Source of the DNA: Dehalococcoidia bacterium
Lineage (GTDB): Bacteria; Chloroflexota; Dehalococcoidia; Lucifugimonadales; JAGWBF01
Assembly (NCBI GenBank): GCA_965207935.1
Contig: CBDBNM010000002.1
Location: 77,692 to 141,691 of the forward strand
Direction: 5' to 3'
Length of the DNA stretch: 64,000 nucleotides
Notes under the pieces: generated by a model
What the model was told of the DNA's origin: nothing
Databases searched by the model: none
Seen by the model: the letters and a program-made list of their open reading frames with translations, nothing else
Part shown: positions 1-64,000 of the stretch, piece after piece
Layout of the letters: every line of letters begins with the position of its first letter
How positions within the stretch are numbered: the first letter of the stretch is position 1
Position numbers and translations under genes: made by a program

Positions 1-181
1 GGCAAACTATATCAGGAACTAGTTCAAGGAGTCTAGTCCAATTACAACATTACATTATCGATATTAAGTTTCATTAAGTCGTTATGCGACCCACCCAAGA
101 GGCCATTCCGGCAAGTTGCGAAAGCAATGAACCGCCTGCAAAAACGACGGCTACTTTAAGCCCAAAGCCCCGACTTCATCG

Positions 182-448
182 ATGAATTTGTGTTGGGCAA
201 TTAAGGCAACGATTGAAGGCCGATGGCTGGGCGAAGGACCAGATCGTGCGATCTTACCCACTTATGCATGGCTCCAGTTCGAGATGCGCGAAGGGGAAGA
301 TGGGGCGACCTGGCTGGACCAGACGGCTGTCTTCGCCCCCAGGGGCCTGATGGGACTCCTGTACTGGTATGCCCTCTACCCGGTCCATGCCTGGATATTC
401 GGCGGGATGATCAAGACCATAGCCCGCCGCGCCCAGAAGGGCGTGTAG
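182..448 (+). pseudogene. DUF2867-like C-terminal fragment (probable truncated remnant)
   Basis: The tail ...GLMGLLYWYALYPVHAWIFGGMIKTIARRA resembles the C-terminus of DUF2867-family proteins. Only 88 codons are present, and the preceding 180 nt are AT-rich with no continuing frame. Confidence 0.35.
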
Positions 449-531
449 GGCGCATACTTGTGCGCGTGTAGGCTAAGCGGTTGCAGCACCGGTGGGGCTT
501 GCTGGATGCTTCTAAGGGACGCGCTGGGTCG

Positions 532-1779
532 CTAGTTCCCGTAAGCCACCGTATCAAGCTCCTCGATGCGTTCGTCCGATGTGAAGCGCCAGGTCCCAAT
601 GTGACCCCGGCGCAGGTCGCCGTTTTCGTCCCAGTCCAGTGTGCTGGCAGCGCCATCGAAGTCGATTTCTTGACCTTGAACCAGCAGGGACAGGCCCTCG
701 GCGACTCCCGTGGGAGTGCCGAGAACAGACCGGCCCGGCGGTCCTGCAACGACCCGCAGGTGGTCGCGAATCGCGGCGCCGTCGAGACTGCCTGCAGCTT
801 GGGCTGCGAGAGCGAGGGCGACTGTGGCATCGTAGGTCTCTTTAACGTAGGCGAGAACAGGAAGCTCGCCGTACGCCTCGATGAAGGCTGCTTCCCAGTC
901 GGCGGTCGCCGCGTTGTCGGGAGCGGACGCCCCCGCGGTCCCGTACGTGCCTCCCAACTTCTCTCCGCCGATCTCCTTGACTAGACTCACGCGCTTGGAC
1001 GCATCGCCGAATACGAATTGCCTGTAGATGCCCTTATCAAGCGCCTCGCGCACAATAGCCAGGGCATGGCCCTCGAACGCGATGATGACCAAAGCCTCCG
1101 CCCCGGAGCTGGCGCTCTGTTTCAGCTCGGGGAGGTAGCTGGTCTGGTCCACATCGATGGAGACGGATTGCAGCGTACCGCCCCAAGCCTCTTGGAAGGC
1201 ATCGGCCAACCCCCGACCATAGGCATCGTCCTGATAGACGAGCCCGACGTTAGTGAAACCGCGTTCCCAGGTCACGCGTGCCAGAACCGGACCCTGGGCG
1301 GCATCGGAGAGGGCTGTCCGGAAGAAGTAGCCGTTGTCCTGGACGTCGGTGAGCTGGGGAGAGGTGGCGGAAGGGCTGATGGTGGGAACGACAAGGGCCC
1401 CGGATACACTCTGCGCAACGGGCAAGGCAGCCGAGCTGGCGTTGGGGCCGACTATCCCATGGACGCCTTCCACCTCCACAAGACGCCGCGCCTCTTCCGT
1501 GGCAACCGACGGATCTCCGGTAGCATCCGCGATGACACTCTGAACCGGCATACCGAGCACACCTCCGCCCGCATTGAGGTGGCGTATAGCGAGATCGAAG
1601 GCCCGATGTCTGTCGGCGGACGCCTCGGGGGAGCCGGTGAAGTTGAGCAGCAGGCCGAGCTTCAGCGACGTCGTGTCCGGCTGCTCCGTTGAGTCAGCAT
1701 GGCACCCTGCGCCAATGACGAGCATAAAGATGGCGGCCAGCAGAACAAAAACACGTGACCCGACCAGGATATTCTTCAC
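532..1779 (-). CDS. ABC transporter substrate-binding protein, branched-chain amino acid (LivK/type I periplasmic binding) family; lipoprotein-like signal peptide
   Basis: 415 aa. The N-terminal hydrophobic signal ends in GAGC. The body (LKLGLLLNFTG..., IVGPNASSAALPVAQ, VYQDDAYGRGLADAF) is typical of Leu/Ile/Val-binding proteins. Confidence 0.8.
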   Translation of the reverse strand: MKNILVGSRVFVLLAAIFMLVIGAGCHADSTEQPDTTSLKLGLLLNFTGSPEASADRHRAFDLAIRHLNAGGGVLGMPVQSVIADATGDPSVATEEARRLVEVEGVHGIVGPNASSAALPVAQSVSGALVVPTISPSATSPQLTDVQDNGYFFRTALSDAAQGPVLARVTWERGFTNVGLVYQDDAYGRGLADAFQEAWGGTLQSVSIDVDQTSYLPELKQSASSGAEALVIIAFEGHALAIVREALDKGIYRQFVFGDASKRVSLVKEIGGEKLGGTYGTAGASAPDNAATADWEAAFIEAYGELPVLAYVKETYDATVALALAAQAAGSLDGAAIRDHLRVVAGPPGRSVLGTPTGVAEGLSLLVQGQEIDFDGAASTLDWDENGDLRRGHIGTWRFTSDERIEELDTVAYGN

Positions 1780-2105
1780 GTGGGAATTCCCTTCAGCACT
1801 GGGGCATGGTGGCTATGCATAATAGTCCCCTATTGAGCAGGACGTGATTCAGACTTCAGCAGGATTTGGACGCCAGGTCAACCGGCGGTGCGCCGGACTT
1901 CCGGCATGTGGAGGAAGCGTAGGCGTGACGGCTGGTACAGCCCAGGCCGGAGATGGAGCTTCCCGGGCGACGCGAGAGGACTGTCCTCTACCCGGTCTAC
2001 GCCCGAACATCCTGCAGGATGTTCAGGGCCATCGCCCGCGGGGTGGAGGGGGGCGAGTAGGGTGCGGTGGCCTAGCCGATTCTCATAGGTGCGGGCATTC
2101 CTATC

Positions 2106-2780
2106 TCAGGAAGGAAGCCGAGTCTCAGCCTCATCGTCCGTACCTTCCGTAGTGTCTAGCTCACTGACCTCTTCGGCAGTGATGGAGATGTCACCCCCGT
2201 TGGCTATTTCCCACAAGCCGGTCAACCTTCCAGCGATCTCCTCGTTTTCCAACAAGTGAGACGGGAAGGTTATGGCAGCAGTATTTTGTCCAATGATGGT
2301 AACTCGTTCGAGGCCGGCCTTGGGGCGTTCATTTCTTACCTTCTCCAAAATGTGAGCGAGATAGGCGTAGACAATTCGCGCCTGCCTTGGCCAATCGGAT
2401 ACTGGGCCCAGCGCTAAGTTTGCGACTACCGCTGTCTGAAGGGCATAATCCGAGATTAGATCGAACGAGTTTTCGGTTGACGAAGTGACCGTCAACACGT
2501 GTATGTTCGGCGCTTTGTCATCGTGTTGTAGCTCGTACGCCACCCGCCAGACAGCTCGCAGTAGTGCCTGCCAGTGTCGCAGAATAGTGCTGAGCTCTCC
2601 GACAGTCATCTTGCCATATTCAAGGTGCAATCTAATGGGTGTGTTGATTGCAGCATACCTGGTTGATTTCATTGCAATTCCACTCCTCTGGCCTCTGTTT
2701 TCCACTTCACGCTTTCGCCGATCTGGTTTGGATTCGCCTCTGACACTTGGTTCACCACCGAATCGGGGCATGGCCGTCAT
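2106..2780 (-). CDS. hypothetical protein (acidic C-terminus), co-directional with the upstream PIN-like gene
   Basis: 224-aa ORF in an AT-richer patch with no recognisable motif. The real start may be the internal Met (MKSTRY...). Confidence 0.35.
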   Translation of the reverse strand: MTAMPRFGGEPSVRGESKPDRRKREVENRGQRSGIAMKSTRYAAINTPIRLHLEYGKMTVGELSTILRHWQALLRAVWRVAYELQHDDKAPNIHVLTVTSSTENSFDLISDYALQTAVVANLALGPVSDWPRQARIVYAYLAHILEKVRNERPKAGLERVTIIGQNTAAITFPSHLLENEEIAGRLTGLWEIANGGDISITAEEVSELDTTEGTDDEAETRLPS

Positions 2781-2966
2781 TGTCCCCAGTTAAGCGATGA
2801 ACCGGCGATTTGAGGGACTCTCGATTTGCCACAATTCCCCAATCGCAATGGGACAAGGAATCTGTTGCGAGAATCGAGAGGCAAGCGAAAGGATCTTTCG
2901 GAAAGGATAGGTACATCGGCGTATCTGCACAACTAGCCGGCTGGACCCCTATTAGCCTGGTGCCGT

Positions 2967-3650
2967 TCATGACAGAATGCCCGTCCAAGGGCGAATGTAG
3001 TCCATAAACTCAACGGGTCGCATTACTTGCAGTCCGAGTCGTCCCACCTCTACCCGATAACGCCAGAGGGTTCTATAGTCCATGGTAAGGAATATGTCGC
3101 ACCCATACTCCAACGCATCAATTACCAGTTGTCGGTCGTTTTCGTCGGGTAGGTTCGTCAATACGCTAGACAGATAAAGCCGTTGAATGAATGTAAAGGG
3201 AGTTAGCTCTCTGTAGAGTGACTCAGTGGTCCCCTCTAGGCACTGGTCAAACCTTGACATGAAGTAGTCAGCAAGTTCACCACCCCAGCGGACAAGTTCT
3301 ACCCGCTTGTCAAGTCGTGTCGTAGCCTCCAATTCTCTCAGAGTCCTGGATGAAACGGCGAGGGGCCAACCGGCACGTTGCCCTAGGCGGATGAATTCAC
3401 CTAAGGCATGAACGTCTTCGGCAATGCGCGGACCCGCTGTTGACAGCTTGGTATCCATCGCCCGTTCGAGGGCGTTGTCGTAAATGAATTCCCCGAAAGT
3501 ATGCAGATTTTGGACGATGTTCGTGTCCAGGAAAATCAGCCGGGGATATTTGGGAACTGACCGTCCTCTTTGGGGGTTTCTGGCGTTATGAGTTCTCATT
3601 TGTCGGTCTTGTAGGGCTAGGATATTCGCAGAACCCGGCTCGGCAGACAC
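2967..3650 (-). CDS. PIN-like domain protein
   Basis: LIFLDTNIV near the N-terminus and DENDRQLVIDALEYGCDIFLTMDYR near the C-terminus match the first and last acidic motifs of PIN-fold nucleases. Confidence 0.5.
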   Translation of the reverse strand: MSAEPGSANILALQDRQMRTHNARNPQRGRSVPKYPRLIFLDTNIVQNLHTFGEFIYDNALERAMDTKLSTAGPRIAEDVHALGEFIRLGQRAGWPLAVSSRTLRELEATTRLDKRVELVRWGGELADYFMSRFDQCLEGTTESLYRELTPFTFIQRLYLSSVLTNLPDENDRQLVIDALEYGCDIFLTMDYRTLWRYRVEVGRLGLQVMRPVEFMDYIRPWTGILS

Positions 3651-3995
3651 ACATGTCCATCCACATCGCGAGGACGGTGTTGTTTACCATGCACGTTAGT
3701 GGTCCGCAGATAACTCTAGCCTCTGCCCACTTCGCGTGTAAAGCAGGTGTTTCAACTAGCTGAATTAGTCTCCCACCACCAATTCCATACGGCCCGTCAA
3801 GGTCCTCACGACAACTGAGCAAGATCTGATGGCGCGACCCACCAGGCATACGTCGCCTGTAGCTATGAAGCGGTGAACTACGCCGAATAATCTACTCTCC
3901 TAGCCAGTACGGCCTTTGTTTCCTCAAATTCAGTGTAGGCTGTTGAAGTGGCGTCCTTTGCCGACACAGTGTTGATAGAAACAGGCCGGGGGCGT

Positions 3996-5056
3996 TTAAG
4001 GGTTGGAAATTGGCTCCGCAAGGAACTCAGATTCGGTCATTTCACCATCATAAGGTACTTCCGAGGCTGAGAGAGGTGTTCGAAGTGCGAGAATATCGCC
4101 AACCGTAAGGTACGTGTAGACAACGTAACGGTCGGCTTCTTCTTTACTCACAGTTGCGTGGGAGCCCTTTTGTGAGGCCTTAAATAGCGCATCGAGCCTG
4201 TTGCCGATGTACTCTAACTCGGACCCTACCAATTCATTAAATCTCTGCGACTCTGAAGCATCTTCAATCCACGCAATCAGTCTATTGATATATTGATCAT
4301 TTCCAAGCTTAATTGGCTTGGTCTCGCCATCGACCTCCACATATCGGGGTTCAACTTGGGCAGGAAATAAGGAGTCAGCAAGGTCCTGAAGGACTCTTCT
4401 GCACCCATGCACCGCATTGGCCCAGTCCTCTGGATTATCAGACTTAAGATTGTCGTAGATGGCGGTGAACTTCCTTATGGATTCCGGAATCACTTTGCCG
4501 ATGAGCGAATCAACAGACAAGCGGATTCTACCGAAAGCGTCATCGGCAACGCCACCAAAGGTGAGTTCGTAATACTTCCGCGAAGCATAGCTATATATGA
4601 AGGTACGTCGAGAGGCTAGCCGCGCACTTGTTGTCGAAATACCGGATCTCAGTCGCGTCCTTTCTGTCGGGTTATCCGCTGCCTGAAGGCCAACCCCTCC
4701 AATTTCCCTATCGTTCTCCAACTCTTCTATAGAATTCGTGTACATCCGTTTCGTTCCCTCTTCATCTGATGGCTTACGACTAAAGAAGACGCGGTCAGCT
4801 TTTTCGGCAGTTGACCAGACTCGGGAGTCACCCCCTTTGCTGTCCTTGGATACCCACCGCTCTCCCATTCAAAGATCTGCTGGGCTTCGAAGTCGTTCGT
4901 TATTCGCGCTAGGCGTAGTGTCTTTAGTGCAACCAGCGAAAGAGGAATTTGGCTCAACTCGATATCCCTTAGAATATCGCCTGCCAAGGCTTGTGCTTCC
5001 AAGAGTGCCTGAGGTGACGGCGGAACCGCCATATTCTCTTGAGATGGCTGCGTCAA
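3996..5056 (-). pseudogene. AbiTii-like abortive-infection gene split into two overlapping frames (4727..5056 and 3996..4868)
   Basis: The N-terminal ORF (...LSLVALKTLRLARITNDFEAQQIFEWESGGY) looks like an AbiTii N-terminal domain. The 290-aa ORF continues in another frame. The overlap contains a C5/G5 run at 4831-4835, where a 1-nt change would fuse the frames. Confidence 0.5.
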
Positions 5057-5331
5057 CAGACCTCCTCGGTTAACACATGAGCAACAGCTATTGTACTTAC
5101 TGCCCTGCCTTAGGTCTAATTTTTCGCGACAACATGGAGTTTTCGGCCCCCTACACCTCGTTTAGAGATATAGAAACTCCGATATTCTCGAGTCAGAATT
5201 TGGTCACTCATGAAGTCCGCCTATCTCGCTGTCAATGCTAAGTTAGATTTGACCCTTTTCCGCTAAGTTAGAACTGACCCACCTTGTCGTTAAGTCGCCT
5301 CCTTTCTGGCAAGCAAGAGTGCCTGTTGGAT

Positions 5332-6135
5332 TTAGACGTCGCCGGAGCTAGCGGCTTCAGGCGATGTCGATAGCAGTTGATGGGAGGCGAAGAGTCCGGC
5401 CTGCCTCTTGCCTTTAAGCCGGTAGCTCTCGCCTCGGATGTTGAGGACGTGGCTGTGGTGCAGCAGCCGGTCCAGGATGGCCGAGGCGATGACGGTATCG
5501 CCCAGAAGCTCACCCCACTCGGCGAAGCCCTTGTTGGAGGTGAGGATGATGCTGCCCCGCTCATAGCGAGCCGACACCAGGGTGAAGAAGGCGGTGGAGG
5601 CGTCCCGGTCGTAAGGCCAGATGCCGAACTCGTCCACGATGAGTAGCTTGGGCGACAGGTAGACCCGCATGCGCCGTTGGAGGTTGTTCTCCACCCTGGC
5701 CTTCCTCAGGTCCTCCATCAGGTCGTAGGCTCGGACGAAGTAGGCCCCCTGGCTCTTCTCGATGGCCTTGAGCGCTAGGGCCACCGCCAGATGGGTCTTG
5801 CCCACACCTGGCGGTCCCAGGAGCAGCAGGTTGGTGGCTTCAGCGACGAAGGACAGGCCGGCCAGTTCCCGCACCTGTCGCTCGTCGATGGAGGGCTGGA
5901 ACGAGAAGTCGAACTGCTCCAAGGTCCGGTGGAAGGGGAGGTGAGCCAGCTTCGTCCTGGTGGACATGTACCGCTCCTTCCGGGCGGCCACTTCCACGCC
6001 GAGTAGCTCTGCCAGCATCTCGGGGTAGGTCAGTTTCTTGGTGGCCGCAGCGTCCAAGGAGTTGTCCAGGGCTTCGACGGCCTGCTTGAGGCCCAGCGTC
6101 TCCAGGTGCTGGCGAGCCTGTTCCAGCGCGATCAT
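5332..6135 (-). CDS. istB: IS21-family helper ATPase IstB
   Basis: 267 aa with Walker A GPPGVGKTHLA, Walker B LLIVDEFG and SIILTSNKGFAEWGELLGD. Confidence 0.9.
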   Translation of the reverse strand: MIALEQARQHLETLGLKQAVEALDNSLDAAATKKLTYPEMLAELLGVEVAARKERYMSTRTKLAHLPFHRTLEQFDFSFQPSIDERQVRELAGLSFVAEATNLLLLGPPGVGKTHLAVALALKAIEKSQGAYFVRAYDLMEDLRKARVENNLQRRMRVYLSPKLLIVDEFGIWPYDRDASTAFFTLVSARYERGSIILTSNKGFAEWGELLGDTVIASAILDRLLHHSHVLNIRGESYRLKGKRQAGLFASHQLLSTSPEAASSGDV

Positions 6136-7367
6136 CGCCCACCTCCCACCGCTGCCAACTCGTACACCTCCAGGGAGCGGCGCTCCACCTGGCCCACAGG
6201 GATCTGCACCGCCACGGCTTCCTTACGAGGACGATCATCGCCGCCGGGCAGTCCGTCCCACTGGCCCGGCAGTGTGAGGCGCTGACCGGTCCGCTGGGCT
6301 TGGGGATGCACCGCCAGCCGCACGTCGCCCGACCAGACCTCCACCGTACCGGCCCGCACACCCACCTGGACCGTCGAACCCGCCCAGCTCCAGGGCACGC
6401 CGTAGCGAGACCTCTCCCAGTGGACGTAGCCGTCCCTGGCCACCTTCCGCTCCTCCCGCATGTAGGGCGCAAGGCCCGAACGCGGCGGCAGGCTGCCCAG
6501 GTGGGCGAGCTCCTCAGCCAGCATCTCTCGGGGGACCCGGTGCGTCGTCCCATGGACTCGCCGATTGGCCACCGCATCGCACCACTCCAGGGCCTGGCGG
6601 TTCATGTCTGCGTCGTCGGTGAAGCGGACACCGGGCCACAGGTTGCCCCGGACGTACTTCACGCCGCTCTCCACCTTGCCCTTCGTCTGCGCTCGGTAGG
6701 GTCGGCACAGACGGAGGTCGAAGCCCATTCGCAGTGAGAAGTCCAGCATCCGGCTGTTCCACTCCGGCCTGCCCTCCCTGTCACGCCCCAGGACCACCAC
6801 CTTGGCGTTGTCGTACAGGCAGCGGCGGGGAACACCACCGAAGTACTCGAAGGCGTTCAGATGGCACCTGATGAAGGTCGCCACGTCGGCGCGCCGGACG
6901 AACTCCACGTAGATGGTCCGAGACCAGCTCAGCACCATCACGAAGGCCCAGACCCGGTGCTTGCGCCCGTCCTCTCCGACATAGGCGAAGCTGCCCCAGT
7001 CCACCTGTGCCTGCTCGCCTGGCGCCGTCTCGAACCGCACCGTCGCACGGGGCTGACGCGGCCGACGCCGAGGCCGCACGTAGTTGGTCAGCGTCGGATA
7101 GCTGCCGTCGTAGCCCAACTCCCGGATCTCCCGCAGCAGCACCACGCAGTTGTCCACTCCCGCCGACAGCCGACCATCTATGTGACCCTTGTATGGGTCC
7201 AGCTTCGACCCCTGCTTCTCTCGCCGCTTGGCCTTGGGCACCTCGTCGGAGCGCACGTACTTGCGCACGGTGTTCCGGGAAATCCCCAACTCCCTCGATA
7301 TCCCTCGGATCGAGCTTCCATCGCCCTTCAACTCGTATAACTCTCTCACTAACCCACCTCCTATCAT
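6132..7367 (-). CDS. istA: IS21-family transposase IstA
   Basis: 411 aa with an N-terminal HTH (ISRNTVRKYV) and a DDE integrase core (QVDWG..., WSR..., YRAQTKGKVE). There is a 4-nt ATGA overlap with istB. Confidence 0.9.
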   Translation of the reverse strand: MIGGGLVRELYELKGDGSSIRGISRELGISRNTVRKYVRSDEVPKAKRREKQGSKLDPYKGHIDGRLSAGVDNCVVLLREIRELGYDGSYPTLTNYVRPRRRPRQPRATVRFETAPGEQAQVDWGSFAYVGEDGRKHRVWAFVMVLSWSRTIYVEFVRRADVATFIRCHLNAFEYFGGVPRRCLYDNAKVVVLGRDREGRPEWNSRMLDFSLRMGFDLRLCRPYRAQTKGKVESGVKYVRGNLWPGVRFTDDADMNRQALEWCDAVANRRVHGTTHRVPREMLAEELAHLGSLPPRSGLAPYMREERKVARDGYVHWERSRYGVPWSWAGSTVQVGVRAGTVEVWSGDVRLAVHPQAQRTGQRLTLPGQWDGLPGGDDRPRKEAVAVQIPVGQVERRSLEVYELAAVGGGR

Positions 7368-7487
7368 TTGACTTGCTGCACCTCCTAATCGGTTTCCCGA
7401 CGAAGATGCGTCCGCTATCGGGGTGGGTCAATTCCAAATTAGCGCTACTGGGTCAGTTTAGAGTTAGCACTAACATCGCCAAGCAGC

Positions 7488-7550
7488 GGTGTCGTCAAGA
7501 GGAATTGAACCTCTGGCCCCCTGCGTGTAAAGCAGGTGCTCTAGCAACCC
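7488..7550 (-). pseudogene. 3' fragment of tRNA-Val(UAC) lacking the 5' acceptor and D-stem
   Basis: The minus strand reads ...TAGAGCACCTGCTTTACACGCAGGGGGCCAGAGGTTCAATTCCTCTTGACGACACC. That covers the anticodon arm (loop TTTACAC), the variable loop, the T-arm and the 3' acceptor strand. No complementary 5' acceptor strand or D-stem lies upstream. Confidence 0.55.
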
Positions 7551-7686
7551 ACCTTGCGCCTCGCCTGCGGCCTCGGACTGTTTTCAGGAAATCGCGGCTC
7601 CTGACGGCGAACGGGATGTATAATCGGGCCATACTCGGAGAGAGAACACACCAACCATAACCGATGCTGAAACCGGAGGCTGTACG

Positions 7687-7887
7687 ATGCCTGACACTGG
7701 CGAGACTTCAATGGAGGAGTTCAAGCTCATGGCCGACCGGGCCGGGTTGGGGATGATTCAGGAAGAGCTGGATGACCTCAAGCCGATTTACGAGCTCTAC
7801 GCCGCCTACGCCCAACAGCTGCACACTCTGAACTTCGGGGCCGAGGAGATGGTCGTGGAGTTCCACCCGGACTGGCCGGAGGCATGA
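7687..7887 (+). CDS. small AtzG/GatC-like protein (DUF4089-like) preceding the amidase
   Basis: 66 aa, positioned immediately upstream of an amidase-signature enzyme. Size and pattern (...GLGMIQEELDDLKPIYELYAAYAQQL...) recall AtzG-type amidase partners. Confidence 0.4.
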   Translation: MPDTGETSMEEFKLMADRAGLGMIQEELDDLKPIYELYAAYAQQLHTLNFGAEEMVVEFHPDWPEA

Positions 7888-7933
7888 CAGGGGTCTGCCA
7901 AGCAATCCTAGACCTACCAAGGAAGGAGGCGAT

Positions 7934-9340
7934 ATGTCCACTTCCGACACACCACTCCATTACCTGACCATTCGTCAGGCTGGGGAGTTGATTCGGACAA
8001 GACAATTTTCCCCAGTGGAATTGACCCGGGCCTGCCTGGACCGCATCGAAGCCACCGACGACAGGCTGCACTCGTTCATCCTGCTGCTGGCCGACGAAGC
8101 GCTGGAGCAGGCGCGAACGGCCGAGGCACAGGTGCTAAGTGGTGATTACAAGGGGCCAATGCACGGCATACCCTTTGCCCTGAAGGACCTGTACGATACC
8201 GCTGGAGTCCGCACCACCTCCGGTTCCCAAGTGGACATCAACCGGGTACCCACCGAAGACGCCACCACTACCGCCAGGCTCAAGGAAGCCGGGGGCATCC
8301 TCCTGGGCAAGCTGGCGATGCACGAGTTCGCCCTGGGCGGTCCGGACTGGACGACGCCTTTCGAACCGGCCCGCAACCCTTGGAACCTCGACCATATCAC
8401 CGGGGGCTCCAGCAGCGGCTCCGGCTCGGCGGTAGCATCGGGCCAGGCTCCCGGGGCGTTGGGTTCCTGTACCGGCGGTTCCATCCGTGGCCCGGCCTCG
8501 CTGTGCGGTATCGTGGGCCTGAAACCGACCTATGGGCGAGTGAGTCGCTTCGGCGTGGTTACCTTGAGCTGGTCCCAGGATCACGCTGGGCCGATGACGC
8601 GCACCGTAGAAGACACTGCCTTCATGCTCCAGGCCATCGCCGGCCACGACCCCAGGGACCCGACATCCAGTCGCGCCCCGGTGCCGGACTATTCCCTGTC
8701 CCTGCGGGAGGACATTCGTGGGGTCAGGCTGGGCCTTCCCAGGCATTACTTCTTTGACAATGATCCCAGGGTCAATCCCGAGGTGGTGGCCAAAGTGGAG
8801 GAGGCAGTGGCCGCGCTCGAAGGTCTGGGCGCGCACGTGGAGGAAGTGACCCTGCCCAGCCTCGATTATGTGCGCGCCGCCAATTCGGTGATAATGGTCA
8901 GCGAGGCGTTCGCCTACCACGAGCCTAACTTGAAGACCCGCCCCCAGGAGTTCGGGGAAATAGTCCGCGGCAGGTTCCGGATCGGCGGACTGCTGAACGC
9001 ATCGGACTACCTCCAGGCCCAGAGGGTGCGGACATGGGCGAGGCGGGAGTTCGCCGATGTCATGAAGAGAGTGGACTTCCTGGTAACCCCGACCATGTCC
9101 CAACCGGCGGCCGCCTTCGAGGGATACGACCCACTCTCGACGGCTCGCGGGAAGAGCTTCACCGCACCCTTCAACGTCACCGGTCTTCCGGCAATTTCGG
9201 TACCCTGCGGTTTCACTGAAAGCGGCCTGCCCATCGGTATGCAGATTGCCGGCAAGCCCTTCGACGAGCCCGGCGTTATCCAGGCTGCTTACACTTACCA
9301 GCAGCACGCCGGCTGGCACGAGTTGAAGCCCACAATATGA
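7934..9340 (+). CDS. amidase (amidase-signature family, GatA/AtzE-like)
   Basis: 468 aa with the GGSSSGSGSAVASG signature, a Ser-cisSer-Lys context (KDLYDTAG) and a typical C-terminus (GLPIGMQIAGKPFDE). Confidence 0.9.
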   Translation: MSTSDTPLHYLTIRQAGELIRTRQFSPVELTRACLDRIEATDDRLHSFILLLADEALEQARTAEAQVLSGDYKGPMHGIPFALKDLYDTAGVRTTSGSQVDINRVPTEDATTTARLKEAGGILLGKLAMHEFALGGPDWTTPFEPARNPWNLDHITGGSSSGSGSAVASGQAPGALGSCTGGSIRGPASLCGIVGLKPTYGRVSRFGVVTLSWSQDHAGPMTRTVEDTAFMLQAIAGHDPRDPTSSRAPVPDYSLSLREDIRGVRLGLPRHYFFDNDPRVNPEVVAKVEEAVAALEGLGAHVEEVTLPSLDYVRAANSVIMVSEAFAYHEPNLKTRPQEFGEIVRGRFRIGGLLNASDYLQAQRVRTWARREFADVMKRVDFLVTPTMSQPAAAFEGYDPLSTARGKSFTAPFNVTGLPAISVPCGFTESGLPIGMQIAGKPFDEPGVIQAAYTYQQHAGWHELKPTI

Positions 9341-9404
9341 CCCCCTGTGCCCAGCGTGGAAAGCCAGAGCAAACTGGCTGAAAGAGTAGGGATCTGGGAA
9401 GACC

Positions 9405-9438
9405 AACGGGGAATTTGATCTGGGAGTGATTCCCCGTT
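9405..9438 (+). terminator. possible hairpin terminator after the amidase
   Basis: AACGGGGAAT-N14-ATTCCCCGTT followed by TTCCCTATT. The T-tract is weak. Confidence 0.3.
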
Positions 9439-10051
9439 TCCCTATTGCCAACGGTCTACGCCCATGGCCGCCATCGCCTAGTTCGTCAAGTCTTTGACTA
9501 GACTCTACTAGCCATTGATTACAATTTTGGGTAAAGCCAGTTCTGAAAGTGCCGGGGCTGACAATTTGGAGCGGTGGTTCCGACCTTGTTTTGATAGCCT
9601 GCAGTTGAAATCCTCTCCGCCGTACCCTCCCACGACGACCACGAGCGCGCTTAGGGTGCAAATCCCGAGGAGGGGTGGCCGGACGGCCGCGGTCTGATTT
9701 CACCATTTGTTCTATCGCTCCAGGTTCAGGGGCTTGCATCGTTGCGGAGCCAGTAACTACCGGTTAGCTTGGCTGCGCCCTTGGTTACCCTGCTTGCGCA
9801 CCATAGAACGCTTAGCAAACTCACCCTCTACAAGAAGATGATCACGGGGGACACCACCCGGGTAACCCAATGGTGGATTGCGGGGACCGGCAGGGCCCCA
9901 AGAACGAGCCGCGGCGGCGAGCATCTAGCCTGCGACGCGATCCGGCGCATCACTCGTGCACGTAGATAGGAATGTAGGTCTCCCAGCGGGCTCGGTTGTG
10001 TCCTCGGGAGGCGTCCGAATGCTGGGCTGGACGGAGAGAAGTAGGGCGACA

Positions 10052-13000
10052 CTACCGCCGTGCTACGCCCCGGCGCCTTCGTGAGATGAGCACCGCCAAT
10101 CTGATCAACATCGCGATGACCACGATGAGCACGATGAGGACCCAAAGAGGCAACAGCCATCCGGACAGCCAGTCCGGCGCTTCGAGCGCCGGCGACGGCG
10201 CCGAGGATGTCGGCGTGGGTGAGGGTGCGGCCGTGGGATCCTGCGCCGGATCCTGCGTCGGAGTCGGTGTAGGCCTGGGCGTTGGCGTGACCGCCGGAGT
10301 CGCAGTCGGTGTGACCGTCGGAGTCGGTGTACGCCTGGGTGCCGGCGTGGGCGTCGTCGAGGGCGTCTCGCGCGGAATCTCGTTCCCCACTATGAGCCCG
10401 CGGTTGGCTGCCGACACGACGATGTCGAACGTGTCGGCGACCGAGAGGTCGCCGTCACTGGCGGTCAACCTGACGGACAGCGTGCCCACATTGGCGGCCT
10501 GGGGGGTTCCCGAGAAGTTGTGGGTCGCTGCCGTGAAGGTCAACCAGGTGGGCAGGCCTAAGCCGTCCGCCAGGTCGGCCGTGCAGGTCAGGGTGTCGCC
10601 GTCGGGGTCGCTGAACGTATTCGCCGGAATCGCATAGCTGAACGGGGTGCCCACTGTGGCCGTCTGATCCGGGATCGCGTTGGCCACAGTGGGCGCGCTG
10701 TTGGATGCGGCGCCGTTAGTGGTGCCCGAGGCTGGAGTCGACCAGTCGCCGTCGCCCTCGGCGTTGGTGGCCCGCACCCGGACCTGGTAGGCGGTGTTTC
10801 CCGAGAGACGGGTGATTACGGCTGTGGTGCCGGTGACGTCCCGGGGACCGTTGGTCCAAGCGCCGCTGGAGCCCCTTCGGTACTGGATGTCGTAGCTCGT
10901 GATCGCAGGCTTGCCGGTGTTGGACGGCGCGGTCCACGACACCGACAGTCTCGACGATGCACCCGCCACCGCGTTCACCGCCGGGGCGTCGGGTGCCGAC
11001 GGCGGCTCGTCGGTGTCGGTCACCGTGATCGTCACGGTCAGCGTGTCGGTGCCGCCGCTGCCGTCGTTGGCGGTGATGGTCACCGAGTACGTGGAATTGG
11101 ACTCGTGGTCCAGGGTGTCACCCGTCGCCACGGTCAGCTGTCGCGTGGCAGTGTTGAAATCGAACAACGCAGCGTCGATTCCGCCCAGCGAATAAGTAAG
11201 AGAGTCGCGGTCGGCGTCGGTGGCTTGCGGCAGCGCAGCCCCCACGGCAGTGCCCGCAGCCGAGTTCTCCGCCACCGACCGCGACGCTGTGTTCGGCGAG
11301 AACACCGGATCCGAGTTCGCCAACGTGCGCAGTCTGTTGGTAGTGCCCGAGGTGGGTGTGGACCAGTCGCTGTCACCCTCGGCATTGGTGGCCCGAACCC
11401 GGACCTGGTATGACCTGTTCGCCGAGAGACGCGTGATCGTGGCGGTGGTACCGGTGATGTCCTGGGGACCGTTGGTCCAAGCGCCGCTGGAGCCCCTGCG
11501 GTACTGGATGTCGTAGCTCGTGATCGCAGGCTTATCCATGTTGGCGGGTGCGGTCCACGACACCGACAGTCTCGACGACGAACGCGCCACCGCCTTCACC
11601 GTCGGTGCGCTGGGCGCGTCAGGTGGTTCGTCCTCGTCGGTGACCGTGATCGTCACGGTCAGCGTTCCGGTGCCGCCGTTGGGGTCGTTGGCGGTGATGG
11701 TCACCGAATGGCTGGGCTTGGCCTCGTGGTCCAGGGTGTCACCCGTCGCCACGGTCAGCTGTCGCGTGGCGGTGTTTAAATCGAACAACGCAGCGTCGGT
11801 ACCCTCCAGCAAGTAGGTCAGCGTGTCCCCAGTATCCGCATCGGTCGCCGCCGGCAGCACAGCCCCCACGGCAGTGCCCCCAGCTGAGTTCTCCGCCACT
11901 GAGCGCGACGCTGTGTTCGGCGTGAACACCGGGGCAGAGTTCGAAGTCGTGCCAGAGGTAGGTGTGGACCAGTCGCTGTCACCCTCGGCGTTGGTGGCCC
12001 GCACCCGGACCTGGTAGGAGGTGTTCGCCAAGAGACTGGTGATGGTGGCGGTGGTGCCGGTGACGTTCTGGGGGCCGTTGGTGTAGGTGCCGGTCGCACC
12101 CTGGCGGTACTGCACATCGTAGCTGGTGATCGCAGGCCTGCCCATGTTGGACGGCGCGGTCCACGACACCGACAGGCTGGTCGTCGAACCCGGCGCCGCG
12201 TTCACCATTGGCGCGTCGGGTGCCGACGGTGGCTCGTCCTCGTCGGTGATGGTAACGGTCACGGCCAGCGTGTCGGCGCCTCCGTTGCCATCGTCGACGG
12301 TGATGGTCACCGAGTAAGTCGAATTGGACTCGAAATCGAGGTCGGCGGATGTGCTTACGGTGAGCTGACGAGACATCGTATCAAGCGCGAACGACGAAGC
12401 GTCGATTCCCCCCAGCAAATAGGTGAGAGAGTCGCCGTCGGCGTCTGTGGCTTGCGGCAGCACAGCCCCCACGGCAGTGCCCGCAGCTGAGTTCTCCGCC
12501 ACTGAGCGCGCCGCTGTGTTCGGCGTGAACACCGGAGCAGAGTTCGAAGTGGTGCCCGAGGTAGGTGTGGACCAGTCGCTGTCACCCTCGGCGTTGGTGG
12601 CCCGCACCCGGACCTCGTAAGAGGTGTTCGCAGTCAGGCTGGTGATGACCGCTGTGGTGCCGGTGACGCCCTGGGGGCCGCTCAGGTAGGTGCCGGTCGC
12701 ACCTTGGCGGTACTGCACATCGTAGCTCGTGATCGCAGGCTTGCCCATGTTGGACGGCGCGGTCCACGTCACCGACAGGCTGGTCGTCGAACCCGGCGCC
12801 GCGTTCACCATTGGCGCGTCGGGTGCCGACGGTGGCTCGTCCTCGTCGGTGATGGTAACGGTCACGGCCAGCGTGTCGGCGCCTCCGTTGCCATCGTCGA
12901 CGGTGATGGTCACCGAGTAAGTCGAATTGGACTCGAAATCGAGGTCGGCGGATGTGCTTACGGTGAGCTGACGAGACATCGTATCAAGCGCGAACGACGC

Positions 13001-16000
13001 AGCGTCTGTTCCGCCCAGCAAATAAGTGAGAGAGTCGCCGTCGGCGTCGGTCGCCGCCGGCAGCACCGCGCCGACATTGGTCCCCGCAGCTGAGTTCTCC
13101 GCCACCATCCGGGTCGCTGTGTTCGGCGAGAACACCGGTGCAGAGTTCGGAGTAGTGCCCGAGGTAGGTGTGGACCAGTCGCTGTCACCCTCGGCGTTGG
13201 TGGCCCGCACCCGGACCTCGTAAGAGGTGTTTGCAGTCAGGCTGGTGATGGTGGCGCTGGTCGTCGTGACATCCTGGGGACCGTTGGTGTAGGTGCCGGT
13301 CGCACCCTGGCGGTACTGCACATCGTAGCTGGTGATCGCAGGCCTGCCCATGTTGGACGGCGCGGTCCACGACACCGACAGGCTGGTAGTCGACCCCACA
13401 ACCACGTTCACCGTCGGCGCGCTGGGCGCGTCAGGTGGCTCGTCCTGGTCGATGATGGTGACGGTCACGGTCAGCGTGTCGGCGCCTCCGTTGCCGTCGT
13501 TGACGGTGATGGTCACCGAGTACGTGGAATTGGACTCGAAATCGAGGTCGGCGGATGTGCTTACGGTGAGCTGACGAGACATCGTATCAAGCGCGAACGA
13601 CGAAGCGTCGATTCCCCCCAGCAAATAGGTGAGAGAGTCGCCGTCGGCGTCTGTGGCTTGCGGCAGCACAGCCCCCACGGCAGTGCCCGCAGCTGAGTTC
13701 TCTGCCACTGAGCGCGCCGCTGTGTTCGGCGTGAACACCGGTGCAGAGTTCGAAGTCGTGCCCGAGGTAGGTGTGGACCAGTCGCTGTCTCCATCGGCGT
13801 TGGTGGCCCGCACCCGGACCTCGTAAGAGGTGTTTGCCAAGAGACTGGTGATGGTGGCGGTGGTGCCGGTGACGTTCTGGGGGCCGTTGGTGTAGGTGCC
13901 GGTCGCGCCCTGGCGGTACTGCACATCATAGCTGGTGATCGGGGGCTTGCCCGTGTTGGCGGGTGCGGTCCACGACACCGACAGGCTGGTCGTCGACCCC
14001 ACAACCACGTTCACCGTCGGCGCGCTGGGCGCGTCAGGTGGCTCGTCCTGGTCGATGATGGTGACGGTCACGGTCAGTGTTCCGGTGCCGCCGTTGCCGT
14101 CGTCGGCGGTGATGGTCACCGAGTACGTGGAATTGGACTCGTGGTCCAGGGTGTCACCCGTCGCCACGGTCAGCTGTCGCGTGGCGGTGTTGAAATCGAA
14201 CAACCCAGCGTCGGTTCCGCCCAGCGAATAGGTGAGAGAATCGCCGTCGGCGTCGGTGGCCGCCGGCAGCGCCGCGCCGACGTTGGTTCTCGCAGCCGAG
14301 TTCTCCGCCACTGAGCGCGACGCTGTGTTAGGCGTGAACACTGGTGCCGAGTTTGCGGCTGATACGACAATGTCGAACGCGTCAGAGACCGAGAGGCTGC
14401 CGTCGTTGGCGGTCACCCGTACCGTCAGCGTGCCCACGTTGGCAGCCTGGGGGGTTCCCGCGAAGCTGCGCGTCGCCGCGGTGAAGATCAGCCAGGTGGG
14501 CAGGTCTGCGCCGCTGGACTGGTCAGCCTCGTAGTTCAGGGTGTCTCCGTCAGCGTCGCTGAACGTGTTCGACGGGAACGCATAGCTGAACGCGGTGCCC
14601 GCCGTCGCCGTCTGGTCCGGGATCGCGTTCGCCACCGTCGGTGCGCGGTTGGCCGCCGACACCACGATGTTGAAGGTGTCGGGAACCGAGCCGCCCTTGC
14701 CGTCGCTGGCGGTCACCCGGACTGAGAGGGTCCCTACGTCCGCGGACTGGGGGGTGCCCGAGAACGTACGTGTGTTGGCCGTGAAGGTCAGCCAGGTGGG
14801 CAGGTCTGAGCGATCCGGCAGGTCGGCCTCGTAAGTCAAAGTGTCTCCGTCGGCGTCGCTGAAGGTGTTCGCCGGGAAGGTGTAGCTGAACGCAGTGCCC
14901 TCCGTAGCCGCCTGGTCCGGGATCGCGTTCGCCACCGTGGGTGCCCTCTTGCCGGTGCTGAACGAGATGTCATGCAGCGTGTATCCCGCCTCGGACGGCT
15001 GGGCACCCCGATTGGACAGCACCAGCCGGATCTGGGTTATGCCGGACTGATCGAAAACGAACGTTGCGTTCGCTTCATTGCTTCCCAACCCCGAAACGGC
15101 CGTGCCCTGCACCGCGTTGTCGCCGATCTGCTCATTGTCAACACCCGTCACAATCTGCGTCGGGTCCACCGAGACGCCCGAAGCGGTCGCGGTTACCTCC
15201 AGGCGCTCCAAAGCCAGCACCGCTATCCCGTCCACATCGAAAACATCGAATCTCACGTCGCTGACCCCGTCCACATGCGCGAAATCGATCGTCAACGTGG
15301 TCGACGGGCCTTGAGCCTGTAGCTGCTTCAGGATCAGCAGACCTGTCTCCTGAAGACCCAGACCGCCGGTGTGGAAGTTCGTCGTCGACGGCGACACCGC
15401 ATGCGACGCCGGGACGTTCGCGAACCCGATAATGTTCCCGGAGATGGCGAACGACACCTCCGCGCCGCCCACGGTGTAGGACTCGGACAGATTCAGCGAC
15501 CCTCCCTCGGTGCGCGACCAATCCACTTCATCCCAATCCAGCACGAACACGTCCAACACGGAGATATCGAACGTAACGGCAGTGCTGGCGCCATTGGCGT
15601 CCGTCACCGAGTAGGTGGCCTCCAGCGGCCCGTCCGTTGACGCCGACGGAGTGCCCCAGATCCTGCGGCAGCCGAGATGATTCGGCGGATCGACTTCACG
15701 CTGGTTGCACTGCAAGCCCATCGGCAACGGCGACACCTCATAGCGATACGGCGCCAAGCCCCCCGTCGCATCCGGCAAGTTCACCCTGTCGATCCTCGTC
15801 CCATTCACGAACTCCAGATCGCCCGGCCCCGCCAACGTCAACGACTCGGCAGCGGTCACGGCCGGCAACGCCCCGCCCACGTTGGTTCCCAACGCGGAGC
15901 TCTCCCCCACCGAGCGCGTGGTCGTGGCCGGCGCGGTCTGGTCAGGGATCTGGTTGGCGACGGTGGGCGCGCTGTTGGTGGTTGTAGTGAATGACATGTC

Positions 16001-16351
16001 GTGCAGCCCGAACCCCGTCCCATAGACGTTCCGCGCGTCAACGGAGGCGGGCAGGAAGGCGAACGTCAGCAGGCCCGCTGCCAGCAGCAGCGGCAGGAAG
16101 TGGCGCAGCCGAACGCTGAGCCTCTCTAGCTTGTGGGCGGGGCTATCGGGTCGTCGCCCGTCACGACTTTGTGGGGCTAGGAGAGGGCAAGAAGCATGTA
16201 CGACTGCCCGTAGTAGACTACGCCAGGATTGATTTGCGGTGGGACGGCCAGTCCAGCGGCCTGCAGTCGACTGCAGGCAACTCCTGCCAAGTCGGCTCTT
16301 CCTCTTCATAGTTGTTGGCCCGGTAGCCGCCTCTGCCGGGTGCCGGCTCAA
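10052..16351 (-). CDS. giant cell-surface protein with dystroglycan-type cadherin-like domains, six cadherin+FN3 units, a Pro/Thr linker and a C-terminal membrane anchor
   Basis: 2099-aa ORF. PTVANAIPDQTAT...FSDADGDTLTY units are CADG-like. SAPVF..VAENSAAGT..DADGDSLTY...DEPP units are cadherin-like. Alternating ...SLSVSWTAP...ITSYDVQYR...YEVRVRATN...WS units are FN3-like. The C-terminus is a PT-rich stretch followed by WLLPLWVLIVLIVVIAMLIRLAVLISRRRR. The signal-like segment (HFLPLLLAAGLLTFAFLPASVDA) lies ~80 codons after the first ATG, so the true start is uncertain. Confidence 0.85.
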   Translation of the reverse strand: MSRHPAEAATGPTTMKRKSRLGRSCLQSTAGRWTGRPTANQSWRSLLRAVVHASCPLLAPQSRDGRRPDSPAHKLERLSVRLRHFLPLLLAAGLLTFAFLPASVDARNVYGTGFGLHDMSFTTTTNSAPTVANQIPDQTAPATTTRSVGESSALGTNVGGALPAVTAAESLTLAGPGDLEFVNGTRIDRVNLPDATGGLAPYRYEVSPLPMGLQCNQREVDPPNHLGCRRIWGTPSASTDGPLEATYSVTDANGASTAVTFDISVLDVFVLDWDEVDWSRTEGGSLNLSESYTVGGAEVSFAISGNIIGFANVPASHAVSPSTTNFHTGGLGLQETGLLILKQLQAQGPSTTLTIDFAHVDGVSDVRFDVFDVDGIAVLALERLEVTATASGVSVDPTQIVTGVDNEQIGDNAVQGTAVSGLGSNEANATFVFDQSGITQIRLVLSNRGAQPSEAGYTLHDISFSTGKRAPTVANAIPDQAATEGTAFSYTFPANTFSDADGDTLTYEADLPDRSDLPTWLTFTANTRTFSGTPQSADVGTLSVRVTASDGKGGSVPDTFNIVVSAANRAPTVANAIPDQTATAGTAFSYAFPSNTFSDADGDTLNYEADQSSGADLPTWLIFTAATRSFAGTPQAANVGTLTVRVTANDGSLSVSDAFDIVVSAANSAPVFTPNTASRSVAENSAARTNVGAALPAATDADGDSLTYSLGGTDAGLFDFNTATRQLTVATGDTLDHESNSTYSVTITADDGNGGTGTLTVTVTIIDQDEPPDAPSAPTVNVVVGSTTSLSVSWTAPANTGKPPITSYDVQYRQGATGTYTNGPQNVTGTTATITSLLANTSYEVRVRATNADGDSDWSTPTSGTTSNSAPVFTPNTAARSVAENSAAGTAVGAVLPQATDADGDSLTYLLGGIDASSFALDTMSRQLTVSTSADLDFESNSTYSVTITVNDGNGGADTLTVTVTIIDQDEPPDAPSAPTVNVVVGSTTSLSVSWTAPSNMGRPAITSYDVQYRQGATGTYTNGPQDVTTTSATITSLTANTSYEVRVRATNAEGDSDWSTPTSGTTPNSAPVFSPNTATRMVAENSAAGTNVGAVLPAATDADGDSLTYLLGGTDAASFALDTMSRQLTVSTSADLDFESNSTYSVTITVDDGNGGADTLAVTVTITDEDEPPSAPDAPMVNAAPGSTTSLSVTWTAPSNMGKPAITSYDVQYRQGATGTYLSGPQGVTGTTAVITSLTANTSYEVRVRATNAEGDSDWSTPTSGTTSNSAPVFTPNTAARSVAENSAAGTAVGAVLPQATDADGDSLTYLLGGIDASSFALDTMSRQLTVSTSADLDFESNSTYSVTITVDDGNGGADTLAVTVTITDEDEPPSAPDAPMVNAAPGSTTSLSVSWTAPSNMGRPAITSYDVQYRQGATGTYTNGPQNVTGTTATITSLLANTSYQVRVRATNAEGDSDWSTPTSGTTSNSAPVFTPNTASRSVAENSAGGTAVGAVLPAATDADTGDTLTYLLEGTDAALFDLNTATRQLTVATGDTLDHEAKPSHSVTITANDPNGGTGTLTVTITVTDEDEPPDAPSAPTVKAVARSSSRLSVSWTAPANMDKPAITSYDIQYRRGSSGAWTNGPQDITGTTATITRLSANRSYQVRVRATNAEGDSDWSTPTSGTTNRLRTLANSDPVFSPNTASRSVAENSAAGTAVGAALPQATDADRDSLTYSLGGIDAALFDFNTATRQLTVATGDTLDHESNSTYSVTITANDGSGGTDTLTVTITVTDTDEPPSAPDAPAVNAVAGASSRLSVSWTAPSNTGKPAITSYDIQYRRGSSGAWTNGPRDVTGTTAVITRLSGNTAYQVRVRATNAEGDGDWSTPASGTTNGAASNSAPTVANAIPDQTATVGTPFSYAIPANTFSDPDGDTLTCTADLADGLGLPTWLTFTAATHNFSGTPQAANVGTLSVRLTASDGDLSVADTFDIVVSAANRGLIVGNEIPRETPSTTPTPAPRRTPTPTVTPTATPAVTPTPRPTPTPTQDPAQDPTAAPSPTPTSSAPSPALEAPDWLSGWLLPLWVLIVLIVVIAMLIRLAVLISRRRRGVARR
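10715..14355 (-). repeat. six tandem ~603-621-bp coding repeats (one cadherin plus one FN3 domain each)
   Basis: Antisense mini-ORFs recur at 10899, 11520, 12126, 12729, 13332 and 13935. The peptide units align nearly residue for residue, and units 2-4 share long identical blocks. Confidence 0.85.
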
Positions 16352-16754
16352 TGGTGATTAGGCTACCCAAACATTGTAGTAAATATTGTGTGACAAACAC
16401 GTGACAAAACGACAATTTGTGTACCAATTGTGTGTCAATCTGGCGACCATAGCCGTTGTACAGCGTCTGAGGCTCGTGCCGGTCGGGGGGACAGGATGTG
16501 CTTGGCCCTTCACGGGCGCAGGGGATGTGTGCCCACTTTACGCGGCCGGGGAAAGTGTGCTGTTCATCAATGGGAACTTGGCGGGCCAAGGCATGCCGAT
16601 TTGCAAACTTCTCGGTGGGAGGTTCGAATATAGGATCGTGGTAGACTGAGCTGCTAGCAGGTGGTACAAAGTCCGGGCAGGTCATTTGGCCAGCGGGGGT
16701 ACGCCACCGTCACAAGATAGAATGGGCCAAATGAGTATGGAAAAGGAGGCACTT

Positions 16755-17330
16755 GTGTCTGAACCGGATAGTGGTGGGGGGTCCAAAACGATGGTAAAGC
16801 CCCATAGCGCGCGAAAAGGTCTGGTCATCGTGAATACCGGTGAGGGCAAGGGAAAGACGACAGCTGCCCTTGGCGTGATCTTTCGCGCTTGGGGCAGCGA
16901 CCTCAGAGTCAGGATGTTTCAGTTCATTAAGCACACATCCGCGAGGTTCGGTGAGCATAAGGCAGCTGAAAAACTGGACATCCAAATAGAGGCCTTGGGT
17001 GATGGTTGTACCAGGAATTCGAGCGATTTGGAAAAATCAATCTTACTGGCCAAAGAGCAGTGGATCCGCTGCAAGCACAATATACTTAACGGCAACGAAG
17101 AGATCGTCGTTCTGGACGAGTTCACTTACCCGATGCATTATGGGTGGGTCTCTGTCGCGGATGTCGTCGATACCCTAAGACGACGACCCGAAACGATGCA
17201 CGTCATCATCACGGGTCGATATGCTCCCCAGGAGTTGATTGACTGCGCAGACCTCGTTACTGAGATGAGGTCGATTAAGCATCCCTACCATGACCAGGGC
17301 ATCAAGGCTCAACTGGGAATAGAGCTTTAG
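16755..17330 (+). CDS. cobO: cob(I)yrinic acid a,c-diamide adenosyltransferase (CobO/BtuR family)
   Basis: Motifs GLVIVNTGEGKGKTTAALG, VVLDEFTY and a C-terminus KHPYHDQGIKAQLGIEL typical of BtuR/CobO. Start chosen at GTG 16755, 5 nt after AAGGAGG. The ORF track begins at 16686. Confidence 0.8.
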   Translation: MSEPDSGGGSKTMVKPHSARKGLVIVNTGEGKGKTTAALGVIFRAWGSDLRVRMFQFIKHTSARFGEHKAAEKLDIQIEALGDGCTRNSSDLEKSILLAKEQWIRCKHNILNGNEEIVVLDEFTYPMHYGWVSVADVVDTLRRRPETMHVIITGRYAPQELIDCADLVTEMRSIKHPYHDQGIKAQLGIEL

Positions 17331-18935
17331 TGGTGTCGCGGAGGGCCATCGGGGTAATCCAGTTGGTGGGCCGGACTGGACGAAATCAAGAACCGAGGCC
17401 GATTCCCTGGTCACGCCGTCGTTGGGCATGGGCACCGTGTACGTCAGCGTCGCCTCGTCTCCCTCCACCTCGATGGCCTCAACGAAGTTCCGGACGAGCG
17501 CCTTCTTCTCCGGTATCGTCCCCTTCTTCAGAAAGTCCCGGAAGTCCGCCACGTACCGCGCTATCTCCTTGGTGTCAGGAATGGAAACCCTGCGCTGCTC
17601 TAGCTGGGCCTCGGCGTCCTCCCTAGCAGCCTCAAGCTGCTCCTCACGGTGCCTCAGGGACATGATGCGGGGCGACAGGACCTCAAGGGTCAGGTCGCTG
17701 GTCTCAATGGCCTCGTAGAGCTTCCCCAGACGCTTCCTCACGTCACCAAGCTCCGCCTCCACAACCTCCAGCCTGCCGGACAGCTCTCCCGCCATGGCGT
17801 CGATCTCCTCCGCCACAAGCTGCACCAACTCGGTGATGGTCTCCTCGGTCAGTATCCTCTCCCTGATCTTCTCCACCACGAAGGTCTCCAGCTTCGGGGC
17901 GTTCAGGTAGCGGGCGCTGCACGTCCCCGCTCCTTCCCTGAACAACGTCCCGCAGATGTAGTAGGCGAACTGGCCGCTCTTGGCTCCCTGGGCCGAATAC
18001 GGCCTGCCGCACACCCCACACTTGAGCAGCCCGCTCAACAGATACGGGCTTCCCACCCTCGCGGGCCTCTGCACCTTGGGGGCGCGCTCGCTCATCGCCT
18101 GCTGCACGGCGTCGTAAAGCTCCTTCGACACCAGCGCGGGCCACGCTCCCTCCACCCTCACCGGGTCCTGGGCCTTCTCGTTCTTGCCCTTGACTCCCCA
18201 CACGGCGGTTCCGGTGTACGCCTCGTTGCGCAGCACGTAGTGGAGTCCGCCCTTGTACCACCGCTTGCCCCTGTTGGTGACTCCCCTCTCGTTCAACTCT
18301 TTGCACAGTTCTTTGAGGCCGTAGCCCTGTAGCGACTTCTCGAATATCTCCTTCACCACGGAAGCCGTGGCCGGGTCTACCTCCAGCGAGGGACGCTCCT
18401 TGGGTCCGTCCTGCACCTTGATCTTCCGGTAGCCGAAGGGGGCCTTGGAGCCCAGGAAGAAACCTCTCGAAGCGGCCTCCCGCATCCCCCGGACGACCTC
18501 TTGGGCCAAATTCTCGCTGTAATATTCGTCCACGCTCTCGATGATTCCCTCAAGCAGCCTGCCGGTGGCGCTGTCCTCGGCCTGCTCGGTGATGGACACC
18601 ACGCGGATGCCCTTGCGCCGCAGCTGGGCCTTGAAGGCCACGGCGTGCTCCCGCTTGCGGGTGAACCTACTGAATTTCCAGACTAAGATGACCTCAAAGG
18701 GCGCCTGGGGCTTGGAGCCCTCCTCGATCATCTTCCTGAACTGGGGCCGGTCGGCGACGCGGCCGCTCTCGGCCTCGTCGATGTACTCGCGGGCCACCGA
18801 GTAGCCGTTGGCCTTCGCGTACTCCTTGAGCGCCCTTAGCTGGGCCGCCACGGACAGGTCCACGTCCTGGCGGTCGCTGGACACCCTGGCGTAGAGGGCT
18901 GCCGGCGTCAGGGGCTGCAGGTGCTTCTTCTTCAT
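17175..18935 (-). CDS. large serine recombinase (resolvase/invertase N-domain, recombinase domain, zinc ribbon, coiled coil)
   Basis: 586 aa. Motifs: ALYARVSSDRQ catalytic Ser, RPQFRKMIEE, CGVCGRPY...YYICG zinc ribbon, and a long coiled-coil region. The last ~52 codons are antisense to the cobO 3' end and are probably not native. Confidence 0.9.
   Translation of the reverse strand: MKKKHLQPLTPAALYARVSSDRQDVDLSVAAQLRALKEYAKANGYSVAREYIDEAESGRVADRPQFRKMIEEGSKPQAPFEVILVWKFSRFTRKREHAVAFKAQLRRKGIRVVSITEQAEDSATGRLLEGIIESVDEYYSENLAQEVVRGMREAASRGFFLGSKAPFGYRKIKVQDGPKERPSLEVDPATASVVKEIFEKSLQGYGLKELCKELNERGVTNRGKRWYKGGLHYVLRNEAYTGTAVWGVKGKNEKAQDPVRVEGAWPALVSKELYDAVQQAMSERAPKVQRPARVGSPYLLSGLLKCGVCGRPYSAQGAKSGQFAYYICGTLFREGAGTCSARYLNAPKLETFVVEKIRERILTEETITELVQLVAEEIDAMAGELSGRLEVVEAELGDVRKRLGKLYEAIETSDLTLEVLSPRIMSLRHREEQLEAAREDAEAQLEQRRVSIPDTKEIARYVADFRDFLKKGTIPEKKALVRNFVEAIEVEGDEATLTYTVPMPNDGVTRESASVLDFVQSGPPTGLPRWPSATPLKLYSQLSLDALVMVGMLNRPHLSNEVCAVNQLLGSISTRDDDVHRFGSSS
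17363..17394. repeat. left junction (attL-like): tRNA-Ile 3'-end-like core TTGGTGGGCCGGA, 7 nt, then AAATCAAGAACC
   Basis: Direct sequence comparison with 35115-35148. Confidence 0.5.
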
Positions 18936-19147
18936 GCTGTCCTCCTTAGATGTTACCGAGTCTTACTCAGTATCATGACTCACCAAAGGGGTCATTGTCA
19001 AGAAACGGCTGTCGGTCGCTTTTCTATATCACTCCACCGAAACCGCAAGATACCGAAAGCTGCCGTAGGACTTCCCTGGGAAGCTGGAATACTCCTGCCA
19101 GCGAAGACGATAAGACCCTCGTATCTCTATCGGTGACTCTCGGCCCT

Positions 19148-19711
19148 TCACAGTTCCCGGCCTGGCGTTGGCGGCCCACGCCAATGCTCCCGAGACTTCT
19201 CGTCCCTCGTGTATGCGAAGTCGGCGTCCACCAGGTCTCTGTGTGTGGGAGCCTTCCAGTATGACGAGTCGTTGGTCAGCAACACCGCGTATCCAGCCTT
19301 GCACTGCTCCAGCTTGAAGCGCATGCGCTCAAGTCTCTGAATGTCCCGGAGGAAGTCATACCGCCCTTGGTCTTGTGCGCTTTGGTTGCGAAGGACAAAG
19401 GATTCGTCGTCTTGCTCCAGTTCCAATCCCCGAGTCTTGTACTTCAACTCGATGGCGATCCCTTCCAACGGAAGCCAGATGTCGAGGAATCTCCTCTGGT
19501 GCTCTACCTGCATGACATCGACCTCTAATCTGACCTGACTTTCCGGCATGGCCTGGTGAATATGCCATGCCAGAGCGTGCTGGAAGTCTGCTTCAGAATG
19601 AAACAGCTTCCGCGTACTTGCCAAGCTGGTCAGAAGATCGTTAACACCGAACATTGCCTTACTCATTTCCAGCCTGCGACAAAAGCCCCTCTCATCAGTT
19701 CCCCATTGCAA
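19148..19711 (-). CDS. PD-(D/E)xK nuclease-fold protein (uncharacterised)
   Basis: SEADFQHAL...FLDIWLP...IAIELKYK gives an E...D...ExK arrangement. The likely start is the internal MSKAMF. Confidence 0.45.
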   Translation of the reverse strand: MQWGTDERGFCRRLEMSKAMFGVNDLLTSLASTRKLFHSEADFQHALAWHIHQAMPESQVRLEVDVMQVEHQRRFLDIWLPLEGIAIELKYKTRGLELEQDDESFVLRNQSAQDQGRYDFLRDIQRLERMRFKLEQCKAGYAVLLTNDSSYWKAPTHRDLVDADFAYTRDEKSREHWRGPPTPGREL

Positions 19712-19723
19712 CCCCGGTCGTTC

Positions 19724-20710
19724 CTACAGCTGGCGTGGTTCATTTCTTGAATGCTCCCACGTCTCGATGGGGGCCACATGTGGGGGAAGATAACGGTTGG
19801 CTATATCAAGCACCATACCGTAGCGGTGTTTCACCTCGTCTGTCCGATTGTCTGTGCCAAAACCGACGACGGCCCTCAGGCCTCCTGAAAGGCTAGCGAT
19901 ACCGGCTGGCGTCAGCCCGACGCTCAGTCGAGCGTCAACCAATTCCTGGAGATCAACCCTCAGTTCTTCTAAGGCACAGTGCCACTCCCAAACATACTGC
20001 AATAGCTGAAAGGGCGCGTAGAATACCTTGTAATCGTTGGTCTGGGCGTCCTTCAGCTCGATTAGAACCAGGCGCCCCTTCGGATCAACTGCAATCTGAT
20101 CTACCTTCCTAGCTTTGGCACCTATCTCTGGCTCTTTCCATCCCTGCTGCCTAGCCGTTGCCTGTATAGATTTGAGTGCTGCTTTCACCTCAAGGAACTT
20201 CTTGGTCTCTTCTCGATGCTTCGCGGATTCATAGTTAAGGACAGCCTCACGGTCGAAAGGGACCCACTGTTCCGACACTCTTGACCATCGCGATTGGACT
20301 TCGCCCTCTCCCTCTGTGAAACTCGGATTGACGTCCACGACGCTCAGATAAGCCTTAAGCGCCTCGATGAACCCACCGTCGCCAATCCTCCATCGACCAA
20401 AGAGTCCCGTTCCCTTTGCACGTGGCTGGCCCATGTACTTCGGGTCGGCGTAGGCTTTCAGGTATCTTGCAGGTCGTCGTAGCGTTTGGACTGTGAGAAT
20501 AGTCGTCAGCCCGCAGTACACCTGTATCTTGTCATTGACCCGGAAGTGTACGTCCAACTCTGTGCCCTTGAACTCAACCCGGTTCAGGGCCATCACCGGC
20601 GCGAGGAACTCCCCCGGCTTCAGGAGTCCCCGCAACTGCTCGGAAGGAGCACGCGGGTATTTGATTATCGGGGTCGCCATAGCGATCCTCCTAAAGACGG
20701 TATCGAGCAC
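19724..20710 (-). CDS. uncharacterised protein with a C-terminal PD-(D/E)xK-like motif
   Basis: 328 aa with VDQIAVDPKGRLVLIELKD (D...ExK). The N-terminal ~170 aa are unrecognised. There is a 20-nt overlap with the upstream gene. Confidence 0.4.
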   Translation of the reverse strand: MLDTVFRRIAMATPIIKYPRAPSEQLRGLLKPGEFLAPVMALNRVEFKGTELDVHFRVNDKIQVYCGLTTILTVQTLRRPARYLKAYADPKYMGQPRAKGTGLFGRWRIGDGGFIEALKAYLSVVDVNPSFTEGEGEVQSRWSRVSEQWVPFDREAVLNYESAKHREETKKFLEVKAALKSIQATARQQGWKEPEIGAKARKVDQIAVDPKGRLVLIELKDAQTNDYKVFYAPFQLLQYVWEWHCALEELRVDLQELVDARLSVGLTPAGIASLSGGLRAVVGFGTDNRTDEVKHRYGMVLDIANRYLPPHVAPIETWEHSRNEPRQL

Positions 20711-21647
20711 GCATGTAAGCCGCCCAGTCTCTCAATCCTTCAGCCTCGCCGGCGCGGACGACTTCCGATGCAGGAAGAAACGGGGCCATGGCCGTGTCGG
20801 GGAGAAGATGCTTCCAGGCATCCCAATGCTCGGCAATGTCAGTGTTGGCGTCGTGAGCGCATAGTGCGAACCATGCCCGTTCAACCATGTCCTCCTGTTC
20901 AAGGCCACGGGCTATGGCAAGGTTTCGCATAGGCTGTTGCATGTCGTAGGCGAAGGGGCATGGCCCATCCAGGTCGGCATGGGGGAATGCGTTTCTGACG
21001 GAGCCGTGACTCTTGGCGAATATCTCCCAATAGCGTCTGTCCCTACTCTTCCTCCAAGGTCTTCTGAGGTAACAGGCGTCGGGGTCATTCAAGAAGAGTA
21101 CCGCAGAGTTGCAGACATCCTTACGGCGGTTTCCCCGGCTCCGTCGTCCACCGCAATGCGTGAAGCTGCCCTCGCTGAGCTTGACCTCCATCAAGACGAC
21201 AGCGCGGCGGCCATTCTCCAGCCACCCCCATAACGCCACATCTACTCCCGTGGCAGGCTCGTTTTCAGCAGGCCACTCGCCGTCCAGTTCTCCGAGCAAT
21301 CTCCCAGGGGGAATCCACTCGAAACTCAGCCTATCAATGATTAGTTGAGCGCCAACCAGCTCGCTTAGTTGTTCGGACAAGACCTCCCTGAGTCCTTCTC
21401 GGAACGGCAGAAAGAGGTTGAACGCGAATGCCTGTGAGCTGAGTATGTGGGCGACGTGCTCATGCAGCCTGATGGAGTCGGCGCGGGCCGTCGCCTTCGC
21501 TGAATCGCGGTAGGAGTCGTATATTCCGTCCGTCCACCTGGCCCATGCCGGAGGACGTCTGCCGCCGTAGTCGCACCACTCTTCCATGTGCGCTCTAAGG
21601 GATTCAGCAAAGGGTGTTGGTCGGTAGCCGGTCCTATCGTTACTCAT
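20691..21647 (-). CDS. restriction-endonuclease-like (PD-(D/E)xK) protein
   Basis: 318 aa. LSSQAFAFNLFLPF followed by GVDVALWGW...AVVLMEVKLSE gives D...ExK. Confidence 0.45.
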   Translation of the reverse strand: MSNDRTGYRPTPFAESLRAHMEEWCDYGGRRPPAWARWTDGIYDSYRDSAKATARADSIRLHEHVAHILSSQAFAFNLFLPFREGLREVLSEQLSELVGAQLIIDRLSFEWIPPGRLLGELDGEWPAENEPATGVDVALWGWLENGRRAVVLMEVKLSEGSFTHCGGRRSRGNRRKDVCNSAVLFLNDPDACYLRRPWRKSRDRRYWEIFAKSHGSVRNAFPHADLDGPCPFAYDMQQPMRNLAIARGLEQEDMVERAWFALCAHDANTDIAEHWDAWKHLLPDTAMAPFLPASEVVRAGEAEGLRDWAAYMRARYRL

Positions 21648-21698
21648 GGGCTTCTAACGGCAATGTCCAGTAGATTCAACGTCAGTCATTGGACCGTG

Positions 21699-22583
21699 CT
21701 ATACGGCCCTGGTGTCTCCAGTTGGCTGATACCGATATCCGGTGGGAAGCTCGGCGGTTCGCAAGGCCAAATCCATTGCGTTGCGGTCAGCTGCATATAG
21801 CTCTGTAGAACCTTCTATCATCATCCTGTTCAGCGTGTTGACGAACTCCTCACCGCCCTCTTGAGGTGATGGTGCTTGACATCGTAGCAACTGCGCCTCG
21901 GGAGACTTTTCAAAGCTAATCCGGCCGGATTGGCGATCCACTTCTACGACGGGACCCAGAATCTGTCCCGCGTGGCCGTCTGACACAAGGCACAGCCCTG
22001 TGGATGGCGATAGAGGAAACCAAACAAAGGTCTCCCGCTGTGCAGATTCAGCCGTGCTGGCGCACATTATCTTGTCCGATGTGAAGAAGGACTGGGGCTT
22101 ACTCAACACGAGGGGGCACAGCAGATAGTGTGTCAATGTACGCGAGACGCTGTTCACTAGGTCTCGGAAGACCCCGACGTCCTGGTGCGACGTCAGACGG
22201 TTCATCTCCCCTTCGGCTTGTTGTTGGGTGAGCCCTGAAGTTTGACGGCACTTGTCAACAACGTGTTTGATCTGGAGACGACAGGCTTGGGAACGTACGT
22301 AGTGCATGGCGATGAAGTCATAGATGTCACGGCCAACATCCGCCTTTGCGAAATCTCCGTGACTGAATCGGTAGAGGGTGTCTTTGAACCCGTTTTCGAG
22401 GTCCGTTATGTAATCGTCAACACCCTTCGAGCAATCTACTTCGAAAATCCCGACACCTCTGATGGATCGTTCCGTTGGTCGATAACTGGACGTGTTCAGG
22501 TACCAGGTTTCCCAAGAATTGGGCTGGCGGCCCACAAATGAGAAGTTCCGGAGTAGCTGTCGCTGAATCCTGTGCTGCCCCAT
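21699..22583 (-). CDS. DUF4238-like protein
   Basis: The N-terminal QHRIQRQLLRNFSF resembles the H-x-[IV]-P/Q-x-x-x-L-x-x-F opening motif of DUF4238. 294 aa. Confidence 0.4.
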   Translation of the reverse strand: MGQHRIQRQLLRNFSFVGRQPNSWETWYLNTSSYRPTERSIRGVGIFEVDCSKGVDDYITDLENGFKDTLYRFSHGDFAKADVGRDIYDFIAMHYVRSQACRLQIKHVVDKCRQTSGLTQQQAEGEMNRLTSHQDVGVFRDLVNSVSRTLTHYLLCPLVLSKPQSFFTSDKIMCASTAESAQRETFVWFPLSPSTGLCLVSDGHAGQILGPVVEVDRQSGRISFEKSPEAQLLRCQAPSPQEGGEEFVNTLNRMMIEGSTELYAADRNAMDLALRTAELPTGYRYQPTGDTRAV

Positions 22584-22585
22584 GG

Positions 22586-23014
22586 CTACTGGCTTGCCTC
22601 TGTTCGACGTGTCTCGACCTCCACTGACAAGAATCTTGGGGCGTTGAGGATTTTCGCACCCTGATGTTCCTGGAGGGGCAACAGATGCCGCCGATCACCG
22701 GTCACGAGGTAGTCGGCGGAAGCCTCCACAGCGCACTCCAGGATGCGGTTGTCCGCATGGCATCCCTCAATCACCTCCGGTAGCCGACGGGGGTAGATTA
22801 CTGTCCCGGCGTTCCCCAGCGCTCTGAGCACCTGGGACGAGCGTTACTCATCCCAACCGAACTTACGCCCTAGCACCCCGGCAGCTTCCTCCAAGATGAA
22901 GGTGGACAGGTAAAGCTCGAACCGACCCCTGAGTGCCAGTTCAAGCACAAGGCGTTCATTGCCAGGGAAGTTCAGGCCGGAGACGATGACGTTGGTGTCG
23001 AGGACGACCCTCAT
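22586..23014 (-). pseudogene. PIN-domain toxin (PIN_3-like) interrupted by an in-frame TAA
   Basis: The ATG at 23014 overlaps the antitoxin stop (ATGA). Translation gives MRVVLDTNVIVSGL...GRKFGWDE, then TAA at 22844-22846, then the same frame continues ...ILECAVEASADYLVTGDRRHLLPL. Confidence 0.7.
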
Positions 23015-23268
23015 GCACGGGCCGAGCCGATCTCGGCCCGGTACTCTTCCACCAGAGCGGCCACGTCTTCAGGCCCGATGCCCTTCGCCCTGGCCCGCTC
23101 CTCTCCGTACCGGAGAAGCTGTCTCCACTCCAACTCCTCGATGTAGCGCAGCAGCGCCTCACGAAGAAACTCGCTCCGGGACCGTCCCTGCTGCTTCATC
23201 ACCGCGTCCACCCGGTCGGCCATGTCCGGCGGCAGGGAGAAGGTAATGGTCTTGGTGGTTCGCGACAT
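23011..23268 (-). CDS. ribbon-helix-helix (CopG/MetJ-type) antitoxin
   Basis: 85 aa. KTITFSLPPDMADRVDAVMKQQGRSRSEFLREALLRYI is a typical RHH. It has a 4-nt overlap with the PIN gene. Confidence 0.75.
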   Translation of the reverse strand: MSRTTKTITFSLPPDMADRVDAVMKQQGRSRSEFLREALLRYIEELEWRQLLRYGEERARAKGIGPEDVAALVEEYRAEIGSARA

Positions 23269-23439
23269 GAATCACCTCTTGTTAGTCAGTCTTACCCAGA
23301 GTATGGCGCTATCTGCGGCTCACTGTCAATCGGTTCACGCACCAGACCGGCTTCCTGCGCAGACCCGCCTCACAGGGCGCGAGATTCGCAGGGTTGTCGA
23401 GGGGGTTGTACCCGTGTACAACAATCATGAGAAAGTAGA

Positions 23440-26400
23440 CGAGAAGCAGTCGGAGGGTATCGTAGCTGAAATCGGGGTGAATGGGGCATCCTGCTAAATC
23501 GCAGCGAGCAATCCGGTTCCGGGGTTCGCTCCACGGTCATGGGGCAGCCGCAGCTAGGAGATGGGGCAAGTGGAACATGGCGTTTGCGGAAGTTATGGGG
23601 CAGCGCCAGCTACGGAATGGGTCAAGTGGAACATTGATGCCGAAGAGAAGCAGAAGTCGTGGTCCTGAGCCGTTCAGTCCGCGTTCTCGCGCTTCGCAGG
23701 CGGCCTGGGGGCAGGCAGAGATTGAGACGCCTGATGCCGAAGGTGGGCGCGGGCGATCATTCGGGCCGGGATGCGCAGGCCGCGCCGCACCGTCTCCTGC
23801 TGCTCGACGGCGCACGCCTCAGCCCGGCGATCTGTCGATTGACTTCTCTCGTTGGCGCTTCTCATATTGCTCATCCCGCCGGCGTTTCATGGGCCGGGTG
23901 TGCGTTCCAGTCTGAGCGGTCGAGACGCCGGGCGTAACTGCCTGTACGACTAGTCACATGAGCGCCCATGTAGGGCCTCGGGCCAGCGAGCACTTCCGCG
24001 ATGCCGGTGGGCGGTACAGGGGATGGAAGTTGGTTGGAAAAATCCAAGTCGGGTCATTTCGTAGCTGATGCAGGGGCGAATCCGCCTCTACAGGCCGTAA
24101 CCAGTGAACAGTTCGACTTGCGGGTACGTTCCGGTCTGGAGTTGGATGCGCCGTAGCTAAGAGTTGCGTTTATGCAAGTGGCTGAGGTCGGGTCTGAGTT
24201 GGAAGGGCCATAGCTGGAAGTTGGAATTATGCGCGGCGAGGGAAAGGCCGCCGTCGGGATCGGTAAGCAGGCGAAGAAGGCTGCGGCGGGCGTCGTCCGG
24301 GATGTGGGGATGGTCGCCAGGCTGACACATGGGACGGTCGCACAGCCTGAATGTGTGGCCTACGGTTCCCGATTATTCGCTCGTGGCCTCGCACGTCGGG
24401 CTGGACGAGATAAGCGATGACAAGTCGTTCCTGCCCGTCACATCGAGCGGTGCGTGATGGACGCGCCAATGAAAGGGCGGATGGCGGAAACGTCGATAAC
24501 GGGGCCGGAGGGTTGTACAGAGAATCGGTCATTCGGACGGAGATGCGGAATGTACGCTGAGCGCGGTGGTGTAGGCGTTCGCACCACAACCTGGTCAATC
24601 GGAGGAAGCGATTGGTATGAAAGGGCCGGTCGCAGGGCCGTGTGCAGGCGCTGTAGCTGAGATGTGCATCGGTCGATGGCGGAGCGGTCATGGTCGTGCG
24701 CATTCTCCGTAGCTGGGATGTGCATGTTCTCGTGGAAGTCGAGCAGAATCCGGCGTTCGGGTTAGATACGAGGGCGAAGATGGCGGGCTGGCCGATTTGG
24801 GTGGCCTCATTGTGATACGTCAGCCCGTCGATATCGTCGAAGAGGTCGTCGAGGACATGGGCGACGAGGTCTCCGGGTTAATCAGCGGTCCCGCCGGTTT
24901 TGCAACGAAATGCACTTTTGGGAGCTGTTGGGGGCTGACACGGTAAGTGAGGGGAATGCCCTTTCGTCCCCTACAGGAAGTCCTGGGAACGGCTTCTGCG
25001 ACAATTTGGCAGCAAGTTGCGAGGGCTTCGTGTCGTCCGTTGGGTGACGATTCTGGGCAGGGCTGCGTAGCTATGAGTCGTAGCTGGTGGAGAGGGGGAC
25101 GAGAAAGCGTGCTGACAACCCCTGACCGGTGGGCTCTGCAACGGATTGTACTCGGATGGGCGGAATGGGAGATACGTGACCGATCGCGTCTGCAAGTTGT
25201 CCCAGCAAAGCTGCTGGGAGAGGCCCTATTGGAAGTGTCCGGAACGGAAAAGGCGGCCATGGTTGTACCTGATGCATCAGGGCCAGGGGCCTTCTGTCGA
25301 GGGCAGTGTGGCGGTAGCATCCATGCGTCACCCATGACGCCATGTTCGGCAGGAGCATCGACGTTGGTGGTGATGATGGGCACGTCGCCCTCCCCGTCGG
25401 CGATGTCGAGGAAGGCGGTCTCGCTGGCGGGAGACTCGAAGACGAATAGCACGTGGGGCAGATGTCCCTTCGTTGTCCCGTTAAGTGTAGGCGCTGCTTG
25501 ATGGTCATAACCCCTCGCATGGCGCTGTCACATGTGTCACCCGTTATGGCGTGCGGGGTTCTGGGGATCGCCGACGGTGCCGAACCCGTGTACAGAGATT
25601 TGGAGTTGGTGGTCAAAGTGTCATCGGGTCGTGGGCAAGCTGATTGGGAGGAGAAGGCCGCCTACAGGATCATTGCGGGAAGCACTTTGATTCCGGAGTT
25701 CCTTCCACGGTCATGGGGCAGTCGCAGCTAGGGAATGGGGAAAGTGGAACATGGCGGTTGGCCGGGATTGTGGGGCATTGCCAGCTACGAAATGGGGAAA
25801 CTGGAACATGGACGCGAAGACGGCTCGGAACGAGCAACGGACACGGGACACGAGGGTGTCGGTGGTGATGCGTAGAACGCGGCGACGGCGTCCTGGTTAT
25901 TCACGATCATCAGCCTGAGCACGCGATGCGGGACGCTGTGCGTGATCTCGCGGGCCACGTGTTGGGAGAGGCCGAGCGTCAAGGACGGCAGGACGGCGTC
26001 AGGCTCATCTACGACGTGAGAGCGTGACCGGGCGGACGCCAGGGACGACATCGTGGAGAAAGCTGGCGTTCACGACGCCGGCGGTGCCCCCGTGATGAAC
26101 ATGGCGGGAGCAAGCGATGGGGAGTCGAGCCCAGGGGCAACGTCTCTAGCCAGAAATTCACCGTGCCGTCGATCATGGGCTGATGCGTCAGACTACAATC
26201 GCCCAGGGGCGGTCTTCGGCCTGGGAGGGCTGTAAGGGGGATCGGAGTTAGTCGCAGAATACAATCTGGGTGATATTCGTAGCTGAATGAAGGGGAATCG
26301 GGGCGAAGCGAAGGGAATCCAGCGAGCAGTTTTACTGCGGCTCTATCGCAACTATATTGCACTGATTGTATTGTAGGAATTGTACTTTCTGAGGCATGAC

Positions 26401-26730
26401 GACCCAAGCGGTGGGCCATGATGAGCCTGTCGATGGACGAAGCGGCGGGTTTCCGGCGACGGCGTGAAGCCCCCTATTGGACAGCCCCTACCGGACCCTG
26501 GCGGACGCTCTGGTGGATGATTGAGGCAAGGTGTCTGCTGCTGCCGAGGCTCTGATGGGGTGAACTACCGTACGATCGCCGCAAGCTGTGAAACCGGGCG
26601 GGAGACGCGCCGGACGATGAAGGGGGTTTGGGGCAAAGAGAGTGCTGTAGAGGACTGATATTCGGCTGGTAGCTTCAGTGCGAGATGGTGAGATGGCCGC
26701 CTTCCCCGTGGGAGCCATCGGCATGTTCTT
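23440..26730. repeat. ORF-poor tract of about 5-6 degenerate tandem modules (~0.5-0.65 kb) carrying a recurring GTAGCTG / CAGCTA(G/C)G..ATGGGG..GTGGAACAT motif set
   Basis: TAGCT/AGCTA-centred motifs occur at 23463, 23552, 23608, 24062, 24154, 24211, 24654, 24710, 25068, 25081, 25726, 25783, 26280 and 26670. Four motif pairs are spaced 56-57 nt apart. Segments 23526-23640 and 25700-25815 align over ~110 nt. Confidence 0.6.
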
Positions 26731-29700
26731 CTAGCTACGCGCCAACCCATCTGGCCCCACTACGAGTTCCCAGGCCACCAGTTCCAAGTCCTCGACCGAT
26801 GGTTTCCTGGTCTCAGGTCGTGCGATAGGGCGGTCAAGTCCTTCGGCTTGGACAGCCCCTCGGAGCGCAGTCAGCGCCTGAACCACTTGCCCTTGTTCTG
26901 CACGAGTTGGCGCAAGCCGGTTTATGACTCTCACCGGGTCTCGCATTACCACGCGCCTGGTCGCGTCCGATGGTAACGGCATTTCAACCCACTCGTTGAA
27001 GAAGCTGAATAGGTCGGGGTGAGATTGCAATAGGTCGTCACGATTGAGGAACTGTCTAATGCGTCTCGTGAAACTGTCGGATGTAACTGCGGATATGGCG
27101 TCCAAGTATGCTTGGCCGATCTGGTCCACGGCGGCTTTCAGAGGCTCCTTTAGGTGTTTGAATGGGTTTTCGTTAGGCGGTATCTCGAAGCGGTGCTCAT
27201 CTCTGCCGGCCTCCACAATGGATAGGACATCACTTGGCGATGTCAGGGGTTGCGCCACGTTGCCCAGTGGATAGAAGCGCCAGAACACTTCGCCCGACGC
27301 CTCTTCGGGCATTTTCAGCATGACGTAGACACCGTTCGCCATGCCCTTCTTCACACTGTAAACCCCGTTGGGAATGTCCCGTACGTCCTCGGTAGCGAAC
27401 TCCTTCATCATGTCCAGATACCTGTTCAGCAACTCCGCGCCCGCGTCCAGTCCCTGGCTTCGCTCGCCCTCTCGGTACACGTGGTCCGCCTGGACTCCGC
27501 CGGCTCGCAGCTGCATCACCTTGTCCAGTTCCTTCGCCTCAATCTGCTCACCGAGCACCGAGGCGTCCAAAGCGACCGCCTCCTCTATGGTCTCAATCTT
27601 CCTTGTCAGGTTCTGAACCAGATTCAGTAGGTCTTCTAGGCCGTGCTCAGGCATCAGGTTGTAGATGTACACCTTGTCGTGGGGAGAAAACAGGCGGTCG
27701 ATGCGACCAGCCCGTTGGATCATCCTCACCGGGTTCCAGGGCAGGTCGTAGTTGACCAGGAACTGGGCATCCTGGAGGTTCTGGCCCTCCGAGAGTACGT
27801 CTGTGGCTATCAACAATTCGATGCCCTGCGCTCTCAGAGGCTCTATCTTCCTAAGAAGGGCGGGATCATCCAGAGGTTCGGTCTCGCGATGTGCTGCCAA
27901 GGGCGCGAACCGCTCAAGCACCGAACGCCTCCGATTCCGGTCATCTCCGCCGGTTAGCAGGGACATCCACCGTGCATCCTTCAGATTGCTCTGAACGCGG
28001 ACAGTGCTCTTCAATGAGTCCACATCTCCGCCGAACTGCTTAAACAGGTGTTGGGCGGTGTCCTTGTAGGTCGTAAACAGGGCTACCTTGGTGGGTTGCC
28101 CTTGGTCATCCTCTTTTGGCAGTCCTTCGAGCAGCTTGCGCACAGCCTGGGCCTTGGGGTCGCCCTGCTCGGCCAGCATCTCCTCCAGCCACTGAAGCCG
28201 AGTGAGAAGCGTCTGAAGCCTGTCCCGGTCGAACTCCACATCTGCCTGCAACCGCCCTCGAAGGTCCACGTCCTCCGGCGCAACAAGTTCCTGTTGCAAT
28301 GCCGCCACTGCCTTGGGGTCCATGTCCTCTAGGTCCTGGTCGTGGTCGGGCAACGAACCCCCCAGCACACCCCGCAGCTTGTATGCCTGCTTGGGGGTCA
28401 GGACATGTCCCTGATCCAGCCTCGCAAGGAAAAGGTTGAGATAGTCTACTAGACTTCTCACCGTGGACGTGAGCGCGGCCAGGGAACTCTCCATGCGCTT
28501 CAAGAGGATGGTGCGCATGATGCCGACGAAGTTGGCGTTGCGTTGCTTCAGTTGTGCGCTGGTCTCCTTCTCACCAGTCTCAACGCCGTACTCGTCCAGG
28601 CGGTAGACGGCGAAGTTGAGGTGCTCAATGGCGTCGATGATGTCGTGGTAGATGTTTCCATACAGGCCTTGCAGACTGTAGTCCACCGCCTTCGGTATCT
28701 CGTGTTCCGGGAAGCGCAGCGGCTGCCCATTGACCTCCATCGTCTCTCCTGCATCCTGCATGGACCGGATGTCGTGACGGGTTCGGCGTACGAGGGACAG
28801 CATCATAGTGTCCAGTAGGCCGGAGTCGGACTCCCCCTTCTCAATGGCCTGGAACGCCGTTTTGAGGTTGGGTATTGGCCCTCGCCCTGCGTACCAGGTG
28901 TCGTCTCCCCTCGTGATGAGCATGAGCTGGTGATACATATCCCAGACGGAGTTGTTGATGGGCGTGGCTGTCATCAGCACCACCCTGGTGTCCGGTTTGC
29001 CCCCTCGGATGATCTCCATAAGGGCGCGGTAGCGCTTCGTCCTTGGGTTGCGGAAGTTGTGGGACTCGTCCACCAGGATGACGTCGTACTGGTCCTGGTA
29101 ACGCTTCAACTCGGCCCGGAGCCGCTGCCGTTGAACGGGTGACGGCTCCTCGTCGATGTCCACGAGGCTGGGAAGCGACTCCATTGTGACCGTGGTGGCG
29201 ATGATTCCCCACTCTGCGAACCTGTCGGTGCTCCAGTTGTCCTGAAGCTGGGCGGGGCAGACGATCAACGCCCGCGTGGAGGTTCTCGCTCGCTGCGGGT
29301 CATCGCTCCGCTGGTTGGCGAATTCCCTCAGGATGCCCAAGCCTTCGTAGGTCTTGCCTAAGCCCACCGAGTCGCACAGCATGGCCCCCCAGTGGCGTCT
29401 CAGCAATGCTACGCAGCGTTGGACGGCCTGCTGCTGGAATCCGGCCAGCCTCCCCATGACTTCTTCCGACAGCCCCATCTCCAGGAACCGGCCGTAGGCG
29501 GCATGTAGTGACTTGAGCATGACCTGCCACGGGGTGTAGCGCCTCCCGAACAGGACACACTCTTCTAGGCGCTGGACGAACTGTGCCTTGCAGTCCTGGC
29601 CAAGCTCCCACTTCTCGTCGAACCAGCCTTCCAATTGCACCGTCAGGTCATGGTCGTAAGAGGTCAGGTTCAACTCGGAGTTCTCGGATAGGCCGCTCTT

Positions 29701-30303
29701 GGTTAGGTTGCTGGAGCCGACGGCGGCATATCGTCCCATCTCGCCGGAGAACAGGTACGCCTTGGCGTGAAGTCGATTCCTCGGCGAGCGGTGGTCCAGC
29801 ACCTGTTCGGGCAGCACCTTTCCTCTATCGGACCCGAGGAATCGCCTGACCTCCACCCCGTCCTTTCTCAGGAAGTCGGCCAGCGTAGTGACCCGCTCCC
29901 ATGCGGACAGGTCGAAGGCTGCCGCCTCCGGCGTCACTCCGCGTGCCAGAAGCTCCCGCCGTTCCTCGTGAGTCAGCAGCAGCCACGGGTAGCCGCCTTC
30001 GAGGAAGGTGTACCAGTCCACGGACTCCTCTGGGCCTCGAAGCTCGTCGCGGTCGCCGGGTTGGGACAGTACGTCTCCCGGCCCACGCCGATTCATGAAG
30101 GGCCGTTCTCCCAGCAACAGCCGCACTCTGGCGGCTCCCTCCATGCCATGCTTCAGGTCTAGGAATCCATCGGGTGTCAGGTATGCCGTTGCGATGCGAA
30201 TGTCCTGAGGGATGACGCGAGCCAGCGCACCGAATAGATGCTCCCGCATGAAGCCTGTTGTCGGCTCGTTGGCAACTGGAAGGACGTCTGTCTCATTGGT
30301 CAT
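26731..30303 (-). CDS. PLD-family (HKD) nuclease domain fused to an SNF2-family helicase
   Basis: 1190 aa. N-terminal motifs: IRIATAYLTPDGF...RLHAKAYLF...VGSSNLTKSG (HxK...GSxN). Then SNF2 motifs: DSVGLGKTYEG, ILVDESHNFRN, LMTATPINNS, ATDVLSEGQNLQD and WNPVRMIQRAGRIDR. Confidence 0.9.
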   Translation of the reverse strand: MTNETDVLPVANEPTTGFMREHLFGALARVIPQDIRIATAYLTPDGFLDLKHGMEGAARVRLLLGERPFMNRRGPGDVLSQPGDRDELRGPEESVDWYTFLEGGYPWLLLTHEERRELLARGVTPEAAAFDLSAWERVTTLADFLRKDGVEVRRFLGSDRGKVLPEQVLDHRSPRNRLHAKAYLFSGEMGRYAAVGSSNLTKSGLSENSELNLTSYDHDLTVQLEGWFDEKWELGQDCKAQFVQRLEECVLFGRRYTPWQVMLKSLHAAYGRFLEMGLSEEVMGRLAGFQQQAVQRCVALLRRHWGAMLCDSVGLGKTYEGLGILREFANQRSDDPQRARTSTRALIVCPAQLQDNWSTDRFAEWGIIATTVTMESLPSLVDIDEEPSPVQRQRLRAELKRYQDQYDVILVDESHNFRNPRTKRYRALMEIIRGGKPDTRVVLMTATPINNSVWDMYHQLMLITRGDDTWYAGRGPIPNLKTAFQAIEKGESDSGLLDTMMLSLVRRTRHDIRSMQDAGETMEVNGQPLRFPEHEIPKAVDYSLQGLYGNIYHDIIDAIEHLNFAVYRLDEYGVETGEKETSAQLKQRNANFVGIMRTILLKRMESSLAALTSTVRSLVDYLNLFLARLDQGHVLTPKQAYKLRGVLGGSLPDHDQDLEDMDPKAVAALQQELVAPEDVDLRGRLQADVEFDRDRLQTLLTRLQWLEEMLAEQGDPKAQAVRKLLEGLPKEDDQGQPTKVALFTTYKDTAQHLFKQFGGDVDSLKSTVRVQSNLKDARWMSLLTGGDDRNRRRSVLERFAPLAAHRETEPLDDPALLRKIEPLRAQGIELLIATDVLSEGQNLQDAQFLVNYDLPWNPVRMIQRAGRIDRLFSPHDKVYIYNLMPEHGLEDLLNLVQNLTRKIETIEEAVALDASVLGEQIEAKELDKVMQLRAGGVQADHVYREGERSQGLDAGAELLNRYLDMMKEFATEDVRDIPNGVYSVKKGMANGVYVMLKMPEEASGEVFWRFYPLGNVAQPLTSPSDVLSIVEAGRDEHRFEIPPNENPFKHLKEPLKAAVDQIGQAYLDAISAVTSDSFTRRIRQFLNRDDLLQSHPDLFSFFNEWVEMPLPSDATRRVVMRDPVRVINRLAPTRAEQGQVVQALTALRGAVQAEGLDRPIARPETRKPSVEDLELVAWELVVGPDGLARS

Positions 30304-30331
30304 AGTGGAGGAGTCTATGTTTACCTCGGAG

Positions 30332-30724
30332 CTACACTGAAACGATGCTCAGCCCCCGCATCCGCTCGAAATGCTGCGTGTTGTTGGTGAGCAGCGTCAG
30401 GTTGTTGCTTATCGCTGTGGCGCCTATCAGGATGTCCATATCTCCTATGAGATTCCCTTCTTCTCGCAGCCTGGCCCTTTCCGCGCCGAAGACCCGGCAG
30501 GCTTCATCGTCCAGCGGAACCACATTCACCGCTTCCAGGAACAGGCGCAGCGCCTCGGAGTCGGAATAAGGATTTCGGGATCGGGCCAGACCCTCGTAGA
30601 GTTCGGCCAAGGAAATTATGCTCATGCCGACTCCATCGGGCAGGAGTGCCTCCAACCGCCTGGCCGTTCTATCGGCCCTGTGCAGGTAGTCGATTGCCCA
30701 GTCTGTGTCCACGAGATACTCCAT
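30332..30724 (-). CDS. vapC: VapC-type PIN-domain toxin, with no separate antitoxin gene upstream
   Basis: 130 aa with YLVDTDWAIDYL, SLAELYEG, IGDMDILIGATAISNNLTLLTNN and HFERM. It starts 11 nt after the methyltransferase stop codon. Confidence 0.85.
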   Translation of the reverse strand: MEYLVDTDWAIDYLHRADRTARRLEALLPDGVGMSIISLAELYEGLARSRNPYSDSEALRLFLEAVNVVPLDDEACRVFGAERARLREEGNLIGDMDILIGATAISNNLTLLTNNTQHFERMRGLSIVSV

Positions 30725-30735
30725 GACGTTGGTTG

Positions 30736-33700
30736 CTAGAGCCTTGGTACGGGCCGCGTGCGGATGTCTCGGCTGGCGCGGATGTCTCTAATCAGTTCAT
30801 CCCCGTCAACACTCCATTTCCATGCACCGGCGGAGGCTTTCAAGGTGTTTAGTTTCCTCCAGTCCGACGGCATATCGGCACCCAACGCCTCGCGGCGTTC
30901 CCCAAGCCAATCGAGCATCAGTTTCCGTTCAGAAGCAGACAAGTCATACACATGAAAAACGATGGAGTCAATCTCCCGTTCGATACCCTCCAATTCTTCA
31001 GGCGAATTCTCAAAGCCAACTATTTCGTTTCCAAGCCGCTCGAGTTCAGCTTGGGCTTCGGTGCCGGGGGTTACGATAGGAGTTGGCTCGATGTAGCCAA
31101 TCTTGAACTCCTGAAACGAACCCCCGCGTGCAACCGTCAGCTTTGGGTAAAGGAAGTTGAGCACCGAAGAATTCATCATTGGCAACAGCCAACGCACTGG
31201 CTCAACTAGGAAGTTGGCAGGAGCGGAAATATACGCTTGGGATGTGTCTCTGGCAAATTTACTCTCTACTGCGAGGTTCCCCCACACAACTTTGGGGTGT
31301 TCGAACTCATGATAGAGACCCTCCTGCGGCTGTTGAAGCTCGTACCACGGGTGTAAATGTGCCGTAGCCCGCTCCTCAAGGTCGCTGCGAAACCACCTCA
31401 GATGGTCTCTGATGGCAGGATACTGATCTACGTCTACCCCACGACTCGTGAAGATGATGTAGAGTCCCGGTGAATGTGCCTTCCACCGCTTGATGTCCCG
31501 TCCGCGTAGCCACGGCTTGATGAGCTCCGCGCTTCGCGGGTCGTCCTCAATCAGTTCGTCACGCTTGTCCTGGTCTATGACGAACGCCTCGTTCAGACCT
31601 GTCTTGACGCCGTAGTACATGCGCCTATTGACGAACTCACCCAACGGAGTGCCCAGATTCATCAGCCGCTCGAAGAGGCGTATCAGGGCAGGATCTTCCA
31701 GAATCCAGCCATCCTTCTTCAGCATGACTTGGGGGAAATCGCCAATTGCGACCCTTGCGAGCAGCCCATCCAAGTCCTCCAACATGCCTCGCACCCTCTC
31801 GGTGTTGATTCTAAAGTCAGCTTCGGAGAGTTCCTTCCTAACGGGGGCGGATAGGTCGGCGACGGTCAGTGCGTGTCCCGCCATGTCATCTGCCCGGCGA
31901 CCCACTAACACAGCCGGGTACGCCGCGATAGCTTTGCCATTAGCTTCGAACAGAGGTAGATCGCCGAAATCGATTACGCTCTTTATGCGTAGTGAATTGG
32001 GCAAGTGTCCGCGGGTCCCCGCTCCATAGCCAGCCCGCATGTATTTGTTGCTGGTAATGAAGGCCAGCCAACCGCCGGGTCGAAGTAGTTGTAAGGCACG
32101 CGCGTAGAAGTAAACGAGGAGGTCCGCCCGTGAAGCGGCCACCTCCGGGAATGCCTCTCCATAGAAGAGTTCGTCCTCGTTGTCGATTCTCTCCATACGC
32201 ACATAGGGCGGGTTGGCAAGAACGATGTCGAAACCTGCCTCGGGATCGCCCTGTTGCAGGACATTGGGGAAGGCAACCGGCCACAGGAAGGGCTTCTGCA
32301 CTAGCGCGAAGTCCGTTGACTCCACTCCATCTCGAAGGGAGCGAATGCGCTCCATGAATCGGTCGGCTCTCCTCAGCGCGGCCTTACTGGGCTTCTCGGC
32401 TTTTCGTAGAGCCGCCCGCTTCTCCTCGGCCTTCCCCAGCGCATCTGTTAGGTGCAGAAGGATTATCTCCCGCTGGTCGCGGGCGATCAGGTCTCGCAAT
32501 TCACGGAGACGGGTCGGGTTTCTGTGTGTCCTCTCGAACTCCCTCCGCCGTTGGTCGATGTTGCGCTCCAATCTCTGGAGGCGGCTCTGGAGTTCCATGT
32601 CCAGTTGTATGCTTTTGGGCGCGGGCCAAGACTCCTTGAAGGTCACGCCCGCCACCCCGTCTACCAGCGAGTCGCCAGCCAGAATCTGAAAGTCCAGGTT
32701 GGGCAGTGCCCAATCGGAGTTCGGTTCAGGCGGCTCATCCATGTCCAACACCATAGAGAGCCAGAGGCGCAAGCGGCATATCTCAACGGCCTCAGGATTG
32801 ATGTCCACTCCGTAGAGGCTGCTCTCTATGATGCGCCGCTTCCATTCGCTCACTGTCCGGTAGAACTCGTTAGGCTCGACGTGGTTGCGCTGAGAGAAGA
32901 GAATCCCGCGACGCAGGGTCACCATCTCTTGGATGGTTCCTAGTAGGAACGCCCCTGAGCCGACGGCCGGATCGCAAACTCGCACCGTTTCCATCGCGTC
33001 GATGAGCGCATTAGCTGGGAAGTCTGGCAGAGGCTGATGCTCGTCCCTGGAACCAACGGCCTCTTGGCGCAGGGCCTCCAGGGTAGAATTTTCAACGCCG
33101 GTGGCATCACGCAAGTATCCGTCCAGGGCCTCCCGACACATGAAGTGGACAATCTCACGAGGGGTGTAGTAAGTGCCGGTGTCGTGACGCTCATCCCCCT
33201 GGTAGAGGTTCTCAAAGACCCGGCCTAGTAGCTCAGGATCTGGGTCAACGGATTGGTCGTCCGGCGTTGACTCTCTGGTGGTGAACCGATAGCGAGAAAG
33301 CAGGCCGAGGAGGGTTCGCTGCTGGCCTTCTTCACTATCGGCATCGGGGTCGAACACTTCGTCCGGCAGGGACACCTGCCCCGCGTCGTCGATGCGATCC
33401 TCCAGCGCGTTCCGACGGAACAGGCCACCATTTAGGTAGGGGACGTATCCCAGGACTGGGTGTTCGCTCCTACTGCTGCTCCCCGTCGCCATCGCATCGA
33501 AGAACATCGGGGTCAGGATGCCGCGATAGTATTCGCCCTCTTGCGTCTCTGCCCGTTTGTCCCAAAGATTCAGCAAGTAAGTCGGCGAACCCATCCCTCC
33601 GGGTGCTCCCAGCCAACGCTTGGCCTGAAGGAACCAGAGAAAGAGCACCCGGCCCATCTGTCGGGTGGCCCAGGCGCGGGCCTCCTCCTCGCCGAGAGAA

Positions 33701-34374
33701 GTGATTACGGGATGCTCCGGGTTGTGGGCTAGGAGCGCCTTGGCTATACGGTCCCGGACGGCGGCATACTCCTGGTAGAACCTGGTGGTTACGCGCTCAA
33801 CGCTGAATTGTTCTTGCCACAGTCTCGACACTTCCAAGAGGCTCGCCTCGTGCGGGATGCGCAAACCGCGCAGCAGATCTCGATGGAACCGAGTCGGCTT
33901 GTCCAAGTCGAGGTGGGCACGGACGCTGGTCACAGACCCGTTGGAAGCCCTAATCTGCGTGCGGGGAAAGACCAACTCAGCCTCGCGTCGCGAGTCGTTG
34001 GATGGAGGAACCAACAAGGCTAAGGCCCGCCTGTCAGGTACATGTTCTACCAGAGCGCGGGTGATGCGCCTTCGCGACCGATCCCTATCTGACGATTTGT
34101 AACCCCAGTCCGAGAGTACGCCGATCCACAGTCCAGCTTCCGCCGGTTCTGCCTTGCAACTCCCTACCCGATAGAGTTCGCTTACCCCGAAGCCTCCGTC
34201 GCCTCGGCCACGCAGAAACTGTTTGAGTCCGCCAGAAAGAGCACCAGCCAATCGGTCCTCTGGGCTCGGGACTGGGTCGAAACCCAAGAACGCGGCCAAG
34301 CTCCCCGCCCTCTGGGGATCGCCGCCGAAGTCCTGAAGGATACTGGCTACGTTACCGTCAGCGCCTAAAGTCAT
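30736..34374 (-). CDS. large N6-adenine DNA methyltransferase (Eco57I / type IIG / BREX PglX-like gamma class) with extra N- and C-terminal regions
   Basis: 1212 aa. Motif I is VCDPAVGSGAFLLG and motif IV is VLANPPYVRME. A TaqI-C-like region follows. The usual family C-terminus (VYDLSASERKLM) is followed by ~50 additional residues. Confidence 0.9.
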   Translation of the reverse strand: MTLGADGNVASILQDFGGDPQRAGSLAAFLGFDPVPSPEDRLAGALSGGLKQFLRGRGDGGFGVSELYRVGSCKAEPAEAGLWIGVLSDWGYKSSDRDRSRRRITRALVEHVPDRRALALLVPPSNDSRREAELVFPRTQIRASNGSVTSVRAHLDLDKPTRFHRDLLRGLRIPHEASLLEVSRLWQEQFSVERVTTRFYQEYAAVRDRIAKALLAHNPEHPVITSLGEEEARAWATRQMGRVLFLWFLQAKRWLGAPGGMGSPTYLLNLWDKRAETQEGEYYRGILTPMFFDAMATGSSSRSEHPVLGYVPYLNGGLFRRNALEDRIDDAGQVSLPDEVFDPDADSEEGQQRTLLGLLSRYRFTTRESTPDDQSVDPDPELLGRVFENLYQGDERHDTGTYYTPREIVHFMCREALDGYLRDATGVENSTLEALRQEAVGSRDEHQPLPDFPANALIDAMETVRVCDPAVGSGAFLLGTIQEMVTLRRGILFSQRNHVEPNEFYRTVSEWKRRIIESSLYGVDINPEAVEICRLRLWLSMVLDMDEPPEPNSDWALPNLDFQILAGDSLVDGVAGVTFKESWPAPKSIQLDMELQSRLQRLERNIDQRRREFERTHRNPTRLRELRDLIARDQREIILLHLTDALGKAEEKRAALRKAEKPSKAALRRADRFMERIRSLRDGVESTDFALVQKPFLWPVAFPNVLQQGDPEAGFDIVLANPPYVRMERIDNEDELFYGEAFPEVAASRADLLVYFYARALQLLRPGGWLAFITSNKYMRAGYGAGTRGHLPNSLRIKSVIDFGDLPLFEANGKAIAAYPAVLVGRRADDMAGHALTVADLSAPVRKELSEADFRINTERVRGMLEDLDGLLARVAIGDFPQVMLKKDGWILEDPALIRLFERLMNLGTPLGEFVNRRMYYGVKTGLNEAFVIDQDKRDELIEDDPRSAELIKPWLRGRDIKRWKAHSPGLYIIFTSRGVDVDQYPAIRDHLRWFRSDLEERATAHLHPWYELQQPQEGLYHEFEHPKVVWGNLAVESKFARDTSQAYISAPANFLVEPVRWLLPMMNSSVLNFLYPKLTVARGGSFQEFKIGYIEPTPIVTPGTEAQAELERLGNEIVGFENSPEELEGIEREIDSIVFHVYDLSASERKLMLDWLGERREALGADMPSDWRKLNTLKASAGAWKWSVDGDELIRDIRASRDIRTRPVPRL

Positions 34375-34877
34375 GACGCAGACTCCACACCGTCAATGAT
34401 CTTAACTGTGGCGTGCTCGAAATCCATCCCGAACTTCGCACAGTCAAACGGATCGGGATAGACGATGGCCCTGTCAGGTTCCTTCGGAAACTTCACGGGC
34501 AGCCACCGCTCCACCTGCACGTTCTCCTCCCTAAACTGCTGCAGGACCGCCAGCACTCTCTTGGCCTCGTTCACCGCCCTGTCGTAAGTGGGATGCTCAG
34601 ACTGATAGTCGGGGAACGGTAGACCTAAACCCCACCCCATGAACCCAACCCTGTACCTAATCATCTCATTCGCGAGTCGCTTCATCTCAGCGTCAGTCAA
34701 CTCGTAATGCTCCCTGATAGCCTCGGCACTGATGCGGTACTCGCGGGCGGCACCCTTTACCCGTACCTTGGACGCCTCAAGCCGTCCATCTACGATTCGC
34801 TGGCGGACAGCCTGGGGCGTGATCCCAAAGAATTGGGCCACTTCAGGCACGGTGTACATTCTCTCTTTGGTCATCAC
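34371..34877 (-). CDS. excisionase/MerR-type HTH DNA-binding protein with an unknown C-terminal domain
   Basis: MYTVPEVAQFFGITPQAVRQRIVDGRLEA is an Xis-family HTH. It has a 4-nt ATGA overlap with the methyltransferase start and lies ~240 bp from the right junction. Confidence 0.65.
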   Translation of the reverse strand: MMTKERMYTVPEVAQFFGITPQAVRQRIVDGRLEASKVRVKGAAREYRISAEAIREHYELTDAEMKRLANEMIRYRVGFMGWGLGLPFPDYQSEHPTYDRAVNEAKRVLAVLQQFREENVQVERWLPVKFPKEPDRAIVYPDPFDCAKFGMDFEHATVKIIDGVESAS

Positions 34878-35114
34878 GCCTAACTCACGCCTTCCATCGA
34901 GTCGAGTAGCGAAGCAATTCTAGCAAAGCACCGCAATCGACACAACCTAGCAAAGGCGAGAAAGAAATGGGAAATTGGGGACTGGTTGGGTTTGCGCGCA
35001 CCTCTGCGGATGAGGACCGCAGGGGTGCGGAGGAATCTCAGTCTCGTGGACCCACCACCCAAGCCGTCAATGTAGAGTCCCTGACTACACCTCCAGCTTG
35101 AAGGTCAAGGCGAA

Positions 35115-35148
35115 GGTTCTTGATTTTATCAAGCTTGGTGGGCCCGGA
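35115..35148. repeat. right junction (attR-like): GGTTCTTGATTT, 8 nt, then TTGGTGGGCCCGGA (the 3' end of tRNA-Ile)
   Basis: GGTTCTTGATTT is the exact reverse complement of 17383-17394. The core overlaps the tRNA acceptor/CCA end. Confidence 0.5.
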
Positions 35149-35212
35149 TAGACTCGAACTATCGACCTCGGTCTTATCAGGACCGCGCTCTAACCACCTG
35201 AGCTACGGGCCC
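35136..35212 (-). tRNA. tRNA-Ile (anticodon GAU), CCA encoded
   Basis: The minus strand folds as GGGCCCG TA GCTC AGGTGGTTA GAGC G CGGTC CTGATAA GACCG AGGTC GATAG TTCGAGT CTATC CGGGCCC A CCA. Confidence 0.9.
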
Positions 35213-35332
35213 ATCCTGAAGAAGGCCATTTTAGCAACGCAGCAGCCTTCAGCGCAAGCCTGAACCCCGCCTACGGGGTGCTATAATCGCGTGGTCATCA
35301 GCCATCAACATCCCCCCAAACGGAGCTAGACC

Positions 35333-35620
35333 ATGATCGGCGTTCTCACCCACCACTGGGCTAAGGAGGACCGGGTCGAAGCCGCCCGGACGCTCCTGGA
35401 TGGCAACGGCCTCGCCCAAAGCAAAGCCCCCGGCTTCGGCGGCCGACAGACACTGTACTCCCATACCGATCCCTACAAGATCACCACCCTGGTGCTCTGG
35501 GACAGCAGCGAGATCTACGACCAGTGGCGGGCCAGCCCCGAGCGGGCGGCAGCCATGGCAGGCGCCGAGGAGCTGTGGTCCTCGCCTCCCCAGTCCGAGC
35601 GCTTCGAAGTGGCCGGCTAG
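35333..35620 (+). CDS. small ABM (antibiotic-biosynthesis-monooxygenase-like, dimeric alpha/beta barrel) protein
   Basis: 95 aa. The pattern ...TLLDGNGLAQSKAPGFGGRQTLYS...ITTLVLWDSSEIYDQW fits the ABM fold. Confidence 0.45.
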   Translation: MIGVLTHHWAKEDRVEAARTLLDGNGLAQSKAPGFGGRQTLYSHTDPYKITTLVLWDSSEIYDQWRASPERAAAMAGAEELWSSPPQSERFEVAG

Positions 35621-35649
35621 GCAGGGGATCCTTGGCCACCTCAGACCAG

Positions 35650-36105
35650 GTGCACATCAGGAAAGCCACCCCGGACGACATAGAGGTCCTGGTAAGCTTC
35701 AATGCCTCCATGGCTATGGAGACCGAGGGGAGGTCTCTGGACACAGTCACCCTCAGACAGGGCTCCCAGGCTGTCTTCGCTTCGCCCCAGAAGGGCTACT
35801 ACCTGGTGGCTGAAGCCAATGGCGAGGTGGTGGGAAGCCTTCTGTGCATGGAGGAGTGGAGCGACTGGCGTAGTGGCACCTTCTGGTGGATACAAAGCGT
35901 GTACGTTCGCCCAGACTGGCGGCGCAGGGGCATCTACCGCCGACTCCACAACTGGCTGCACGATGCTGCCAGGGACGCCGATGGTGTGTGCGGTGTGCGC
36001 CTCTATGTGGACAAGGACAACCACATCGCCCAGGAGACCTACGCCAGCCTGGGGATGTCCAGGACCAACTACGACCTGTACGAGATCGACTTTGCACCCC
36101 CCTAG
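35650..36105 (+). CDS. GNAT-family N-acetyltransferase
   Basis: IRKATPDDIEVL..., then WWIQSVYVRPDWRRRGIYRRL (acetyl-CoA motif A). Start placed at GTG 35650. The upstream part of ORF 35524 is Arg/Gly-rich and non-protein-like. Confidence 0.75.
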   Translation: MHIRKATPDDIEVLVSFNASMAMETEGRSLDTVTLRQGSQAVFASPQKGYYLVAEANGEVVGSLLCMEEWSDWRSGTFWWIQSVYVRPDWRRRGIYRRLHNWLHDAARDADGVCGVRLYVDKDNHIAQETYASLGMSRTNYDLYEIDFAPP

Positions 36106-36808
36106 GCGCACCCTTTCCTACTCCCGCATTATCCACCTTTCCCACATCATTGACCCCGACATTCCGGCTTGGCCCGGCGACCCTCCCGTAGAGATGGAGC
36201 AGGTCGCCGACATTGCCACCGACAGTTTCTTCCTCAGGCGCATCTCCATCGGGGAGCACTCGGCAACCCACATGAATGCCCCCGTTGGCTTCCATGAAGG
36301 CGGGGCAGGCATCGAAAGCTACGAGGCCGGCTCCCTTATGGCTCCCGCCATCGTGATCCACCTGGCCGACCTTTCTGGGAGGGCGGAACAGGATGATCTT
36401 TCCGTGAGGGACGTCGCCGCGTGGGAGGCAGTCCATGGGCCCGTCCCAGAAGGCAGCTTGACGCTGGTGAACACCGGCTGGAGCGAGCGCTGGCGGGACC
36501 GGGACGCCTACATGAACGTCGACGCCTTGGGATTGCCACGATATCCGGGCATTGACGTAGAAGCTGCCCGGATTCTCCTAGAGGAACGGGGAGCCGCCGG
36601 ACTAGGGATAGACAGCCCCGGCATCGATTCCCACCGGGACGGGAACTACGCCACCAACCGCCTGGCATTGGCCCAGGGGCGCATCGTGCTGGAAAACCTG
36701 ACCAACCTGGAGGAACTTCAGCCCACCGGGGCGACCATTTTCATAGGCGCCCTACGGCTCAGGGGAGGGTCCGGCAGCCCGGCGGCGGTGCTGGCCTTGC
36801 TGCCCTGA
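36092..36808 (+). CDS. putative cyclase / kynurenine formamidase-like protein
   Basis: IIHLSHIIDPDIPAWPGDPP...IGEHSATHMNAPVGF...GIDSPGIDS matches the cyclase family (HxGTHxDxPxH-like). There is no ATG, so TTG at 36092 is proposed. The N-terminal 130 aa of ORF 35702 overlap the GNAT gene and are rejected. Confidence 0.7.
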   Translation: MHPPRRTLSYSRIIHLSHIIDPDIPAWPGDPPVEMEQVADIATDSFFLRRISIGEHSATHMNAPVGFHEGGAGIESYEAGSLMAPAIVIHLADLSGRAEQDDLSVRDVAAWEAVHGPVPEGSLTLVNTGWSERWRDRDAYMNVDALGLPRYPGIDVEAARILLEERGAAGLGIDSPGIDSHRDGNYATNRLALAQGRIVLENLTNLEELQPTGATIFIGALRLRGGSGSPAAVLALLP

Positions 36809-36817
36809 GGCCGTGAG

Positions 36818-37507
36818 CTACAGCACCACCGGGATCTGCTCAGTGATCGCAACCTCCGAGGTGCTCACCCTGCACCTGAAGGCGTAGGCTTCCACCCCCT
36901 GCTCCACGGCCTCACGCAGGGCCTCGCCAAAGTCGGGGTCCGACTCGTCGTTGGGCGACACGGAACCGGCATCCTCTCTCTGCACTACGAACACCACCGC
37001 TCCCCGGTAGCTTTCCTTCACCTTTTCGGCGAGGGTCAGCACATGCTTGCGCCCCCGAGTGGTGGGCGCATCCGGGAAGATGCCCGAGCCGTCCACAACG
37101 AGGGTGACCGACTTCACCTCCACCAGGCAGGTACCACCCTCCCCCGACAGGGCCATATCCAGGCGGCTGTCGCCATAGGTCGCCTCCAGCCTGATGCCGT
37201 CATACCCAGCAAAGCAGTCCAGCCTGCCCTGGACCTGGGCTTCGTGCACCAGCTTGTTGGGCAGCCTGGCGTCGGCGGACGCCAGAGTGTGCCCCAGGTC
37301 CACGAGGGCAAGGTCGAAGGCGGTCTTCCGGTGCTCCCCCGCAGCCCGGGCCACGTAAACCCGCCGGCCCTCCACCAGGAGCTCCTTCTTGCGCCCTGAA
37401 TTGGCGACGTGGACAAGGGTTTCTTGCCCATTTATGTCAACGTGGGCAGCAAAGCGGTTCAGCCGTCGAATGAACCGGGCTTCGACTAGCCTGCCAAGCT
37501 TGACCAT
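36818..37507 (-). CDS. sfsA: sugar fermentation stimulation protein SfsA (nuclease-fold DNA-binding protein)
   Basis: 229 aa with FIRRLNRFAAHVDING..., LVEVKSVTL, FPDAPTTRGRKHV and VFVVQR. Confidence 0.85.
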   Translation of the reverse strand: MVKLGRLVEARFIRRLNRFAAHVDINGQETLVHVANSGRKKELLVEGRRVYVARAAGEHRKTAFDLALVDLGHTLASADARLPNKLVHEAQVQGRLDCFAGYDGIRLEATYGDSRLDMALSGEGGTCLVEVKSVTLVVDGSGIFPDAPTTRGRKHVLTLAEKVKESYRGAVVFVVQREDAGSVSPNDESDPDFGEALREAVEQGVEAYAFRCRVSTSEVAITEQIPVVL

Positions 37508-37679
37508 ACCACCGGCTCCTTGGTGCGGGTATGAGAACTACCTTGGTGTGAGTGAGGCTGTGCCCATCTTACCAACGGCCTCAATGACCCGGCAACCGGT
37601 CACGACGCAATGGCTTAAGGGCGGGTGGGCAGATATAATTGCCAGCAAATCATTGGGGTGGTGGAACTTGGCATCGTTC

Positions 37680-38504
37680 ATGGAGAAGCTGGAGTCCGCA
37701 AGCCTGGCAAACCGCAGCCTTCTGTGCGTGGGACTGGACCCGGACCCCCGACATATGCCCGTGCCCGACCTGTTCGAGTTCAACCGCGCCATCATCGACG
37801 CCACCCTTGATTTGGTCTGCGCCTACAAGCCTAACTTGTCCTTCTACGAGGCCCGAGGCATCCCTGGACTGGAAGCCCTCAAGCGCACCGTCGAGTACAT
37901 TCACAGCGCGGCCGGCGAAGTCCCCGTTATCGGCGATGCCAAGCGGGGGGACCTGGGACCCTCTTGCGAAAGCTACGCCAAAGCCATGTTCGATGTTTGG
38001 GAGTTCGATGCCATAACCACCAGTGCATGGGGTGGGCGGGAGTCCATCCAGCCCTTCCTTGACCGCACAGATAGGGGCGTGTTTGTGTGGTGCCGAAGCT
38101 CCAACAGCTCCGCCGGCGACATCCAGGACCTGCCCGTAACCACCAACGGAGGGCAGCGCCCCGTCTTCGAGCTGCTTGCCGATTTGGCTCAGAGATGGAA
38201 TGAAAACGGAAACGTGGGCTTGGTGGTGGGAGCTACCTACCCCGAGGACCTAAAGACGTTGAGGGCAGGTTGTCCCGACATGCCCTTTCTGATTCCTGGT
38301 GTGGGGGCCCAGGGGGGCGCCCTGGAAGAGTCGGTGCGTTGGGGCACGAACTCCGCCGGGCGGATGGCTGTCGTCAACTCGTCCCGGGGCATACTGTACG
38401 CCTCGACGGGCGCGGACTATCCTCTGGCAGCCCGGCAAGCCGCCCTGGAGCTAAGGGACCAGATGAACGCTGTGCTGGAGCAGGAAGGCAAGGGATGGTA
38501 CTAG
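37680..38504 (+). CDS. pyrF: orotidine-5'-phosphate decarboxylase (type 2)
   Basis: LCVGLDPD, CAYKPNLSFYE, VIGDAKRGDLG and FLIPGVGAQGG. Start placed at ATG 37680. The upstream part of ORF 37389 overlaps sfsA. Confidence 0.85.
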   Translation: MEKLESASLANRSLLCVGLDPDPRHMPVPDLFEFNRAIIDATLDLVCAYKPNLSFYEARGIPGLEALKRTVEYIHSAAGEVPVIGDAKRGDLGPSCESYAKAMFDVWEFDAITTSAWGGRESIQPFLDRTDRGVFVWCRSSNSSAGDIQDLPVTTNGGQRPVFELLADLAQRWNENGNVGLVVGATYPEDLKTLRAGCPDMPFLIPGVGAQGGALEESVRWGTNSAGRMAVVNSSRGILYASTGADYPLAARQAALELRDQMNAVLEQEGKGWY

Positions 38505-38680
38505 AGCTGCGCATCGGCGATGTCCTGCGCCTGAAGAAGACTCACCCCTGCGGCAGCAGTATGTGGCAGGTAGTTCGCTTGGGCGCCGACATAGGCATTC
38601 GCTGCCAAGGCTGCGCCCGGCAGGTGATGCTGCAGCGCTCATACCTGGAGCGGCGGGTCAGGGAAGTCCTGCCCCGCTGA
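38495..38680 (+). CDS. DUF951-family small protein
   Basis: 61 aa: MVLELRIGDVLRLKKTHPCGSSMWQVVRLGADIGIRCQGCARQVML. It overlaps the pyrF stop. Confidence 0.6.
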   Translation: MVLELRIGDVLRLKKTHPCGSSMWQVVRLGADIGIRCQGCARQVMLQRSYLERRVREVLPR

Positions 38681-38699
38681 TGCGAAGCGCCCGCCCAGC

Positions 38700-39956
38700 A
38701 TGAGGATGTCCTACCGGCTGCCCACCCTCACGCGCACCCACCGGGGAGTGGTGGTGCTGTGCATCGCCATATTCTTCAGCCTCATGTCCCAGGGGATCAT
38801 CACGCCGGTGCTGCCCCTGTTCGCCGAGGACTTCAACGACAACACCTTCCTGATCGGCCTCGCCGTTGGCATATTCGGCCTCGGCCGGGTCGCCATGGGC
38901 ATACCCTCGGGCATGCTGGCCCAACGCCATGGCCGGCGCATAGTCCTGGTAGGTGGGACGGGCTTGGCCGCCCTTGGATCCATCCTGGTGCCCTTTTCCG
39001 GAAGCCTCAACGAGCTGATGATCTATCGAGGGATAGCGGGCCTTGGCGGGGGCGCATACATGGTGGGGGCAGCCATCTACCTCCGTGATGTTTCCACACC
39101 AGAGACCAGGGCGCGGTTCCAAAGCCTTCAGGAGATCAGCGTGGTCGCCGGGGTCATAGTCGGCCCGATCATCGGCGGATACCTGGCCGAATGGCTGGGC
39201 ATCATAGCGCCCCTGTATGCTCAGGCGGCGGCTGTTGGGGTGGGGGTGCTGGTGGTGCAATTGTGGCTGCCAGAAACCCAGCCCAGAAGGCGGGCATCGA
39301 ACCGGACAGACAGCCCGCCTTCGGGCACTGCGGGAGGGGCAACACCGCAGATGAACACCCTGCAGGGTCTGAACATCCTGCTGCGCCACCCGGGTTTCGT
39401 CTCGGCATGCCTGTTCAATCTTGCCATCGTCGCCAACAGGCAGGGGGGCCGTTTTGCCATAATGCCTCTGCTCGGGAGCGCCAAGGGATTCGGATTCGGG
39501 CAGCTGGGGGTATTCCTGACGGTGACTCACATATTCCAGCTAGTGTTTCTGCCCTTCACCGCATTCATATCCGACCGGGTCGGCAGGGTCTTCACGGTCC
39601 TTCCGGCGGCAGCTTCCATCATCCTTGGGATAGCCATATTCATATATGCGGACAACATCTACTTCCTTCTTCTTTCGGCGGTGTTCCTAGGCATGGGGGA
39701 AGGGCTGGCGGGCCCGCCCCCAACAGCCTACGTTGCTGATGCGGCGCCTACAGGGATCGAGGGCATCACACTGGGCTTGTTCAGGACCATCGGAGGAGCC
39801 GGTTTCCTTGGAGGCGCGCTGCTTTTGGGCGGGCTCTCCAACCTGTTCGGCATCCGCTGGGCGCTGTGGATCGACAGCATGATCGTAGCGGCCGCATCGG
39901 TGAACTTCGTCATCGTTGCCGGCAGAAGCATCAGGAGGAGCAAGTCTGTCCCTTAG
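38700..39956 (+). CDS. MFS transporter
   Basis: 418 aa with about 12 hydrophobic segments and a GRVAMGIPSGMLAQRHGRR loop motif. Confidence 0.8.
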   Translation: MRMSYRLPTLTRTHRGVVVLCIAIFFSLMSQGIITPVLPLFAEDFNDNTFLIGLAVGIFGLGRVAMGIPSGMLAQRHGRRIVLVGGTGLAALGSILVPFSGSLNELMIYRGIAGLGGGAYMVGAAIYLRDVSTPETRARFQSLQEISVVAGVIVGPIIGGYLAEWLGIIAPLYAQAAAVGVGVLVVQLWLPETQPRRRASNRTDSPPSGTAGGATPQMNTLQGLNILLRHPGFVSACLFNLAIVANRQGGRFAIMPLLGSAKGFGFGQLGVFLTVTHIFQLVFLPFTAFISDRVGRVFTVLPAAASIILGIAIFIYADNIYFLLLSAVFLGMGEGLAGPPPTAYVADAAPTGIEGITLGLFRTIGGAGFLGGALLLGGLSNLFGIRWALWIDSMIVAAASVNFVIVAGRSIRRSKSVP

Positions 39957-40057
39957 AGGGCATCAAGGCTTGGGCAGGTTTGACCTTCAACGGCGCCCGT
40001 TGCTAGACTTTCAGGAAGCTGAGAGTTCAATCTGGGTAACCAGCAAGAGGTACGGCT

Positions 40058-41722
40058 TTGGTTGAACAGAATGACATGGAAGCCATGAGGCAAGCGGGGG
40101 CCGCCTGGGCGAGCAGCGCCGCCGGCGCTCCCCAGACCAAGGCTGAGTTCAAGACGCCCTCCCAGATTCCCGTCGAGGCTGCCTACTCACCCCTGGACTT
40201 GGAGGACGCAGGAAATCCCGACGACATCGGATACCCCGGTGAGTTCCCCTTCCTGCGGGGAGTCCACCCCACGGGTTACCGGGGCCGGCTCTGGACCATG
40301 CGCATGTTTGCGGGCTACGGCACCGCTGAAGAGACCAACCAGCGGTTCAAGTACCTACTGGAGAACGGGCAGACCGGCCTGAGCGTCGCCTTCGACATGC
40401 CCACCCTCTACGGCTACGACACCGACGCGCCCCAGGCCGCCGGCGAGTTTGGCAAATGCGGTGTTGCCGTCTCCTCCCTGGCAGACATGGAGGTGCTTTT
40501 CGACGAAATCCCCCTGCAGGGGATAACCACTTCCATGACCATCAACAGCCCCGCAGCCATCATCTGGGCGATGTACATCGCCGTGGCCGAAAAGAAGGGC
40601 TTGGCCATCGACACCATGGGGGGAACCCTCCAGAACGATATCCTGAAAGAGTACATCGCCCAGAACGAGTACATCTTCCCCCCCGAGCCCTCCATGCGCC
40701 TCGTGGTGGACACCATCGAGTTCGCTTCCCGGCATATGCCCCGCTGGAACCCCATCAGCATCAGCGGCTATCACATCAGGGAAGCCGGCGCCACCGCAGT
40801 GCAGGAGCTGGCCTTCACCCTGGAGGATGGGCGGGAGTACGTTCGCTGGGGCTTGGACCGGGGACTGGACATCGATGACTTTGCTCCCCGCCTCAGCTTC
40901 TTCTTCAACGTCGACAACTACTTCTTCGAGGAGATAGCCAAGCTGCGGGCTGCCCGCAAGATATGGGCCCAGGAGATGCGGGACACCTTCCACGCCAAGG
41001 ACCCCCGCTCATGGTGGATGCGCACCCATGCCCAGACAGCAGGCTGGACGCTGACAGCCCAGCAGCCCGAGAACAACGCCATCCGGGTGGGCATCCAGGC
41101 GCTGGCGGCGGTGCTGGGGGGCGCCCAGTCCCTGCACACTAACTCAACGGACGAAGCATGGGCATTGCCCTCCCAGGAGGCGGTGCTCCTGGCCCTCCGC
41201 ACCCAGCAGATCATTGCCCATGAGAGCGGCGTTGCCAACACCGTGGACCCACTCGGTGGCAGCTACTACCTGGAGTCCCTCACCCGGCAGGTCGAAGCCC
41301 ATGCTTACGACTACTTCCAGCGCATCGAAAAGCTGGGCGGTGTGCTGCCGTCCATCGAGATGGGCTACTTCCAGCAGGAGATCGCCGGCGCCTCGTACAG
41401 GTACCAACAAGAGGTTGACCGAGGCGAGCGGGTCACCGTCGGTGTGAACAAGTACGTTACCGGCGAAGCCCCCGAAATACCTCTCCTTCGGATGGATGAG
41501 GAGGGTGAGGCCCTCCACTTGGAGCGCCTCGATGATGTCCGGAGAAGGCGGGACAGCAGGCTGGTGCGCACCAAGCTGGAGGAGCTAGGCCAAGCGGCCC
41601 GGGGCAGCGAGAACCTCATGCTCCCCCTGATCGAGGCTGTGAAGGCCTACGCCACCTTGGGCGAGATGATGGATGCGCTCCGGGAAGTGTTCGGCGAGTA
41701 CCAGCCCACCTGGGGGTACTAG
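40058..41722 (+). CDS. methylmalonyl-CoA mutase family, large (catalytic TIM-barrel) subunit without a fused B12-binding domain
   Basis: 554 aa with [45 protein letters not shown] and [13 protein letters not shown]. It ends before any DxHxxG B12 domain. Confidence 0.9.
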
Positions 41723-41919
41723 AAGGCCGAGGCCCCCCCACCACAGTTTCGTTGACACGCTTTCTGGGCCTCTGCTACACTGCCCATGTGTTGACCTTCC
41801 CTCATTGATACCCCCAGACAACGTCGGTGCAGCCCCTTGCACCCGGGGAAATGCTATTGTCTCCAACACGACGACCGCAAAGCATGTTGGCAAAGCACCA
41901 CCAAATCTAAGGAGCAGCC

Positions 41920-43092
41920 ATGAAGCTAACTTTGTCAATTCTCAAGGCAGATGTGGGTTCTATCGGCGGCCATACCAAGCCAAATGACAAGATGATGGAT
42001 GCCGTCCGCCAAGATACGGACGCGGCCATCAAGTCGGGGCTGTTAATCGATGGGTGGGTGTCCCACACTGGCGACGATATCGCCATACTAATGTCTCACA
42101 CCAAGGGTCCCGACAACACAGACATTCACCAGTTCGCCTGGAATGCCTTTATCAAGGCCACCGGAATTGCCTCCAGTTTCGGCCTTTACGGCGCCGGGCA
42201 GGACTTGCTGGTGGACGCCCCCTCGGGCAACATCCGAGGCGCAGGTCCCGCCGTCGCAGAGCTGGAGTTCGACCATGAGCCGGGTAAGGGAAACCGGGTA
42301 AGGCCCGCCGAGTCTTTCATGATGCTGGCCGCCGACAAGTGCGGTCCCGGCGCCTACAACCTGCCCATCTTCCTGGGCTTTGCCGACCCGATGTACTGCG
42401 GTGGGCTGATGCTCCCCAACATGATCCAGGGCTTCACCTTCCACATCATCGATATGGACAACACCGACGGGGACAGCATCATCGAGCTAAACGCCCCAGA
42501 AGATTACTATCGCATCTCTGCCCTCCTGCGAGACAACGAGCGCTTCGGAATTGACCGCATCTACTCCCGCACCCACGGCCAGCAGGCTGCGGCGATTTCG
42601 GCCCAGCGACTGCACAGCATCGCGGGCACTTACACGGGCAAGGACGATCCCGTTGCTCTCGTGCGCAACCAGGGCATATTTCCGGCGCCCGAGGAGCTGA
42701 CCTCGCCCTTTGCCAAGGCCCACTACGTCGGAGGCGACGCCCGGGGGTCCCACGTAATGCCCCTTATGCCGGTGCCCATCAACACACCGGTTACGGGCAT
42801 ATACTGCCTGCCCCTGGTGTCCTGCACCGGCTTCTCGGTAGGTCCCGACGGCCACTTCTCCGACTCCTTCGTCGACTTCTTCGACAACCCCGCCTGGGAT
42901 GTCGTAAGGACCAGGGCCCAGGAGAAGGGCATGGAGATGCGCAGCCAGGGCTGGTCGGGCGCTGCTATGCTGCCCTACACCGAGCTGGAGTATGGCGGCT
43001 TTAGGACGACGGTTACCGGCTTGGTGGACCGCTTCGTGTTCCGAAACGGAAAGGTTGAGGACATCCCTGCGGAGAAAGCCACCGCGGACTAA
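41920..43092 (+). CDS. fbp: bifunctional fructose-1,6-bisphosphate aldolase/phosphatase (class V FBPase)
   Basis: MKLTLSILKADVGSIGGHTKP... is the hallmark N-terminus. 390 aa, with AAGGAG upstream. Confidence 0.9.
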   Translation: MKLTLSILKADVGSIGGHTKPNDKMMDAVRQDTDAAIKSGLLIDGWVSHTGDDIAILMSHTKGPDNTDIHQFAWNAFIKATGIASSFGLYGAGQDLLVDAPSGNIRGAGPAVAELEFDHEPGKGNRVRPAESFMMLAADKCGPGAYNLPIFLGFADPMYCGGLMLPNMIQGFTFHIIDMDNTDGDSIIELNAPEDYYRISALLRDNERFGIDRIYSRTHGQQAAAISAQRLHSIAGTYTGKDDPVALVRNQGIFPAPEELTSPFAKAHYVGGDARGSHVMPLMPVPINTPVTGIYCLPLVSCTGFSVGPDGHFSDSFVDFFDNPAWDVVRTRAQEKGMEMRSQGWSGAAMLPYTELEYGGFRTTVTGLVDRFVFRNGKVEDIPAEKATAD

Positions 43093-43315
43093 GGGGCGCC
43101 CAGAGCCAATCGCCCTGTTCGATGTAGTCGTTTGTCAGGTACCCTGAAGTGAAGTGTGGTCACTGAGAATTCTGACCATCTTCCCTGCTATTCTTTCATT
43201 CTGCCTGTCAAACGAATTGTGATCTGTTTCCTCGGCAAGCTTGGCATCCCCGCATTTCCTCGTTATCACGCTACGTCATGCTACAATTGTATTGGCGAGG
43301 TGCGGGGGCAAAGCC

Positions 43316-43972
43316 ATGAAACGCGCCACGCTGAATGCACTCCAGGCCTCGGCATCCAGGAGGAATCCGGTAGAAAAGCTGGTAGTGGCCACGCGTAACC
43401 AGGGCAAGGTGCGGGAGTTCGAGCGCCTATTGCTGGACATCCCCTTTCAGCTTATCTCCCTGGATGATGCGGGAGTGCCCCCGGACATGGAAGTGGAGGA
43501 GACAGGCAATACCTTTGAGGACAACGCCTGCATCAAGGCCAAGGCTTACGCAATGGCCAGCGGCCTGTTGACCTTGGCAGAAGACTCGGGGCTGGAGGTG
43601 GATGCGCTGGGGGGTGATCCCGGGGTGAGGTCGGCCAGGTACGGCGGCCCCGGCTACGATGATGCCGGGCGGGTCCAGCTGCTCTTAAGCAACATGAAGA
43701 ATATACCTTGGGGAAAACGGGCGGGAAGGTTCCGCAGTACCATCGCCATCTCCACCCCGGATGGTATGGTCAGCACCGTAGAGGGGTCGGTGGAGGGCAT
43801 GGTAATCTTCGAACCCCGGGGTGACGGCGGATTTGGCTATGACCCGATCTTCTACGTGCCCTCCCTGGGAAAGACCACGTCTGAGATGAGCATGGAGGAG
43901 AAGAACACCATCAGCCACCGGGCCAGAGCAACCCAGAAGGCCCTGGAATTGCTGAGGGACTGGCCCAAGTAA
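43316..43972 (+). CDS. rdgB: non-canonical purine NTP pyrophosphatase (RdgB/HAM1)
   Basis: LVVATRNQGKVREF, ETGNTFEDNA, EDSGLEVDALGGDPGV, GFGYDPIF and NTISHRA. Confidence 0.85.
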   Translation: MKRATLNALQASASRRNPVEKLVVATRNQGKVREFERLLLDIPFQLISLDDAGVPPDMEVEETGNTFEDNACIKAKAYAMASGLLTLAEDSGLEVDALGGDPGVRSARYGGPGYDDAGRVQLLLSNMKNIPWGKRAGRFRSTIAISTPDGMVSTVEGSVEGMVIFEPRGDGGFGYDPIFYVPSLGKTTSEMSMEEKNTISHRARATQKALELLRDWPK

Positions 43973-43976
43973 CGCC

Positions 43977-45005
43977 ATGCAGACAGGACTACTGCAGACG
44001 ACACCTGACGCCTTTGGGCGGCCGCTGCGGGACCTGCGGGTCTCCGTAACCGACCGGTGCAATTTCCGCTGCCCCTACTGCATGCCGGCCGAGGTGTATG
44101 GCGAGCGGTACAAGTTCCTTCCCAAGAAGGAGATACTCACCTTCGAGGAGATCGCCCGGGTGAGCGGACTGCTGGTGCAGCTGGGCGTTACCAAGATCAG
44201 GCTGACCGGGGGCGAGCCGCTGGTGCGCTCCGGCGTCCCCAATCTGGTGTCCCAGCTCTCCGCCACCCCAAACCTGCAGGACCTGACCCTGACCACCAAC
44301 GGCTATCTGCTGTCCCAGCACGCCCAAGCCCTGAGAGACGCCGGCCTGCGACGGATTACCATCAGCCTAGACTCCCTGGATGAAGAGGTGTTCAAGGCGA
44401 TGAACGGTCGGGGCTTCTCCCCCGACCGGGTGTTGGAAGCGGTCCAGGTGGCCCAGGACATTGGCTTCCATCCTGTGAAGATCAACTGCGTGGTCCAGAA
44501 GGGTGTGAACGACCACACCATCGTGGACCTCGCCCGGCGCTTCAAGGGAAGTGGATGCATAGTCCGCTTCATCGAGTACATGGATGTGGGCAATCTGAAT
44601 GGCTGGAAGCTGGACGAAGTTGTACCTGCCCAGGACATCTTCGAGATGATAAACAGGAGCATGCCCCTGGAGGCGCTGGAACCCAACTACGGGGGAGAGG
44701 TGGCCCTGCGCTATCGGTACCTGGACGGCGAGGGTGAGATCGGGATCATCGCCTCGGTGACCCGGCCCTTCTGTGGCGCATGCACGAGGCTGCGTCTCTC
44801 CACTGACGGGAAGCTGTTCACCTGCCTTTTCTCCGGCCAGGGCACCGACCTTCGCGGTCCGATGCGCTCAGGGGCCAGCGATGAGGACCTGGTGGATATA
44901 GTGAGGAGCGTCTGGAGCGTGCGGGAAGACCGATACTCCGAGCTTCGCGCGCGGGCCACCGCCAGTCCCGGCCGCAAGATCGAGATGTACCAGATCGGAG
45001 GCTAG
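43977..45005 (+). CDS. moaA: GTP 3',8-cyclase MoaA (radical SAM)
   Basis: [25 protein letters not shown] and a C-terminal [15 protein letters not shown] cluster. Confidence 0.9.
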
Positions 45006-45015
45006 AGGCCCAGCT

Positions 45016-45525
45016 ATGCCGGATAGCCAGGACAAACAGACAAACGATCCTGCCCTCACCCACCTGGACGAGGAGGGCAAGGCGTCCATGGTGGATGTGG
45101 GCTGGAAGCCCGAGACCCGCCGGGAAGCCGTAGCCCGGGGGTTCGTATCCATGCGGCCCCAGACCCTCCAGCTTATCGTGGACGGCTCCTTCGAAAAGGG
45201 AGATGTGCTGGCCACAGCGCGGCTGGCGGGAATCATGGGCGCAAAGTCCACCTCCCAGCTAATTCCCCTGTGCCACCCCATACCCATAGACCAGGTGGCG
45301 GTGGACCTGGAGGTGGACCGCGAAAGCGTAGGAATTCGCGTAACGGCAACCGCTCGCACGTCGGCCAAGACGGGTGTGGAGATGGAGGCGATGACGGCGG
45401 TCTCAGTGGCCGCCTTGACCATCTACGACATGTGCAAGGCTGTGGACCGGGGCATCCGACTGGAGGGCATCCGGCTCGTGAAGAAGACCGGGGGCAAGAG
45501 CGGGGACATCATCCTGGAAGAGTAA
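45016..45525 (+). CDS. moaC: cyclic pyranopterin monophosphate synthase MoaC
   Basis: [47 protein letters not shown]. Confidence 0.9.
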
Positions 45526-45546
45526 CCAAGGCGTCGTTTGCTTTGC

Positions 45547-45813
45547 TCAGCGAGAGCTTTTTGCTTTCCCCAGGGCCTGGATCTGGCTAATCCCACAGCT
45601 TGGGCACTTGAACCGGTTGTTGAAGTAGATCCAGGCGGGGACAACCAGGAGCAGGGACAGCAGCACCATCTTCTTTATGGACAGGTCCTGCAGCGGCTTG
45701 AACCTCGTGTTGCAGGTTTCGCAGTTGACCTGCAGATTGCGGTCCAGCCTGTTTCCGCCCTTCCTTACCCTACCGCTGCGGTGTCGTCTTCTTTCGCGCC
45801 GGGCCATAGCCAC
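45547..45813 (-). CDS. small zinc-ribbon membrane protein (hypothetical)
   Basis: 88 aa with two CxxC pairs (CETC, CPSC) flanking one hydrophobic segment and a basic N-terminus. Confidence 0.35.
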   Translation of the reverse strand: MAMARRERRRHRSGRVRKGGNRLDRNLQVNCETCNTRFKPLQDLSIKKMVLLSLLLVVPAWIYFNNRFKCPSCGISQIQALGKAKSSR

Positions 45814-45833
45814 CCCCTGTCAACCGGTTTGGG

Positions 45834-46427
45834 CTAGAGTCCCCGCCCCTTCTCGTACTCTGTGATCTTGTCTTGATGCTGGAGGGTCAGGCCGATGTCA
45901 TCCAGGCCGTTCAACAGCGCGTGCTTGCGGAAGGCGTCTATCTCGAACCCGTAGGACACCTCTTCATCGGCATCCCACACCCGCTGGGCCTCCAGGTCGA
46001 TGTTGATCTGGTAGCCCGGGCTTGCCAGGGCCTTGTCCAGGATGCGCCGCACCGCCTCCTCGGGCAGGATCACCGGGAGAAGGCCGTTCTGGAAGCAGTT
46101 GTTGTAGAAGATGTCAGCGAAGCTGGGTGCGATGACGCAGCGGATACCATACCCGTCCAGGGCCCACGGCGCATGCTCCCTGGACGACCCACAACCGAAG
46201 TTGCGCCCCGCGACCAGCACCCTGGCATCCCGGTAACCCTCCTGGTTCAGGACAAAGTCCTGCTTGGGAGTGCCGTCCTCGTTGAACCGCCACCGGGCGA
46301 AGAGGAACTCGCCATAGCCCGTGCGCTCGATCCGCTTGAGATAAACCGCAGGTATGATCTGGTCCGTATCGACGCTTACCCTGTCCAGGGGTGCAACGTT
46401 GCCCGTCAGCTTCACAAAGGGTTCCAT
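45834..46427 (-). CDS. leuD: 3-isopropylmalate dehydratase small subunit
   Basis: 197 aa with [26 protein letters not shown] and FADIFYNN. Confidence 0.9.
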
Positions 46428-46478
46428 ATCTTCCTCTTCTTCTAGTTCGTTGGCATCAGCAAAGCTAGCTTGGGCACG

Positions 46479-47876
46479 CTACCAGTCGCGTATGTCCACG
46501 AAATGTCCCGCTATGGCAGCCGCAGCGGCCATGGCTGGGCTGACGAGGTGGGTGCGCCCGCCCTTGCCTTGACGACCTTCGAAGTTGCGGTTGGAGGTGG
46601 AGGCGCACCGCTGGCCCGGGTCCAGCACATCGGGGTTCATCCCCAGGCACATGGAGCATCCCGCCTCCCGCCAATCGAAGCCTGCATCCCTGAAGACCGA
46701 GTCCAGTCCCTCAGCTTCGGCCTGCCGTTTGATGGCATTCGAGCCGGGCACCACCATGGCATACACCTTGGCGTTGACCTGCCGGCCCTTGACCACATCG
46801 GCGGCAGCTCGCAGGTCTTCTAGTCGGCCGTTGGTGCACGACCCGAGGAAGACCCGGTCTATGGCGATGTCTTCGATGCGCATGTTGGGCTCCAGCCCCA
46901 GGTAGGTCAGCGCCCGTTCGGCGGCTTCCCGGTCAGCCGCCTCGGCAAAGGACGCAGGGTCGGGCACACGGCTGGTGACCGGCGCCACCATTCCCGGGTT
47001 GGTCCCCCAAGTTACGTAGGGTTCCAGGTCCTTTGCGCTGATCTCGACGACCTTGTCGTAGGAGGCGCCAGGGTCTGAGGGGAGCTGTCGCCAGGTCTCG
47101 ATCGCTTCGTCGAAAGCACTGCCCTGGGGCACCTGTGCCCTTCCCTTCATATAATCGAAAGTGATGTCATCGGGGGCTACCATTCCTGCCCGGGCGCCCG
47201 CTTCGATGCTCATGTTGCAGACCGTCATCCGGCCTTCCATGGACAAGGAACGCACCGCTTCGCCGGTGTATTCGATGGCATGGCCCACGCCTCCGTTGAT
47301 GCCGATGCGGCCTATTGTGCCCAGGATCATGTCCTTGGCGGTAACACCCATGGGAAGCTGGCCGTCTACCCTCACTTCCATGTTCTTTGGCTTGGCTTGG
47401 CGCAGGGTCTGGGTTGCCAGCACATGCTCTACCTCGGAGGTCCCGATCCCGAAGGCCAGCGCCCCATAGGCGCCATGGGTCGCGGTGTGGCTGTCCCCGC
47501 AGACGATAGTCTTGCCCGGCTGGGTGTAGCCCTGCTCCGGGCCAATAATGTGGACTATGCCCTGCAGAGGACTGAACCGGTCGTACAGGGTGATGCCGAA
47601 CTCTTCGCAGTTGGCTGTTAGGGCCTCGAGCTGCCTCTTGGATATCTCGTCGGTCACGGGCAGGGACAGGTCCCACGTCGGCGTGTTGTGGTCGGCGGTG
47701 GCTACGGTCAGATTGGGCTGGCGCACCTTTCGCCCGGCCAAGCGCAGGCCTTCGAAGGCCTGCGGGGAAGTCACCTCGTGCACCAAGTGGAGGTCTATGT
47801 ATAGGAGGGCAGGTTGTCCCTCTTCCTGGTGAACGACATGGGCATCCCATATCTTGTCCAGCATGGTCTTGGCCAT
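46479..47876 (-). CDS. leuC: 3-isopropylmalate dehydratase large subunit
   Basis: [29 protein letters not shown] and the Cxx[10 protein letters not shown] aconitase motifs. Start placed at ATG 47876, preceded by GGAGGG. Confidence 0.9.
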
Positions 47877-47957
47877 GGACGACCCTCCTCGGAGCACGAT
47901 AGTACCCGTGATAACGCCGGCAAAGTAGGGCCGGGAAAACCTGTGAGGATGCTCGCT

Positions 47958-49517
47958 TTAGTCGGGTGTGGTAAGGGGCGCCGCCGTCGCTCCCAAGCCC
48001 TCCTGGGCGATCATGCGGTTGACGGCGCTCAGGTAGGCCTTGGCGCTGGCGACGATTATGTCTGTCGATGCTCCCCTGCCCACGTACATCTCGCCGTTCT
48101 GCTGGACGCGCACCACCACTTCGCCGATGGAGTCCTTGCCCTCCGTGACTGCCTGCACGTTGAAGTCGGCCAGCCTGGCTTGCACCCCCGTTGCCCTTTC
48201 GATAGCCCTGCAGACCGCATCCACCGGCCCGTTGCCCGTGGCTGCGTCGCTGTAGGTCTTTTCGCCGGGCCCGGTTACCCGCACCGTGGCTGTGGCGATG
48301 TCATGGTCGCCTCCGGAGAACTGCACTTGGTCCAGCAGGTAGGTGGAGGGCTCAATCGCTACCCGCTTCTCCTCGGCCATCAGGGACTCAAGGTCCCGGT
48401 CGGTGACTTCGCTCTTGCGGTCAGCGAGAAGCTTGAAAGCCTCGAACACCCGGTCCAGGTCTTCGCGGGAGAGATGATAGCCCAGGGCCTCGAGGCGGGA
48501 ACGCAGCCCGGCACGTCCGCTGAGCTTGCCCAGCACCAGGGCGTTGCCCGGCCAGCCGACGGTCACTGGGTCCATCACCTCGAAAGTGGTGCGCTCCTTG
48601 AGGACACCGTCCTGGTGAATGCCGGAGGCATGCCGGAAGGCGTTTTCGCCAATGACCGACTTGTTGGGCTGGATGGGCATACCGGTAATGCGGCTCACCA
48701 TTCGGCTGGTGGGATATATCTGGGTGGTGTCGATGTTGGTGGCGACGTTCAGGATATCCCGGCGGGTGTGCAACGCCATGATTATCTCTTCCAGCGCCGC
48801 GTTGCCCGCCCGTTCACCGATGCCGTTGATGCAGCCCTCCACCTGGCGTGCGCCTGCCTGGATGGCGGCAACGCTGTTGGAGACGGCGAATCCCAGGTCG
48901 TTGTGGCAGTGGACGCTGAGCACTGCTTTGTGCATGTTGGGCACGTTTGCCTGTATGTCCTTCAGCAGGTTGGTGAAGTGGGAAGGAATAGCATAGCCAA
49001 CGGTGTCGGCTATGTTGACCGTCGTGGCGCCTGCATCGATCACCGCTTCGAGGAGGTGGTACAGGTATTCAGGCGTGGTTCGGGTGGCATCCATGGGCGA
49101 AAACTCGACGTCGTCGCAGTACTTCTTCGCCCTTGCCACCATCTCCACCGCCATTTCCATGACCTCTTCCCGGTTCTTGCGGAGCTGGTGAAGTATCTGG
49201 ATGTCGGAGCTGGACAGGAAAACGTGAATCCTGGGGGATTCGGCCCCCTGTAGAGCTTCCCAAGCCTTGTCAACATCATCGGGATGGGCGCGGGCGAGGG
49301 AAGCGATGGTCGGGCCCTTGACCTCGCGAGCGATGGTCTTTACCGCCTCGAAATCCCCCGGCGAGCTCGCTGCGAAGCCCGCTTCTATAACGTCAACTCG
49401 CAGGCGTGCAAGCTGTTGCGCTATGGCCAGCTTCTCTTCACCGGTCATGCCTATGCCCGCCGATTGCTCACCATCCCGGAGGGTGGTGTCGAATATTCTT
49501 ACTACATCTTCCGCCAT
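47958..49517 (-). CDS. leuA: 2-isopropylmalate synthase
   Basis: IFDTTLRDGEQS, HCHNDLGFAVSNS and a C-terminal LeuA dimerisation/regulatory domain. Confidence 0.9.
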   Translation of the reverse strand: MAEDVVRIFDTTLRDGEQSAGIGMTGEEKLAIAQQLARLRVDVIEAGFAASSPGDFEAVKTIAREVKGPTIASLARAHPDDVDKAWEALQGAESPRIHVFLSSSDIQILHQLRKNREEVMEMAVEMVARAKKYCDDVEFSPMDATRTTPEYLYHLLEAVIDAGATTVNIADTVGYAIPSHFTNLLKDIQANVPNMHKAVLSVHCHNDLGFAVSNSVAAIQAGARQVEGCINGIGERAGNAALEEIIMALHTRRDILNVATNIDTTQIYPTSRMVSRITGMPIQPNKSVIGENAFRHASGIHQDGVLKERTTFEVMDPVTVGWPGNALVLGKLSGRAGLRSRLEALGYHLSREDLDRVFEAFKLLADRKSEVTDRDLESLMAEEKRVAIEPSTYLLDQVQFSGGDHDIATATVRVTGPGEKTYSDAATGNGPVDAVCRAIERATGVQARLADFNVQAVTEGKDSIGEVVVRVQQNGEMYVGRGASTDIIVASAKAYLSAVNRMIAQEGLGATAAPLTTPD

Positions 49518-49714
49518 GATATTTTTCTCCCTTCTGACTCTTCAGTTAGGCCCTGAGGCCATTCGCCAGTATCTGTCGGGCTTCGGATTCAGAAGGGCTC
49601 ACAGGATAACGCAGTCCGCTGCCCCATCGCCCTCGCGGCGCTGTGGGGTGTAGCGGACTACGCTATTCATGTCCTCCGTCATGGCATTTATCCCGAACAT
49701 GTTGTCCCCCGTGT

Positions 49715-50713
49715 TTATTCGACAGGGTTCATCCAGGGCATCATGCGCCGGAGCTCCCTGCCGACCTCCTCGATCTGGTGCTCGGTCCCGTCCTCCCGAA
49801 GCTGGAGGAAGCGCTTCCGGCCTTCGTCGTTCTCCGCCATCCACTCCCGGGCGAAGCTGCCATCCTGTATGTCCTTCAGTATCCTGCGCATATTGTCCCG
49901 GACATGGTCGTCGATGACCCTGGGTCCCCGGGTGTAGTCGCCGTACTCAGCGGTGTCGCTCACCGAGTAGCGCATGTACTTGAACCCGCCCTGGAAGATC
50001 AGGTCCACGATCAGCTTCATCTCGTGGAGGCACTCGAAGTAAGCCAGCTCTGGCTCATACCCGGCCTCCACCAGGGTCTCGAAGGCGGTCTTTATGAGGG
50101 CGGTTATGCCTCCGCAAAGGACGTTCTGCTCGCCGAACAGGTCGGTCTCCGTCTCGTCCTTGAAGGTAGTCTCAAGGACTCCGGCCCCGGTGCAGCCGAT
50201 CCCCTTGGCATAGGCCAAGGTGATGTCTTTGGCATCGCCTGTGGCATCCTGCTCGATGGCCAGCAGAGCGGGAACACCGATGCCATCCACGAACATCTCC
50301 CGCATGCGGTGACCCGGCGCCTTGGGCGCAACCATGGTCACGTTCACGTTGTTGGGAGGCACGATCTGCTTGTAGTGGATGTTGAACCCGTGCCCAAACA
50401 TCAAGGTGCTATTGGGGGCTAGGTGGGGCTCTATGGACTCCCTGTACACCCGACCCTGGATATGGTCCGGGATGAGCACCATCACCACCTGGCTGTCCTT
50501 GGTGACCTGCTCCACATCATCCACCTCCAGCCCACCATCTTGGGCCTTGGCCCGGCTGGCGCTGGTGGATGGGAGGCCCACCTTGACCTTCTGCCCGTTA
50601 TCCTTCAGGCTGAGGGCGTGGGCATGTCCCTGGCTCCCATAGCCGATGATTCCTATGGTCTTGCCCTGGAGCAGCTCCAGGTTGGCGTCCTTGTCGTAAT
50701 AGACGTTGGGCAT
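49715..50713 (-). CDS. ilvC: ketol-acid reductoisomerase
   Basis: [30 protein letters not shown] and EQNVLCGG. Confidence 0.95.
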
Positions 50714-50725
50714 GCTAGTAGCACC

Positions 50726-51307
50726 TCATCCGAATGGCACCTGGCTCTGCTCGTGCTCGGCGCCGTTTCTCATTGGAGTGGGCATATCGCCCCTGGGTCG
50801 TTCGGCCCTGGTTTCCCCTGCGCTGCGGGCCATCGCGATGCGCCCGGTACGCATCACTTCCCGGATCCCGAAGGGGCGCAGGAGATTGTACATAGCATCA
50901 ATCTTGTCTTCACCGCTGGTGATCTCGATGATGAGGGAATTGGGCCCGACATCGACGATGTTGGCCCGGAAGATGTTCACAAGCTGGATGATCTCGCTGC
51001 GGGTTGCCGGAGTGGCCCTAACCTTAATCAGCGCCACTTCCCGGGCGACGATCTCTTCCTCCACCAGCTCCGACACCTTTACTACCTCAATGAGCTTGTT
51101 GAGCTGCTTGGTGACCTGCTCCATGGTGGCGATGTCGCCCTCGACCACGAAGGTCATGCGGGACAGGTTGGGCTGCTCGCTCTGGCCGACCGCGAGGCTG
51201 GCGATGTTGAATCCCCGCCGGCGGAAAAGGCTGGACACCCGGTTCAGGACGCCGGGCTGGTCCTGCACCAGCGCAACTATGGTATGGCGTTCCGTTGCAC
51301 CGCTCAT
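50726..51307 (-). CDS. ilvN: acetolactate synthase small (regulatory, ACT) subunit
   Basis: HTIVALVQDQPGVLNRVSSLFRRRGFNIASLAVG. It has a 4-nt overlap with ilvB. Confidence 0.9.
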   Translation of the reverse strand: MSGATERHTIVALVQDQPGVLNRVSSLFRRRGFNIASLAVGQSEQPNLSRMTFVVEGDIATMEQVTKQLNKLIEVVKVSELVEEEIVAREVALIKVRATPATRSEIIQLVNIFRANIVDVGPNSLIIEITSGEDKIDAMYNLLRPFGIREVMRTGRIAMARSAGETRAERPRGDMPTPMRNGAEHEQSQVPFG

Positions 51308-53025
51308 GTTGCTATCCCTTCGTTGCTGGCTTGGAAGGCATGTTGCTGGCCCGGCTCCTCCAGCATCTCGGCCAAGCTCTCTCCCGCCGGGATCATGGGG
51401 AACACGTTCTCTTCAGGCTCGACCAAAAAGTCCACTACGACCGGCCCCGGCTCCATCATCGCCTGCCGTATGGACGACTCCACCTGGGACTTGTCGGTTA
51501 CCCGGATTCCGGGGATCCCGTAGGCCTCGGCCAGCTTCACAAAGTCCGGGTTGGCGGAGTAGCTGGTGGCTGTATATACCTTGTCGTAGAAGAAGTCCTG
51601 CCACTGGCGCACCATGCCCAGGTAGCCGTTGTTCATGATGGCGAACTTGACGTCGATGTTGTTCTCCACGCAGGTTGCCAAGTCGCACAGGGTCATCTGG
51701 AACCCGCCGTCCCCGGCGATTGACCAGACCACCTTGTCCGGGGCACCCACCTTTGCGCCCATGGCCGCCGGCACCTCGAACCCCATTGCGCCCAAGCCGC
51801 CGGAGGTTATCAGGCTGTTGGGGTTCTTGAAACGGCAGTGCTGGGCCGCCCACATCTGGTGCTGGCCCACGCCCGTTACCACCAGGGCGCTGCCGTCGGT
51901 CACCTCGGACAGGGTGCGCAGGATGTACTGGGGGAGCATCTGGTCCGTCTCCCGTATCTTGTGGGAGGGATGCTCCGCCCGCATATCTTCGACTTGCTGG
52001 ACCCACTCGGGGTGCACCGTTGCCTGAACATGGGGAAGCAGGGCCTGCAGCACCCGCTTCAAGTCGCCCACGATGGGAACCGTGGCCTTCACGTTCTTGC
52101 TGATCTCCGACGGATCGACGTCGATGTGGACGACTTTGGCGTTCGGGGCGAAGTCGGACAGCCGGCCCGTCACCCTGTCGTCAAAGCGCATACCCAGGGA
52201 GATGAGCAGGTCTGCCTCGTTTATGGCCATGCTGGCGTATGCCATCCCGTGCATCCCGGGCATTCCCACGTTCAGGAAGTGGTCCGAGGGGAAGGAGCTT
52301 ATGCCAAGCAGGGTCGTAACCACCGGAATCTGGGCCCTTTCCGCCAACTCCTGAACTTCTTCGTAGGCCCGGGAGATGATGATGCCGTGCCCTGCCAGTA
52401 TCAGCGGGCGTTTGGCCTCGGCGATGAGCTGGGCAGCCTTCTGTATCTGCGAGGGGTGCCCGTCCATAGTCGGCTTGTAACCCGGCAGGTCCACGTCGTC
52501 GGGATAGGAGAACTCGGCCTGCTCGTTGAGCAGGACATCCTTGGGGATATCGATGAGCACGGGGCCGGGCCTGCCGGTGCTGGCAATGTAGAAGGCATTC
52601 TTGATCGCCTGGGGTATCTCCGCCGCCGACATGACCAGGTAGTTGTGCTTGGTGACCGGGAGGGTGATGCCCGTCATGTCCGTTTCCTGGAAGGCGTCCT
52701 TGCCGATGGCGGCCCTGGGCACCTGGCCCGTGATGGCTACGATGGGGATTGAGTCCATCTGGGCAGAGGCGATGCCCGTAACCAGGTTGGTCGCCCCGGG
52801 GCCTGAGGTGGCCATGCACACGCCCACCTTGCCCGTAACCCTGGCGTAGCCGTCGGCTGCCATGGCGGCCGCCTGTTCATGGCGTACCAGTATGTGGCGC
52901 AGCTGGGGGTATTCGGGCATGGCCCCGTACAAGGGCAGGATCGCCCCGCCGGGTATGCCGAAAGCCACCTCTACGTTCTCCCGGAGGAGACTCTCGCAGA
53001 CTATCTGGGCACCTGTCAGCTTCAT
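51304..53025 (-). CDS. ilvB: acetolactate synthase large (catalytic, ThDP) subunit
   Basis: MKLTGAQIVCESL..., GPGATNLVTG and GLGAMGFEVPAAMGA...GDGGFQM. Start placed at ATG 53025. The 24 upstream codons of the tracked ORF overlie the T-box terminator. Confidence 0.9.
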   Translation of the reverse strand: MKLTGAQIVCESLLRENVEVAFGIPGGAILPLYGAMPEYPQLRHILVRHEQAAAMAADGYARVTGKVGVCMATSGPGATNLVTGIASAQMDSIPIVAITGQVPRAAIGKDAFQETDMTGITLPVTKHNYLVMSAAEIPQAIKNAFYIASTGRPGPVLIDIPKDVLLNEQAEFSYPDDVDLPGYKPTMDGHPSQIQKAAQLIAEAKRPLILAGHGIIISRAYEEVQELAERAQIPVVTTLLGISSFPSDHFLNVGMPGMHGMAYASMAINEADLLISLGMRFDDRVTGRLSDFAPNAKVVHIDVDPSEISKNVKATVPIVGDLKRVLQALLPHVQATVHPEWVQQVEDMRAEHPSHKIRETDQMLPQYILRTLSEVTDGSALVVTGVGQHQMWAAQHCRFKNPNSLITSGGLGAMGFEVPAAMGAKVGAPDKVVWSIAGDGGFQMTLCDLATCVENNIDVKFAIMNNGYLGMVRQWQDFFYDKVYTATSYSANPDFVKLAEAYGIPGIRVTDKSQVESSIRQAMMEPGPVVVDFLVEPEENVFPMIPAGESLAEMLEEPGQQHAFQASNEGIAT

Positions 53026-53039
53026 TATGTAACCTCGCT

Positions 53040-53305
53040 GCGCCTGATAAAAAACGACCCGTCCTACAAAGGGACGGGTCGTCTCCCGCGGTACCACCCT
53101 TATTCTCGGTGATGTAAATCACCAGAGCACCTCTGTGACATTAACGGCGTCGACCGCCCTTCCCTACGCTGTAGCCGGAATCCCGGTACGTTCAGGAGGG
53201 CCGCTCCGGGGCGAGTTGGGGATTTCGCTGCCGCCGGCCTTCCACCTGTGGCCGGCTCTCTGGGGGCGCTATATCCCTACTACTCCCCTTCAGGCGCGGT
53301 ACTAT
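53040..53305 (-). promoter_or_regulatory. T-box riboswitch leader of the ilvBNC-leuACD operon
   Basis: The minus strand contains AGGGTGGTACCGCGGGAGAC (the conserved T-box sequence, 53081-53100). It overlaps the 5' arm of a strong terminator, GACGACCCGTCCC-TTTGTA-GGGACGGGTCGTTTTTTAT. Upstream are an AGAGA box and a GGTGGAA distal motif. Candidate specifier codons are CUC (Leu) or AUC (Ile) within GCGAAATCCCCAACTCGCC. Confidence 0.7.
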
Positions 53306-53418
53306 TGACTTGCTTGTACAATTCTAAGCATCCGACGAAGATTTGTAAAGGGTTACAGGTAGTGATTCATCTGTTCTGGACGCCGGCCGCAGGGCCGGCG
53401 CCCGCAAGTTATCGATAG

Positions 53419-54315
53419 ATGTATTGGATCATGGCTGCCCTGGGCAGCTCAGCGATTTTCGGCTGGATGAACATCGCAGACCGCATCCTGCTCAGCCGTC
53501 ATTTCCCCATAGTGTCCGTCTTCTTCATCTGGGAAGGCACGTTCCTCGCCACCTCGGGGACTACGGTGCTGCTTATCGCAGGCATCCCCGACTCGGGCGA
53601 GGGCATCCTGCTGGGGTACCTGTCGGGCCTTATCTGGGGAGCAGGCCTGATGTGCGTGTTCCTTGGGTTCCGCATCGAGGAGGCCTCCCGGGCTGTGGCC
53701 ATCTACCAGACCTTCCCCGTGTTCGTAGCCATCCTGGCGCTGATCTTCCTTGACGAGGTTCTCAACGCAGGACAGTGGGTGGGCATCCTGGCTGTGGTGG
53801 TGGGGGCGGTTATCATCTCCTTCCGGGGTTCGTTAGGGTCCGGCCTGATAAGGTTCAACCGCGCCCTGCCGGTGCTGTTGGCCTCCAGTTTTCTCATAGC
53901 CCTCGGCTTGCTTATCAGCAAGCCCGCCCTGGACCTGATGCCCGTCTATGACGTTTTCATCTTCCGCGCCCTGGGTATGGCGTCCGTCTTCCTGCTGTTT
54001 TTCCGCCCCCGCCACGTGTCGAGCCTCCGCGACTCCCTCAAGAAGAAGCGGGTCATGGGGCTGTTCGTGATGGCTGAGCTGGTCGGCAGCAACATAGCCC
54101 TGTCCATGGTGCTCATTGCCACCGACCTTGGCCCCGTCTCCCTGGTGTCGTCGCTGATGGCTACCAGACCCCTGTTCGTCTTTGCCTACAGCACCGCCTT
54201 AAGCACACCGAGGCTGAACGTGCTGGACGAGCCGCTGAAGAAAGAGGTGCTCCTGCAGAAGTCCGTCGCCGTCGCCGCCATCATAGGGGGCGTGTGCATG
54301 GTCAGCCTGTGGTAG
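53419..54315 (+). CDS. EamA/DMT-family transporter
   Basis: 298 aa with about 10 TM segments in two EamA-like halves. Confidence 0.7.
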   Translation: MYWIMAALGSSAIFGWMNIADRILLSRHFPIVSVFFIWEGTFLATSGTTVLLIAGIPDSGEGILLGYLSGLIWGAGLMCVFLGFRIEEASRAVAIYQTFPVFVAILALIFLDEVLNAGQWVGILAVVVGAVIISFRGSLGSGLIRFNRALPVLLASSFLIALGLLISKPALDLMPVYDVFIFRALGMASVFLLFFRPRHVSSLRDSLKKKRVMGLFVMAELVGSNIALSMVLIATDLGPVSLVSSLMATRPLFVFAYSTALSTPRLNVLDEPLKKEVLLQKSVAVAAIIGGVCMVSLW

Positions 54316-54319
54316 GTAC

Positions 54320-54420
54320 CCCCTCATCCTAACCTTCTCCCACCAGGGGAGAAGGAACAGATATTCCCCCTCTCCCTTGAGGGAGAGGGCTGGGGTGAGG
54401 GCGAATCCACGCCAAGTCGA
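54320..54420. repeat. REP-like palindromic elements (CCTTCTCCC-N5-GGGAGAAGG; CCCTCTCCC-TTGA-GGGAGAGGG followed by CTGGGGTGAGGG)
   Basis: Hairpins seen directly in the sequence. A related CCCTCACCCTAACCCCTCTCCCC copy lies at 57861-57885. Confidence 0.45.
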
Positions 54421-54529
54421 GGCAGCACCGATGCTGAAAAACGGTCCTTGCAAAACGTTCTCTTTGGTGGTCCACTGGTCCGACCAATTCAGACTCTAGA
54501 ACGCATACCGTATTGGGGCGGGACCGCTG

Positions 54530-55438
54530 ATGGGTGTGGACTATTTGGACGCTGTCATTCAAGGGTACTGTGAAGAAGTTCTTCAGGATGTCCCAGACGA
54601 CACAGTCGATTTAATCATTACCTCTCCTCCCTATGCAGACCAACGCAAGAGCACCTACGGTGGCATCCACCCGAATCAATACGTCGAGTGGTTCATGCCC
54701 AAGGCTGACCAGTTCTATCGAGTTTTGAAACCCACCGGGACCTTTGTGCTCAACATCAAAGAAAGGGTAGTCAACGGTGAGCGCCACACATACGTGATGG
54801 AGTTGGTACTCGAGATGCGAAGGAGGGGCTGGCTCTGGACCGAGGAGTTCATGTGGCACAAGAAGAACTCCTACCCTGGTAAGTGGCCCAATCGTTTCCG
54901 AGATAACTGGGAACGCTTACTCCAGTTCAACAAGCAACGAAAGTTCCAGATGAACCAGGAAGCCGTAATGGTTCCGGTTGGAGACTGGTCAAAAACCAGG
55001 CTTGCCAATCTCAGTGAAACCGACTGTACGAGGGACGAATCTCGAGTCGGAAGTGGGTTCGGAAAGAACGTGTCCCATTGGGTAGGCCGCGATATGGTTT
55101 ATCCCAATAACGTGATTCACATCGCTACCGAGTCTTCCAATAAGCAACACAGTGCCGTATTTCCGGTTGGATTGCCGAGGTGGTTCATTAAGCTATTCAC
55201 TATGCCCGGCGATACGGTGCTTGACCCTTTCGTGGGTTCAGGCAGTACGCTACTCGCCGCAATCGAGCAGGGGAGGCACTACATTGGCATAGATGTGAAC
55301 GCAGACTATGTTCAACTCTGCAATGAGCGCATAAGAGATGCACAAATCCAGCTGCCCGGCGTCTTAGAACGGAAGGCCCGATACGCTACAACAACTACTT
55401 CCGAAGAGGTTGATGACGATGGAACCTCTAGACCTTAA
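54530..55438 (+). CDS. DNA methyltransferase, beta-class N4-cytosine/N6-adenine (motif IV before motif I)
   Basis: DLIITSPPYADQRK (SPPY) is N-terminal and VLDPFVGSGSTLLAA is C-terminal. The gene is visibly more AT-rich than its neighbours. Confidence 0.85.
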   Translation: MGVDYLDAVIQGYCEEVLQDVPDDTVDLIITSPPYADQRKSTYGGIHPNQYVEWFMPKADQFYRVLKPTGTFVLNIKERVVNGERHTYVMELVLEMRRRGWLWTEEFMWHKKNSYPGKWPNRFRDNWERLLQFNKQRKFQMNQEAVMVPVGDWSKTRLANLSETDCTRDESRVGSGFGKNVSHWVGRDMVYPNNVIHIATESSNKQHSAVFPVGLPRWFIKLFTMPGDTVLDPFVGSGSTLLAAIEQGRHYIGIDVNADYVQLCNERIRDAQIQLPGVLERKARYATTTTSEEVDDDGTSRP

Positions 55439-56177
55439 GATAGTTGAAGCATGGGTTAACGAGAACATCGTTAAGTTCCACAATAGGAAGCTGAGGTCAA
55501 TTGAAAGCCTAAGGCTATTCAAACTATTGCAGAAGAACCCTTACCTGTTTAAGGCCAAGAATATCGCAAGAGCTGGCGACCTAGTTGACGGTTTCCTTGA
55601 CGCCTTTCTATCGTCGTCCGAAGAAAAGCTGTTCGGAGATTTCTTGGAGGGCCTCGCCATATTCGTTGCCGAGCGAACTTCCAACGGCCACAAGTCGACC
55701 GCTCCCGGAGTCGATCTGGAATTCTTCAACAACAATGTCCACCATGTCGTGTCGGTAAAGTCAGGAACCAATTGGGGCAACAGCTCCCAGCATAGCAAAT
55801 TGGCCCAGGACTTAAGCACCGCCGTCATTAGAGTTAAGCAATCCAACCAGGCTGTAAAAGTAGAGTCGGTTCTCGGAATCTGTTACGGCAAAACCAAGAC
55901 TGCCTATCACAAATCAGGATATCTGAAGGTCGTTGGGCAGAACTTCTGGCACCTCATCAGCGAGAACAAAGACTTATACATCGACATTATTGAACCCATA
56001 GGATACGAGGCCCAGAAACACAATGATGAGTTCGCCAAGAAGAAGGCGGATGTAGCCAATCTGCTAACTAGGGAATTCACCAACGTGTTCTGTGACAAGA
56101 GCGGGGCGATTGATTGGCCAAAACTAGTGAAATCAAACAGTGGCAATTACGATACCGACAAGTTCTGGCAGAAGTAA
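55410..56177 (+). CDS. putative type II restriction endonuclease (PD-(D/E)xK)
   Basis: It overlaps the methyltransferase 3' end by 29 nt. GVDLEF...VVSVKSGTNWGNSSQ gives D-x-E...S-x-K. AT-rich. The family assignment is not certain. Confidence 0.5.
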   Translation: MMTMEPLDLKIVEAWVNENIVKFHNRKLRSIESLRLFKLLQKNPYLFKAKNIARAGDLVDGFLDAFLSSSEEKLFGDFLEGLAIFVAERTSNGHKSTAPGVDLEFFNNNVHHVVSVKSGTNWGNSSQHSKLAQDLSTAVIRVKQSNQAVKVESVLGICYGKTKTAYHKSGYLKVVGQNFWHLISENKDLYIDIIEPIGYEAQKHNDEFAKKKADVANLLTREFTNVFCDKSGAIDWPKLVKSNSGNYDTDKFWQK

Positions 56178-56198
56178 GCCAGAGAAGAAGGTGCGACG

Positions 56199-57251
56199 AT
56201 GACCTATGAGACGGGGGCGCTGATGTCCGGGCGGGTGGATGCCGACGGCATCGAAGATGCCATGGAGATGTGCTACACCAAGGGCTGGACCGACGGCCTG
56301 CCCGTAGTGCCTCCCACCGAGGAGAAGGTCGCGCGCTTCCTGGAGATGGCCGACCGGCGGGCCTCGGACGTCATCGGCGTCGAGCCTGTCCGCGGGAGGG
56401 TCATCACCGCCGAGAAGGTGGCCATCAATGCCGTGATGGCTGGCTGCCTGCCCGATTATATGCCTGTGGTCATGGCAGCAGTGGAGTGCATGGTGCAGCC
56501 CCAGTACAACCTTCACGGCAGCTCGGCCAGCACCGGAGGCTCCGCTCCCCTGATCGTGGTCAATGGCCCGGTGCGCCACCGCCTTGGATTCGCCAGCAGC
56601 CACAACATCTTCGGCCCCGGACCTGACCGCAGGGCCAACGCCACCGTGGGCCGGGCTGTGCGCCTCCTCCTCATCAACGTGCTGGAGAACCACCCCGGCG
56701 TGCTGGACCGCTCCACCCTGGGGCACCCGGGCAAGTACACCTACTGCATCGCCGAGGATGAGGAGAACAGCCCCTGGGAGCCCCTGCACGTGGAGCGGGG
56801 CTTCGCCCCCGACGCCAGCACCGTAACCCTGTTCACATCCCTGGGGCCGACCCAGCTTGAGTCCCGGCCCGCAGGCACCGCCGAGGCGATGCTGACAGGG
56901 GCCATCGACAGCATGATGGGCTTCGGGCATGGACACAATGAGCTGCTGATGATGGTGTCCCAGGAGCACGGAGGCTTCTTCAGAGCGGCCGGCTGGGACA
57001 AGGCCCAGGTGCGTGAGTTCGTGCACCAGCGAGCAAGACGCACGGCCACCGACTGGGCCGGTGTCTATAAGGGCGAGGTGCCCCCGGCAGGCTCGGAGGA
57101 TGTTATGGTGCCCGTGCTGCTGCGCCCCGAGTCCCTGGTGCTCCTGGCGGGAGGCGGGCCGGGCGGGCCCTGGTCATGCCTGGTACCCCGGTGGTCCAAG
57201 GGGGTCGGCTCCTACTCAGTAAGCCAGGAAATCGATATGCGGAACCTGTAG
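56199..57251 (+). CDS. conserved hypothetical protein upstream of the UGSC selenoprotein
   Basis: 350 aa with protein-like composition (MCYTKGWTDGLPVVPPTEEKV..., NLHGSSASTGGSAPLIVVNGP). No family was recognised. Confidence 0.5.
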   Translation: MTYETGALMSGRVDADGIEDAMEMCYTKGWTDGLPVVPPTEEKVARFLEMADRRASDVIGVEPVRGRVITAEKVAINAVMAGCLPDYMPVVMAAVECMVQPQYNLHGSSASTGGSAPLIVVNGPVRHRLGFASSHNIFGPGPDRRANATVGRAVRLLLINVLENHPGVLDRSTLGHPGKYTYCIAEDEENSPWEPLHVERGFAPDASTVTLFTSLGPTQLESRPAGTAEAMLTGAIDSMMGFGHGHNELLMMVSQEHGGFFRAAGWDKAQVREFVHQRARRTATDWAGVYKGEVPPAGSEDVMVPVLLRPESLVLLAGGGPGGPWSCLVPRWSKGVGSYSVSQEIDMRNL

Positions 57252-57316
57252 CAAATAACCCATCCCGGGGGTGTCTCCGGTGGTATAATGACGCCAACTT
57301 GATAGGAGAGTGCCGC

Positions 57317-57859
57317 ATGGTCACCGAAGCAACGGAGTTAACGTTCCTGGACCCAACAGTGGAAGCCATGCCCGACCGCACCAACATGGCTCCCCGCCCC
57401 GCCAACCTGGACGGCGCCATGGTCGGCCTCCTGGCCAATGGCAAGCGCAACGCCGATAAGCTGCTGGAGGCGGTGTACACCCTGCTGGATGAGCGCTACG
57501 AGCTGAAGGGCGCCGTCCGGGTTAACAAGGGGGATGCCTCCCGACCCGCCCCAGATCCGGTGGTGGAAGAGCTTCTCCGGAAGTGCGACCTGGTGATTAC
57601 CGCGACAGGTGATTGAGGGTCCTGCAGCTCGTGCAGTGTGCACGACGCAATCACAGTTGAGAAGGCTGGCAAGCCGGCGGCGGCCATATGCACCGAGCCC
57701 TTCGTCCCCACGGGGCGTTCCATCGCCAAGATACGTGGAATCGACGGCTATCCCTTCGCCGTAGTGACCCATCCGGTGGGAAGCGTGGAGGATGCGGTGG
57801 TGATGGAGCGGGCGCACCAAGCCCTGCCACGGGTGCTGGAAATACTGCTGGCTAAGTAG
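57317..57859 (+). CDS. UGSC-family selenoprotein (in-frame UGA at 57614-57616 read as selenocysteine)
   Basis: ORFs 57176..57616 and 57638..57859 are in the same frame, separated only by TGA. The joined sequence reads ...LVITATGD-U-GSCSSCSVHDAITVEKAGKPAAAICTEPF..., that is, a U-G-S-C motif. The start ATG at 57317 is preceded by GGAGAG. Confidence 0.65.
57629..57645 (+). promoter_or_regulatory. SECIS-like hairpin 13 nt downstream of the UGA
   Basis: UCGUGCA-GUG-UGCACGA forms a 7-bp stem with a G/U-containing triloop. Its position is comparable to bacterial SECIS elements. Confidence 0.4.
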
Positions 57860-58380
57860 GCCCTCACCCTAACCCCTCTCCCCGCTTCAACTGCTTCACT
57901 CTCGTTTTCGCGGGAGTCCACGCCCCAGAGCCTGTTCTGTCCGTTCCCCTTCGATTTCCCTCAGGGCGAACGGACGGAGGGGAATGACAAGAGGCTAACC
58001 GTCATTGCAGCGGATGCCGCAATCCAGGAAACTCCGAGACTGCTGCAGGCTGACCACTGCGGCGCCTCTTAGTTGATGGAGCCATCCCGAAAGCCGGCAA
58101 TGCTCCGTCCTAGATTGCGGCCTTCGCCGCAATGACGATTGTCCTTGTAATCACGAAATGCGCGGCCGCCTTGCGGTGCCCCTAGTTTGTGGGTTCGTCC
58201 TGAGGGAAATCGAAGGACGAACCGACAAGGAGGACGCCGGTCCAGGGCCTCAGGAAGGCGGGCCATGAAGGAACCTTGCCCGTCATTGCGGTCTACGCAC
58301 CGCCCGCCCTGGCGCACTCCCCGTTCGCCCTGGGGGAAATCGAAGGGGAACGGACAGCTATTGCTGCGCCGAGGAGGGAG
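57860..58380. repeat. cluster of REP-like intergenic repeats
   Basis: Three copies of the unit CGTTCGCCCTGAGGGAAATCGAAGGGGAACGG: one inverted near 57941-57975 and two direct near 58194-58226 and 58321-58354. Three copies of the CGTCATTGC(A/G)GCGG..GCCGCAATCC-type unit lie near 57999-58030, 58105-58135 and 58279-58300. Confidence 0.5.
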
Positions 58381-60315
58381 CTAGACGTCCAGTTCCTTGA
58401 CGCTGCGGGCGTGGGTGTTGATGAACTCCTTGCGAGGGGCCACCTCATCACCCATCAGGTCGGTGAAGGTGTCATCGGCTTCCATGGCATCGTCGATAGA
58501 CACCTGGAGCATGGTGCGGGTCTCGGGATTCATGGTGGTCTCCCAGAGCTGGTCCGGGTTCATCTCACCCAAACCCTTGTACCTCTGCACCATAACGCTG
58601 CGCTTGCCGTTCATGGAAGCGACCAGCTTCTCCTTGTGGGCATCGCTGAAGGCGTAGTTGGCGTTTTTGCCGGACTGGACACGATAGAGGGGCGGCTGGG
58701 CAATGAAGAGGTGCCCACTCTTGATCAACTCCTCCATGCGTCGGAAGAAGAAGGTGAGGAGCAGAGTGCGGATGTGGGAGCCGTCCACGTCGGCGTCGGT
58801 CATTATGATAACCTTGTGGTAACGCAGCTTCTCCAGGTTGAACTCCTCGCCCTCGCCCGCTCCAAGGGCGGCGATAAGGGCGCGGATCTCCTCGTGGCCC
58901 AGTATCTTGTCGGGCTGACGCAGCACCCGCTCCACGTTCAGGATCTTGCCCTTCAGGGGCAAGATGGCCTGGAAACGCCGGTCCCGGCCCATCTTGGCTG
59001 AGCCGCCGGCGGACTCGCCCTCCACTACATATATCTCGGAAAGCTCGGGGTTGCGCTCGGAGCAGTCGGCCAGCTTTCCGGGCAGGGAGGAGCCGTCCAG
59101 GGCGTTCTTGCGTATGACCAGCTCCCGGGCCTTCTTGGCCGCTTCCCTAGCCTTCTGGGCTGTGACGCAGTTGTCGATGATCCTCTTGCCCTCGGCGAGA
59201 TGCTCTTCCAGGTACTGGGACAGGGCCTCGCCGACCAGGGTCTCGACGATGCTCTTCACCTCGGCGTTCCCCAACTTGGTCTTGGTCTGTCCCTCGAACT
59301 GGGGATCGGTCAGCTTGAGGCTGATGACGGCGGTGAGGCCCTCGCGGACATCTTCTCCCGCCAGGTTCGCTTGGTCGTCCTTGAGGAGTTTCTGCTTGCG
59401 GGCATAGTCGTTGATCACCCGGGTGACGGCCGCGCGGAAGCCGGTAAGGTGGGTGCCCCCTTCCTCGGTGGGGATGCAGTTAGCGAAGGACAAGACGTGT
59501 TCACTGTAGCCGTCGTTGTACTGGATGGCCGCCTCGACGATGGTGTCCTCCACGGCTTTCTGCATGTAGAAGGGCTTGTCCTGGAGAACCTTGCGATGGC
59601 TGTTAATGCTTCGGACGAGGCTGGCGAGCCCGCCGTCGAAGTAGTAGCTGCGTTCTATGTCGCCGTCCCGCTCGTCCTCGTGCCAGTAGCTGGTGAAGTG
59701 CACTTCGAGGCCCTTGTTCAGGTAGGCGATCTCCTTGAAGTGGGCCGTCAGCACATCGAAGTCGTATTGGACATCGGTGAAAATCTCCGCGTCGGGCAGG
59801 AAGCGGATGGATGTGCCGGAAGATGCAGGGTTGTCGGAGGAATGTTTTTCCTTGCTCATGTTCCCCATGGATTCCCCGCGGCTGTACTTCTGGGTGGCCA
59901 CTACTCCATCCCGGCGCACTTCCACTTCCATTTGAGCAGACAGGGCGTTGACAACCGAAGCCCCCACACCATGAAGACCGCCTGACACCTTGTATGCCCC
60001 CCCTCCGAACTTGGCTCCGGCGTGGAGGGTCGTCATGACAGTTTCCAGGGCCGTGAGCCCGGTGGTGGGATGGATGTCTATGGGTATGCCGCGCCCATCA
60101 TCGAAGACGTGGACGATGCCGTCCTTCTGGATGGTTATGTCAACACCGGAACAGTGCCCGGCCATGGCTTCATCAACGCTGTTGTCCACGATCTCGTAGA
60201 TCAGGTGATGAAGGCCCCTCTGGTCGGTGCTTCCGATGTACATGCCAGGCCTTCGGCGGACGGCCTCCAAGCCTTGAAGGACCTGGATGTCTTTGGCAGT
60301 GTACTTTACCGTCAT
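58381..60315 (-). CDS. gyrB: DNA gyrase subunit B
   Basis: 644 aa with LEAVRRRPGMYIGS, HHLIYEIVDNSVDEA, GGLHGVGASVVNALS, the EGESAGGSAK TOPRIM motif and IMTDADVDGSHI. Confidence 0.95.
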   Translation of the reverse strand: MTVKYTAKDIQVLQGLEAVRRRPGMYIGSTDQRGLHHLIYEIVDNSVDEAMAGHCSGVDITIQKDGIVHVFDDGRGIPIDIHPTTGLTALETVMTTLHAGAKFGGGAYKVSGGLHGVGASVVNALSAQMEVEVRRDGVVATQKYSRGESMGNMSKEKHSSDNPASSGTSIRFLPDAEIFTDVQYDFDVLTAHFKEIAYLNKGLEVHFTSYWHEDERDGDIERSYYFDGGLASLVRSINSHRKVLQDKPFYMQKAVEDTIVEAAIQYNDGYSEHVLSFANCIPTEEGGTHLTGFRAAVTRVINDYARKQKLLKDDQANLAGEDVREGLTAVISLKLTDPQFEGQTKTKLGNAEVKSIVETLVGEALSQYLEEHLAEGKRIIDNCVTAQKAREAAKKARELVIRKNALDGSSLPGKLADCSERNPELSEIYVVEGESAGGSAKMGRDRRFQAILPLKGKILNVERVLRQPDKILGHEEIRALIAALGAGEGEEFNLEKLRYHKVIIMTDADVDGSHIRTLLLTFFFRRMEELIKSGHLFIAQPPLYRVQSGKNANYAFSDAHKEKLVASMNGKRSVMVQRYKGLGEMNPDQLWETTMNPETRTMLQVSIDDAMEADDTFTDLMGDEVAPRKEFINTHARSVKELDV

Positions 60316-60613
60316 CTTCCCCCACTTCCCTACATCGACTCTATCCCGCCGTCGGATCTTGCCCTGCTAATTCGAAGGCACCGAACTATGCGGGCATATT
60401 GGCGGAACGTTTGTTGGCGCATGTTCCAATGCAACCTGAGGTACACATAAATTATACCATCTTGGTATAGATTATGTCGTATCTAAACAGCTTGGATTTT
60501 CCGTGATTTTCGGCCACAAATCAACCGATTCAGGGGAGATACTGCACCTGAGTGTATAATCATGCCCTGTACCCGCCTGGAAACCCCTCTCATTCAGAAA
60601 GAATTGACCGCTC

Positions 60614-61918
60614 TTGAATCCCCGCGCTTGGATACCCGGATCAGGCACAAAGAACATCTACTACGGCTGGAAGGTGGTAGCCGCATCCTGCTTCATGATG
60701 TTCTTTGCCAGCGGCATCTTCTTCAGGGGCTTCTCCGTATTCTTCGTTCCCCTGAGGGACTCTCTCCACCTCACCAACTTTCAGACTTCCCTGGTCTTCT
60801 CAATATCCCGGGCTGAAGGGGGCCTCGAGGGCCCGGCGGCAGGATACCTGATTGACAAGTTCGGGAACCGCATACTAGCGGTGCTGGGCATCATAATTGC
60901 GGGCATCGGATACCTGGTGTTCGCCCGGGCGGACAATTTCATCACCTTCGCCCTTGTGTACCTTGGCATGATCTCCCTGGGCGCCAGCGTGTCGTTCCAG
61001 CATGCCATATTCGCGGGGCTGAATATGTGGTTTATCCGGAACCGGGCGCTGGCTCTGTCCATACTTGCCTCCTCGGCCGCCCTGGGCGGCGTTGTGCTGA
61101 TCCCGCTGCTAACTATCTTGATCTCCCGCGCAAGCTGGGAATGGGCAGCTTTCATTTCGGGGCTGATATTTCTTGTGCTGGTGCTCCCTTTCACCCTTGT
61201 CCTCAAGACCTCTCCTGAAAGTATGGGACTGCTTCCCGACGGGGATGCCCCCGCCTCCGGCCCTCGGCCTGCTAGAGAGCAGGGGGCCTCCACGGGGCGC
61301 ACCGCCATCGACCCCAGGGACTTCAGCATCTCGGAGGCGCTACGAACCAGCGCCTATTGGCTGCTCCTTTTGGGAATGGTCCTGCGCCAGCTTGCCATTA
61401 TGGGCATCCTGGTTAATCTCCAGCCCCTGCTCATCTGGAAGGGGGCCAGCCTGGAGACCGCCGGCTATCTGATCTCCCTGATGCTGGCCACCAACGTGGT
61501 GGCCAGGGTTGCCATCGGCTGGGCCGCGGACCGCTGGCCCAAGCCCCCAATAATGACTCTGTGCTCGGCCGCGGGCTCCCTGGCCTGCGTGCTGATCATC
61601 GTGGGGTCATGGGATACCTCTCCCTGGGCTGTGGTGCTGTACCTCATATTGACCGGCATCGGGGAGAGCGTGGGCATCATCGGCTGGGCGGCCCTGGGCG
61701 ACTATTACGGGAGGCGCAAGTTCGCGACTCTTCGGGGCATAATCACCTTCTCCCAGAGCGGAGTGCTGGTGGGGTCTCCCATGTTCGTCGGCTGGTGGGC
61801 AGACCACACCGGAGGCGACTACACCTTCCCCTTATTGTTGTGCCTGGTGTTTCTGGGAACCACGGCCCTTTGCTTTGCCCTTATGAAGAAACCCAGCAGG
61901 AGACCCGCAGCCGGGTAA
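60614..61918 (+). CDS. MFS transporter (oxalate/formate antiporter-like)
   Basis: 434 aa with 12 predicted hydrophobic segments and an N-terminal YYGWKVVAASCFMMFFASG. The exact start is uncertain. Confidence 0.7.
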   Translation: MNPRAWIPGSGTKNIYYGWKVVAASCFMMFFASGIFFRGFSVFFVPLRDSLHLTNFQTSLVFSISRAEGGLEGPAAGYLIDKFGNRILAVLGIIIAGIGYLVFARADNFITFALVYLGMISLGASVSFQHAIFAGLNMWFIRNRALALSILASSAALGGVVLIPLLTILISRASWEWAAFISGLIFLVLVLPFTLVLKTSPESMGLLPDGDAPASGPRPAREQGASTGRTAIDPRDFSISEALRTSAYWLLLLGMVLRQLAIMGILVNLQPLLIWKGASLETAGYLISLMLATNVVARVAIGWAADRWPKPPIMTLCSAAGSLACVLIIVGSWDTSPWAVVLYLILTGIGESVGIIGWAALGDYYGRRKFATLRGIITFSQSGVLVGSPMFVGWWADHTGGDYTFPLLLCLVFLGTTALCFALMKKPSRRPAAG

Positions 61919-61945
61919 GGGTTTCGCACGATTGGAAAGAGCTGG

Positions 61946-63130
61946 CTAGAGGCCGAACTTGCGGGCCGTCTGGCGGAACCCCTCCAGGGAGCCTTCGAGC
62001 ACCCGGTCCTCGACGCAGTAGGAGATGCGGAAGAATCCGGGGGAGCCGAAGGTGCGGCCCGGCACGGCAAGGACGTTCCAGGACTGCAGCTCGTCTATGA
62101 AGGCATCATCGTCCTCCACGGGAGACTCGGGGAACAGGTAGAAGGCGCCCTGGGGCTTGAAGCAGGTGTAGCCCATGCCAACCAGCTCTACGTAGATGAA
62201 GTCCCGCTTGCGCTGGTAGTCGGCCACATCCACGCTTACCCCCTGCAGGTCGCGGACAGCGTGCTGCATCAGGGCAGGGGCGTTGACGAAGCCCAGGATG
62301 CGGTTGCAGAAGGTGAGCCCGTCCACCAGGTCTCGCCGGTCGTCGTAGGACGGGTTAACGGCGATGTGACCGATCCTCTCACCGGGGAGGGCCAGGTCCT
62401 TGGCGTGGGAGTGGACCGCTATGGATGGGCCGTAGTGGGGGAATACATGGGGGTAGCTCAGCCCATCGTACAGGAGCTGCCTGTAGGGTTCGTCGCTGAC
62501 AAGAAAAATCTCGGTGCCGAAGGCACTGCTCTTGTCCCGCAGCAGACCGCAGAGGGCGCCTATCCGTTCGGCTGAGTACACAGCCCCCGAGGGATTGTTG
62601 GGCGAGTTTATAAGCACCGCCCTAGTCCTGGGCGTTATCAAGGAATCAAGGGTGCCCAAGTCGGGCTGGAAGCAGTCGTCGGTGGGGGCCACCACGGCGA
62701 CCCCGCCATGGTTGTCGACGTAGTACCGGTACTCAACGAAATAGGGCGCGAAGAAGATTATCTCATCGCCGGGGTCGATCAGGGCTTTGAGCACGACGTT
62801 CAGTGCCGCAGCCGCCCCGCAGGTCATGATCACATCCTGCATCTCGAAAGGAAGGCCTGTCTCTGCCTTCAGCCCCTCGGCCACTGCCCTGCGGGTTTCG
62901 GGGTAGCCCGCGTTGGGCATGTAGCGATGCATCCCGGGACGTGGCTCCTGGGCCAGCCCTTGAAGCACCTGCCGAAACTCGCCCGGCGGCTCAGCCACCG
63001 GGTTCCCCAGGGAAAGGTCGAACACTTTGTCTTCGCCGTGCTGGGCCTTGAGAGCAATGCCCGCCTCGAACATCTTGCGGATCGCGCTCCCCTCTTCTGC
63101 CAGCCCTCGTATCTTGGATGAAATTGCCAT
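61946..63130 (-). CDS. PLP-dependent aminotransferase, class I/II (aspartate/alanine aminotransferase-like)
   Basis: 394 aa with LSLGNP, NSPNNPSGAVY, and HSHAKDLALPGERIG (the PLP lysine context). Confidence 0.85.
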   Translation of the reverse strand: MAISSKIRGLAEEGSAIRKMFEAGIALKAQHGEDKVFDLSLGNPVAEPPGEFRQVLQGLAQEPRPGMHRYMPNAGYPETRRAVAEGLKAETGLPFEMQDVIMTCGAAAALNVVLKALIDPGDEIIFFAPYFVEYRYYVDNHGGVAVVAPTDDCFQPDLGTLDSLITPRTRAVLINSPNNPSGAVYSAERIGALCGLLRDKSSAFGTEIFLVSDEPYRQLLYDGLSYPHVFPHYGPSIAVHSHAKDLALPGERIGHIAVNPSYDDRRDLVDGLTFCNRILGFVNAPALMQHAVRDLQGVSVDVADYQRKRDFIYVELVGMGYTCFKPQGAFYLFPESPVEDDDAFIDELQSWNVLAVPGRTFGSPGFFRISYCVEDRVLEGSLEGFRQTARKFGL

Positions 63131-63142
63131 ACGTCCCTCTGG

Positions 63143-63733
63143 TTACGGGGATTCTCCGCCCACGCTCATCAGCAGGTAATTTCGGGTTTCGACGGACACA
63201 GGGTGCACCAAGCTTCCCTGCTGGAACAGGGCGGTCAGCTCCCGGCTAAGGAAGTCCAGAACCGCTCCATCAAGGCTGCTTTCCGCCAGCTCCGCCAGCT
63301 GCGGCAGGTAAGGGTAGCGGTCTATCTTCCTGGGGTCCAGCTTGTCGGACAGGAAGACCACCTTCCCTGCGTCATCCAAGCCGGGATGGGCGGTGCTGTG
63401 CCAATAGACGGCTTCATGGATCGTATCGTCGTCCAGTCCCTCCTGTTGCCTGAGCAGCTCCGCTGCCACAGGGCCGTGGAGCAGGATAGGCACCTGCTCT
63501 TCCAGCGCATGGACGGGCACCTTTAGCTTCCTGGCCATCTTGAGCAGGTCTTCGCCCTTCATTGCCCGGGCCAAGTCGTGGGCCAAGGCTCCCAGCTTAG
63601 TCGTCTCTTCATCGATTCCGTGGTGCCGGGACAGGTGTTCAGCCACGGACACCACGCGGGATATGTGCTGCTGCAGTCCCCTGGGCAAAAGGCTGACCTT
63701 CTGCTCCAGTAGCTCCTGTAGGCCGGCCGTCAA
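63143..63733 (-). CDS. yqeK: HD-domain hydrolase, YqeK family
   Basis: HISRVVSVAEHL...GALAHDLARA...LLHGPVAA...AVYWHSTA. Confidence 0.7.
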   Translation of the reverse strand: MTAGLQELLEQKVSLLPRGLQQHISRVVSVAEHLSRHHGIDEETTKLGALAHDLARAMKGEDLLKMARKLKVPVHALEEQVPILLHGPVAAELLRQQEGLDDDTIHEAVYWHSTAHPGLDDAGKVVFLSDKLDPRKIDRYPYLPQLAELAESSLDGAVLDFLSRELTALFQQGSLVHPVSVETRNYLLMSVGGESP

Positions 63734-64000
63734 CTCCGGTTGTTGCCCAAGGGGAGAAGTGGTTCGCCGCCGAGGAGGTGAACATGGGTGTGGTCAACCG
63801 TCTGGCCTGAGTCGGACCCTTGGTTGATCACCAGCCGGTAGCCGCTGACGGTAACTTCCTCCCGGCGCGCCATCTCTTCCGCCACCAGGAATATGTGTCC
63901 CATCATCTGCTCCTGGCCAGGGCCGACGTAGGCCAGGGAGGCCATGTGGTGCAGGGGGAGAATGAGCAGGTGCACCGGGGCTTGGGGCTGGATGTCCCTG
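63730..64000 (-). CDS. HIT-family (histidine triad) protein, 5' end outside the window
   Basis: YRLVINQGSDSGQTVDHTHVHLLGG (HxHxHxx). The frame stays open to the window edge (…DIQPQAPVHLLILP). Confidence 0.75.
   Translation of the reverse strand, partial: RDIQPQAPVHLLILPLHHMASLAYVGPGQEQMMGHIFLVAEEMARREEVTVSGYRLVINQGSDSGQTVDHTHVHLLGGEPLLPLGNNRS

What the first reader, a model, noticed from the sequence alone, without database searches (positions are those of the whole stretch)
23440..26730. 3.4-kb ORF-poor tract built from degenerate tandem modules with a fixed-spacing motif pair
Only short ORFs with poor (Arg/Pro/Ser/Gly-rich) composition lie between the RHH gene and the PLD-SNF2 gene.

The tract contains about 14 copies of a TAGCT/AGCTA-centred motif. 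The consensus is roughly CGTAGCTG(A/G)(A/G)ATGGGG, and longer versions read GGGGCAG-CGCAGCTAGGNGATGGGGNAAGTGGAACATGG.

The motifs are arranged as repeating sets:
- An A-type copy is followed ~90 nt later by a B/C pair.
- The B/C spacing is 56-57 nt in four separate modules: 23552/23608, 24154/24211, 24654/24710 and 25726/25783.
- Module starts recur every ~500-640 nt: 23463, 24062, ~24560, 25068, ~25636 and 26280.
- Two modules (23526-23640 and 25700-25815) still align over ~110 nt. The others are much more diverged.

All copies have the same orientation. It is not a CRISPR array, because there are no uniform short repeats or spacers. It shows no attC-like R''/R' cores.

Possible explanations are a decayed cassette array, tandem structured-RNA genes, or an iteron/centromere-like protein-binding field belonging to the island.
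Basis: seen in the sequence. Interest (0 to 1): 0.7.

Follow-up and report, generated by a model that had tools for sequence, protein, structure and literature searches.

The report
Relic array of mobile-element DNA modules
The gene-poor tract is a real, same-orientation array of six to eight diverged ~250-nt non-coding modules that belong to a family of integrative elements in Dehalococcoidia. They are most likely protein-binding DNA, left behind and reshuffled after this copy of the element lost its helicase and replication genes, and what the modules do is still unproven.

Summary
Window 23.3-26.7 kb carries 6-8 diverged modules, all in one orientation and G-rich on the + strand.

Each full module reads:
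- GTACAG;
- about 48 nt later, site A (GTAGCTGA..GGGG);
- CCTACAGGA;
- sites B and C, 56-57 nt apart.

Each B/C site has an AGCT core flanked by the same 8-nt word at a strict 22-nt offset. The word differs between module classes.

Homologous modules and arrays occur in related Dehalococcoidia MAGs. There they fill the gene-free gap between a UvrD/helicase-IV-like helicase (with HTH_17 and Replic_Relax genes) and either an RHH-PIN pair plus serine recombinase or AlpA plus tyrosine integrase.

- The window has lost the helicase block; only a 52-aa Replic_Relax fragment remains.
- One module is a chimera of two classes.
- The PIN gene carries a stop codon.
- One spacer holds a real 66-aa gene.

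I found no support for RNA structure, coding, CRISPR or attC. B/C sites are more conserved than fourfold-degenerate sites.

Best reading: cis-acting protein-binding modules, iteron/operator-like, here a recombined relic. The binding protein and the process served are inferred, not shown.

The parts
22586..23014 (-). PIN (vapC-like) gene with an in-frame stop at 22844-22846. Flanking element gene, probably a pseudogene.
   Evidence: Pfam PIN_3 on the C-terminal ORF. The intact PIN of L024 aligns over 130 aa at 85% identity across the stop.
23011..23268 (-). RHH (vapB/CopG-like) gene that borders the tract. A sigma-70-like promoter lies at 23329->23300.
   Evidence: Pfam RHH_1, E 9e-11. Promoter scan gives TTGACA-18-CATACT. 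82% aa identity to the L024 RHH.
23405..23641 (+). Module M1.
- Palindrome TTGTACCCGTGTACAA: 23406-23421.
- Site A, GTAGCTG: 23462-23468.
- Site B: core 23552-23555, with ATGGGGCA at 23539-23546 and 23561-23568.
- Site C: core 23608-23611, with ATGGGGCA at 23595-23602 and ATGGGTCA at 23617-23624.
   Evidence: Orthologous to L024 9186-8941: the block 22626-23641 is 79% identical. B..C is 0.79 identical against 0.63 at fourfold sites.
23666..23990 (-). Spacer unit S1, carrying a conserved 66-aa gene at 23674-23874(-). Its core reads ETxRRGLRIxARMIARAHLRRQ. The window copy has Pro where all homologues have Leu or Ile.
   Evidence: 26 homologues at 56-76% identity. Alignment. 76% identical at DNA level to L020 8783-8569, and also present in L033. 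The AF2 model is all-helical, pLDDT 77.
23993..24235 (+). Module M2.
- GTACAG: 24014.
- Palindrome TTGGAAAAATCCAA: 24034-24047.
- Site A: 24061.
- CTACAGG: 24088.
- Site B: core 24155.
- Site C: core 24212, with AGTTGGAA at 24197-24204 and 24219-24226.
   Evidence: Its A region resembles that of M6 (74%). Translations of M2-type modules from other genomes turn up as P0147 and P0152.
24458..24822 (+). Module M3.
- GTACAG: 24515.
- Degenerate site A, GTACGCTGA: 24553.
- Site B: core 24655.
- Site C: core 24711.
- Half-site word: TGTGCA.
   Evidence: 72% identical to L024 8731-8368. Repeats D5 and D9. Half-sites listed.
24889..24995 (+). Partial module: A-like AGCTG at 24923 and CCCCTACAGGAAGTCCTGGGAACGG at 24968-24992. 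This is the sequence that follows the stop of the Replic_Relax gene in L005.
   Evidence: Read directly against L005 18262-18232.
25040..25230 (+). Degenerate module debris: two A-type cores (25067, 25080), GTACT at 25148 and AGCTGC at 25209.
25312..25467 (-). Pseudogene fragment: the C-terminal 52 aa of a Replic_Relax (PF13814) protein.
   Evidence: tblastx and tblastn give 44% identity to residues 610-661 of the 683-aa L005 protein, E 1e-8 to 1e-9. Pfam on the intact relatives.
25509..25816 (+). Module M5, a chimera.
- Left part, 25509-25706: helicase-proximal class. It holds the operator-like TGTCAC repeats at 25515-25550, GTACAG at 25590, site A at 25637 and CTACAGG at 25662.
- Right part, 25671-25815: M1 class. 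B core at 25726, C core at 25783.
   Evidence: blastn matches the left part to L024 8288-8090, L019 and L016, and the right part to L024 9080-8936 at 83%. M1 and M5 align over 263 nt.
26189..26390 (+). Module M6, lacking B and C.
- GTAAG: 26232.
- AATACAAT: 26258.
- Site A: 26279.
- AT-rich block ATATTGCACTGATTGTATTGTAGGAATTGTAC: 26354-26385.
   Evidence: Matches L004 16982-16926 and 16818-16784. Inverted repeat I5. This is the only stretch of the tract at or below 40% GC.
26390..26730 (+). Terminal debris up to the PLD-SNF2 stop codon. It has weak A-like and C-like echoes at 26617-26641, 26669 and 26698-26729.
   Evidence: Repeats D5 and D12. No match in any relative.
26731..30303 (-). PLD-SNF2 gene. 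It is a flank and not functionally tied to the tract.
   Evidence: Pfam. Seventeen relatives carry the gene at about 90% identity with different DNA downstream of it.

Best explanation
**What it is.** The tract is the non-coding module region of an integrative mobile element found in Dehalococcoidia.

In intact relatives the gene order is: Replic_Relax nuclease, a ~155-aa protein, an HTH_17 protein, a UvrD/helicase-IV-like helicase, then one to three modules. After the modules comes either RHH-PIN and a large serine recombinase, or AlpA and a tyrosine integrase.

**How a module is built.** Each module is a DNA-level unit of about 250 nt with three AGCT-centred sites. Site A lies in a short TTC..GAA dyad. 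Sites B and C each carry the same 8-10-nt half-site on both sides of the AGCT core, 22 bp apart (two helical turns). In three of the four word classes (M2, L016/L019/L024-type and L020b/L004b-type) the right-hand copy is extended into a palindrome, and a further copy of the word lies upstream of A. In M1 and M5 there is no palindrome, and M1's extra copy follows A instead. B and C lie 56-57 bp apart.

**How it probably works (inferred).** The modules are cooperative binding platforms for element-encoded winged-helix or HTH proteins. They would serve the element's replication or transfer start, or its control, in the way iterons plus an operator do in plasmids and satellites.

**What happened in this window (partly shown).**
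- The element has lost the helicase/Replic_Relax block.
- The modules have been multiplied and shuffled by recombination between modules.
- The array is therefore most likely an orphaned, decaying relic. M1, next to the RHH gene, is still well preserved.
For: **Membership in an element family.**
- L024 has the same order (serine recombinase, 208 aa, PIN, RHH, M1-type, M3-type, helicase-proximal module, helicase). Window 22626-23641 and 24458-24822 are 79% and 72% identical to it.
- L020 has the M1 homologue, the S1 spacer (76%) and a further module next to the helicase.
- The helicase-proximal module directly follows the helicase stop in L016, L019, L024 and L032. L020 keeps only a degenerate A-like remnant there, and L023 only the A/CCTACAGG part.
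- The recombinase type differs between elements, so the modules are not recombinase sites.

**DNA-level function.**
- Substitutions show no codon phase: 26/25/19 for M1 versus M5, and 10/9/10, 9/7/11 and 13/16/13 for the helicase-proximal set, with stops in every frame.
- Among L016, L019 and L024, B..C is 0.81-0.95 identical and the stretch from C to the helicase stop is 0.90-0.91. Fourfold sites are 0.74-0.82.
- Between the window and L024, M1 B..C is 0.79 identical against 0.63 at fourfold sites.
- The 22-nt phasing holds in 21 sites of four word classes.

**Decay in the window.**
- Only a Replic_Relax fragment is left, and there is no trace of the helicase, the ~155-aa gene or HTH_17 anywhere in the window.
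- M5 is chimeric.
- PIN carries a stop codon.
- The 66-aa gene has a Leu/Ile to Pro change in its invariant helix.
Against: - No binding protein is identified.
- One intact element (L024) carries three modules with three different half-site words. Either three specificities are needed, or only one module per element is active.
- Features of classical iteron origins are missing. No stretch of the L024 array is at or below 40% GC, DnaA boxes are not enriched, and there are only two phased half-sites per site.
- The helicase is an SF1 UvrD/helicase-IV type, not a known initiator.
- Helicase homologues at 74-81% identity have no module.
- L033 has a helicase 86% identical to the L016 helicase, with the Replic_Relax-type 570-aa, 160-aa and 144-aa genes upstream, and the module profile finds no module in it. 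So the module does not always accompany even the closest element-borne helicases.
- The A region evolves faster than fourfold sites (0.55-0.75).
- The strong G skew is not explained by protein binding.
- All comparative data come from about ten MAG contigs.
Confidence: 0.5

Rival explanations
1. **Transcription-control units between the element's operons.** Read in the sense of the genes, B and C would be weak tandem terminators or insulators (palindrome, then a pyrimidine run). A, the GTAC dyad and the TGTCAC inverted repeat would be operators and promoter for the next gene (RHH-PIN, AlpA or the 66-aa gene). The C-rich sense RNA would favour Rho-dependent termination.
For: - Modules always sit between co-directional genes, and a gene usually follows each module: RHH-PIN, DUF3800, the 66-aa gene, or the 82-aa HTH protein and AlpA.
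- In the helicase-proximal class, B and C read as TTCCG-N4-CGGAA followed by CTTTT in the gene sense.
- Operator-like palindromes are specific to each module.
- The sense strand is C-rich and predicted to be unstructured.
Against: - L024 has three modules in a row with no gene between them.
- M1-type B/C sites have no hairpin or T run, and the terminator scan finds nothing at any B/C site of the window.
- The second half-site, 22 nt away, has no role in a terminator.
- Stems of 5 bp are too weak for intrinsic termination.
Confidence: 0.2
2. **Recombination sites of a cassette system.** Modules would be integron-like but unrelated to attC. They would mark cassette borders, and an element enzyme would exchange units at the AGCT cores, building same-orientation arrays.
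For: - Units are present or absent at module borders. Homology between the window and L024 ends right after C1 (23641) and resumes 57 nt before the GTACAG of M3.
- A DUF3800 gene is inserted exactly at the GTACAG edge of the M1-type module in L020.
- The modules share an architecture but vary in sequence and all point the same way.
- M5 is a chimera.
Against: - No recombinase co-varies with the modules: elements carry serine or tyrosine enzymes, or neither is nearby.
- The repeats are direct, not the inverted imperfect palindromes of attC.
- The M5 junction lies in a segment conserved between classes, so ordinary homologous recombination would explain it.
- Break points are not at the AGCT cores.
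Confidence: 0.12
3. **Neutral debris.** The modules would be duplicated leftovers of one ancestral intergenic region with no present function anywhere. The 22-nt and 56-nt repeats would be fossil slippage duplications.
For: - The window copy is clearly decaying.
- A regions diverge faster than fourfold sites.
- Many modules lack B/C (M6 and the partial ones).
- M1-type right half-sites look like a local 9-nt duplication when compared with L020 and L004.
Against: - B/C sites and the helicase-proximal 130 nt are more conserved than fourfold sites.
- The four copies of the half-site in a module stay alike while the word changes between classes. Eight-nt repeats cannot be homogenised by gene conversion, so this points to selection.
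- The array position is conserved in L020 and L024.
Confidence: 0.1
4. **Tandem non-coding RNA genes or long G-rich transcripts.** A G-rich + strand RNA might, for example, form R-loops that prime or regulate replication.
For: - GC skew of +0.20 is shared by the window and L024 arrays.
- All copies have one orientation.
- There is strong conservation 3' of the helicase.
Against: - No Rfam match, even at E<=10.
- Fold z-scores are +0.49 and +0.44.
- RNAalifold finds 0 consensus pairs over 7 modules.
- Only 2 compensatory pairs appear in the three close helicase-proximal sequences.
- No promoter or terminator brackets the modules.
Confidence: 0.08

Closest known systems
Replication origins of SaPI/PICI satellites (iterons just downstream of the rep helicase gene)
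   Same: - The cis-site lies immediately 3' of an element-encoded helicase gene.
- It consists of short repeats whose sequence is specific to the element or module.
- The element is integrative, with int and alpA-type genes.

SaPI features are taken from PMC9371898.
   Different: - SaPI Rep is a hexameric self-loading initiator helicase with a C-terminal winged helix. Here the helicase is SF1 UvrD/helicase-IV-like.
- SaPI iterons are 5-6 nt and flank an AT-rich centre. Here the half-sites are 8-10 nt and flank AGCT at 22 bp, and there is no AT-rich centre.
Iteron-type plasmid origins (RK2, F, R6K, pPS10)
   Same: - Direct repeats phased by whole helical turns; cooperative binding depends on phasing (PMC4980987).
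- The same word is used both in direct repeats and in an inverted-repeat operator (my own knowledge of RepA and RepE systems).
- Neighbouring proteins carry two winged-helix domains (Replic_Relax).
   Different: - There are only two phased copies per site.
- An invariant AGCT lies between the copies.
- No DnaA boxes and no AT-rich unwinding element.
- No Rep_3-type gene.
- Several word classes occur within one element.
clt loci of Streptomyces conjugative plasmids (8-bp direct repeats read by TraB)
   Same: - Plasmid-specific 8-bp words in direct orientation within a non-coding cis-acting locus (PMC4447253).
- G-rich, polar words.
   Different: No FtsK/TraB-like translocase was seen in any locus.
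Integron cassette arrays and CALINs
   Same: Same-orientation arrays of units of about 0.5 kb, with small genes and toxin-antitoxin genes nearby. The border elements are conserved in architecture rather than in sequence.
   Different: - No attC-type inverted R''/L''-L'/R' structure; all repeats are direct.
- No IntI.
- The border element is about 250 nt with three sites.
Accessory sites of serine resolvases (res site II of Sin/beta type, with direct-repeat half-sites)
   Same: Half-sites in direct repeat around a centre, and several sub-sites at fixed distances (my own knowledge, not checked in a paper here).
   Different: Modules occur equally in elements with a tyrosine integrase and no serine recombinase (L016, L019, L032). 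The word also varies between modules of a single element.

Membership tests
CRISPR array | Uniform short repeats (about 25-40 nt) alternating with unique spacers of similar length | tested here: not met
   TRF finds only two trivial 2-copy repeats. The direct-repeat families are 60-80% identical and irregularly spaced.
Integron cassette array / CALIN | attC sites: imperfect inverted repeats (R''-L''...L'-R') at each cassette end | tested here: not met
   All significant self-matches are direct. The inverted pairs are short, far apart and at chance level.
Integron cassette array / CALIN | IntI-type tyrosine recombinase with attI at one end (for a complete integron) | tested here: not met
   The window has a large serine recombinase at 17175-18935 and no Phage_integrase gene among the neighbours tested.
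Known structured RNA family (Rfam 15) | Match to a covariance model | tested here: not met
   No hit in the tract at the gathering threshold or at E<=10. Only chance-level hits on the L024 array.
Structured RNA in general | Folding more stable than shuffled sequences, and a conserved structure with covariation | tested here: not met
   z-scores of +0.49 and +0.44. RNAalifold finds 0 pairs over 7 modules.
Iteron-type theta origin | Array of direct repeats phased by whole helical turns | tested here: inconclusive
   The 22-nt phasing is strict. But only 8-10 nt of each 22 repeats, with two copies per site and four per module.
Iteron-type theta origin | Adjacent AT-rich unwinding element and DnaA boxes | tested here: not met
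   No 40-nt stretch at or below 40% GC in the L024 array, and only one in the window (26349-26388). DnaA-box matches are not enriched.
Iteron-type theta origin | Cognate initiator gene next to the repeats | tested here: inconclusive
   Relatives have the helicase and a Replic_Relax protein with two winged helices nearby. None is a known initiator family, and the window has lost them.
SaPI/PICI-type ori | Repeats immediately downstream of the element's rep helicase gene | tested here: met
   A module starts about 100-130 nt after the helicase stop in L016, L019, L024 and L032. This does not hold in the window, which has no helicase.
SaPI/PICI-type ori | Self-loading hexameric initiator helicase with a winged-helix C-terminal domain, and an AT-rich centre in the ori | tested here: not met
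   The helicase is UvrD/helicase-IV-like with Zn ribbons. There is no AT-rich centre.
Streptomyces clt locus | FtsK-like TraB translocase encoded by the element | tested here: not met
   No FtsK/TraB domain appears in any gene table or Pfam scan of the loci.
Pseudogene graveyard | Most of the tract shows protein-level similarity to intact genes elsewhere | tested here: not met
   - Only 25312-25467 (Replic_Relax) and the intact 66-aa gene have protein-level matches.
- Pfam finds nothing on 10 tract ORFs.
- The 88-aa ORF has no homologue.
- 56% of the tract has no match in any relative.
tRNA-derived att-site repeats from tandem integration | Copies of the 3' end of the target tRNA gene | tested here: not met
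   The 3' end of tRNA-Ile occurs once in the window, allowing up to 3 mismatches.

The most novel reading that the evidence does not exclude
The modules are a new kind of programmable cis-site. An invariant AGCT core, possibly a nick or entry point for the PD-(D/E)XK Replic_Relax nuclease and helicase pair, is flanked by co-varying half-sites two helical turns apart. These half-sites set which element-encoded specificity factor acts there. Chromosomal arrays of orphan modules of several specificities, sitting in a defence island, would then act as decoys or incompatibility determinants that titrate the replication or transfer proteins of incoming related elements.
Probability: 0.07. Interest if true: 0.8.

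Novelty: new variant of a known kind. Interest (0 to 1): 0.45.

Why it matters
- **A new element family.** The work defines a recurrent, previously undescribed non-coding building block of integrative elements in Dehalococcoidia. This group is hard to culture and to manipulate genetically. It also names the genes that travel with the block: a UvrD-like helicase, HTH_17, a ~155-aa protein and Replic_Relax.
- **A candidate replicon.** If the modules are origins or control regions, the helicase-proximal module together with these genes is a candidate minimal replicon for genetic tools.
- **A natural specificity series.** The strict 22-bp phased half-sites co-vary around a fixed AGCT. This gives a natural series for studying how DNA-binding specificity and its sites change together.
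- **A genome-scanning lesson.** A striking ORF-poor repeat field next to defence genes can be the stranded cis-DNA of a decayed mobile element rather than part of the defence system.

Tried and rejected
- **Rfam.** Searched the window at the gathering threshold and the tract at E<=10: nothing in the tract. The L024 array gave only chance-level hits.
- **RNA folding.** Both strands of M1 and RNAalifold over 7 modules gave no signal. The fold of three helicase-proximal sequences was uninformative.
- **Coding tests.**
  - Pfam on 10 tract ORFs found nothing.
  - Codon-phase tests were flat.
  - Modules seemed to encode a C-terminal peptide ('..VLPxxxL*'). I rejected this because frames are broken and substitutions show no phase.
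- **Link to the PLD-SNF2/methylase system.** Rejected: 17 relatives share the gene at about 90% identity but not the tract.
- **tRNA-derived att repeats.** None found.
- **Promoter and terminator scan.** Only the RHH promoter and two irrelevant hairpins.
- **DnaA boxes and AT-rich unwinding element.** Absent.
- **Pattern scans of public collections.**
  - One metagenome hit, which is a chance match in a coding region.
  - Viral contigs gave nothing or chance hits.
- **Other spacer ORFs.**
  - The 88-aa ORF at 25785-26051 has no homologue.
  - The best hit of the 57-aa ORF at 24157-24330 is a translation of an M2-type module in another genome, not evidence of a gene.
- **Structure of the 66-aa protein.** The model is all-helical and gives no DNA-binding fold to tie it to the sites.
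- **PHROGs and NCBIfam.** They give no function for the ~155-aa, 377-aa, 208-aa, 679-aa or Replic_Relax proteins.
- **Site at 16649.** The X-AGCT-X-like site near the recombinase is judged a chance match.


Full report

Yes.
- The tract between the RHH gene (23011-23268, -) and the PLD-SNF2 gene (26731-30303, -) holds 14 of the window's 60 YAGCTR motifs and 9 of its 30 GTAGCT motifs, in 5% of its length.
AGCT pairs at that spacing number 4 of 19 inside the tract and 5 of 254 outside.
- Every significant self-match of the tract is direct. M1 and M5 align over 263 nt (68% identity, E 3e-36), B aligns with C inside each module, and the DNA between modules is unrelated.
- Tandem Repeats Finder sees no regular array.
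- The + strand is G-rich throughout, with skew +0.20 against about 0 in the flanks.

**2. Anatomy**

A full module reads, on the + strand:
- GTACAG, in M1 as the dyad TTGTACCCGTGTACAA;
- 40-61 nt later, site A ((T)CGTAGCTGA, then a G run);
- 26-27 nt after the A-site AGCT, in M2 and M5 and in the L016 module, the ACAGG of CCTACAGGA..GGAAGCACTT..TTCC (M1 has GGCATCCTGCTAA there instead);
- site B;
- 56-57 nt later, site C.

A new feature is that each B/C site has the same 8-nt word on both sides of AGCT, exactly 22 nt apart. The words are ATGGGGCA in M1 and M5, AGTTGGAA in M2 and TGTGCA in M3.
- In the tract, 9 of 19 AGCT sites have at least 6/8 matches at that offset, against 8 of 254 elsewhere.
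- Over 21 sites from five genomes the offset spectrum has a single peak at 22 nt (6.5 of 8 matches, against 2-4 at other offsets).
- In several classes the right-hand word is extended into a palindrome: TTCCG-N4-CGGAA, GTGCAAGTTGCAC, GTGGACAAATTGTCAC and TTGGAAAAATCCAA. A further copy of the word or palindrome lies about 25-35 nt upstream of site A.

**3. Not RNA, not coding**
- Rfam finds nothing.
- M1 folds no better than shuffled sequence on either strand (z +0.49 and +0.44).
- RNAalifold over seven modules predicts no pair.
- Ten tract ORFs have no Pfam match.
- Differences between M1 and M5 fall evenly on the three codon phases (26/25/19).
- Among four helicase-proximal modules the phases are also flat, and every frame is broken in at least one sequence.

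**4. Where the tract comes from**

The PLD-SNF2 gene has relatives of about 90% identity in 17 Dehalococcoidia/Chloroflexota MAGs, but the DNA downstream of it differs in each. So the tract does not belong to that gene. The organism assignment is inferred from these relatives.

Diverged modules do occur in some of these loci (L004, L016). In L016 a module directly follows a UvrD/helicase-IV-like helicase gene. Fetching contigs that encode close homologues of that helicase gave intact elements.
- **L024** has Replic_Relax, a 153-aa protein, HTH_17, the helicase, then 1.45 kb without genes holding three modules, then RHH, PIN, 377-aa and 208-aa proteins and a serine recombinase. Window 22626-23641 (PIN, RHH and M1) is 79% identical to it, and window 24458-24822 (M3) is 72% identical.
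- **L020** has the same frame, with an M1 homologue, the S1 spacer (76% identical) and a further module.
- **L016, L019 and L032** have one module between the helicase and AlpA plus a tyrosine integrase.
- **L023** keeps only the A/CCTACAGG part, abutting the helicase stop.
- More distant helicases (74-81% identity) have no module.
- **L033** is an exception among the close relatives. Its helicase is 86% identical and the same 570-aa, 160-aa and 144-aa genes lie upstream. Yet it has no module detectable with the profile, only the S1 unit.

The modules therefore travel with the Replic_Relax/HTH_17/helicase block in most of the intact copies seen. They do so whichever recombinase the element uses, which argues against their being recombinase sites.

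**5. Are modules constrained?**
- Among L016, L019 and L024, fourfold-degenerate sites of the helicase are 0.74-0.82 identical. The 130 nt from site C to the helicase stop are 0.90-0.91 identical, and B..C is 0.81-0.95. The GTACAG-to-A part is only 0.58-0.75.
- Between the window and L024, fourfold sites of RHH, PIN and the recombinase give 151/238 = 0.63. M1 B..C gives 88/111 = 0.79, and the A part 0.55, with islands of identity at the GTAC dyad and at site A itself.
- So B/C and a few short islands are under purifying selection and the rest drifts.
- Within a module the four copies of the half-site stay alike, while the word differs between homologous module classes. That pattern points to a shared partner, a protein or less likely a nucleic acid, that reads the word. 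This step is inference.

**6. State of the window copy**
- No trace of the helicase, the ~155-aa gene or HTH_17 exists anywhere in the 64 kb.
- A 52-aa C-terminal piece of a Replic_Relax gene survives at 25312-25467(-). It is preceded at 24968-24992 by the sequence that follows that gene's stop in L005.
- M5 is a chimera. Its left 200 nt are of the helicase-proximal class and its right 145 nt are of the M1 class. The junction lies in the segment conserved between classes, as expected from recombination between modules.
- PIN has an in-frame stop.
- 56% of the tract has no match in any relative.
- One spacer is not junk. 23674-23874(-) encodes a 66-aa protein with 26 homologues (56-76% identity) and an invariant core ETxRRGLRIxARMIARAHLRRQ. 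The window copy has Pro at a position that is Leu or Ile in all the others. The model is all-helical and gives no hint of function.

**7. Mechanism**

*Shown:*
- The modules are conserved DNA-level units of an integrative-element family.
- B/C sites carry phased, co-varying half-sites around AGCT.
- Arrays of one to three modules lie 3' of the helicase.
- The window array is rearranged and orphaned.

*Inferred:* the modules are cooperative binding platforms for element-encoded winged-helix or HTH proteins and serve the start or control of element replication or transfer. Three known systems work in a similar way.
- In SaPI satellites, Rep-specific iterons lie immediately downstream of the rep helicase gene (PMC9371898).
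- In iteron plasmids, binding is cooperative and depends on helical phasing, and the initiator has two winged helices (PMC4980987).
- In Streptomyces, clt loci carry plasmid-specific 8-bp direct repeats (PMC4447253).

The tract does not qualify as a member of any of these.
- There is no AT-rich centre and there are no DnaA boxes.
- The helicase is SF1 and not a known initiator.
- No TraB-like gene is present.
- One element carries three different words.

*Rivals:* transcription-control units (terminator/insulator plus operator), a cassette-type recombination system, neutral debris, and G-rich RNA or R-loops. Each is weighed in its own entry. The strong G skew, shared by the L024 array, remains unexplained by any of them.

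**8. Novelty and verdict**

I found no paper describing these modules. The paper searches I ran covered Replic_Relax and the analogous systems, and no paper search targeted the modules themselves. No Rfam, Pfam, PHROG or NCBIfam entry matches the modules. The closest concepts (iterons, operators, clt) are well known, so I rate this a new variant of a known kind, of moderate interest.

Noticed in passing
window 22586-23014 (-): The PIN (vapC-like) gene paired with the RHH gene has an in-frame stop at 22844-22846. The intact L024 orthologue aligns across it at 85% identity. The gene is therefore probably a pseudogene, or the stop is a sequencing error.
   Followed up: partly
window 23674-23874 (-): A conserved 66-aa gene lies inside the 'ORF-poor' tract. 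It has 26 homologues in Dehalococcoidia-type contigs, an invariant helix ETxRRGLRIxARMIARAHLRRQ and an acidic tail. Its function is unknown. The window copy has a Leu/Ile to Pro change.
   Followed up: yes
window 16686-17330 (+) and 17175-18935 (-): The 3' end of the large serine recombinase gene overlaps the end of a CobO/BtuR-like ORF by about 155 nt. This looks like the point where the element inserted into that gene.
   Followed up: no
window 26731-35212; L001-L017 downstream of 13560: An HTH_17 gene, an Eco57I-like methylase and the PLD-SNF2 gene sit next to tRNA-Ile (35136-35212). The PLD-SNF2 gene is about 90% conserved in 17 MAGs. The cargo downstream varies: CBASS (patatin + SMODS) in L005 and L016, TIR in L032, and a type I-E-like CRISPR array in L005 from about 18960. 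This is a defence-cargo hot spot.
   Followed up: partly
window 10052-16351 (-): A 2099-aa ORF has GTAGCT recurring every 603-621 nt (10892, 11513, 12119, 12722, 13325). It is a repeat-domain protein, unrelated to the tract, and it inflates the motif counts for the whole window.
   Followed up: no
window 7490-7548 (-): Rfam calls a partial tRNA (36.6 bits) that ARAGORN does not call. It may be a tRNA remnant marking an old integration border.
   Followed up: no
window 16360-16440: An AT-rich patch with repeated TTGTGT/GACAA words (TTGTGTGACAAACACGTGACAAAACGACAATTTGTGTACCAATTGTGTGTCAA) lies upstream of the cobO-like ORF. It has no Rfam match.
   Followed up: no
L016 21807-21935; L019 7860-7985; L024 7857-7980; L032 8863-8990: The 130 nt between the helicase stop and site C are 90-91% identical in L016, L019 and L024, well above fourfold sites at 74-82%; the L032 stretch was only read by eye. 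They contain CGAGACAC twice, 53 nt apart, and a CTCGT-N-ACGAG dyad. This is a second conserved non-coding element that is absent from the window.
   Followed up: partly
L024 5001-7856 and homologues P0001-P0120: The element's helicase belongs to a very abundant UvrD/helicase-IV-like family in these MAGs. It has a nuclease-like insert (PHROG Holliday-junction-resolvase and HNH hits at aa 370-430) and C-terminal Zn ribbons. Chromosomal copies lack the modules.
   Followed up: partly
window 53067-53301 (-): A T-box leader (107 bits) lies upstream of the 597-aa ORF at 51304-53097. It is ordinary and fits a Chloroflexota origin.
   Followed up: no

Follow-up and report, generated by a model that had tools for sequence, protein, structure and literature searches.

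What system does a four-gene operon encode when a toxin gene sits between its methyltransferase (MTase) and its helicase-nuclease, and what might hold that toxin in check? We addressed this for an operon in a 64,000-nucleotide stretch of DNA from a Dehalococcoidia bacterium, which we call the window. All four ORFs are on the minus strand (Table 1). Reading the junctions from the sequence gave an ATGA overlap between the HTH and MTase genes, an 11-nt gap between the MTase and PIN genes, and a 28-nt gap between the PIN and PLD-SNF2 genes. The predicted proteins contain Pfam domains scoring above the gathering thresholds, namely HTH_17 in the first, Eco57I, N6_Mtase and TaqI_C in the second, PIN in the third, and PLDc_2, SNF2-rel_dom and Helicase_C in the fourth. 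The initial annotation had described four genes with this spacing and these domains, and the coordinates, junctions and Pfam matches agree with it. The domain matches also bear out its proposal that the MTase and the PLD-SNF2 motor-nuclease form a restriction-modification (RM)-like module.

Table 1. Features of the operon and of the island that carries it, with positions in the window.
Feature	Position	Strand	Length	Remarks
HTH gene	34371..34877	-	167-168 aa	GTG start in ORF list; ATG at 34874 (second codon) is the likely start
MTase gene	30736..34374	-	1212 aa	
TaqI_C-like target-recognition domain	31075..31515	-		MTase aa 954-1100; Pfam TaqI_C
MTase C-terminal tail, SAGAWKWSVDGDELIRDIRASRDIRTRPVPRL	30739..30846	-	36 residues	MTase aa 1177-1212; putative fused VapB-type toxin-binding segment
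PIN gene	30332..30724	-	130 aa	
PLD-SNF2 gene	26731..30303	-	1190 aa	
PLD domain				PLD-SNF2 protein, ~aa 10-250; single HxK motif, H179/K181
SNF2 ATPase				PLD-SNF2 protein, ~aa 289-935
Promoter-like element, TTGTGT-17 nt-TAGAAT	34917..34945	-		~50 nt upstream of HTH start; read from sequence
tRNA-Ile(GAU)	35136..35212	-		ARAGORN and Rfam; boundary of operon-bearing island
Large serine recombinase	17175..18935	-		Pfam Resolvase, Recombinase and Zn_ribbon_recom

The best PADLOC match of the PLD-SNF2 protein was C3a139 'HKD+Snf2' (E 2e-50). It also matched DrmD (E 1e-35), and a weak match to DrmA (E 1.5e-18) falls on its own helicase core. The HxK...GSSN, GLGKT, DESH and QRAGRIDR motifs are invariant in 40 homologues. 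At its C-terminus the protein is extended by about 250 aa that are uncharacterised. Its AlphaFold2 model is of moderate quality (mean pLDDT 67, pTM 0.37). The best fold match of this model in the PDB was SauUSI, a PLD-helicase restriction enzyme (7clg, E 1.5e-9), and a fold search matched the PLD domain to NgoAVII R, NucT and Nuc.

The second large protein matched the Pfam families Eco57I (E 1e-33) and TaqI_C (E 4e-9) and the PADLOC models REase_MTase_IIG (E 7e-97), DrmMI (E 6e-41) and PglX (E 9e-20). With motif I (VCDPAVGSGAFL) at aa 466-477 and NPPY at aa 721-724, it is predicted to be a gamma-class N6-adenine MTase of the type IIG/PglX-like kind that carries a target-recognition domain of its own and in which no nuclease is recognisable. 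Residues 1-190 matched no Pfam nuclease family and contain no D/E...K residues conserved across 22 homologues. The recognition-domain region is the most variable stretch of the MTase body; mean pairwise identity is 48% in a 150-residue segment overlapping TaqI_C (~aa 953-1102) versus 81% in the MTase core and 90% in the helicase. Nucleotide homology to close relatives is interrupted over the same region (~30985-31400), and clustering at 90% placed the MTase in a cluster of 1 member versus 287 for the helicase.

The HTH protein scored just above the cutoff for HTH_17, an excisionase/MerR-type family (27.9 bits, cutoff 27), and below the cutoff for the excisionase model TIGR01764 (20.4 bits, cutoff 28.8). 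A PADLOC match to mad1 (E 3e-6) spans the HTH part only; the C-terminal ~100 aa form an uncharacterised domain. The protein is predicted to be a regulator or a recombination directionality factor. An intact copy of its gene is present in 6 genome loci; elsewhere the gene is truncated or decayed, and distant loci lack it, so that it counts as accessory rather than part of the core. The TTGTGT-17 nt-TAGAAT block upstream of it is kept in four relatives and, judged by its sequence, may be a promoter; a generic promoter scan did not flag it.

The operon is carried by an integrative, mobile island of about 18 kb between a tRNA-Ile gene and a gene for a large serine recombinase. The 3' end of tRNA-Ile is the point where homology to related islands ends, and one of these relatives adjoins tRNA-Ala rather than tRNA-Ile. 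The recombinase is probably the integrase at the other end of the island, and an 88%-identical stretch is found downstream of the operon in another relative.

We compared 54 related loci, these being the ones with at least 5 kb of upstream sequence. A homologous MTase gene precedes the helicase gene on the same strand in 48 and is missing in 6. This pairing persists to 31-37% helicase identity and is seen in Chloroflexota, Cyanobacteria, Deinococcales, Actinomycetota, Zixibacteria and Fraserbacteria. Five loci have nothing between the two genes but a gap of about 50-90 nt. In other relatives the slot between them is occupied by GmrSD-Schlafen fusions, Schlafen-like proteins or proteins of unknown function. 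The conserved core therefore consists of the MTase and PLD-SNF2 only, and the VapC PIN is one of several alternative cargoes of the slot. Thus, the four genes do not form a conserved unit; within the trio of PLD-SNF2, MTase and PIN genes the first two are conserved as a pair and the PIN varies, and most relatives either lack the HTH gene or have a truncated or decayed copy of it.

The PIN protein matched Pfam PIN (E 6e-16) and scored 98 bits, below the 140-bit cutoff, against the NCBIfam model for Leptospira VapC. Its acidic active site is intact, with D6, E41 and D97 invariant. The nearest solved chains are VapC proteins from Haemophilus, Rickettsia and Shigella, including tRNA(fMet)-specific VapC, suggesting that it is a VapC-family toxin related to tRNA(fMet)-specific endonucleases. 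The gene starts 11 nt past the MTase stop codon, the position of a vapC behind its vapB. No separate antitoxin gene is present; instead, the MTase ends in the C-terminal segment typical of the cognate antitoxin family. In PIN relatives at 40-53% identity, the preceding gene encodes a small free-standing antitoxin of 78-100 aa with an AF2212-like N-terminal domain and a tail motif reaching the last residue. The 36-residue MTase tail resembles the C-terminal end of these antitoxins and shares with them the motif AG.WKG.ID...L...IY..R...TRP...L. An HMM built solely from 31 free-standing antitoxin C-termini and searched against 10,213 ORFs found the tail of the window's MTase with E 4.7e-11. All of its matches were MTase tails (E 2e-16 to 9e-11), and the next match had E 0.034. 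In the reverse direction, a profile search of 1.84 billion proteins found about 40 small proteins, matched mainly at their C-termini and significant library-wide. The tail is thus homologous to antitoxin C-termini, from which we assign it a putative toxin-binding role. The embedded VapC, which the initial annotation had called an orphan, is probably not one, because a putative antitoxin peptide is fused to the C-terminus of the MTase.

The tail also follows the PIN in its distribution. It was found in all 17 genome loci with a PIN, in the window and in four further loci, and is absent from about 25 PIN-less MTases with clear C-termini. One locus has lost tail and PIN together, and a single locus has the tail without a PIN. 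Tail divergence correlates with PIN divergence (Spearman 0.42) and neither with that of the MTase core (0.00) nor with that of the 58 residues directly before the tail (-0.02). Tail and PIN act as one unit swapped among otherwise similar operons. Since they are only 11 nt apart, their covariation could come from physical linkage alone.

Based on these results, we consider it probable that the operon encodes a two-protein RM-like module on an island, with a slot-borne VapC held latent by the antitoxin tail of the MTase. The MTase would recognise a short DNA motif and methylate the host copies. PLD-SNF2 would act as the restriction subunit and, in analogy to SauUSI and MtsD, may dimerise into one HKD active site and cut DNA bearing unmethylated motifs via ATP-driven translocation. 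The slot between their genes would take in other defence genes, here a PIN RNase. Since the tail resembles the toxin-binding segment of the antitoxins with which PINs of this clade normally pair, binding and silencing of the toxin are most likely functions of the MTase itself. Loss, depletion or blocking of the MTase, for instance by an anti-restriction factor of a phage, would release the toxin, which would then cut tRNA, probably initiator tRNA, and halt translation. Release of the PIN could then serve as a back-up abortive response or as an addiction lock, like that of PrrC held by EcoprrI.

The PIN and tail could instead do nothing but stabilise the operon or island as an addiction module, without contributing to phage defence; loss of the MTase gene would then be lethal because the antitoxin segment is fused to the enzyme. 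Location on a mobile island with a serine recombinase and exchange of tail and PIN as a unit would suit this role, and stabilisation of defence islands by TA modules is known (PMC5499597). However, RM modules on their own already give post-segregational killing, and a large stable enzyme would make a poor labile antitoxin. The slot in relatives also holds bona fide defence genes (GmrSD, Schlafen-like), and genes embedded in Hma, BREX, DISARM and type I systems have mostly proved to be defence genes when tested. We regard a purely stabilising role as rather unlikely.

The same co-occurrence and homology could also mean that the tail does not silence the PIN but anchors it to the MTase, where it would be an active effector of the complex, cutting for example transcripts of a phage or nucleic acid at sites that are recognised; the auxiliary or back-up effectors listed for BREX and BR loci do include PIN endoRNases. 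This is improbable given that free-standing relatives carry the segment in small proteins at the antitoxin position, directly upstream of the PIN, and that in VapBC complexes of solved structure the active site is blocked by the C-terminus of the antitoxin.

The module itself might be two independent neighbours, an orphan or type IIG-like MTase beside a modification-dependent (type IV) PLD-helicase nuclease that resembles SauUSI and works by itself. The helicase does have a type IV enzyme as its best fold match, its C-terminal extension could be a reader domain, and some loci have no MTase. Yet independent genes would not be expected to be paired on the same strand in 48 of 54 loci from several phyla, frequently only about 50 nt apart, the MTase itself lacks a nuclease, and PADLOC places the helicase nearest to the 'HKD+Snf2' and DrmD models of methylation-based systems, so we consider independence very improbable. 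It is scarcely credible that the operon is a decayed, non-working remnant of DISARM, BREX or MANTIS, as its best named matches (the DrmD/DrmMI, PglX and HKD+Snf2 models) and the decay of the HTH gene in many relatives might suggest, because the two-gene arrangement occurs in dozens of species from several phyla, the ORFs are intact with invariant catalytic residues, and no partner genes of these systems were found among the scanned ORFs of the window or the larger neighbouring ORFs of related loci.

We found no named system with exactly this make-up. In this respect the proposal of an undescribed system stands, although it had left unnamed the closest described relative, MANTIS (Gao_RL/Gao_29), a DUF499-centred BREX-related type 2 system that is also related to Hma. 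In MANTIS, as here, an N6-adenine MTase sets specificity and stands beside a restriction effector with an N-terminal HKD/PLD nuclease fused to an SF2 (Swi2/Snf2) ATPase, a small repressor gene is optional and other defence genes are often embedded. The predicted resemblance of PLD-SNF2 to SauUSI also parallels that reported for MtsD. The two differ in that the MTase here is a 1212-aa type IIG/PglX-like protein with REase_MTase_IIG as its best models, and that the helicase exceeds the 'HKD+Snf2' model by about 240 aa, with additional sequence at either end. We rejected full membership in MANTIS, as Pfam and PADLOC gave no match to the DUF499 AAA+ loader MtsA in the operon-flanking ORFs or the scanned 534-644 aa ORFs. 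DUF499 was likewise absent from the larger neighbouring ORFs scanned in related loci. For DUF3780 (MtsB), the ORFs at 26488-26724, 26009-26419, 24820-25452 and 24227-24703 had no Pfam, PADLOC or NCBIfam match. The MANTIS MTase cannot bind DNA without MtsA and restriction requires all four proteins; therefore the two-protein version may function differently or need an unlinked partner.

The proposed likeness to a split type ISP enzyme, DISARM and BREX is supported. DISARM class 1 (DrmD SNF2, DrmMI, DrmA, DrmB and DrmC PLD) has the same three activities of SNF2 ATPase, N6-adenine MTase and PLD nuclease, whereas PLD and SNF2 are fused into one protein here. The NCBIfam DrmD model gave 144 bits on PLD-SNF2 (cutoff 610), and the BREX PglX models gave 18-63 bits on the MTase (cutoffs 400-900). 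As the initial annotation had noted, DrmA, DrmB (DUF1998), PglZ and BrxC are not recognisable; together with HmaC they had no match on the flanking ORFs or five further ORFs of 534-644 aa, in a scan that did not include the 519-aa ORF at 47958..49517 and covered a 2099-aa ORF by Pfam only. DISARM was rejected since DrmA and DrmB are missing and PADLOC matched no other scanned window ORF, and BREX since PglZ and BrxC have no PADLOC or Pfam match among these ORFs.

A type IIG enzyme was ruled out since the MTase polypeptide has no recognisable endonuclease domain, though its MTase and recognition parts match REase_MTase_IIG. In type ISP (LlaGI, LlaBIII) and type III enzymes, an SF2 motor, a nuclease, a gamma-type MTase and a recognition domain act on one short, probably asymmetric, site, and this logic likely applies here too. 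However, type ISP enzymes are single polypeptides with an Mrr/PD-(D/E)xK nuclease, and type III Res has a C-terminal PD-(D/E)xK nuclease and a different class of Mod. The operon encodes two polypeptides and has its nuclease, an HKD domain of the PLD type, at the N-terminus of one of them, ruling out a type ISP enzyme.

The toxin half of the operon is comparable to VapBC modules that have AF2212-like (DUF104) antitoxins, which share the PIN clade, the C-terminal antitoxin motif and a PIN gene directly after the antitoxin. The difference is that the antitoxin N-terminal domain is replaced here by a 1176-residue DNA methyltransferase. For a classical post-segregational role the antitoxin has to be labile, which an enzyme of 1212 aa may not be.

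A PIN toxin embedded between modification and nuclease-motor genes had been held to be foreign to all described RM, DISARM and BREX architectures, but besides the embedded genes of Hma, BREX, DISARM and type I systems, PINs adjoin type I subunits (PMC5499597). The anticodon nuclease gene prrC is nearly always embedded in type I systems. In the type Ic system EcoprrI (prrA-prrB-prrC-prrD), PrrC is a tRNA-cutting toxin encoded between the modification/specificity and restriction genes and silenced by the RM proteins. PrrC is of the ABC-ATPase/HEPN type and not a PIN, and to our knowledge the EcoprrI subunits have no recognisable fused antitoxin peptide. The operon described here has the same arrangement of a toxin gene between modification and restriction genes with no separate antitoxin gene and, by this analogy, its MTase most likely holds the toxin latent as EcoprrI holds PrrC.

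The initial annotation had placed four minus-strand open reading frames (ORFs) in this operon, and the ORF coordinates, the junctions and the Pfam domains bear this out. Read from the sequence, the first junction is an ATGA overlap, and the next two are gaps of 11 nt and 28 nt. The HTH_17 protein most likely starts at an ATG one codon past the listed GTG. The features discussed here are collected in the table.

Features of the operon, its island and the surrounding DNA (window positions)
Feature	Position	Strand	Evidence or content
HTH_17 gene	34877..34371	-	ORF; Pfam
N6-adenine methyltransferase (MTase) gene, 1212 aa	34374..30736	-	ORF; Pfam Eco57I, N6_Mtase, TaqI_C
PIN gene, 130 aa	30724..30332	-	ORF; Pfam PIN
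PLD-SNF2 helicase gene, 1190 aa	30303..26731	-	ORF; Pfam PLDc_2, SNF2-rel_dom, Helicase_C
tRNA-Ile(GAU)	35136-35212	-	operon directly downstream; island abuts here
Inverted repeat, 13 nt	34997-35029		7-nt loop; just downstream of tRNA-Ile, upstream of promoter-like element
GC-skewed stretch	23000-27000		just downstream of operon; few long ORFs
Two 123-nt copies	23464-23634 and 25638-25809		74% identical, 2174 nt apart, inside island
Recombinase-side neighbours	19148-22583		318-aa PD-(D/E)xK 'REase-ARP' protein; 294-aa protein; two proteins without matches
Large serine recombinase	17175-18935	-	Resolvase, Recombinase, Zn ribbon
2099-aa ORF	10052-16351	-	fibronectin type III, cadherin, Ig-like repeats
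tRNA-like fragment, 59 nt	7490-7548	-	Rfam tRNA, 36.6 bits; 5'-truncated; no ARAGORN call
T-box leader	53067-53301	-	107 bits; upstream of 597-aa ORF
597-aa ORF	51304-53097
519-aa ORF	47958..49517

The MTase has motif I (aa 466-477) ahead of NPPY (aa 721-724) and a C-terminal recognition domain, an order that places the enzyme in the gamma class. Its best defence-model matches in PADLOC are type IIG enzyme models (E 7e-97), followed by DrmMI and then PglX, and it scores far under the cutoff of every NCBIfam BREX PglX model. Residues 1-190 matched no nuclease family in Pfam and have no conserved acidic/lysine motif across 22 homologues, on which ground a hidden nuclease in the N-terminus was rejected. 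Because these 190 residues carry no nuclease signature, we regard the protein as a methylase with a recognition domain, not as a type IIG nuclease-methylase. Among 18 close relatives, mean pairwise identity falls to 48% in the recognition-domain region, the part of the MTase body that varies most; the MTase core has 81% and the helicase 90%. Nucleotide homology to relatives also breaks in the recognition-domain region. When proteins are clustered at 90%, the MTase is the sole member of its cluster and the helicase falls in one of 287 members. A specificity subunit under diversifying selection would be expected to vary in this way.

The helicase motifs HxK/GSSN, GLGKT, DESH and QRAGRIDR are invariant in 40 homologues. 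The nearest PADLOC models are one described as 'HKD+Snf2' (E 2e-50) and DrmD. Modelled with AlphaFold2 at moderate quality (pLDDT 67), the helicase matched the PLD-helicase restriction enzyme SauUSI best (E 1.5e-9) and SNF2 remodellers next, and its PLD domain matched NgoAVII R, NucT and Nuc. There is one HKD motif per chain, and we infer that a dimer would form one active site by analogy with Nuc, BfiI, SauUSI and MtsD.

A scan of one genome per species identified 79 loci encoding PLD-SNF2 relatives. An MTase homologue is found upstream and on the same strand in 48 of the 54 loci having at least 5 kb of upstream sequence, comprising 30 of 31 close relatives and 18 of 23 relatives at only 31-37% helicase identity. 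Such MTase-helicase loci occur in Chloroflexota, Cyanobacteria, Deinococcales, Actinomycetota, Zixibacteria and Fraserbacteria, and the two genes are immediate neighbours in five loci. Among the surveyed loci the PIN is restricted to the close Dehalococcoidia clade; six genome loci have an intact HTH gene, others have fragments of it, and distant loci lack it. Since the pairing is broad and the PIN and HTH genes are patchy, the unit is a two-gene core with accessories. Thus, from the restriction-type operon proposed initially, the core of MTase plus motor-nuclease is retained, and this neighbourhood survey does not support a conserved four-gene system. In cyanobacterial relatives, an ORF of 2151-2343 aa takes the place of the MTase upstream of the PLD-SNF2 gene (L043, 2535-9554; L056, 2543-9574; L045, 2651-9106); in the one scanned, from L043, sigma-70 regions 1.2-4 and an AAA ATPase are combined in a single ORF.

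The contents of the slot between the MTase and helicase genes differ from locus to locus. The PIN stands alone in this window and in the related loci L011 and L018; elsewhere it is accompanied by 311-aa and 164-aa proteins of no known family or by a Schlafen-like 453-aa protein. The slot of PIN-less loci can hold fusions of a GmrSD type IV nuclease with a Schlafen AlbA_2 or HEPN-like domain (L024, 7614-9962; L032, 7842-9956; L035, 4076-6178; L059, 7613-9685). Genes 3' of the PIN are conserved in close relatives (L001, 8575-10004; L003, 8442-9919; L005, 8715-9986; L010, 8047-9768). The post-PIN proteins without a Pfam match (the 311-aa and 164-aa pair, a 423-aa and a 573-aa protein) are candidates for new embedded defence genes. 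In Hma, BREX, DISARM and type I systems the embedding of defence genes is already on record (bioRxiv 10.1101/2024.01.29.577857), and the slot cargo here is the same phenomenon.

The PIN has its catalytic residues D6, E41 and D97 intact. The solved structures nearest to it are VapC toxins, some of them tRNA(fMet)-specific endonucleases, and it matches NCBIfam VapC models under their cutoffs. All MTases followed by the PIN carry a C-terminal extension of about 50 residues, and PIN-less MTases stop about 50 residues earlier. Both extension and PIN are lost in L007; L015 keeps the extension and has an unrelated gene in place of the PIN. The decisive relatives came from a metagenome scan for PIN relatives, in which genes of 78-100 aa directly precede PINs of 40-53% identity with gaps of -4 to +6 nt. 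These free-standing small antitoxin genes encode an AF2212-like (DUF104) or another small domain at the N-terminus, and their last ~36 residues share the motif of the MTase tail (aa 1177-1212), down to the terminal TRPxPxL.

An HMM built from 31 free-standing C-termini only, searched against 10,213 ORFs from the window and 87 loci, matched MTase tails only (E 2e-16 to 9e-11). The tail in this window scored E 4.7e-11, and the next non-tail match E 0.034. In the reverse search, against 1.84 billion representative proteins, the MTase-tail profile gave 55 matches at a library-wide E of 1e-3 or lower. About 40 of these are proteins of 49-160 aa aligned mostly at their C-termini, several with an AF2212-like N-domain. 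The Spearman correlation of tail divergence is 0.42 with the PIN, against 0.00 with the MTase core, 0.05 with the recognition domain and -0.02 with the 58 residues preceding the tail; the tail thus follows the PIN and none of the other three, and tail and PIN are exchanged as a unit. These data show that the tail shares homology with the antitoxins of this PIN clade, in their C-terminal segment, and that it co-occurs with the PIN. The VapC called an orphan in the initial annotation would therefore have an antitoxin-type segment, in the form of the MTase tail. What is least expected in the operon, and of most interest, is a VapC whose putative antitoxin peptide is fused to a methylase, and the sequence evidence for it is strong.

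Two small proteins, P0259 and P0266, each contain two tandem copies of the antitoxin C-terminal motif, which suggests that the motif is a self-contained PIN-binding unit. A word-based search with the 55-residue tail returned four short proteins only. Two of them, P0121 and P0123, were rejected as free antitoxins, being frameshifted MTase fragments on contigs of 1x-3x coverage. For the plasmid VapCs closest to the PIN, the canonical VapB partners were rejected; they are other antitoxin types (AbrB-type and 'GWPPGFF...AGS' type) with only a vague resemblance. A tblastn search of plasmids with the tail gave only chance matches, which lay in unannotated DNA or had the wrong strand.

We tentatively propose, at somewhat less than an even chance, that the MTase captured a VapB-type toxin-binding peptide and guards a VapC tRNase, within a two-protein HKD-SNF2 and MTase system that works without an AAA+ loader. 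The tail would bind the PIN and keep it silent, so that the MTase would act as the antitoxin. Once phage anti-restriction proteins, degradation or loss of the gene had removed or blocked the MTase, the PIN RNase would be freed, translation would stop and the infection would be aborted. A restriction-modification system and a toxin-antitoxin system would in this way be hard-wired to each other by a physical link. A parallel is PrrC: its gene lies within the EcoprrI type I locus, and a phage anti-restriction peptide releases it. The pairing of tail and PIN could also possibly reflect a pure addiction role, or the tail might tether the PIN as an active effector. If the guarding role of the MTase is confirmed, it would show at the molecular level how back-up immunity of the guard type can be built, with a suicide RNase wired to a restriction system. 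Some PIN toxins lie beside restriction-modification genes without antitoxin genes (PMC5499597), and an antitoxin peptide inside the methylase offers a concrete and easily testable answer to this. With such confirmation, the 36-residue segment could also serve as a tag to look for on other defence proteins.

The operon is cargo of an integrative island of about 18 kb, as judged from a tRNA boundary, a stop in homology and a serine recombinase. Homology to related islands ends at the 3' end of the tRNA-Ile; the L002 island abuts tRNA-Ala, and those of L001 and L016 have tRNA-Asn near the recombinase side. The serine recombinase probably marks the far end, and in L001 an 88%-identical stretch lies downstream of the operon. 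No direct repeats of the tRNA 3' end were found as attachment sites, which fits a serine recombinase. The recombinase-side neighbours may be further defence genes; the 294-aa protein has a weak DUF4238 match (25.6 bits, under the 27-bit cutoff). Upstream of the HTH gene by ~50 nt is a conserved TTGTGT-17-TAGAAT element that, from its sequence, may be a promoter; a generic promoter and terminator scan gave nothing beyond chance. Possible roles are controller or recombinase directionality factor for the HTH protein, and tRNA terminator or regulatory site for the inverted repeat.

Other features of the region were noted. GC skew just downstream of the operon is unusually high (up to +0.245), and this repeat-bearing stretch has no Pfam, PADLOC, NCBIfam or Rfam match; each 123-nt copy contains two 43-nt repeats spaced 56-57 nt. 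The 2099-aa ORF, a giant surface protein by its repeats, starts within ~1 kb of the recombinase end of the island. The tRNA-like fragment is not a copy of tRNA-Ile and was rejected as its duplicate. The ORF behind the T-box leader presumably encodes an aminoacyl-tRNA synthetase or related gene.

Models of DUF499/HmaC, BrxC, PglZ, DrmA and DrmB had no match in the flanking ORFs and five further ORFs of 534-644 aa, the window scan leaving out the 519-aa ORF and covering the 2099-aa ORF by Pfam only. None was found among the larger neighbouring ORFs scanned in related loci. For the scanned window ORFs, this agrees with the initial annotation, in which DrmA, DrmB, PglZ and BrxC were not recognisable. 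The operon does not have the defining features of MANTIS, DISARM, BREX, type IIG or type ISP and for this reason belongs to none of them, although core and named systems probably have a working logic in common. Among described systems, MANTIS (formerly Gao_RL) comes closest. It is a DUF499-centred BREX-related type 2 system in which an N6-adenine MTase and an HKD-SF2 effector are joined by an AAA+ DUF499 loader and a DUF3780 protein, and it needs both the loader and the DUF3780 protein for methylation and restriction (PMC12839542; bioRxiv 10.64898/2026.09.23.753747). By contrast, the operon here has neither of these two. The core is widespread, in Chloroflexota as well as in other phyla. Since it has no AAA+ loader, on which MANTIS depends, it is a natural minimal system in which to ask what the loader is for; it also suits asking how an HKD-SNF2 motor-nuclease couples to a methylase. 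In the literature searched, with REBASE and DefenseFinder outside the search, we found no description of a two-gene MTase and HKD-SNF2 arrangement. The core is a new variant of the methylation-based, HKD-SNF2 restriction-like systems already known.

What the first reader, a model, noticed from the sequence alone, without database searches (positions are those of the whole stretch)
30332..30890. Methyltransferase carries an antitoxin-like C-terminal tail directly upstream of an antitoxin-less VapC
The methyltransferase sequence passes the point where Eco57I-like enzymes normally end (…IVFHVYDLSASERKLM). It then adds ~50 residues ending …LKASAGAWKWSVDGDELIRDIRASRDIRTRPVPRL.

The pattern AG-x-W…D…E-[LI]-I-x-D-I-R-x-S-R is what I recall from the C-terminal toxin-binding tails of many short VapB-type antitoxins of PIN toxins.

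vapC starts 11 nt later and has no antitoxin gene of its own. Two readings are possible:
- The methyltransferase doubles as the antitoxin, physically coupling modification capacity to toxin neutralisation.
- A small antitoxin is translated from an internal in-frame Met (MLDWLG… or MPSDWRK…).
Basis: inference. Interest (0 to 1): 0.75.

Follow-up and report, generated by a model that had tools for sequence, protein, structure and literature searches.

The report
Methyltransferase with a built-in antitoxin tail
A large DNA methyltransferase of a phage-defence operon has captured the toxin-binding tail of a small antitoxin, so the defence enzyme itself most likely keeps the neighbouring VapC RNase toxin switched off.

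Summary
On the minus strand, a 1212-aa Eco57I-family methyltransferase (30736-34374) is followed after 11 nt by a 130-aa PIN/VapC gene (30332-30724). A PLD+SNF2 nuclease-helicase gene comes next.

The last 40 methyltransferase residues (1173-1212, nt 30739-30858) are homologous to the C-terminal tails of small free-standing antitoxins. Those antitoxins sit directly upstream of this VapC's more distant homologues. A profile built only from their tails hits the methyltransferase C-terminus at E=6e-8.

- Tail and VapC co-occur in 16/16 related loci. Two tail-less relatives lack VapC.
- Of 149 representatives of related methyltransferases, only three carry the tail.
- The tail is under strong purifying selection (dN/dS about 0.07).
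- Its divergence tracks VapC (rho 0.83), not the adjoining methyltransferase domain (rho 0.06).

Best reading: the methyltransferase is a covalently tethered antitoxin, which couples immunity to a suicide or dormancy toxin much as EcoprrI silences PrrC. I rate it a new variant of a known kind and found no prior description in the literature searched.

The parts
34371..34877 (-). 168-aa HTH_17/excisionase-like DNA-binding protein. It is the first gene of the operon and overlaps the methyltransferase start by 4 nt.
   Evidence: Pfam HTH_17 at 3e-6. PADLOC gives a weak mad1 match. It is conserved upstream of the methyltransferase in L003, L004, L007 and L008.
30736..34374 (-). 1212-aa Eco57I-family (Type IIG/PglX-like) N6-adenine DNA methyltransferase with a TaqI_C specificity domain. 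The motifs DPAVGSGAFL and NPPY are present.
   Evidence: Pfam Eco57I 1e-33, N6_Mtase, TaqI_C. PADLOC REase_MTase_IIG 7e-97 and DrmMI. Sequence.
30859..30918 (-). Residues 1153-1172 (MLDWLGERREALGADMPSDW).
   Evidence: WLxxRRxALG is shared with tail-less relatives P0126 and P0315. The Met codons are not conserved as start codons in relatives. In the AF2 model the helix 1147-1163 is followed by coil.
30739..30858 (-). Residues 1173-1212 (RKLNTLKASAGAWKWSVDGDELIRDIRASRDIRTRPVPRL). This is the antitoxin-derived tail and the presumed VapC-binding and neutralising segment. G1183, W1185 and R1202 are invariant.
   Evidence: The free-antitoxin tail HMM hits at E=6e-8. Alignment A3. dN/dS 0.066. The tail co-varies with VapC, rho 0.83. 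AF2 pLDDT is 43-67 with two short helices at 1172-1182 and 1191-1203.
30725..30735 (-). 11-nt spacer between the methyltransferase stop (TAG) and the vapC ATG. It has no Shine-Dalgarno-like sequence, so translational coupling is likely (inferred).
   Evidence: The gap is 11-12 nt in L003-L011 and 4-5 nt in L043, L046 and L047.
30332..30724 (-). 130-aa PIN-domain VapC toxin. The acidic catalytic residues D6, E44 and D98 are intact. There is no separate antitoxin gene.
   Evidence: Pfam PIN 6e-16. NCBIfam VapC models match below their cut-offs. The nearest PDB entries are tRNA(fMet)-specific VapCs 6nkl, 3zvk and 3tnd. Alignment. dN/dS 0.092.
26731..30303 (-). 1190-aa PLD(HKD)-nuclease + SNF2 helicase, the presumed restriction effector of the system. 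It starts 28 nt after vapC.
   Evidence: Pfam PLDc_2, SNF2-rel_dom, Helicase_C. PADLOC 'HKD+Snf2' 2e-50 and DrmD. It is 86-93% identical in most related loci and 75% in L047. In tail-less relatives it follows the methyltransferase directly.
35136..35212 (-). tRNA-Ile(GAT) abutting the head of the operon. It is the likely integration site of the island that carries the system (context only).
   Evidence: ARAGORN and Rfam. A large serine recombinase lies at 17175-18935, with REase-ARP and DUF4238 genes at 20691-22583.

Best explanation
**What it is.** A canonical VapBC toxin-antitoxin cassette became lodged between the methyltransferase and nuclease-helicase genes of a two-gene restriction-like defence system. 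An in-frame fusion then replaced the antitoxin's own N-terminal domain with the whole 1170-aa methyltransferase. The methyltransferase now ends in the roughly 40-aa toxin-binding tail of the antitoxin.

**How it most likely works.**
- VapC is translated from a start 11 nt after the methyltransferase stop, probably by coupled re-initiation.
- It is captured by that tail. An invariant Trp (W1185) would anchor the tail in a hydrophobic pocket, and the Arg-rich end would occupy the acidic active-site groove, as VapB tails do in solved VapBC complexes.
- VapC is thereby held inactive on the methyltransferase.
- Anything that removes, degrades or occupies the methyltransferase would free VapC to cleave tRNA and stop translation. 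Such events include loss of the locus, proteolysis or a phage anti-restriction factor.
- The outcome is either abortive infection (immunity backed by suicide or dormancy, as with PrrC/EcoprrI) or post-segregational killing that stabilises the island.

**Shown here by computation:** the fusion, its homology, its distribution, selection on it and co-variation with VapC.

**Inferred:** physical binding, neutralisation, translational coupling, the tRNA target and the release trigger.
For: 1. **Cognate-antitoxin homology.** VapC homologues at 45-64% identity (L012-L040, L042) are each preceded by a small antitoxin. The tail of these antitoxins, AAGxWkG.iDgeeLKr.iYeaR..gsR, aligns with the methyltransferase tail. 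Most carry a PF01954 AF2212-like N-domain. An HMM of those tails alone hits methyltransferase residues 1174-1211 at E=6e-8 in the window and E=7.5e-9 among 150 methyltransferases.
2. **The tail is a portable module.** It is attached to at least three unrelated small N-domains: AF2212-like, a 90-aa 'VRWMVSFWH' domain, and a third type in L049 and L050.
3. **Strict co-occurrence.** Tail and PIN occur together in the window, L001-L011, L043, L046, L047 and L048, which is 16/16 loci. Tail-less relatives L044 (61% identity) and L045 (51%) have the PLD-SNF2 gene directly after the methyltransferase, with no PIN and no tail remnant in any frame.
4. **Rarity among relatives.** Only 3 of 149 representatives of the nearest methyltransferase relatives carry the tail.
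5. **Purifying selection.** dN/dS is 0.066 for the tail and 0.092 for VapC, with synonymous sites near saturation.
6. **Co-variation.** Tail divergence tracks VapC divergence (Spearman 0.83, Mantel p=2e-4). It does not track the contiguous methyltransferase C-domain (0.06, p=0.35). In L046 the methyltransferase is 82% and the helicase 91% identical to the window, but the tail is 65% and VapC 48% identical.
7. **The toxin looks active.** VapC keeps its catalytic acidic residues.
8. **The tail looks flexible.** AF2 models it as a low-confidence appendage on a confident domain.
9. **Structural precedent.** In R. felis VapBC2, the second-best PDB match to this VapC, an antitoxin Trp fills a toxin pocket and the antitoxin C-terminus fills the active-site groove (PMC3326315).
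10. **Conceptual precedent.** There is a long-standing hypothesis that immunity proteins act as antitoxins of embedded toxins, with PrrC/EcoprrI as the example (PMC3506569; PMC12707154).
Against: - There is no direct evidence of binding or neutralisation. A natural frameshift chimera (P0073) gave pLDDT below 50 for the tail part.
- The tail has no Pfam, NCBIfam or PDB match of its own, so its toxin-binding role rests on analogy and comparative evidence.
- The small upstream proteins are antitoxins by position and family annotation, not by experiment.
- The tail-VapC co-variation could reflect physical linkage, with recombination breakpoints falling between the specificity domain and the tail, rather than binding specificity.
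- A stable 135-kDa antitoxin does not fit the usual labile-antitoxin release mechanism, so the trigger is unknown.
- The fourth PIN acidic position is His. This is true of the whole family, including the free TA pairs.
Confidence: 0.75

Rival explanations
1. A separate small antitoxin peptide of about 45-60 aa is translated from an internal in-frame start within the methyltransferase 3' end (MLDWLG... or MPSDWRK...). The full-length methyltransferase would then be irrelevant to neutralisation.
For: Two in-frame ATG codons exist in the window, at 30918 and 30873. The ATG of MP(P/S)DW is present in 8 of 10 aligned loci. Gene callers on error-ridden contigs did-92-aa ORFs here.
Against: The first Met is GTG, GTC, GTT or ATT in relatives. 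The second is ATA (L005, and L002/P0001) or GCT (L003). Upstream synonymous sites vary freely and no Shine-Dalgarno-like motif is conserved. The short ORFs found are fragments of methyltransferases broken by in-frame stops or frameshifts in 1x-3x coverage contigs. No promoter-like site lies close upstream (a weak test). A tail-only peptide would lack any folded or dimerising N-domain, unlike every free antitoxin seen.
Confidence: 0.1
2. The tail is released from the methyltransferase by proteolytic processing and acts as a free peptide antitoxin. Alternatively, it is the degron through which a protease frees VapC.
For: AF2 predicts a coil (residues 1164-1171, ADMPSDW) between the last methyltransferase helix and the tail, and low confidence for the tail itself. 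From general knowledge of type II TA systems, antitoxin tails are typical protease substrates.
Against: No recognisable cleavage motif or dedicated protease gene is present in the operon. Conservation of the junction sequence is equally explained by a simple linker. Nothing tested here addresses processing directly.
Confidence: 0.07
3. The tail is a functionless fusion scar or an assembly or frameshift artefact, and VapC is neutralised in some other way or is inactive.
For: Several related contigs are low-coverage long-read assemblies with obvious frameshifts. The tail has no database family.
Against: The in-frame fusion is present in at least 12 independent assemblies, including complete MAG chromosomes. 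dN/dS is 0.066 with saturated synonymous sites. Three positions are invariant across fused and free tails. VapC is also under purifying selection and keeps its catalytic residues.
Confidence: 0.03
4. The tail does bind VapC, but mainly to recruit it as a working effector of the methyltransferase/helicase complex, for example RNA cleavage at sites of foreign-DNA recognition. On this view it is not there to silence a suicide toxin.
For: vapC sits between the modification and restriction genes in nearly all loci. PIN RNases are listed as accessory effectors within BREX and BREX-related loci (PMC12839542).
Against: The tail is homologous to segments of bona fide antitoxin-position proteins of stand-alone TA pairs that have no defence context. 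In solved VapBC complexes the equivalent segment blocks the active site. L043 keeps methyltransferase-tail-VapC without a helicase gene within 5 kb downstream of vapC.
Confidence: 0.05

Closest known systems
VapBC type II toxin-antitoxin modules with AF2212-like (PF01954, DUF104/COG2880) antitoxins
   Same: The toxin family is the same (PIN/VapC, 45-64% identical to free-pair toxins). The antitoxin C-terminal tail is homologous. The gene order is the same, with the antitoxin element immediately upstream of the toxin and a gap of 0-12 nt. COG2880/DUF104 is described as a PIN-associated antitoxin family in PMC2701414.
   Different: The AF2212/AbrB-like N-terminal domain is absent and is replaced by a 1170-aa DNA methyltransferase. 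The 'antitoxin' is therefore a large enzyme with no antitoxin DNA-binding or autoregulatory domain. The operon instead begins with a separate HTH_17 protein.
PrrC anticodon nuclease silenced by the Type Ic restriction-modification enzyme EcoprrI
   Same: An RNase toxin gene without its own antitoxin is embedded inside a modification/restriction operon. The immunity enzyme keeps it latent, and release is triggered when a phage inhibits that enzyme (PMC1484252 abstract; PMC12707154; PMC3506569).
   Different: PrrC is an ABC-ATPase/HEPN-type nuclease with GTP/dTTP control, and its masking by EcoprrI has no recognisable antitoxin motif. Here the toxin is a PIN/VapC, and the link is a recognisable VapB-type peptide covalently grafted onto the methyltransferase. 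Silencing and triggering are not demonstrated here.
BREX-related 'Type-2 BR' systems and other N6-MTase + HKD-nuclease/SNF2-helicase defence modules; DISARM DrmMI/DrmD
   Same: It is a PglX/Eco57I-like N6-methyltransferase together with an N-terminal HKD (PLD) nuclease fused to a Swi2/Snf2 helicase (PMC12839542). That paper notes PIN RNases as occasional 'backup suicidal effectors' in such loci.
   Different: No DUF499 ATPase or DUF3780 gene was found in the window ORFs scanned. NCBIfam and PADLOC scores are far below the BREX and DISARM equivalog cut-offs. A methyltransferase-borne antitoxin tail is not described there.
Single-chain or unusually partnered TA systems, such as fused CapRel-type toxin-antitoxins and hyperpromiscuous antitoxin domains
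   Same: Antitoxin elements are modular and can be recombined with different partners (PMC10440598 abstract). The CapRel comparison rests on my own knowledge and was not checked here.
   Different: In those systems the antitoxin element is fused to the toxin itself or remains a small dedicated protein. Here it is fused to a third-party immunity enzyme.

Membership tests
VapBC type II toxin-antitoxin system | The toxin is a PIN-domain protein with the conserved acidic catalytic residues. | tested here: met
   Pfam PIN at 6e-16. D6, E44 and D98 are conserved. The fourth position is His throughout this family, including the free pairs. The nearest PDB hits are VapCs.
VapBC type II toxin-antitoxin system | The antitoxin is encoded immediately upstream and carries a C-terminal toxin-binding region. 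| tested here: met
   The tail at residues 1173-1212 is homologous to the tails of upstream antitoxins of VapC homologues (E=6e-8). It lies 11 nt upstream of vapC. Actual binding was not tested.
VapBC type II toxin-antitoxin system | The antitoxin is a small protein with an N-terminal DNA-binding or dimerisation domain that autoregulates the operon. | tested here: not met
   The N-terminal part is a 1170-aa Eco57I-family methyltransferase. No AF2212-like, AbrB, RHH or Phd domain is found in it or elsewhere in the window.
VapBC type II toxin-antitoxin system | The toxin arrests growth and is neutralised by direct binding of the antitoxin. | not testable with these tools
The surrogate chimera was uninformative. 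Expression and rescue assays are needed.
AF2212-like antitoxin family (PF01954 / DUF104) | The protein matches the PF01954 N-terminal beta-rich domain. | tested here: not met
   The tail and the last 78 residues give no Pfam hit even at E<=10. The free relatives do match PF01954 at 1e-11 to 6e-6. Only the C-terminal extension outside the Pfam domain is shared.
Eco57I-family / Type IIG-like N6-adenine DNA methyltransferase | The protein has an Eco57I/N6_Mtase catalytic domain with SAM-binding and NPPY motifs, plus a TaqI_C target-recognition domain. | tested here: met
   Pfam Eco57I 1e-33, N6_Mtase 3e-10, TaqI_C 3.5e-9. DPAVGSGAFL and ANPPYV are visible in the sequence. PADLOC REase_MTase_IIG at 7e-97. 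Enzymatic activity was not tested.
PrrC/EcoprrI-type restriction-guard (RNase toxin masked by an RM enzyme) | The toxin gene is embedded in the modification/restriction operon and lacks its own antitoxin gene. | tested here: met
   The gene order HTH-MTase-vapC-PLD/SNF2 is conserved. There is no separate antitoxin ORF.
PrrC/EcoprrI-type restriction-guard (RNase toxin masked by an RM enzyme) | The toxin is a PrrC-type ABC-ATPase + HEPN anticodon nuclease. | tested here: not met
   The toxin is a 130-aa PIN protein. The system is therefore an analogue of PrrC/EcoprrI, not a member.
PrrC/EcoprrI-type restriction-guard (RNase toxin masked by an RM enzyme) | The toxin is released when a phage factor inhibits the RM enzyme. 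| not testable with these tools
   This needs phage or anti-restriction protein challenge experiments.
BREX-related Type-2 BR system (PMC12839542) | The tripartite core is a DUF499 ATPase, an N6-MTase and an HKD-Swi2/Snf2 helicase. | tested here: not met
   The methyltransferase and HKD-SNF2 are present. No DUF499 ATPase was found among the operon genes or the ORFs scanned between 17175 and 38504.

The most novel reading that the evidence does not exclude
The methyltransferase-tail/VapC pair is a hard-wired 'guard' of the restriction system. VapC is parked on the methyltransferase, and it is freed when a phage anti-restriction factor binds, unfolds or degrades the methyltransferase. It then cleaves initiator or other tRNA and aborts the infection. 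This would be the first case in which the predicted 'immunity protein = antitoxin' link of the immunity-suicide coupling hypothesis is visible as a transplanted antitoxin peptide. It would also show that antitoxin tails are portable leashes able to tie a toxin to any cellular sentinel protein.
Probability: 0.3. Interest if true: 0.85.

Novelty: new variant of a known kind. Interest (0 to 1): 0.72.

Why it matters
Toxin genes without antitoxins are common inside restriction-modification, BREX-like and CRISPR loci. A 2012 hypothesis (PMC3506569) proposed that the immunity proteins themselves act as the antitoxins. PrrC/EcoprrI is still essentially the only worked example, and its interface is not recognisable from sequence.

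Here the link can be read directly from sequence. A bona fide antitoxin's neutralising peptide has been grafted onto the methyltransferase. It co-occurs and co-varies with the toxin, and it is under strong selection. That gives a simple 40-residue handle for experiments such as deletion, point mutation and transplantation.

The case also shows that antitoxin C-terminal tails are portable modules. Here the tail is found on at least three small N-domains plus a 135-kDa enzyme. It further suggests a sequence-based way to look for other immunity proteins that carry hidden antitoxin tails.

The arrangement is widespread in uncultured Dehalococcoidia. More than 100 distinct VapC clusters at 67% identity or more are listed, and every VapC at 66% identity or more whose locus I examined was of the fused kind.

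Tried and rejected
- **Direct family and structure matches for the tail.** Pfam (E<=10), NCBIfam and PDB sequence searches with the tail or a tail profile found nothing meaningful.
- **Word-indexed protein searches.** The tail search returned only four short ORFs. These turned out to be fragments of the same methyltransferases broken by errors in 1x-3x contigs. In practice the search listed only hits of roughly query-like length, so it cannot be used to count full-length tail-bearing enzymes.
- **Co-folding.** I then used P0073, a natural frameshift product joining the first 28 tail residues to VapC. Its tail part scored pLDDT below 50, so the result is uninformative.
- **Metagenome scans for more tails.**
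  - The 20-tail alignment was too divergent.
  - A 45-aa query was too short.
  - The 60-aa window tail found nothing.
  - A closer alignment found only three loci, though those were informative.
- **NJ tree of VapC.** The main fused clade is monophyletic, but L043 and L047 fall elsewhere on short, unsupported deep branches. I did not use the tree to decide between one and several fusion events. The shared junction sequence (P-x-[DG]-W-R-x-[LV]-[NT]-A-[LI]-R-A) favours a single origin.
- **Promoter scan.** The sigma-70 consensus scan near the tail found two sites more than 300 nt upstream of the internal Met codons. It is not informative for Chloroflexota.
- **Filing the system as BREX, DISARM or Type-2 BR.** I considered and rejected this because scores are far below cut-offs and the DUF499 ATPase is missing.


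Full report
**1. What is in the window**

On the minus strand, four genes are tightly packed:
- a 168-aa HTH_17 protein (34371-34877);
- a 1212-aa Eco57I-family N6-adenine methyltransferase with a TaqI_C specificity domain (30736-34374; its start overlaps the HTH gene by 4 nt);
- a 130-aa PIN/VapC protein (30332-30724), which starts 11 nt after the methyltransferase stop;
- a 1190-aa PLD(HKD)+SNF2 nuclease-helicase (26731-30303), which starts 28 nt after vapC.

PADLOC places the methyltransferase nearest to Type IIG/DrmMI/PglX-like enzymes. It places the helicase nearest to an 'HKD+Snf2' candidate family and DrmD. All scores are far below system-defining cut-offs.

A tRNA-Ile gene abuts the head of the operon. 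A large serine recombinase and other nuclease genes lie 8-13 kb beyond its tail end. The system therefore sits on what looks like an integrated island. The flanking genes on the other side are housekeeping genes.

**2.

The methyltransferase reads through ...IVFHVYDLSASERKLMLDWLGERREALGADMPSDWRKLNTLKASAGAWKWSVDGDELIRDIRASRDIRTRPVPRL.

I ran an exhaustive profile-free search with residues 400-1212 against 1.84 billion representative proteins. It found 21,571 relatives.
- In 146 of the best 149 representatives, the alignment ends at about residues 1144-1171. The proteins then stop, typically after ...LYGLT..E..LIE... or after ...W[FL]..R[SR]L plus a short acidic run.
- Only P0125, the fragment P0140 and the 51%-identical P0127 continue into a comparable tail.

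No other ORF that could encode an antitoxin ends next to vapC. No antitoxin-type N-domain is detectable anywhere in the window.

**3. The tail is an antitoxin tail**

The tail has no Pfam, NCBIfam or PDB match of its own. The decisive evidence came from the toxin's relatives. A scan of one genome per species found 39 loci with VapC homologues.
- The eight closest (66-85% identity, all Dehalococcoidia MAGs) have the same roughly 1210-1250-aa methyltransferase with the same tail directly upstream.
- Every locus with a more distant VapC (45-64% identity) has a small ORF in that position.
- Most of these small proteins are PF01954 AF2212-like proteins. This is the COG2880/DUF104 family, long predicted to be PIN-associated antitoxins (PMC2701414).
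- Others carry a different 90-aa N-domain.
- Two further metagenomic examples carry a third N-domain type.

All of them share one C-terminal segment, AAGxWkG.iDgeeLKr.iYeaR..gsR. It aligns without difficulty with the methyltransferase tail. For example, acidobacterial AFGKWKGTIDAEALIRNIYADRLISTRPEPKL aligns with SAGAWKWSVDGDELIRDIRASRDIRTRPVPRL. G1183, W1185 and R1202 are invariant across 20 fused and free tails.

An HMM built from the free antitoxin tails alone hits methyltransferase residues 1174-1211.
- Against all six-frame segments of the window, E=6e-8 and the next best hit has E=2.4.
- Among 150 related methyltransferases, E=7.5e-9 for the window protein and 1e-12 to 1e-13 for the other two clear tail-bearers.

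The fusion junction lies near ...ALG|ADMPSDW|RKLN.... The preceding WLGERREALG is shared with tail-less relatives.

**4. Tail and toxin go together**

| Locus set | Tail | PIN gene directly downstream |
|---|---|---|
| Window, L001-L011, L043, L046, L047, L048 (16 loci) | present | present |
| L044 (61% identity), L045 (51% identity) | absent | absent |

- L043 has a divergent methyltransferase (53% identity) and a divergent tail.
- In L046 the methyltransferase is split by an IS element and the vapC reading frame is broken mid-gene.
- In L044 and L045 the PLD-SNF2 gene follows the methyltransferase directly. No tail remnant is found in any frame.
- The word-indexed database holds at least 24 distinct tail-bearing methyltransferase C-terminal fragments.

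Two loci look like a pre-fusion state. In L012 and L013, a free AF2212-like antitoxin plus VapC (62-64% identity) lies between distant Eco57I-like methyltransferase and PLD-SNF2 homologues.

**5. The tail is functional and belongs with VapC**

Among ten fused loci, synonymous sites are near saturation. Even so, dN/dS is 0.066 for the last 45 methyltransferase codons and 0.092 for vapC.

Across 16 fused loci I compared pairwise identities.

| Comparison | Spearman rho | Mantel p |
|---|---|---|
| Tail vs VapC | 0.83 | 2e-4 |
| Tail vs adjoining methyltransferase C-terminal domain | 0.06 | 0.35 |

L046 shows the pattern clearly. Relative to the window, its methyltransferase is 82% identical and its helicase 91%. 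Its tail is only 65% identical and its VapC 48%.

Tail and toxin are thus inherited or exchanged as one cassette within a conserved methyltransferase/helicase backbone. Linkage alone could produce this pattern, so it is supportive rather than proof of binding specificity.

**6. Internal start codons**

|---|---|
| Met of MLDWLG | GTG, GTC, GTT or ATT |
| Met of MPSDW | ATG in 8 of 10, ATA in L005, GCT in L003 |

Upstream synonymous positions vary freely, and no Shine-Dalgarno-like motif is conserved.

The short 'tail-only' ORFs present in databases are artefacts of in-frame stops and frameshifts in 1x-3x contigs. A separately translated antitoxin is therefore unlikely, although it is not excluded.

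**7. Structure**

AlphaFold2 on residues 940-1212 with 85 aligned sequences gave the following:
- a confident specificity domain, with pLDDT above 90 to about residue 1179;
- a low-confidence tail (pLDDT 67, 61, 57, 43 per successive block) with two short helices at 1172-1182 and 1191-1203.

This is what one expects of a segment that folds on binding a partner.

VapC's nearest solved relatives are tRNA(fMet)-specific VapCs: 6nkl, 3zvk, 3tnd and 6ifc, at E=1e-14 to 6e-9. In the R. felis VapBC2 structure (3zvk), an antitoxin Trp fills a pocket on the toxin, and the antitoxin C-terminus fills the groove joining the two active sites (PMC3326315). This is a plausible model for invariant W1185 and the Arg-rich end of the tail.

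VapC retains D6, E44 and D98. The fourth acidic position is His throughout this family, including the free TA pairs.

Direct co-folding was not possible, and the surrogate was uninformative.

**8. Mechanism**

The steps shown here are the in-frame fusion, its homology to cognate antitoxin tails, its restricted distribution, co-occurrence with VapC, selection and co-variation.

The inferred steps are:
- The tail binds and blocks VapC.
- vapC is translated by coupling to methyltransferase termination. This rests on the 11-12-nt gap without a ribosome-binding motif, and on ATG, GTG and TTG starts in relatives.
- VapC cleaves tRNA.
- VapC is released when the methyltransferase is lost, degraded or engaged by a phage factor.

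Two biological roles fit this mechanism, and I cannot separate them.
- **Guard or backup role.** VapC is released when restriction is attacked, which leads to abortive infection. This parallels PrrC masked by EcoprrI (PMC1484252; PMC12707154). It also matches the proposal that immunity proteins serve as antitoxins of embedded toxins (PMC3506569).
- **Addiction role.** Loss or disruption of the methyltransferase gene would unleash VapC, which stabilises the island. L046 has both genes disrupted. That is anecdotally consistent with either role.

**9. Comparison with what is known, and novelty**

The toxin and the tail belong to a VapBC lineage. The 'antitoxin' fails the family's small-protein and DNA-binding-domain criteria. 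The arrangement works like PrrC/EcoprrI, but the toxin is not a PrrC. The methyltransferase plus HKD-SNF2 pair resembles Type-2 BREX-related systems but lacks their DUF499 ATPase (PMC12839542).

Four full-text searches for antitoxin/methyltransferase/PIN fusions found no description of an antitoxin tail fused to a methyltransferase or to any other immunity enzyme. The library does not cover subscription-only papers.

I rate this a new variant of a known kind. It is of real interest because it makes a long-standing hypothesis testable with a 40-residue deletion.

Noticed in passing
window 22600-26730: About 4 kb immediately downstream of the PLD-SNF2 gene has no convincing ORF and shows positive GC skew. 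It holds two copies, 2174 nt apart (23464-23634 and 25638-25809), of a segment that contains a tandem pair of 43-nt units (GTCATGGGGCAGCCGCAGCTAGGAGATGGGGCAAGTGGAACAT) spaced 56-57 nt apart. There is no Rfam match at E<=0.1.
   Followed up: partly
window 17175-22583 and 35136-35212: The defence operon appears to sit on an integrated island bounded by tRNA-Ile(GAT). The island also carries a large serine recombinase (17175-18935), a REase-ARP/PD-(D/E)XK nuclease (20691-21647) and a DUF4238 protein (21699-22583). Housekeeping genes (GNAT, cyclase, SfsA, OMP decarboxylase) start right after the tRNA. The island ends were not mapped.
   Followed up: partly
window 34374-34877 (residues ~72-147 of the HTH protein); L016, L025, L027-L029, L033, L039 antitoxins: The C-terminal half of the operon's HTH_17 protein is weakly similar to the N-terminal domain of the 130-150-aa antitoxins ('VRWMVSFWHPDG...AREEAARVLIELREER...PDPFEVG') that carry the same tail. 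BLASTP gives 32% identity over 62 aa (E=0.016). hhalign gives probability 29% and E=6e-4. It is suggestive but unproven.
   Followed up: partly
L012:5670-6390 and L013:5682-6393, with flanks: A free AF2212-like antitoxin plus VapC (62-64% identical to the window VapC) lies between distant homologues of the Eco57I-like methyltransferase (27-29%) and the PLD-SNF2 helicase (28-30%). This is a possible pre-fusion arrangement. It also shows that VapBC cassettes repeatedly lodge inside this kind of system.
   Followed up: partly
L004:6469-7895 (also L006-L011); L047:5722-6597; L003:6459-9421: The vapC-helicase junction is a hotspot for extra cargo. L004 carries a 311-aa protein plus a 163-aa predicted membrane protein there, and L006-L011 have a similar-sized gap (contents not examined). 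L047 carries a DUF2806 protein, and L003 an IS66 transposase with other ORFs. The window and L048 have none of these, with only 28-33 nt between the two genes.
   Followed up: no
L046:2469-7706: In one relative the methyltransferase is split by an IS (DDE_Tnp_1) insertion. The downstream vapC is interrupted mid-gene by a short duplication and stop. The contig has 5x coverage, so sequencing error cannot be excluded. It is consistent with toxin inactivation following loss of its tethered antitoxin.
   Followed up: partly
P0128-P0148 (tail-less methyltransferase relatives): The nearest tail-less methyltransferases end in ...LIDxWFxRRSL followed by a 10-20-residue strongly acidic run (for example DEDEAGDD). 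Its function is unknown. The antitoxin tail occupies the equivalent position in the fused clade.
   Followed up: no
L049:58-366 and L050:2716-3033: These are small antitoxin-position proteins with yet another N-terminal domain (...ARLAEEVRAS..PR.LE.DG...AM.TP...) and the same AGxWKGL[IV]DGEQLK tail. In L049 the tail overlaps the start of a VapC homologue (43% identity). No VapC match was found in L050.
   Followed up: no
L009-L011, around 1914-2387: The HTH_17 gene upstream of the methyltransferase appears disrupted by stops or frameshifts in these three complete MAG chromosomes. The methyltransferase, tail, vapC and helicase stay intact.
   Followed up: no
window 10052-16351 (-), 53067-53301 (-), 7490-7548 (-): There is a 2099-aa ORF of unexamined function and a T-box leader (107 bits). 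A second weak tRNA-like hit was found by Rfam only and not by ARAGORN.
   Followed up: no
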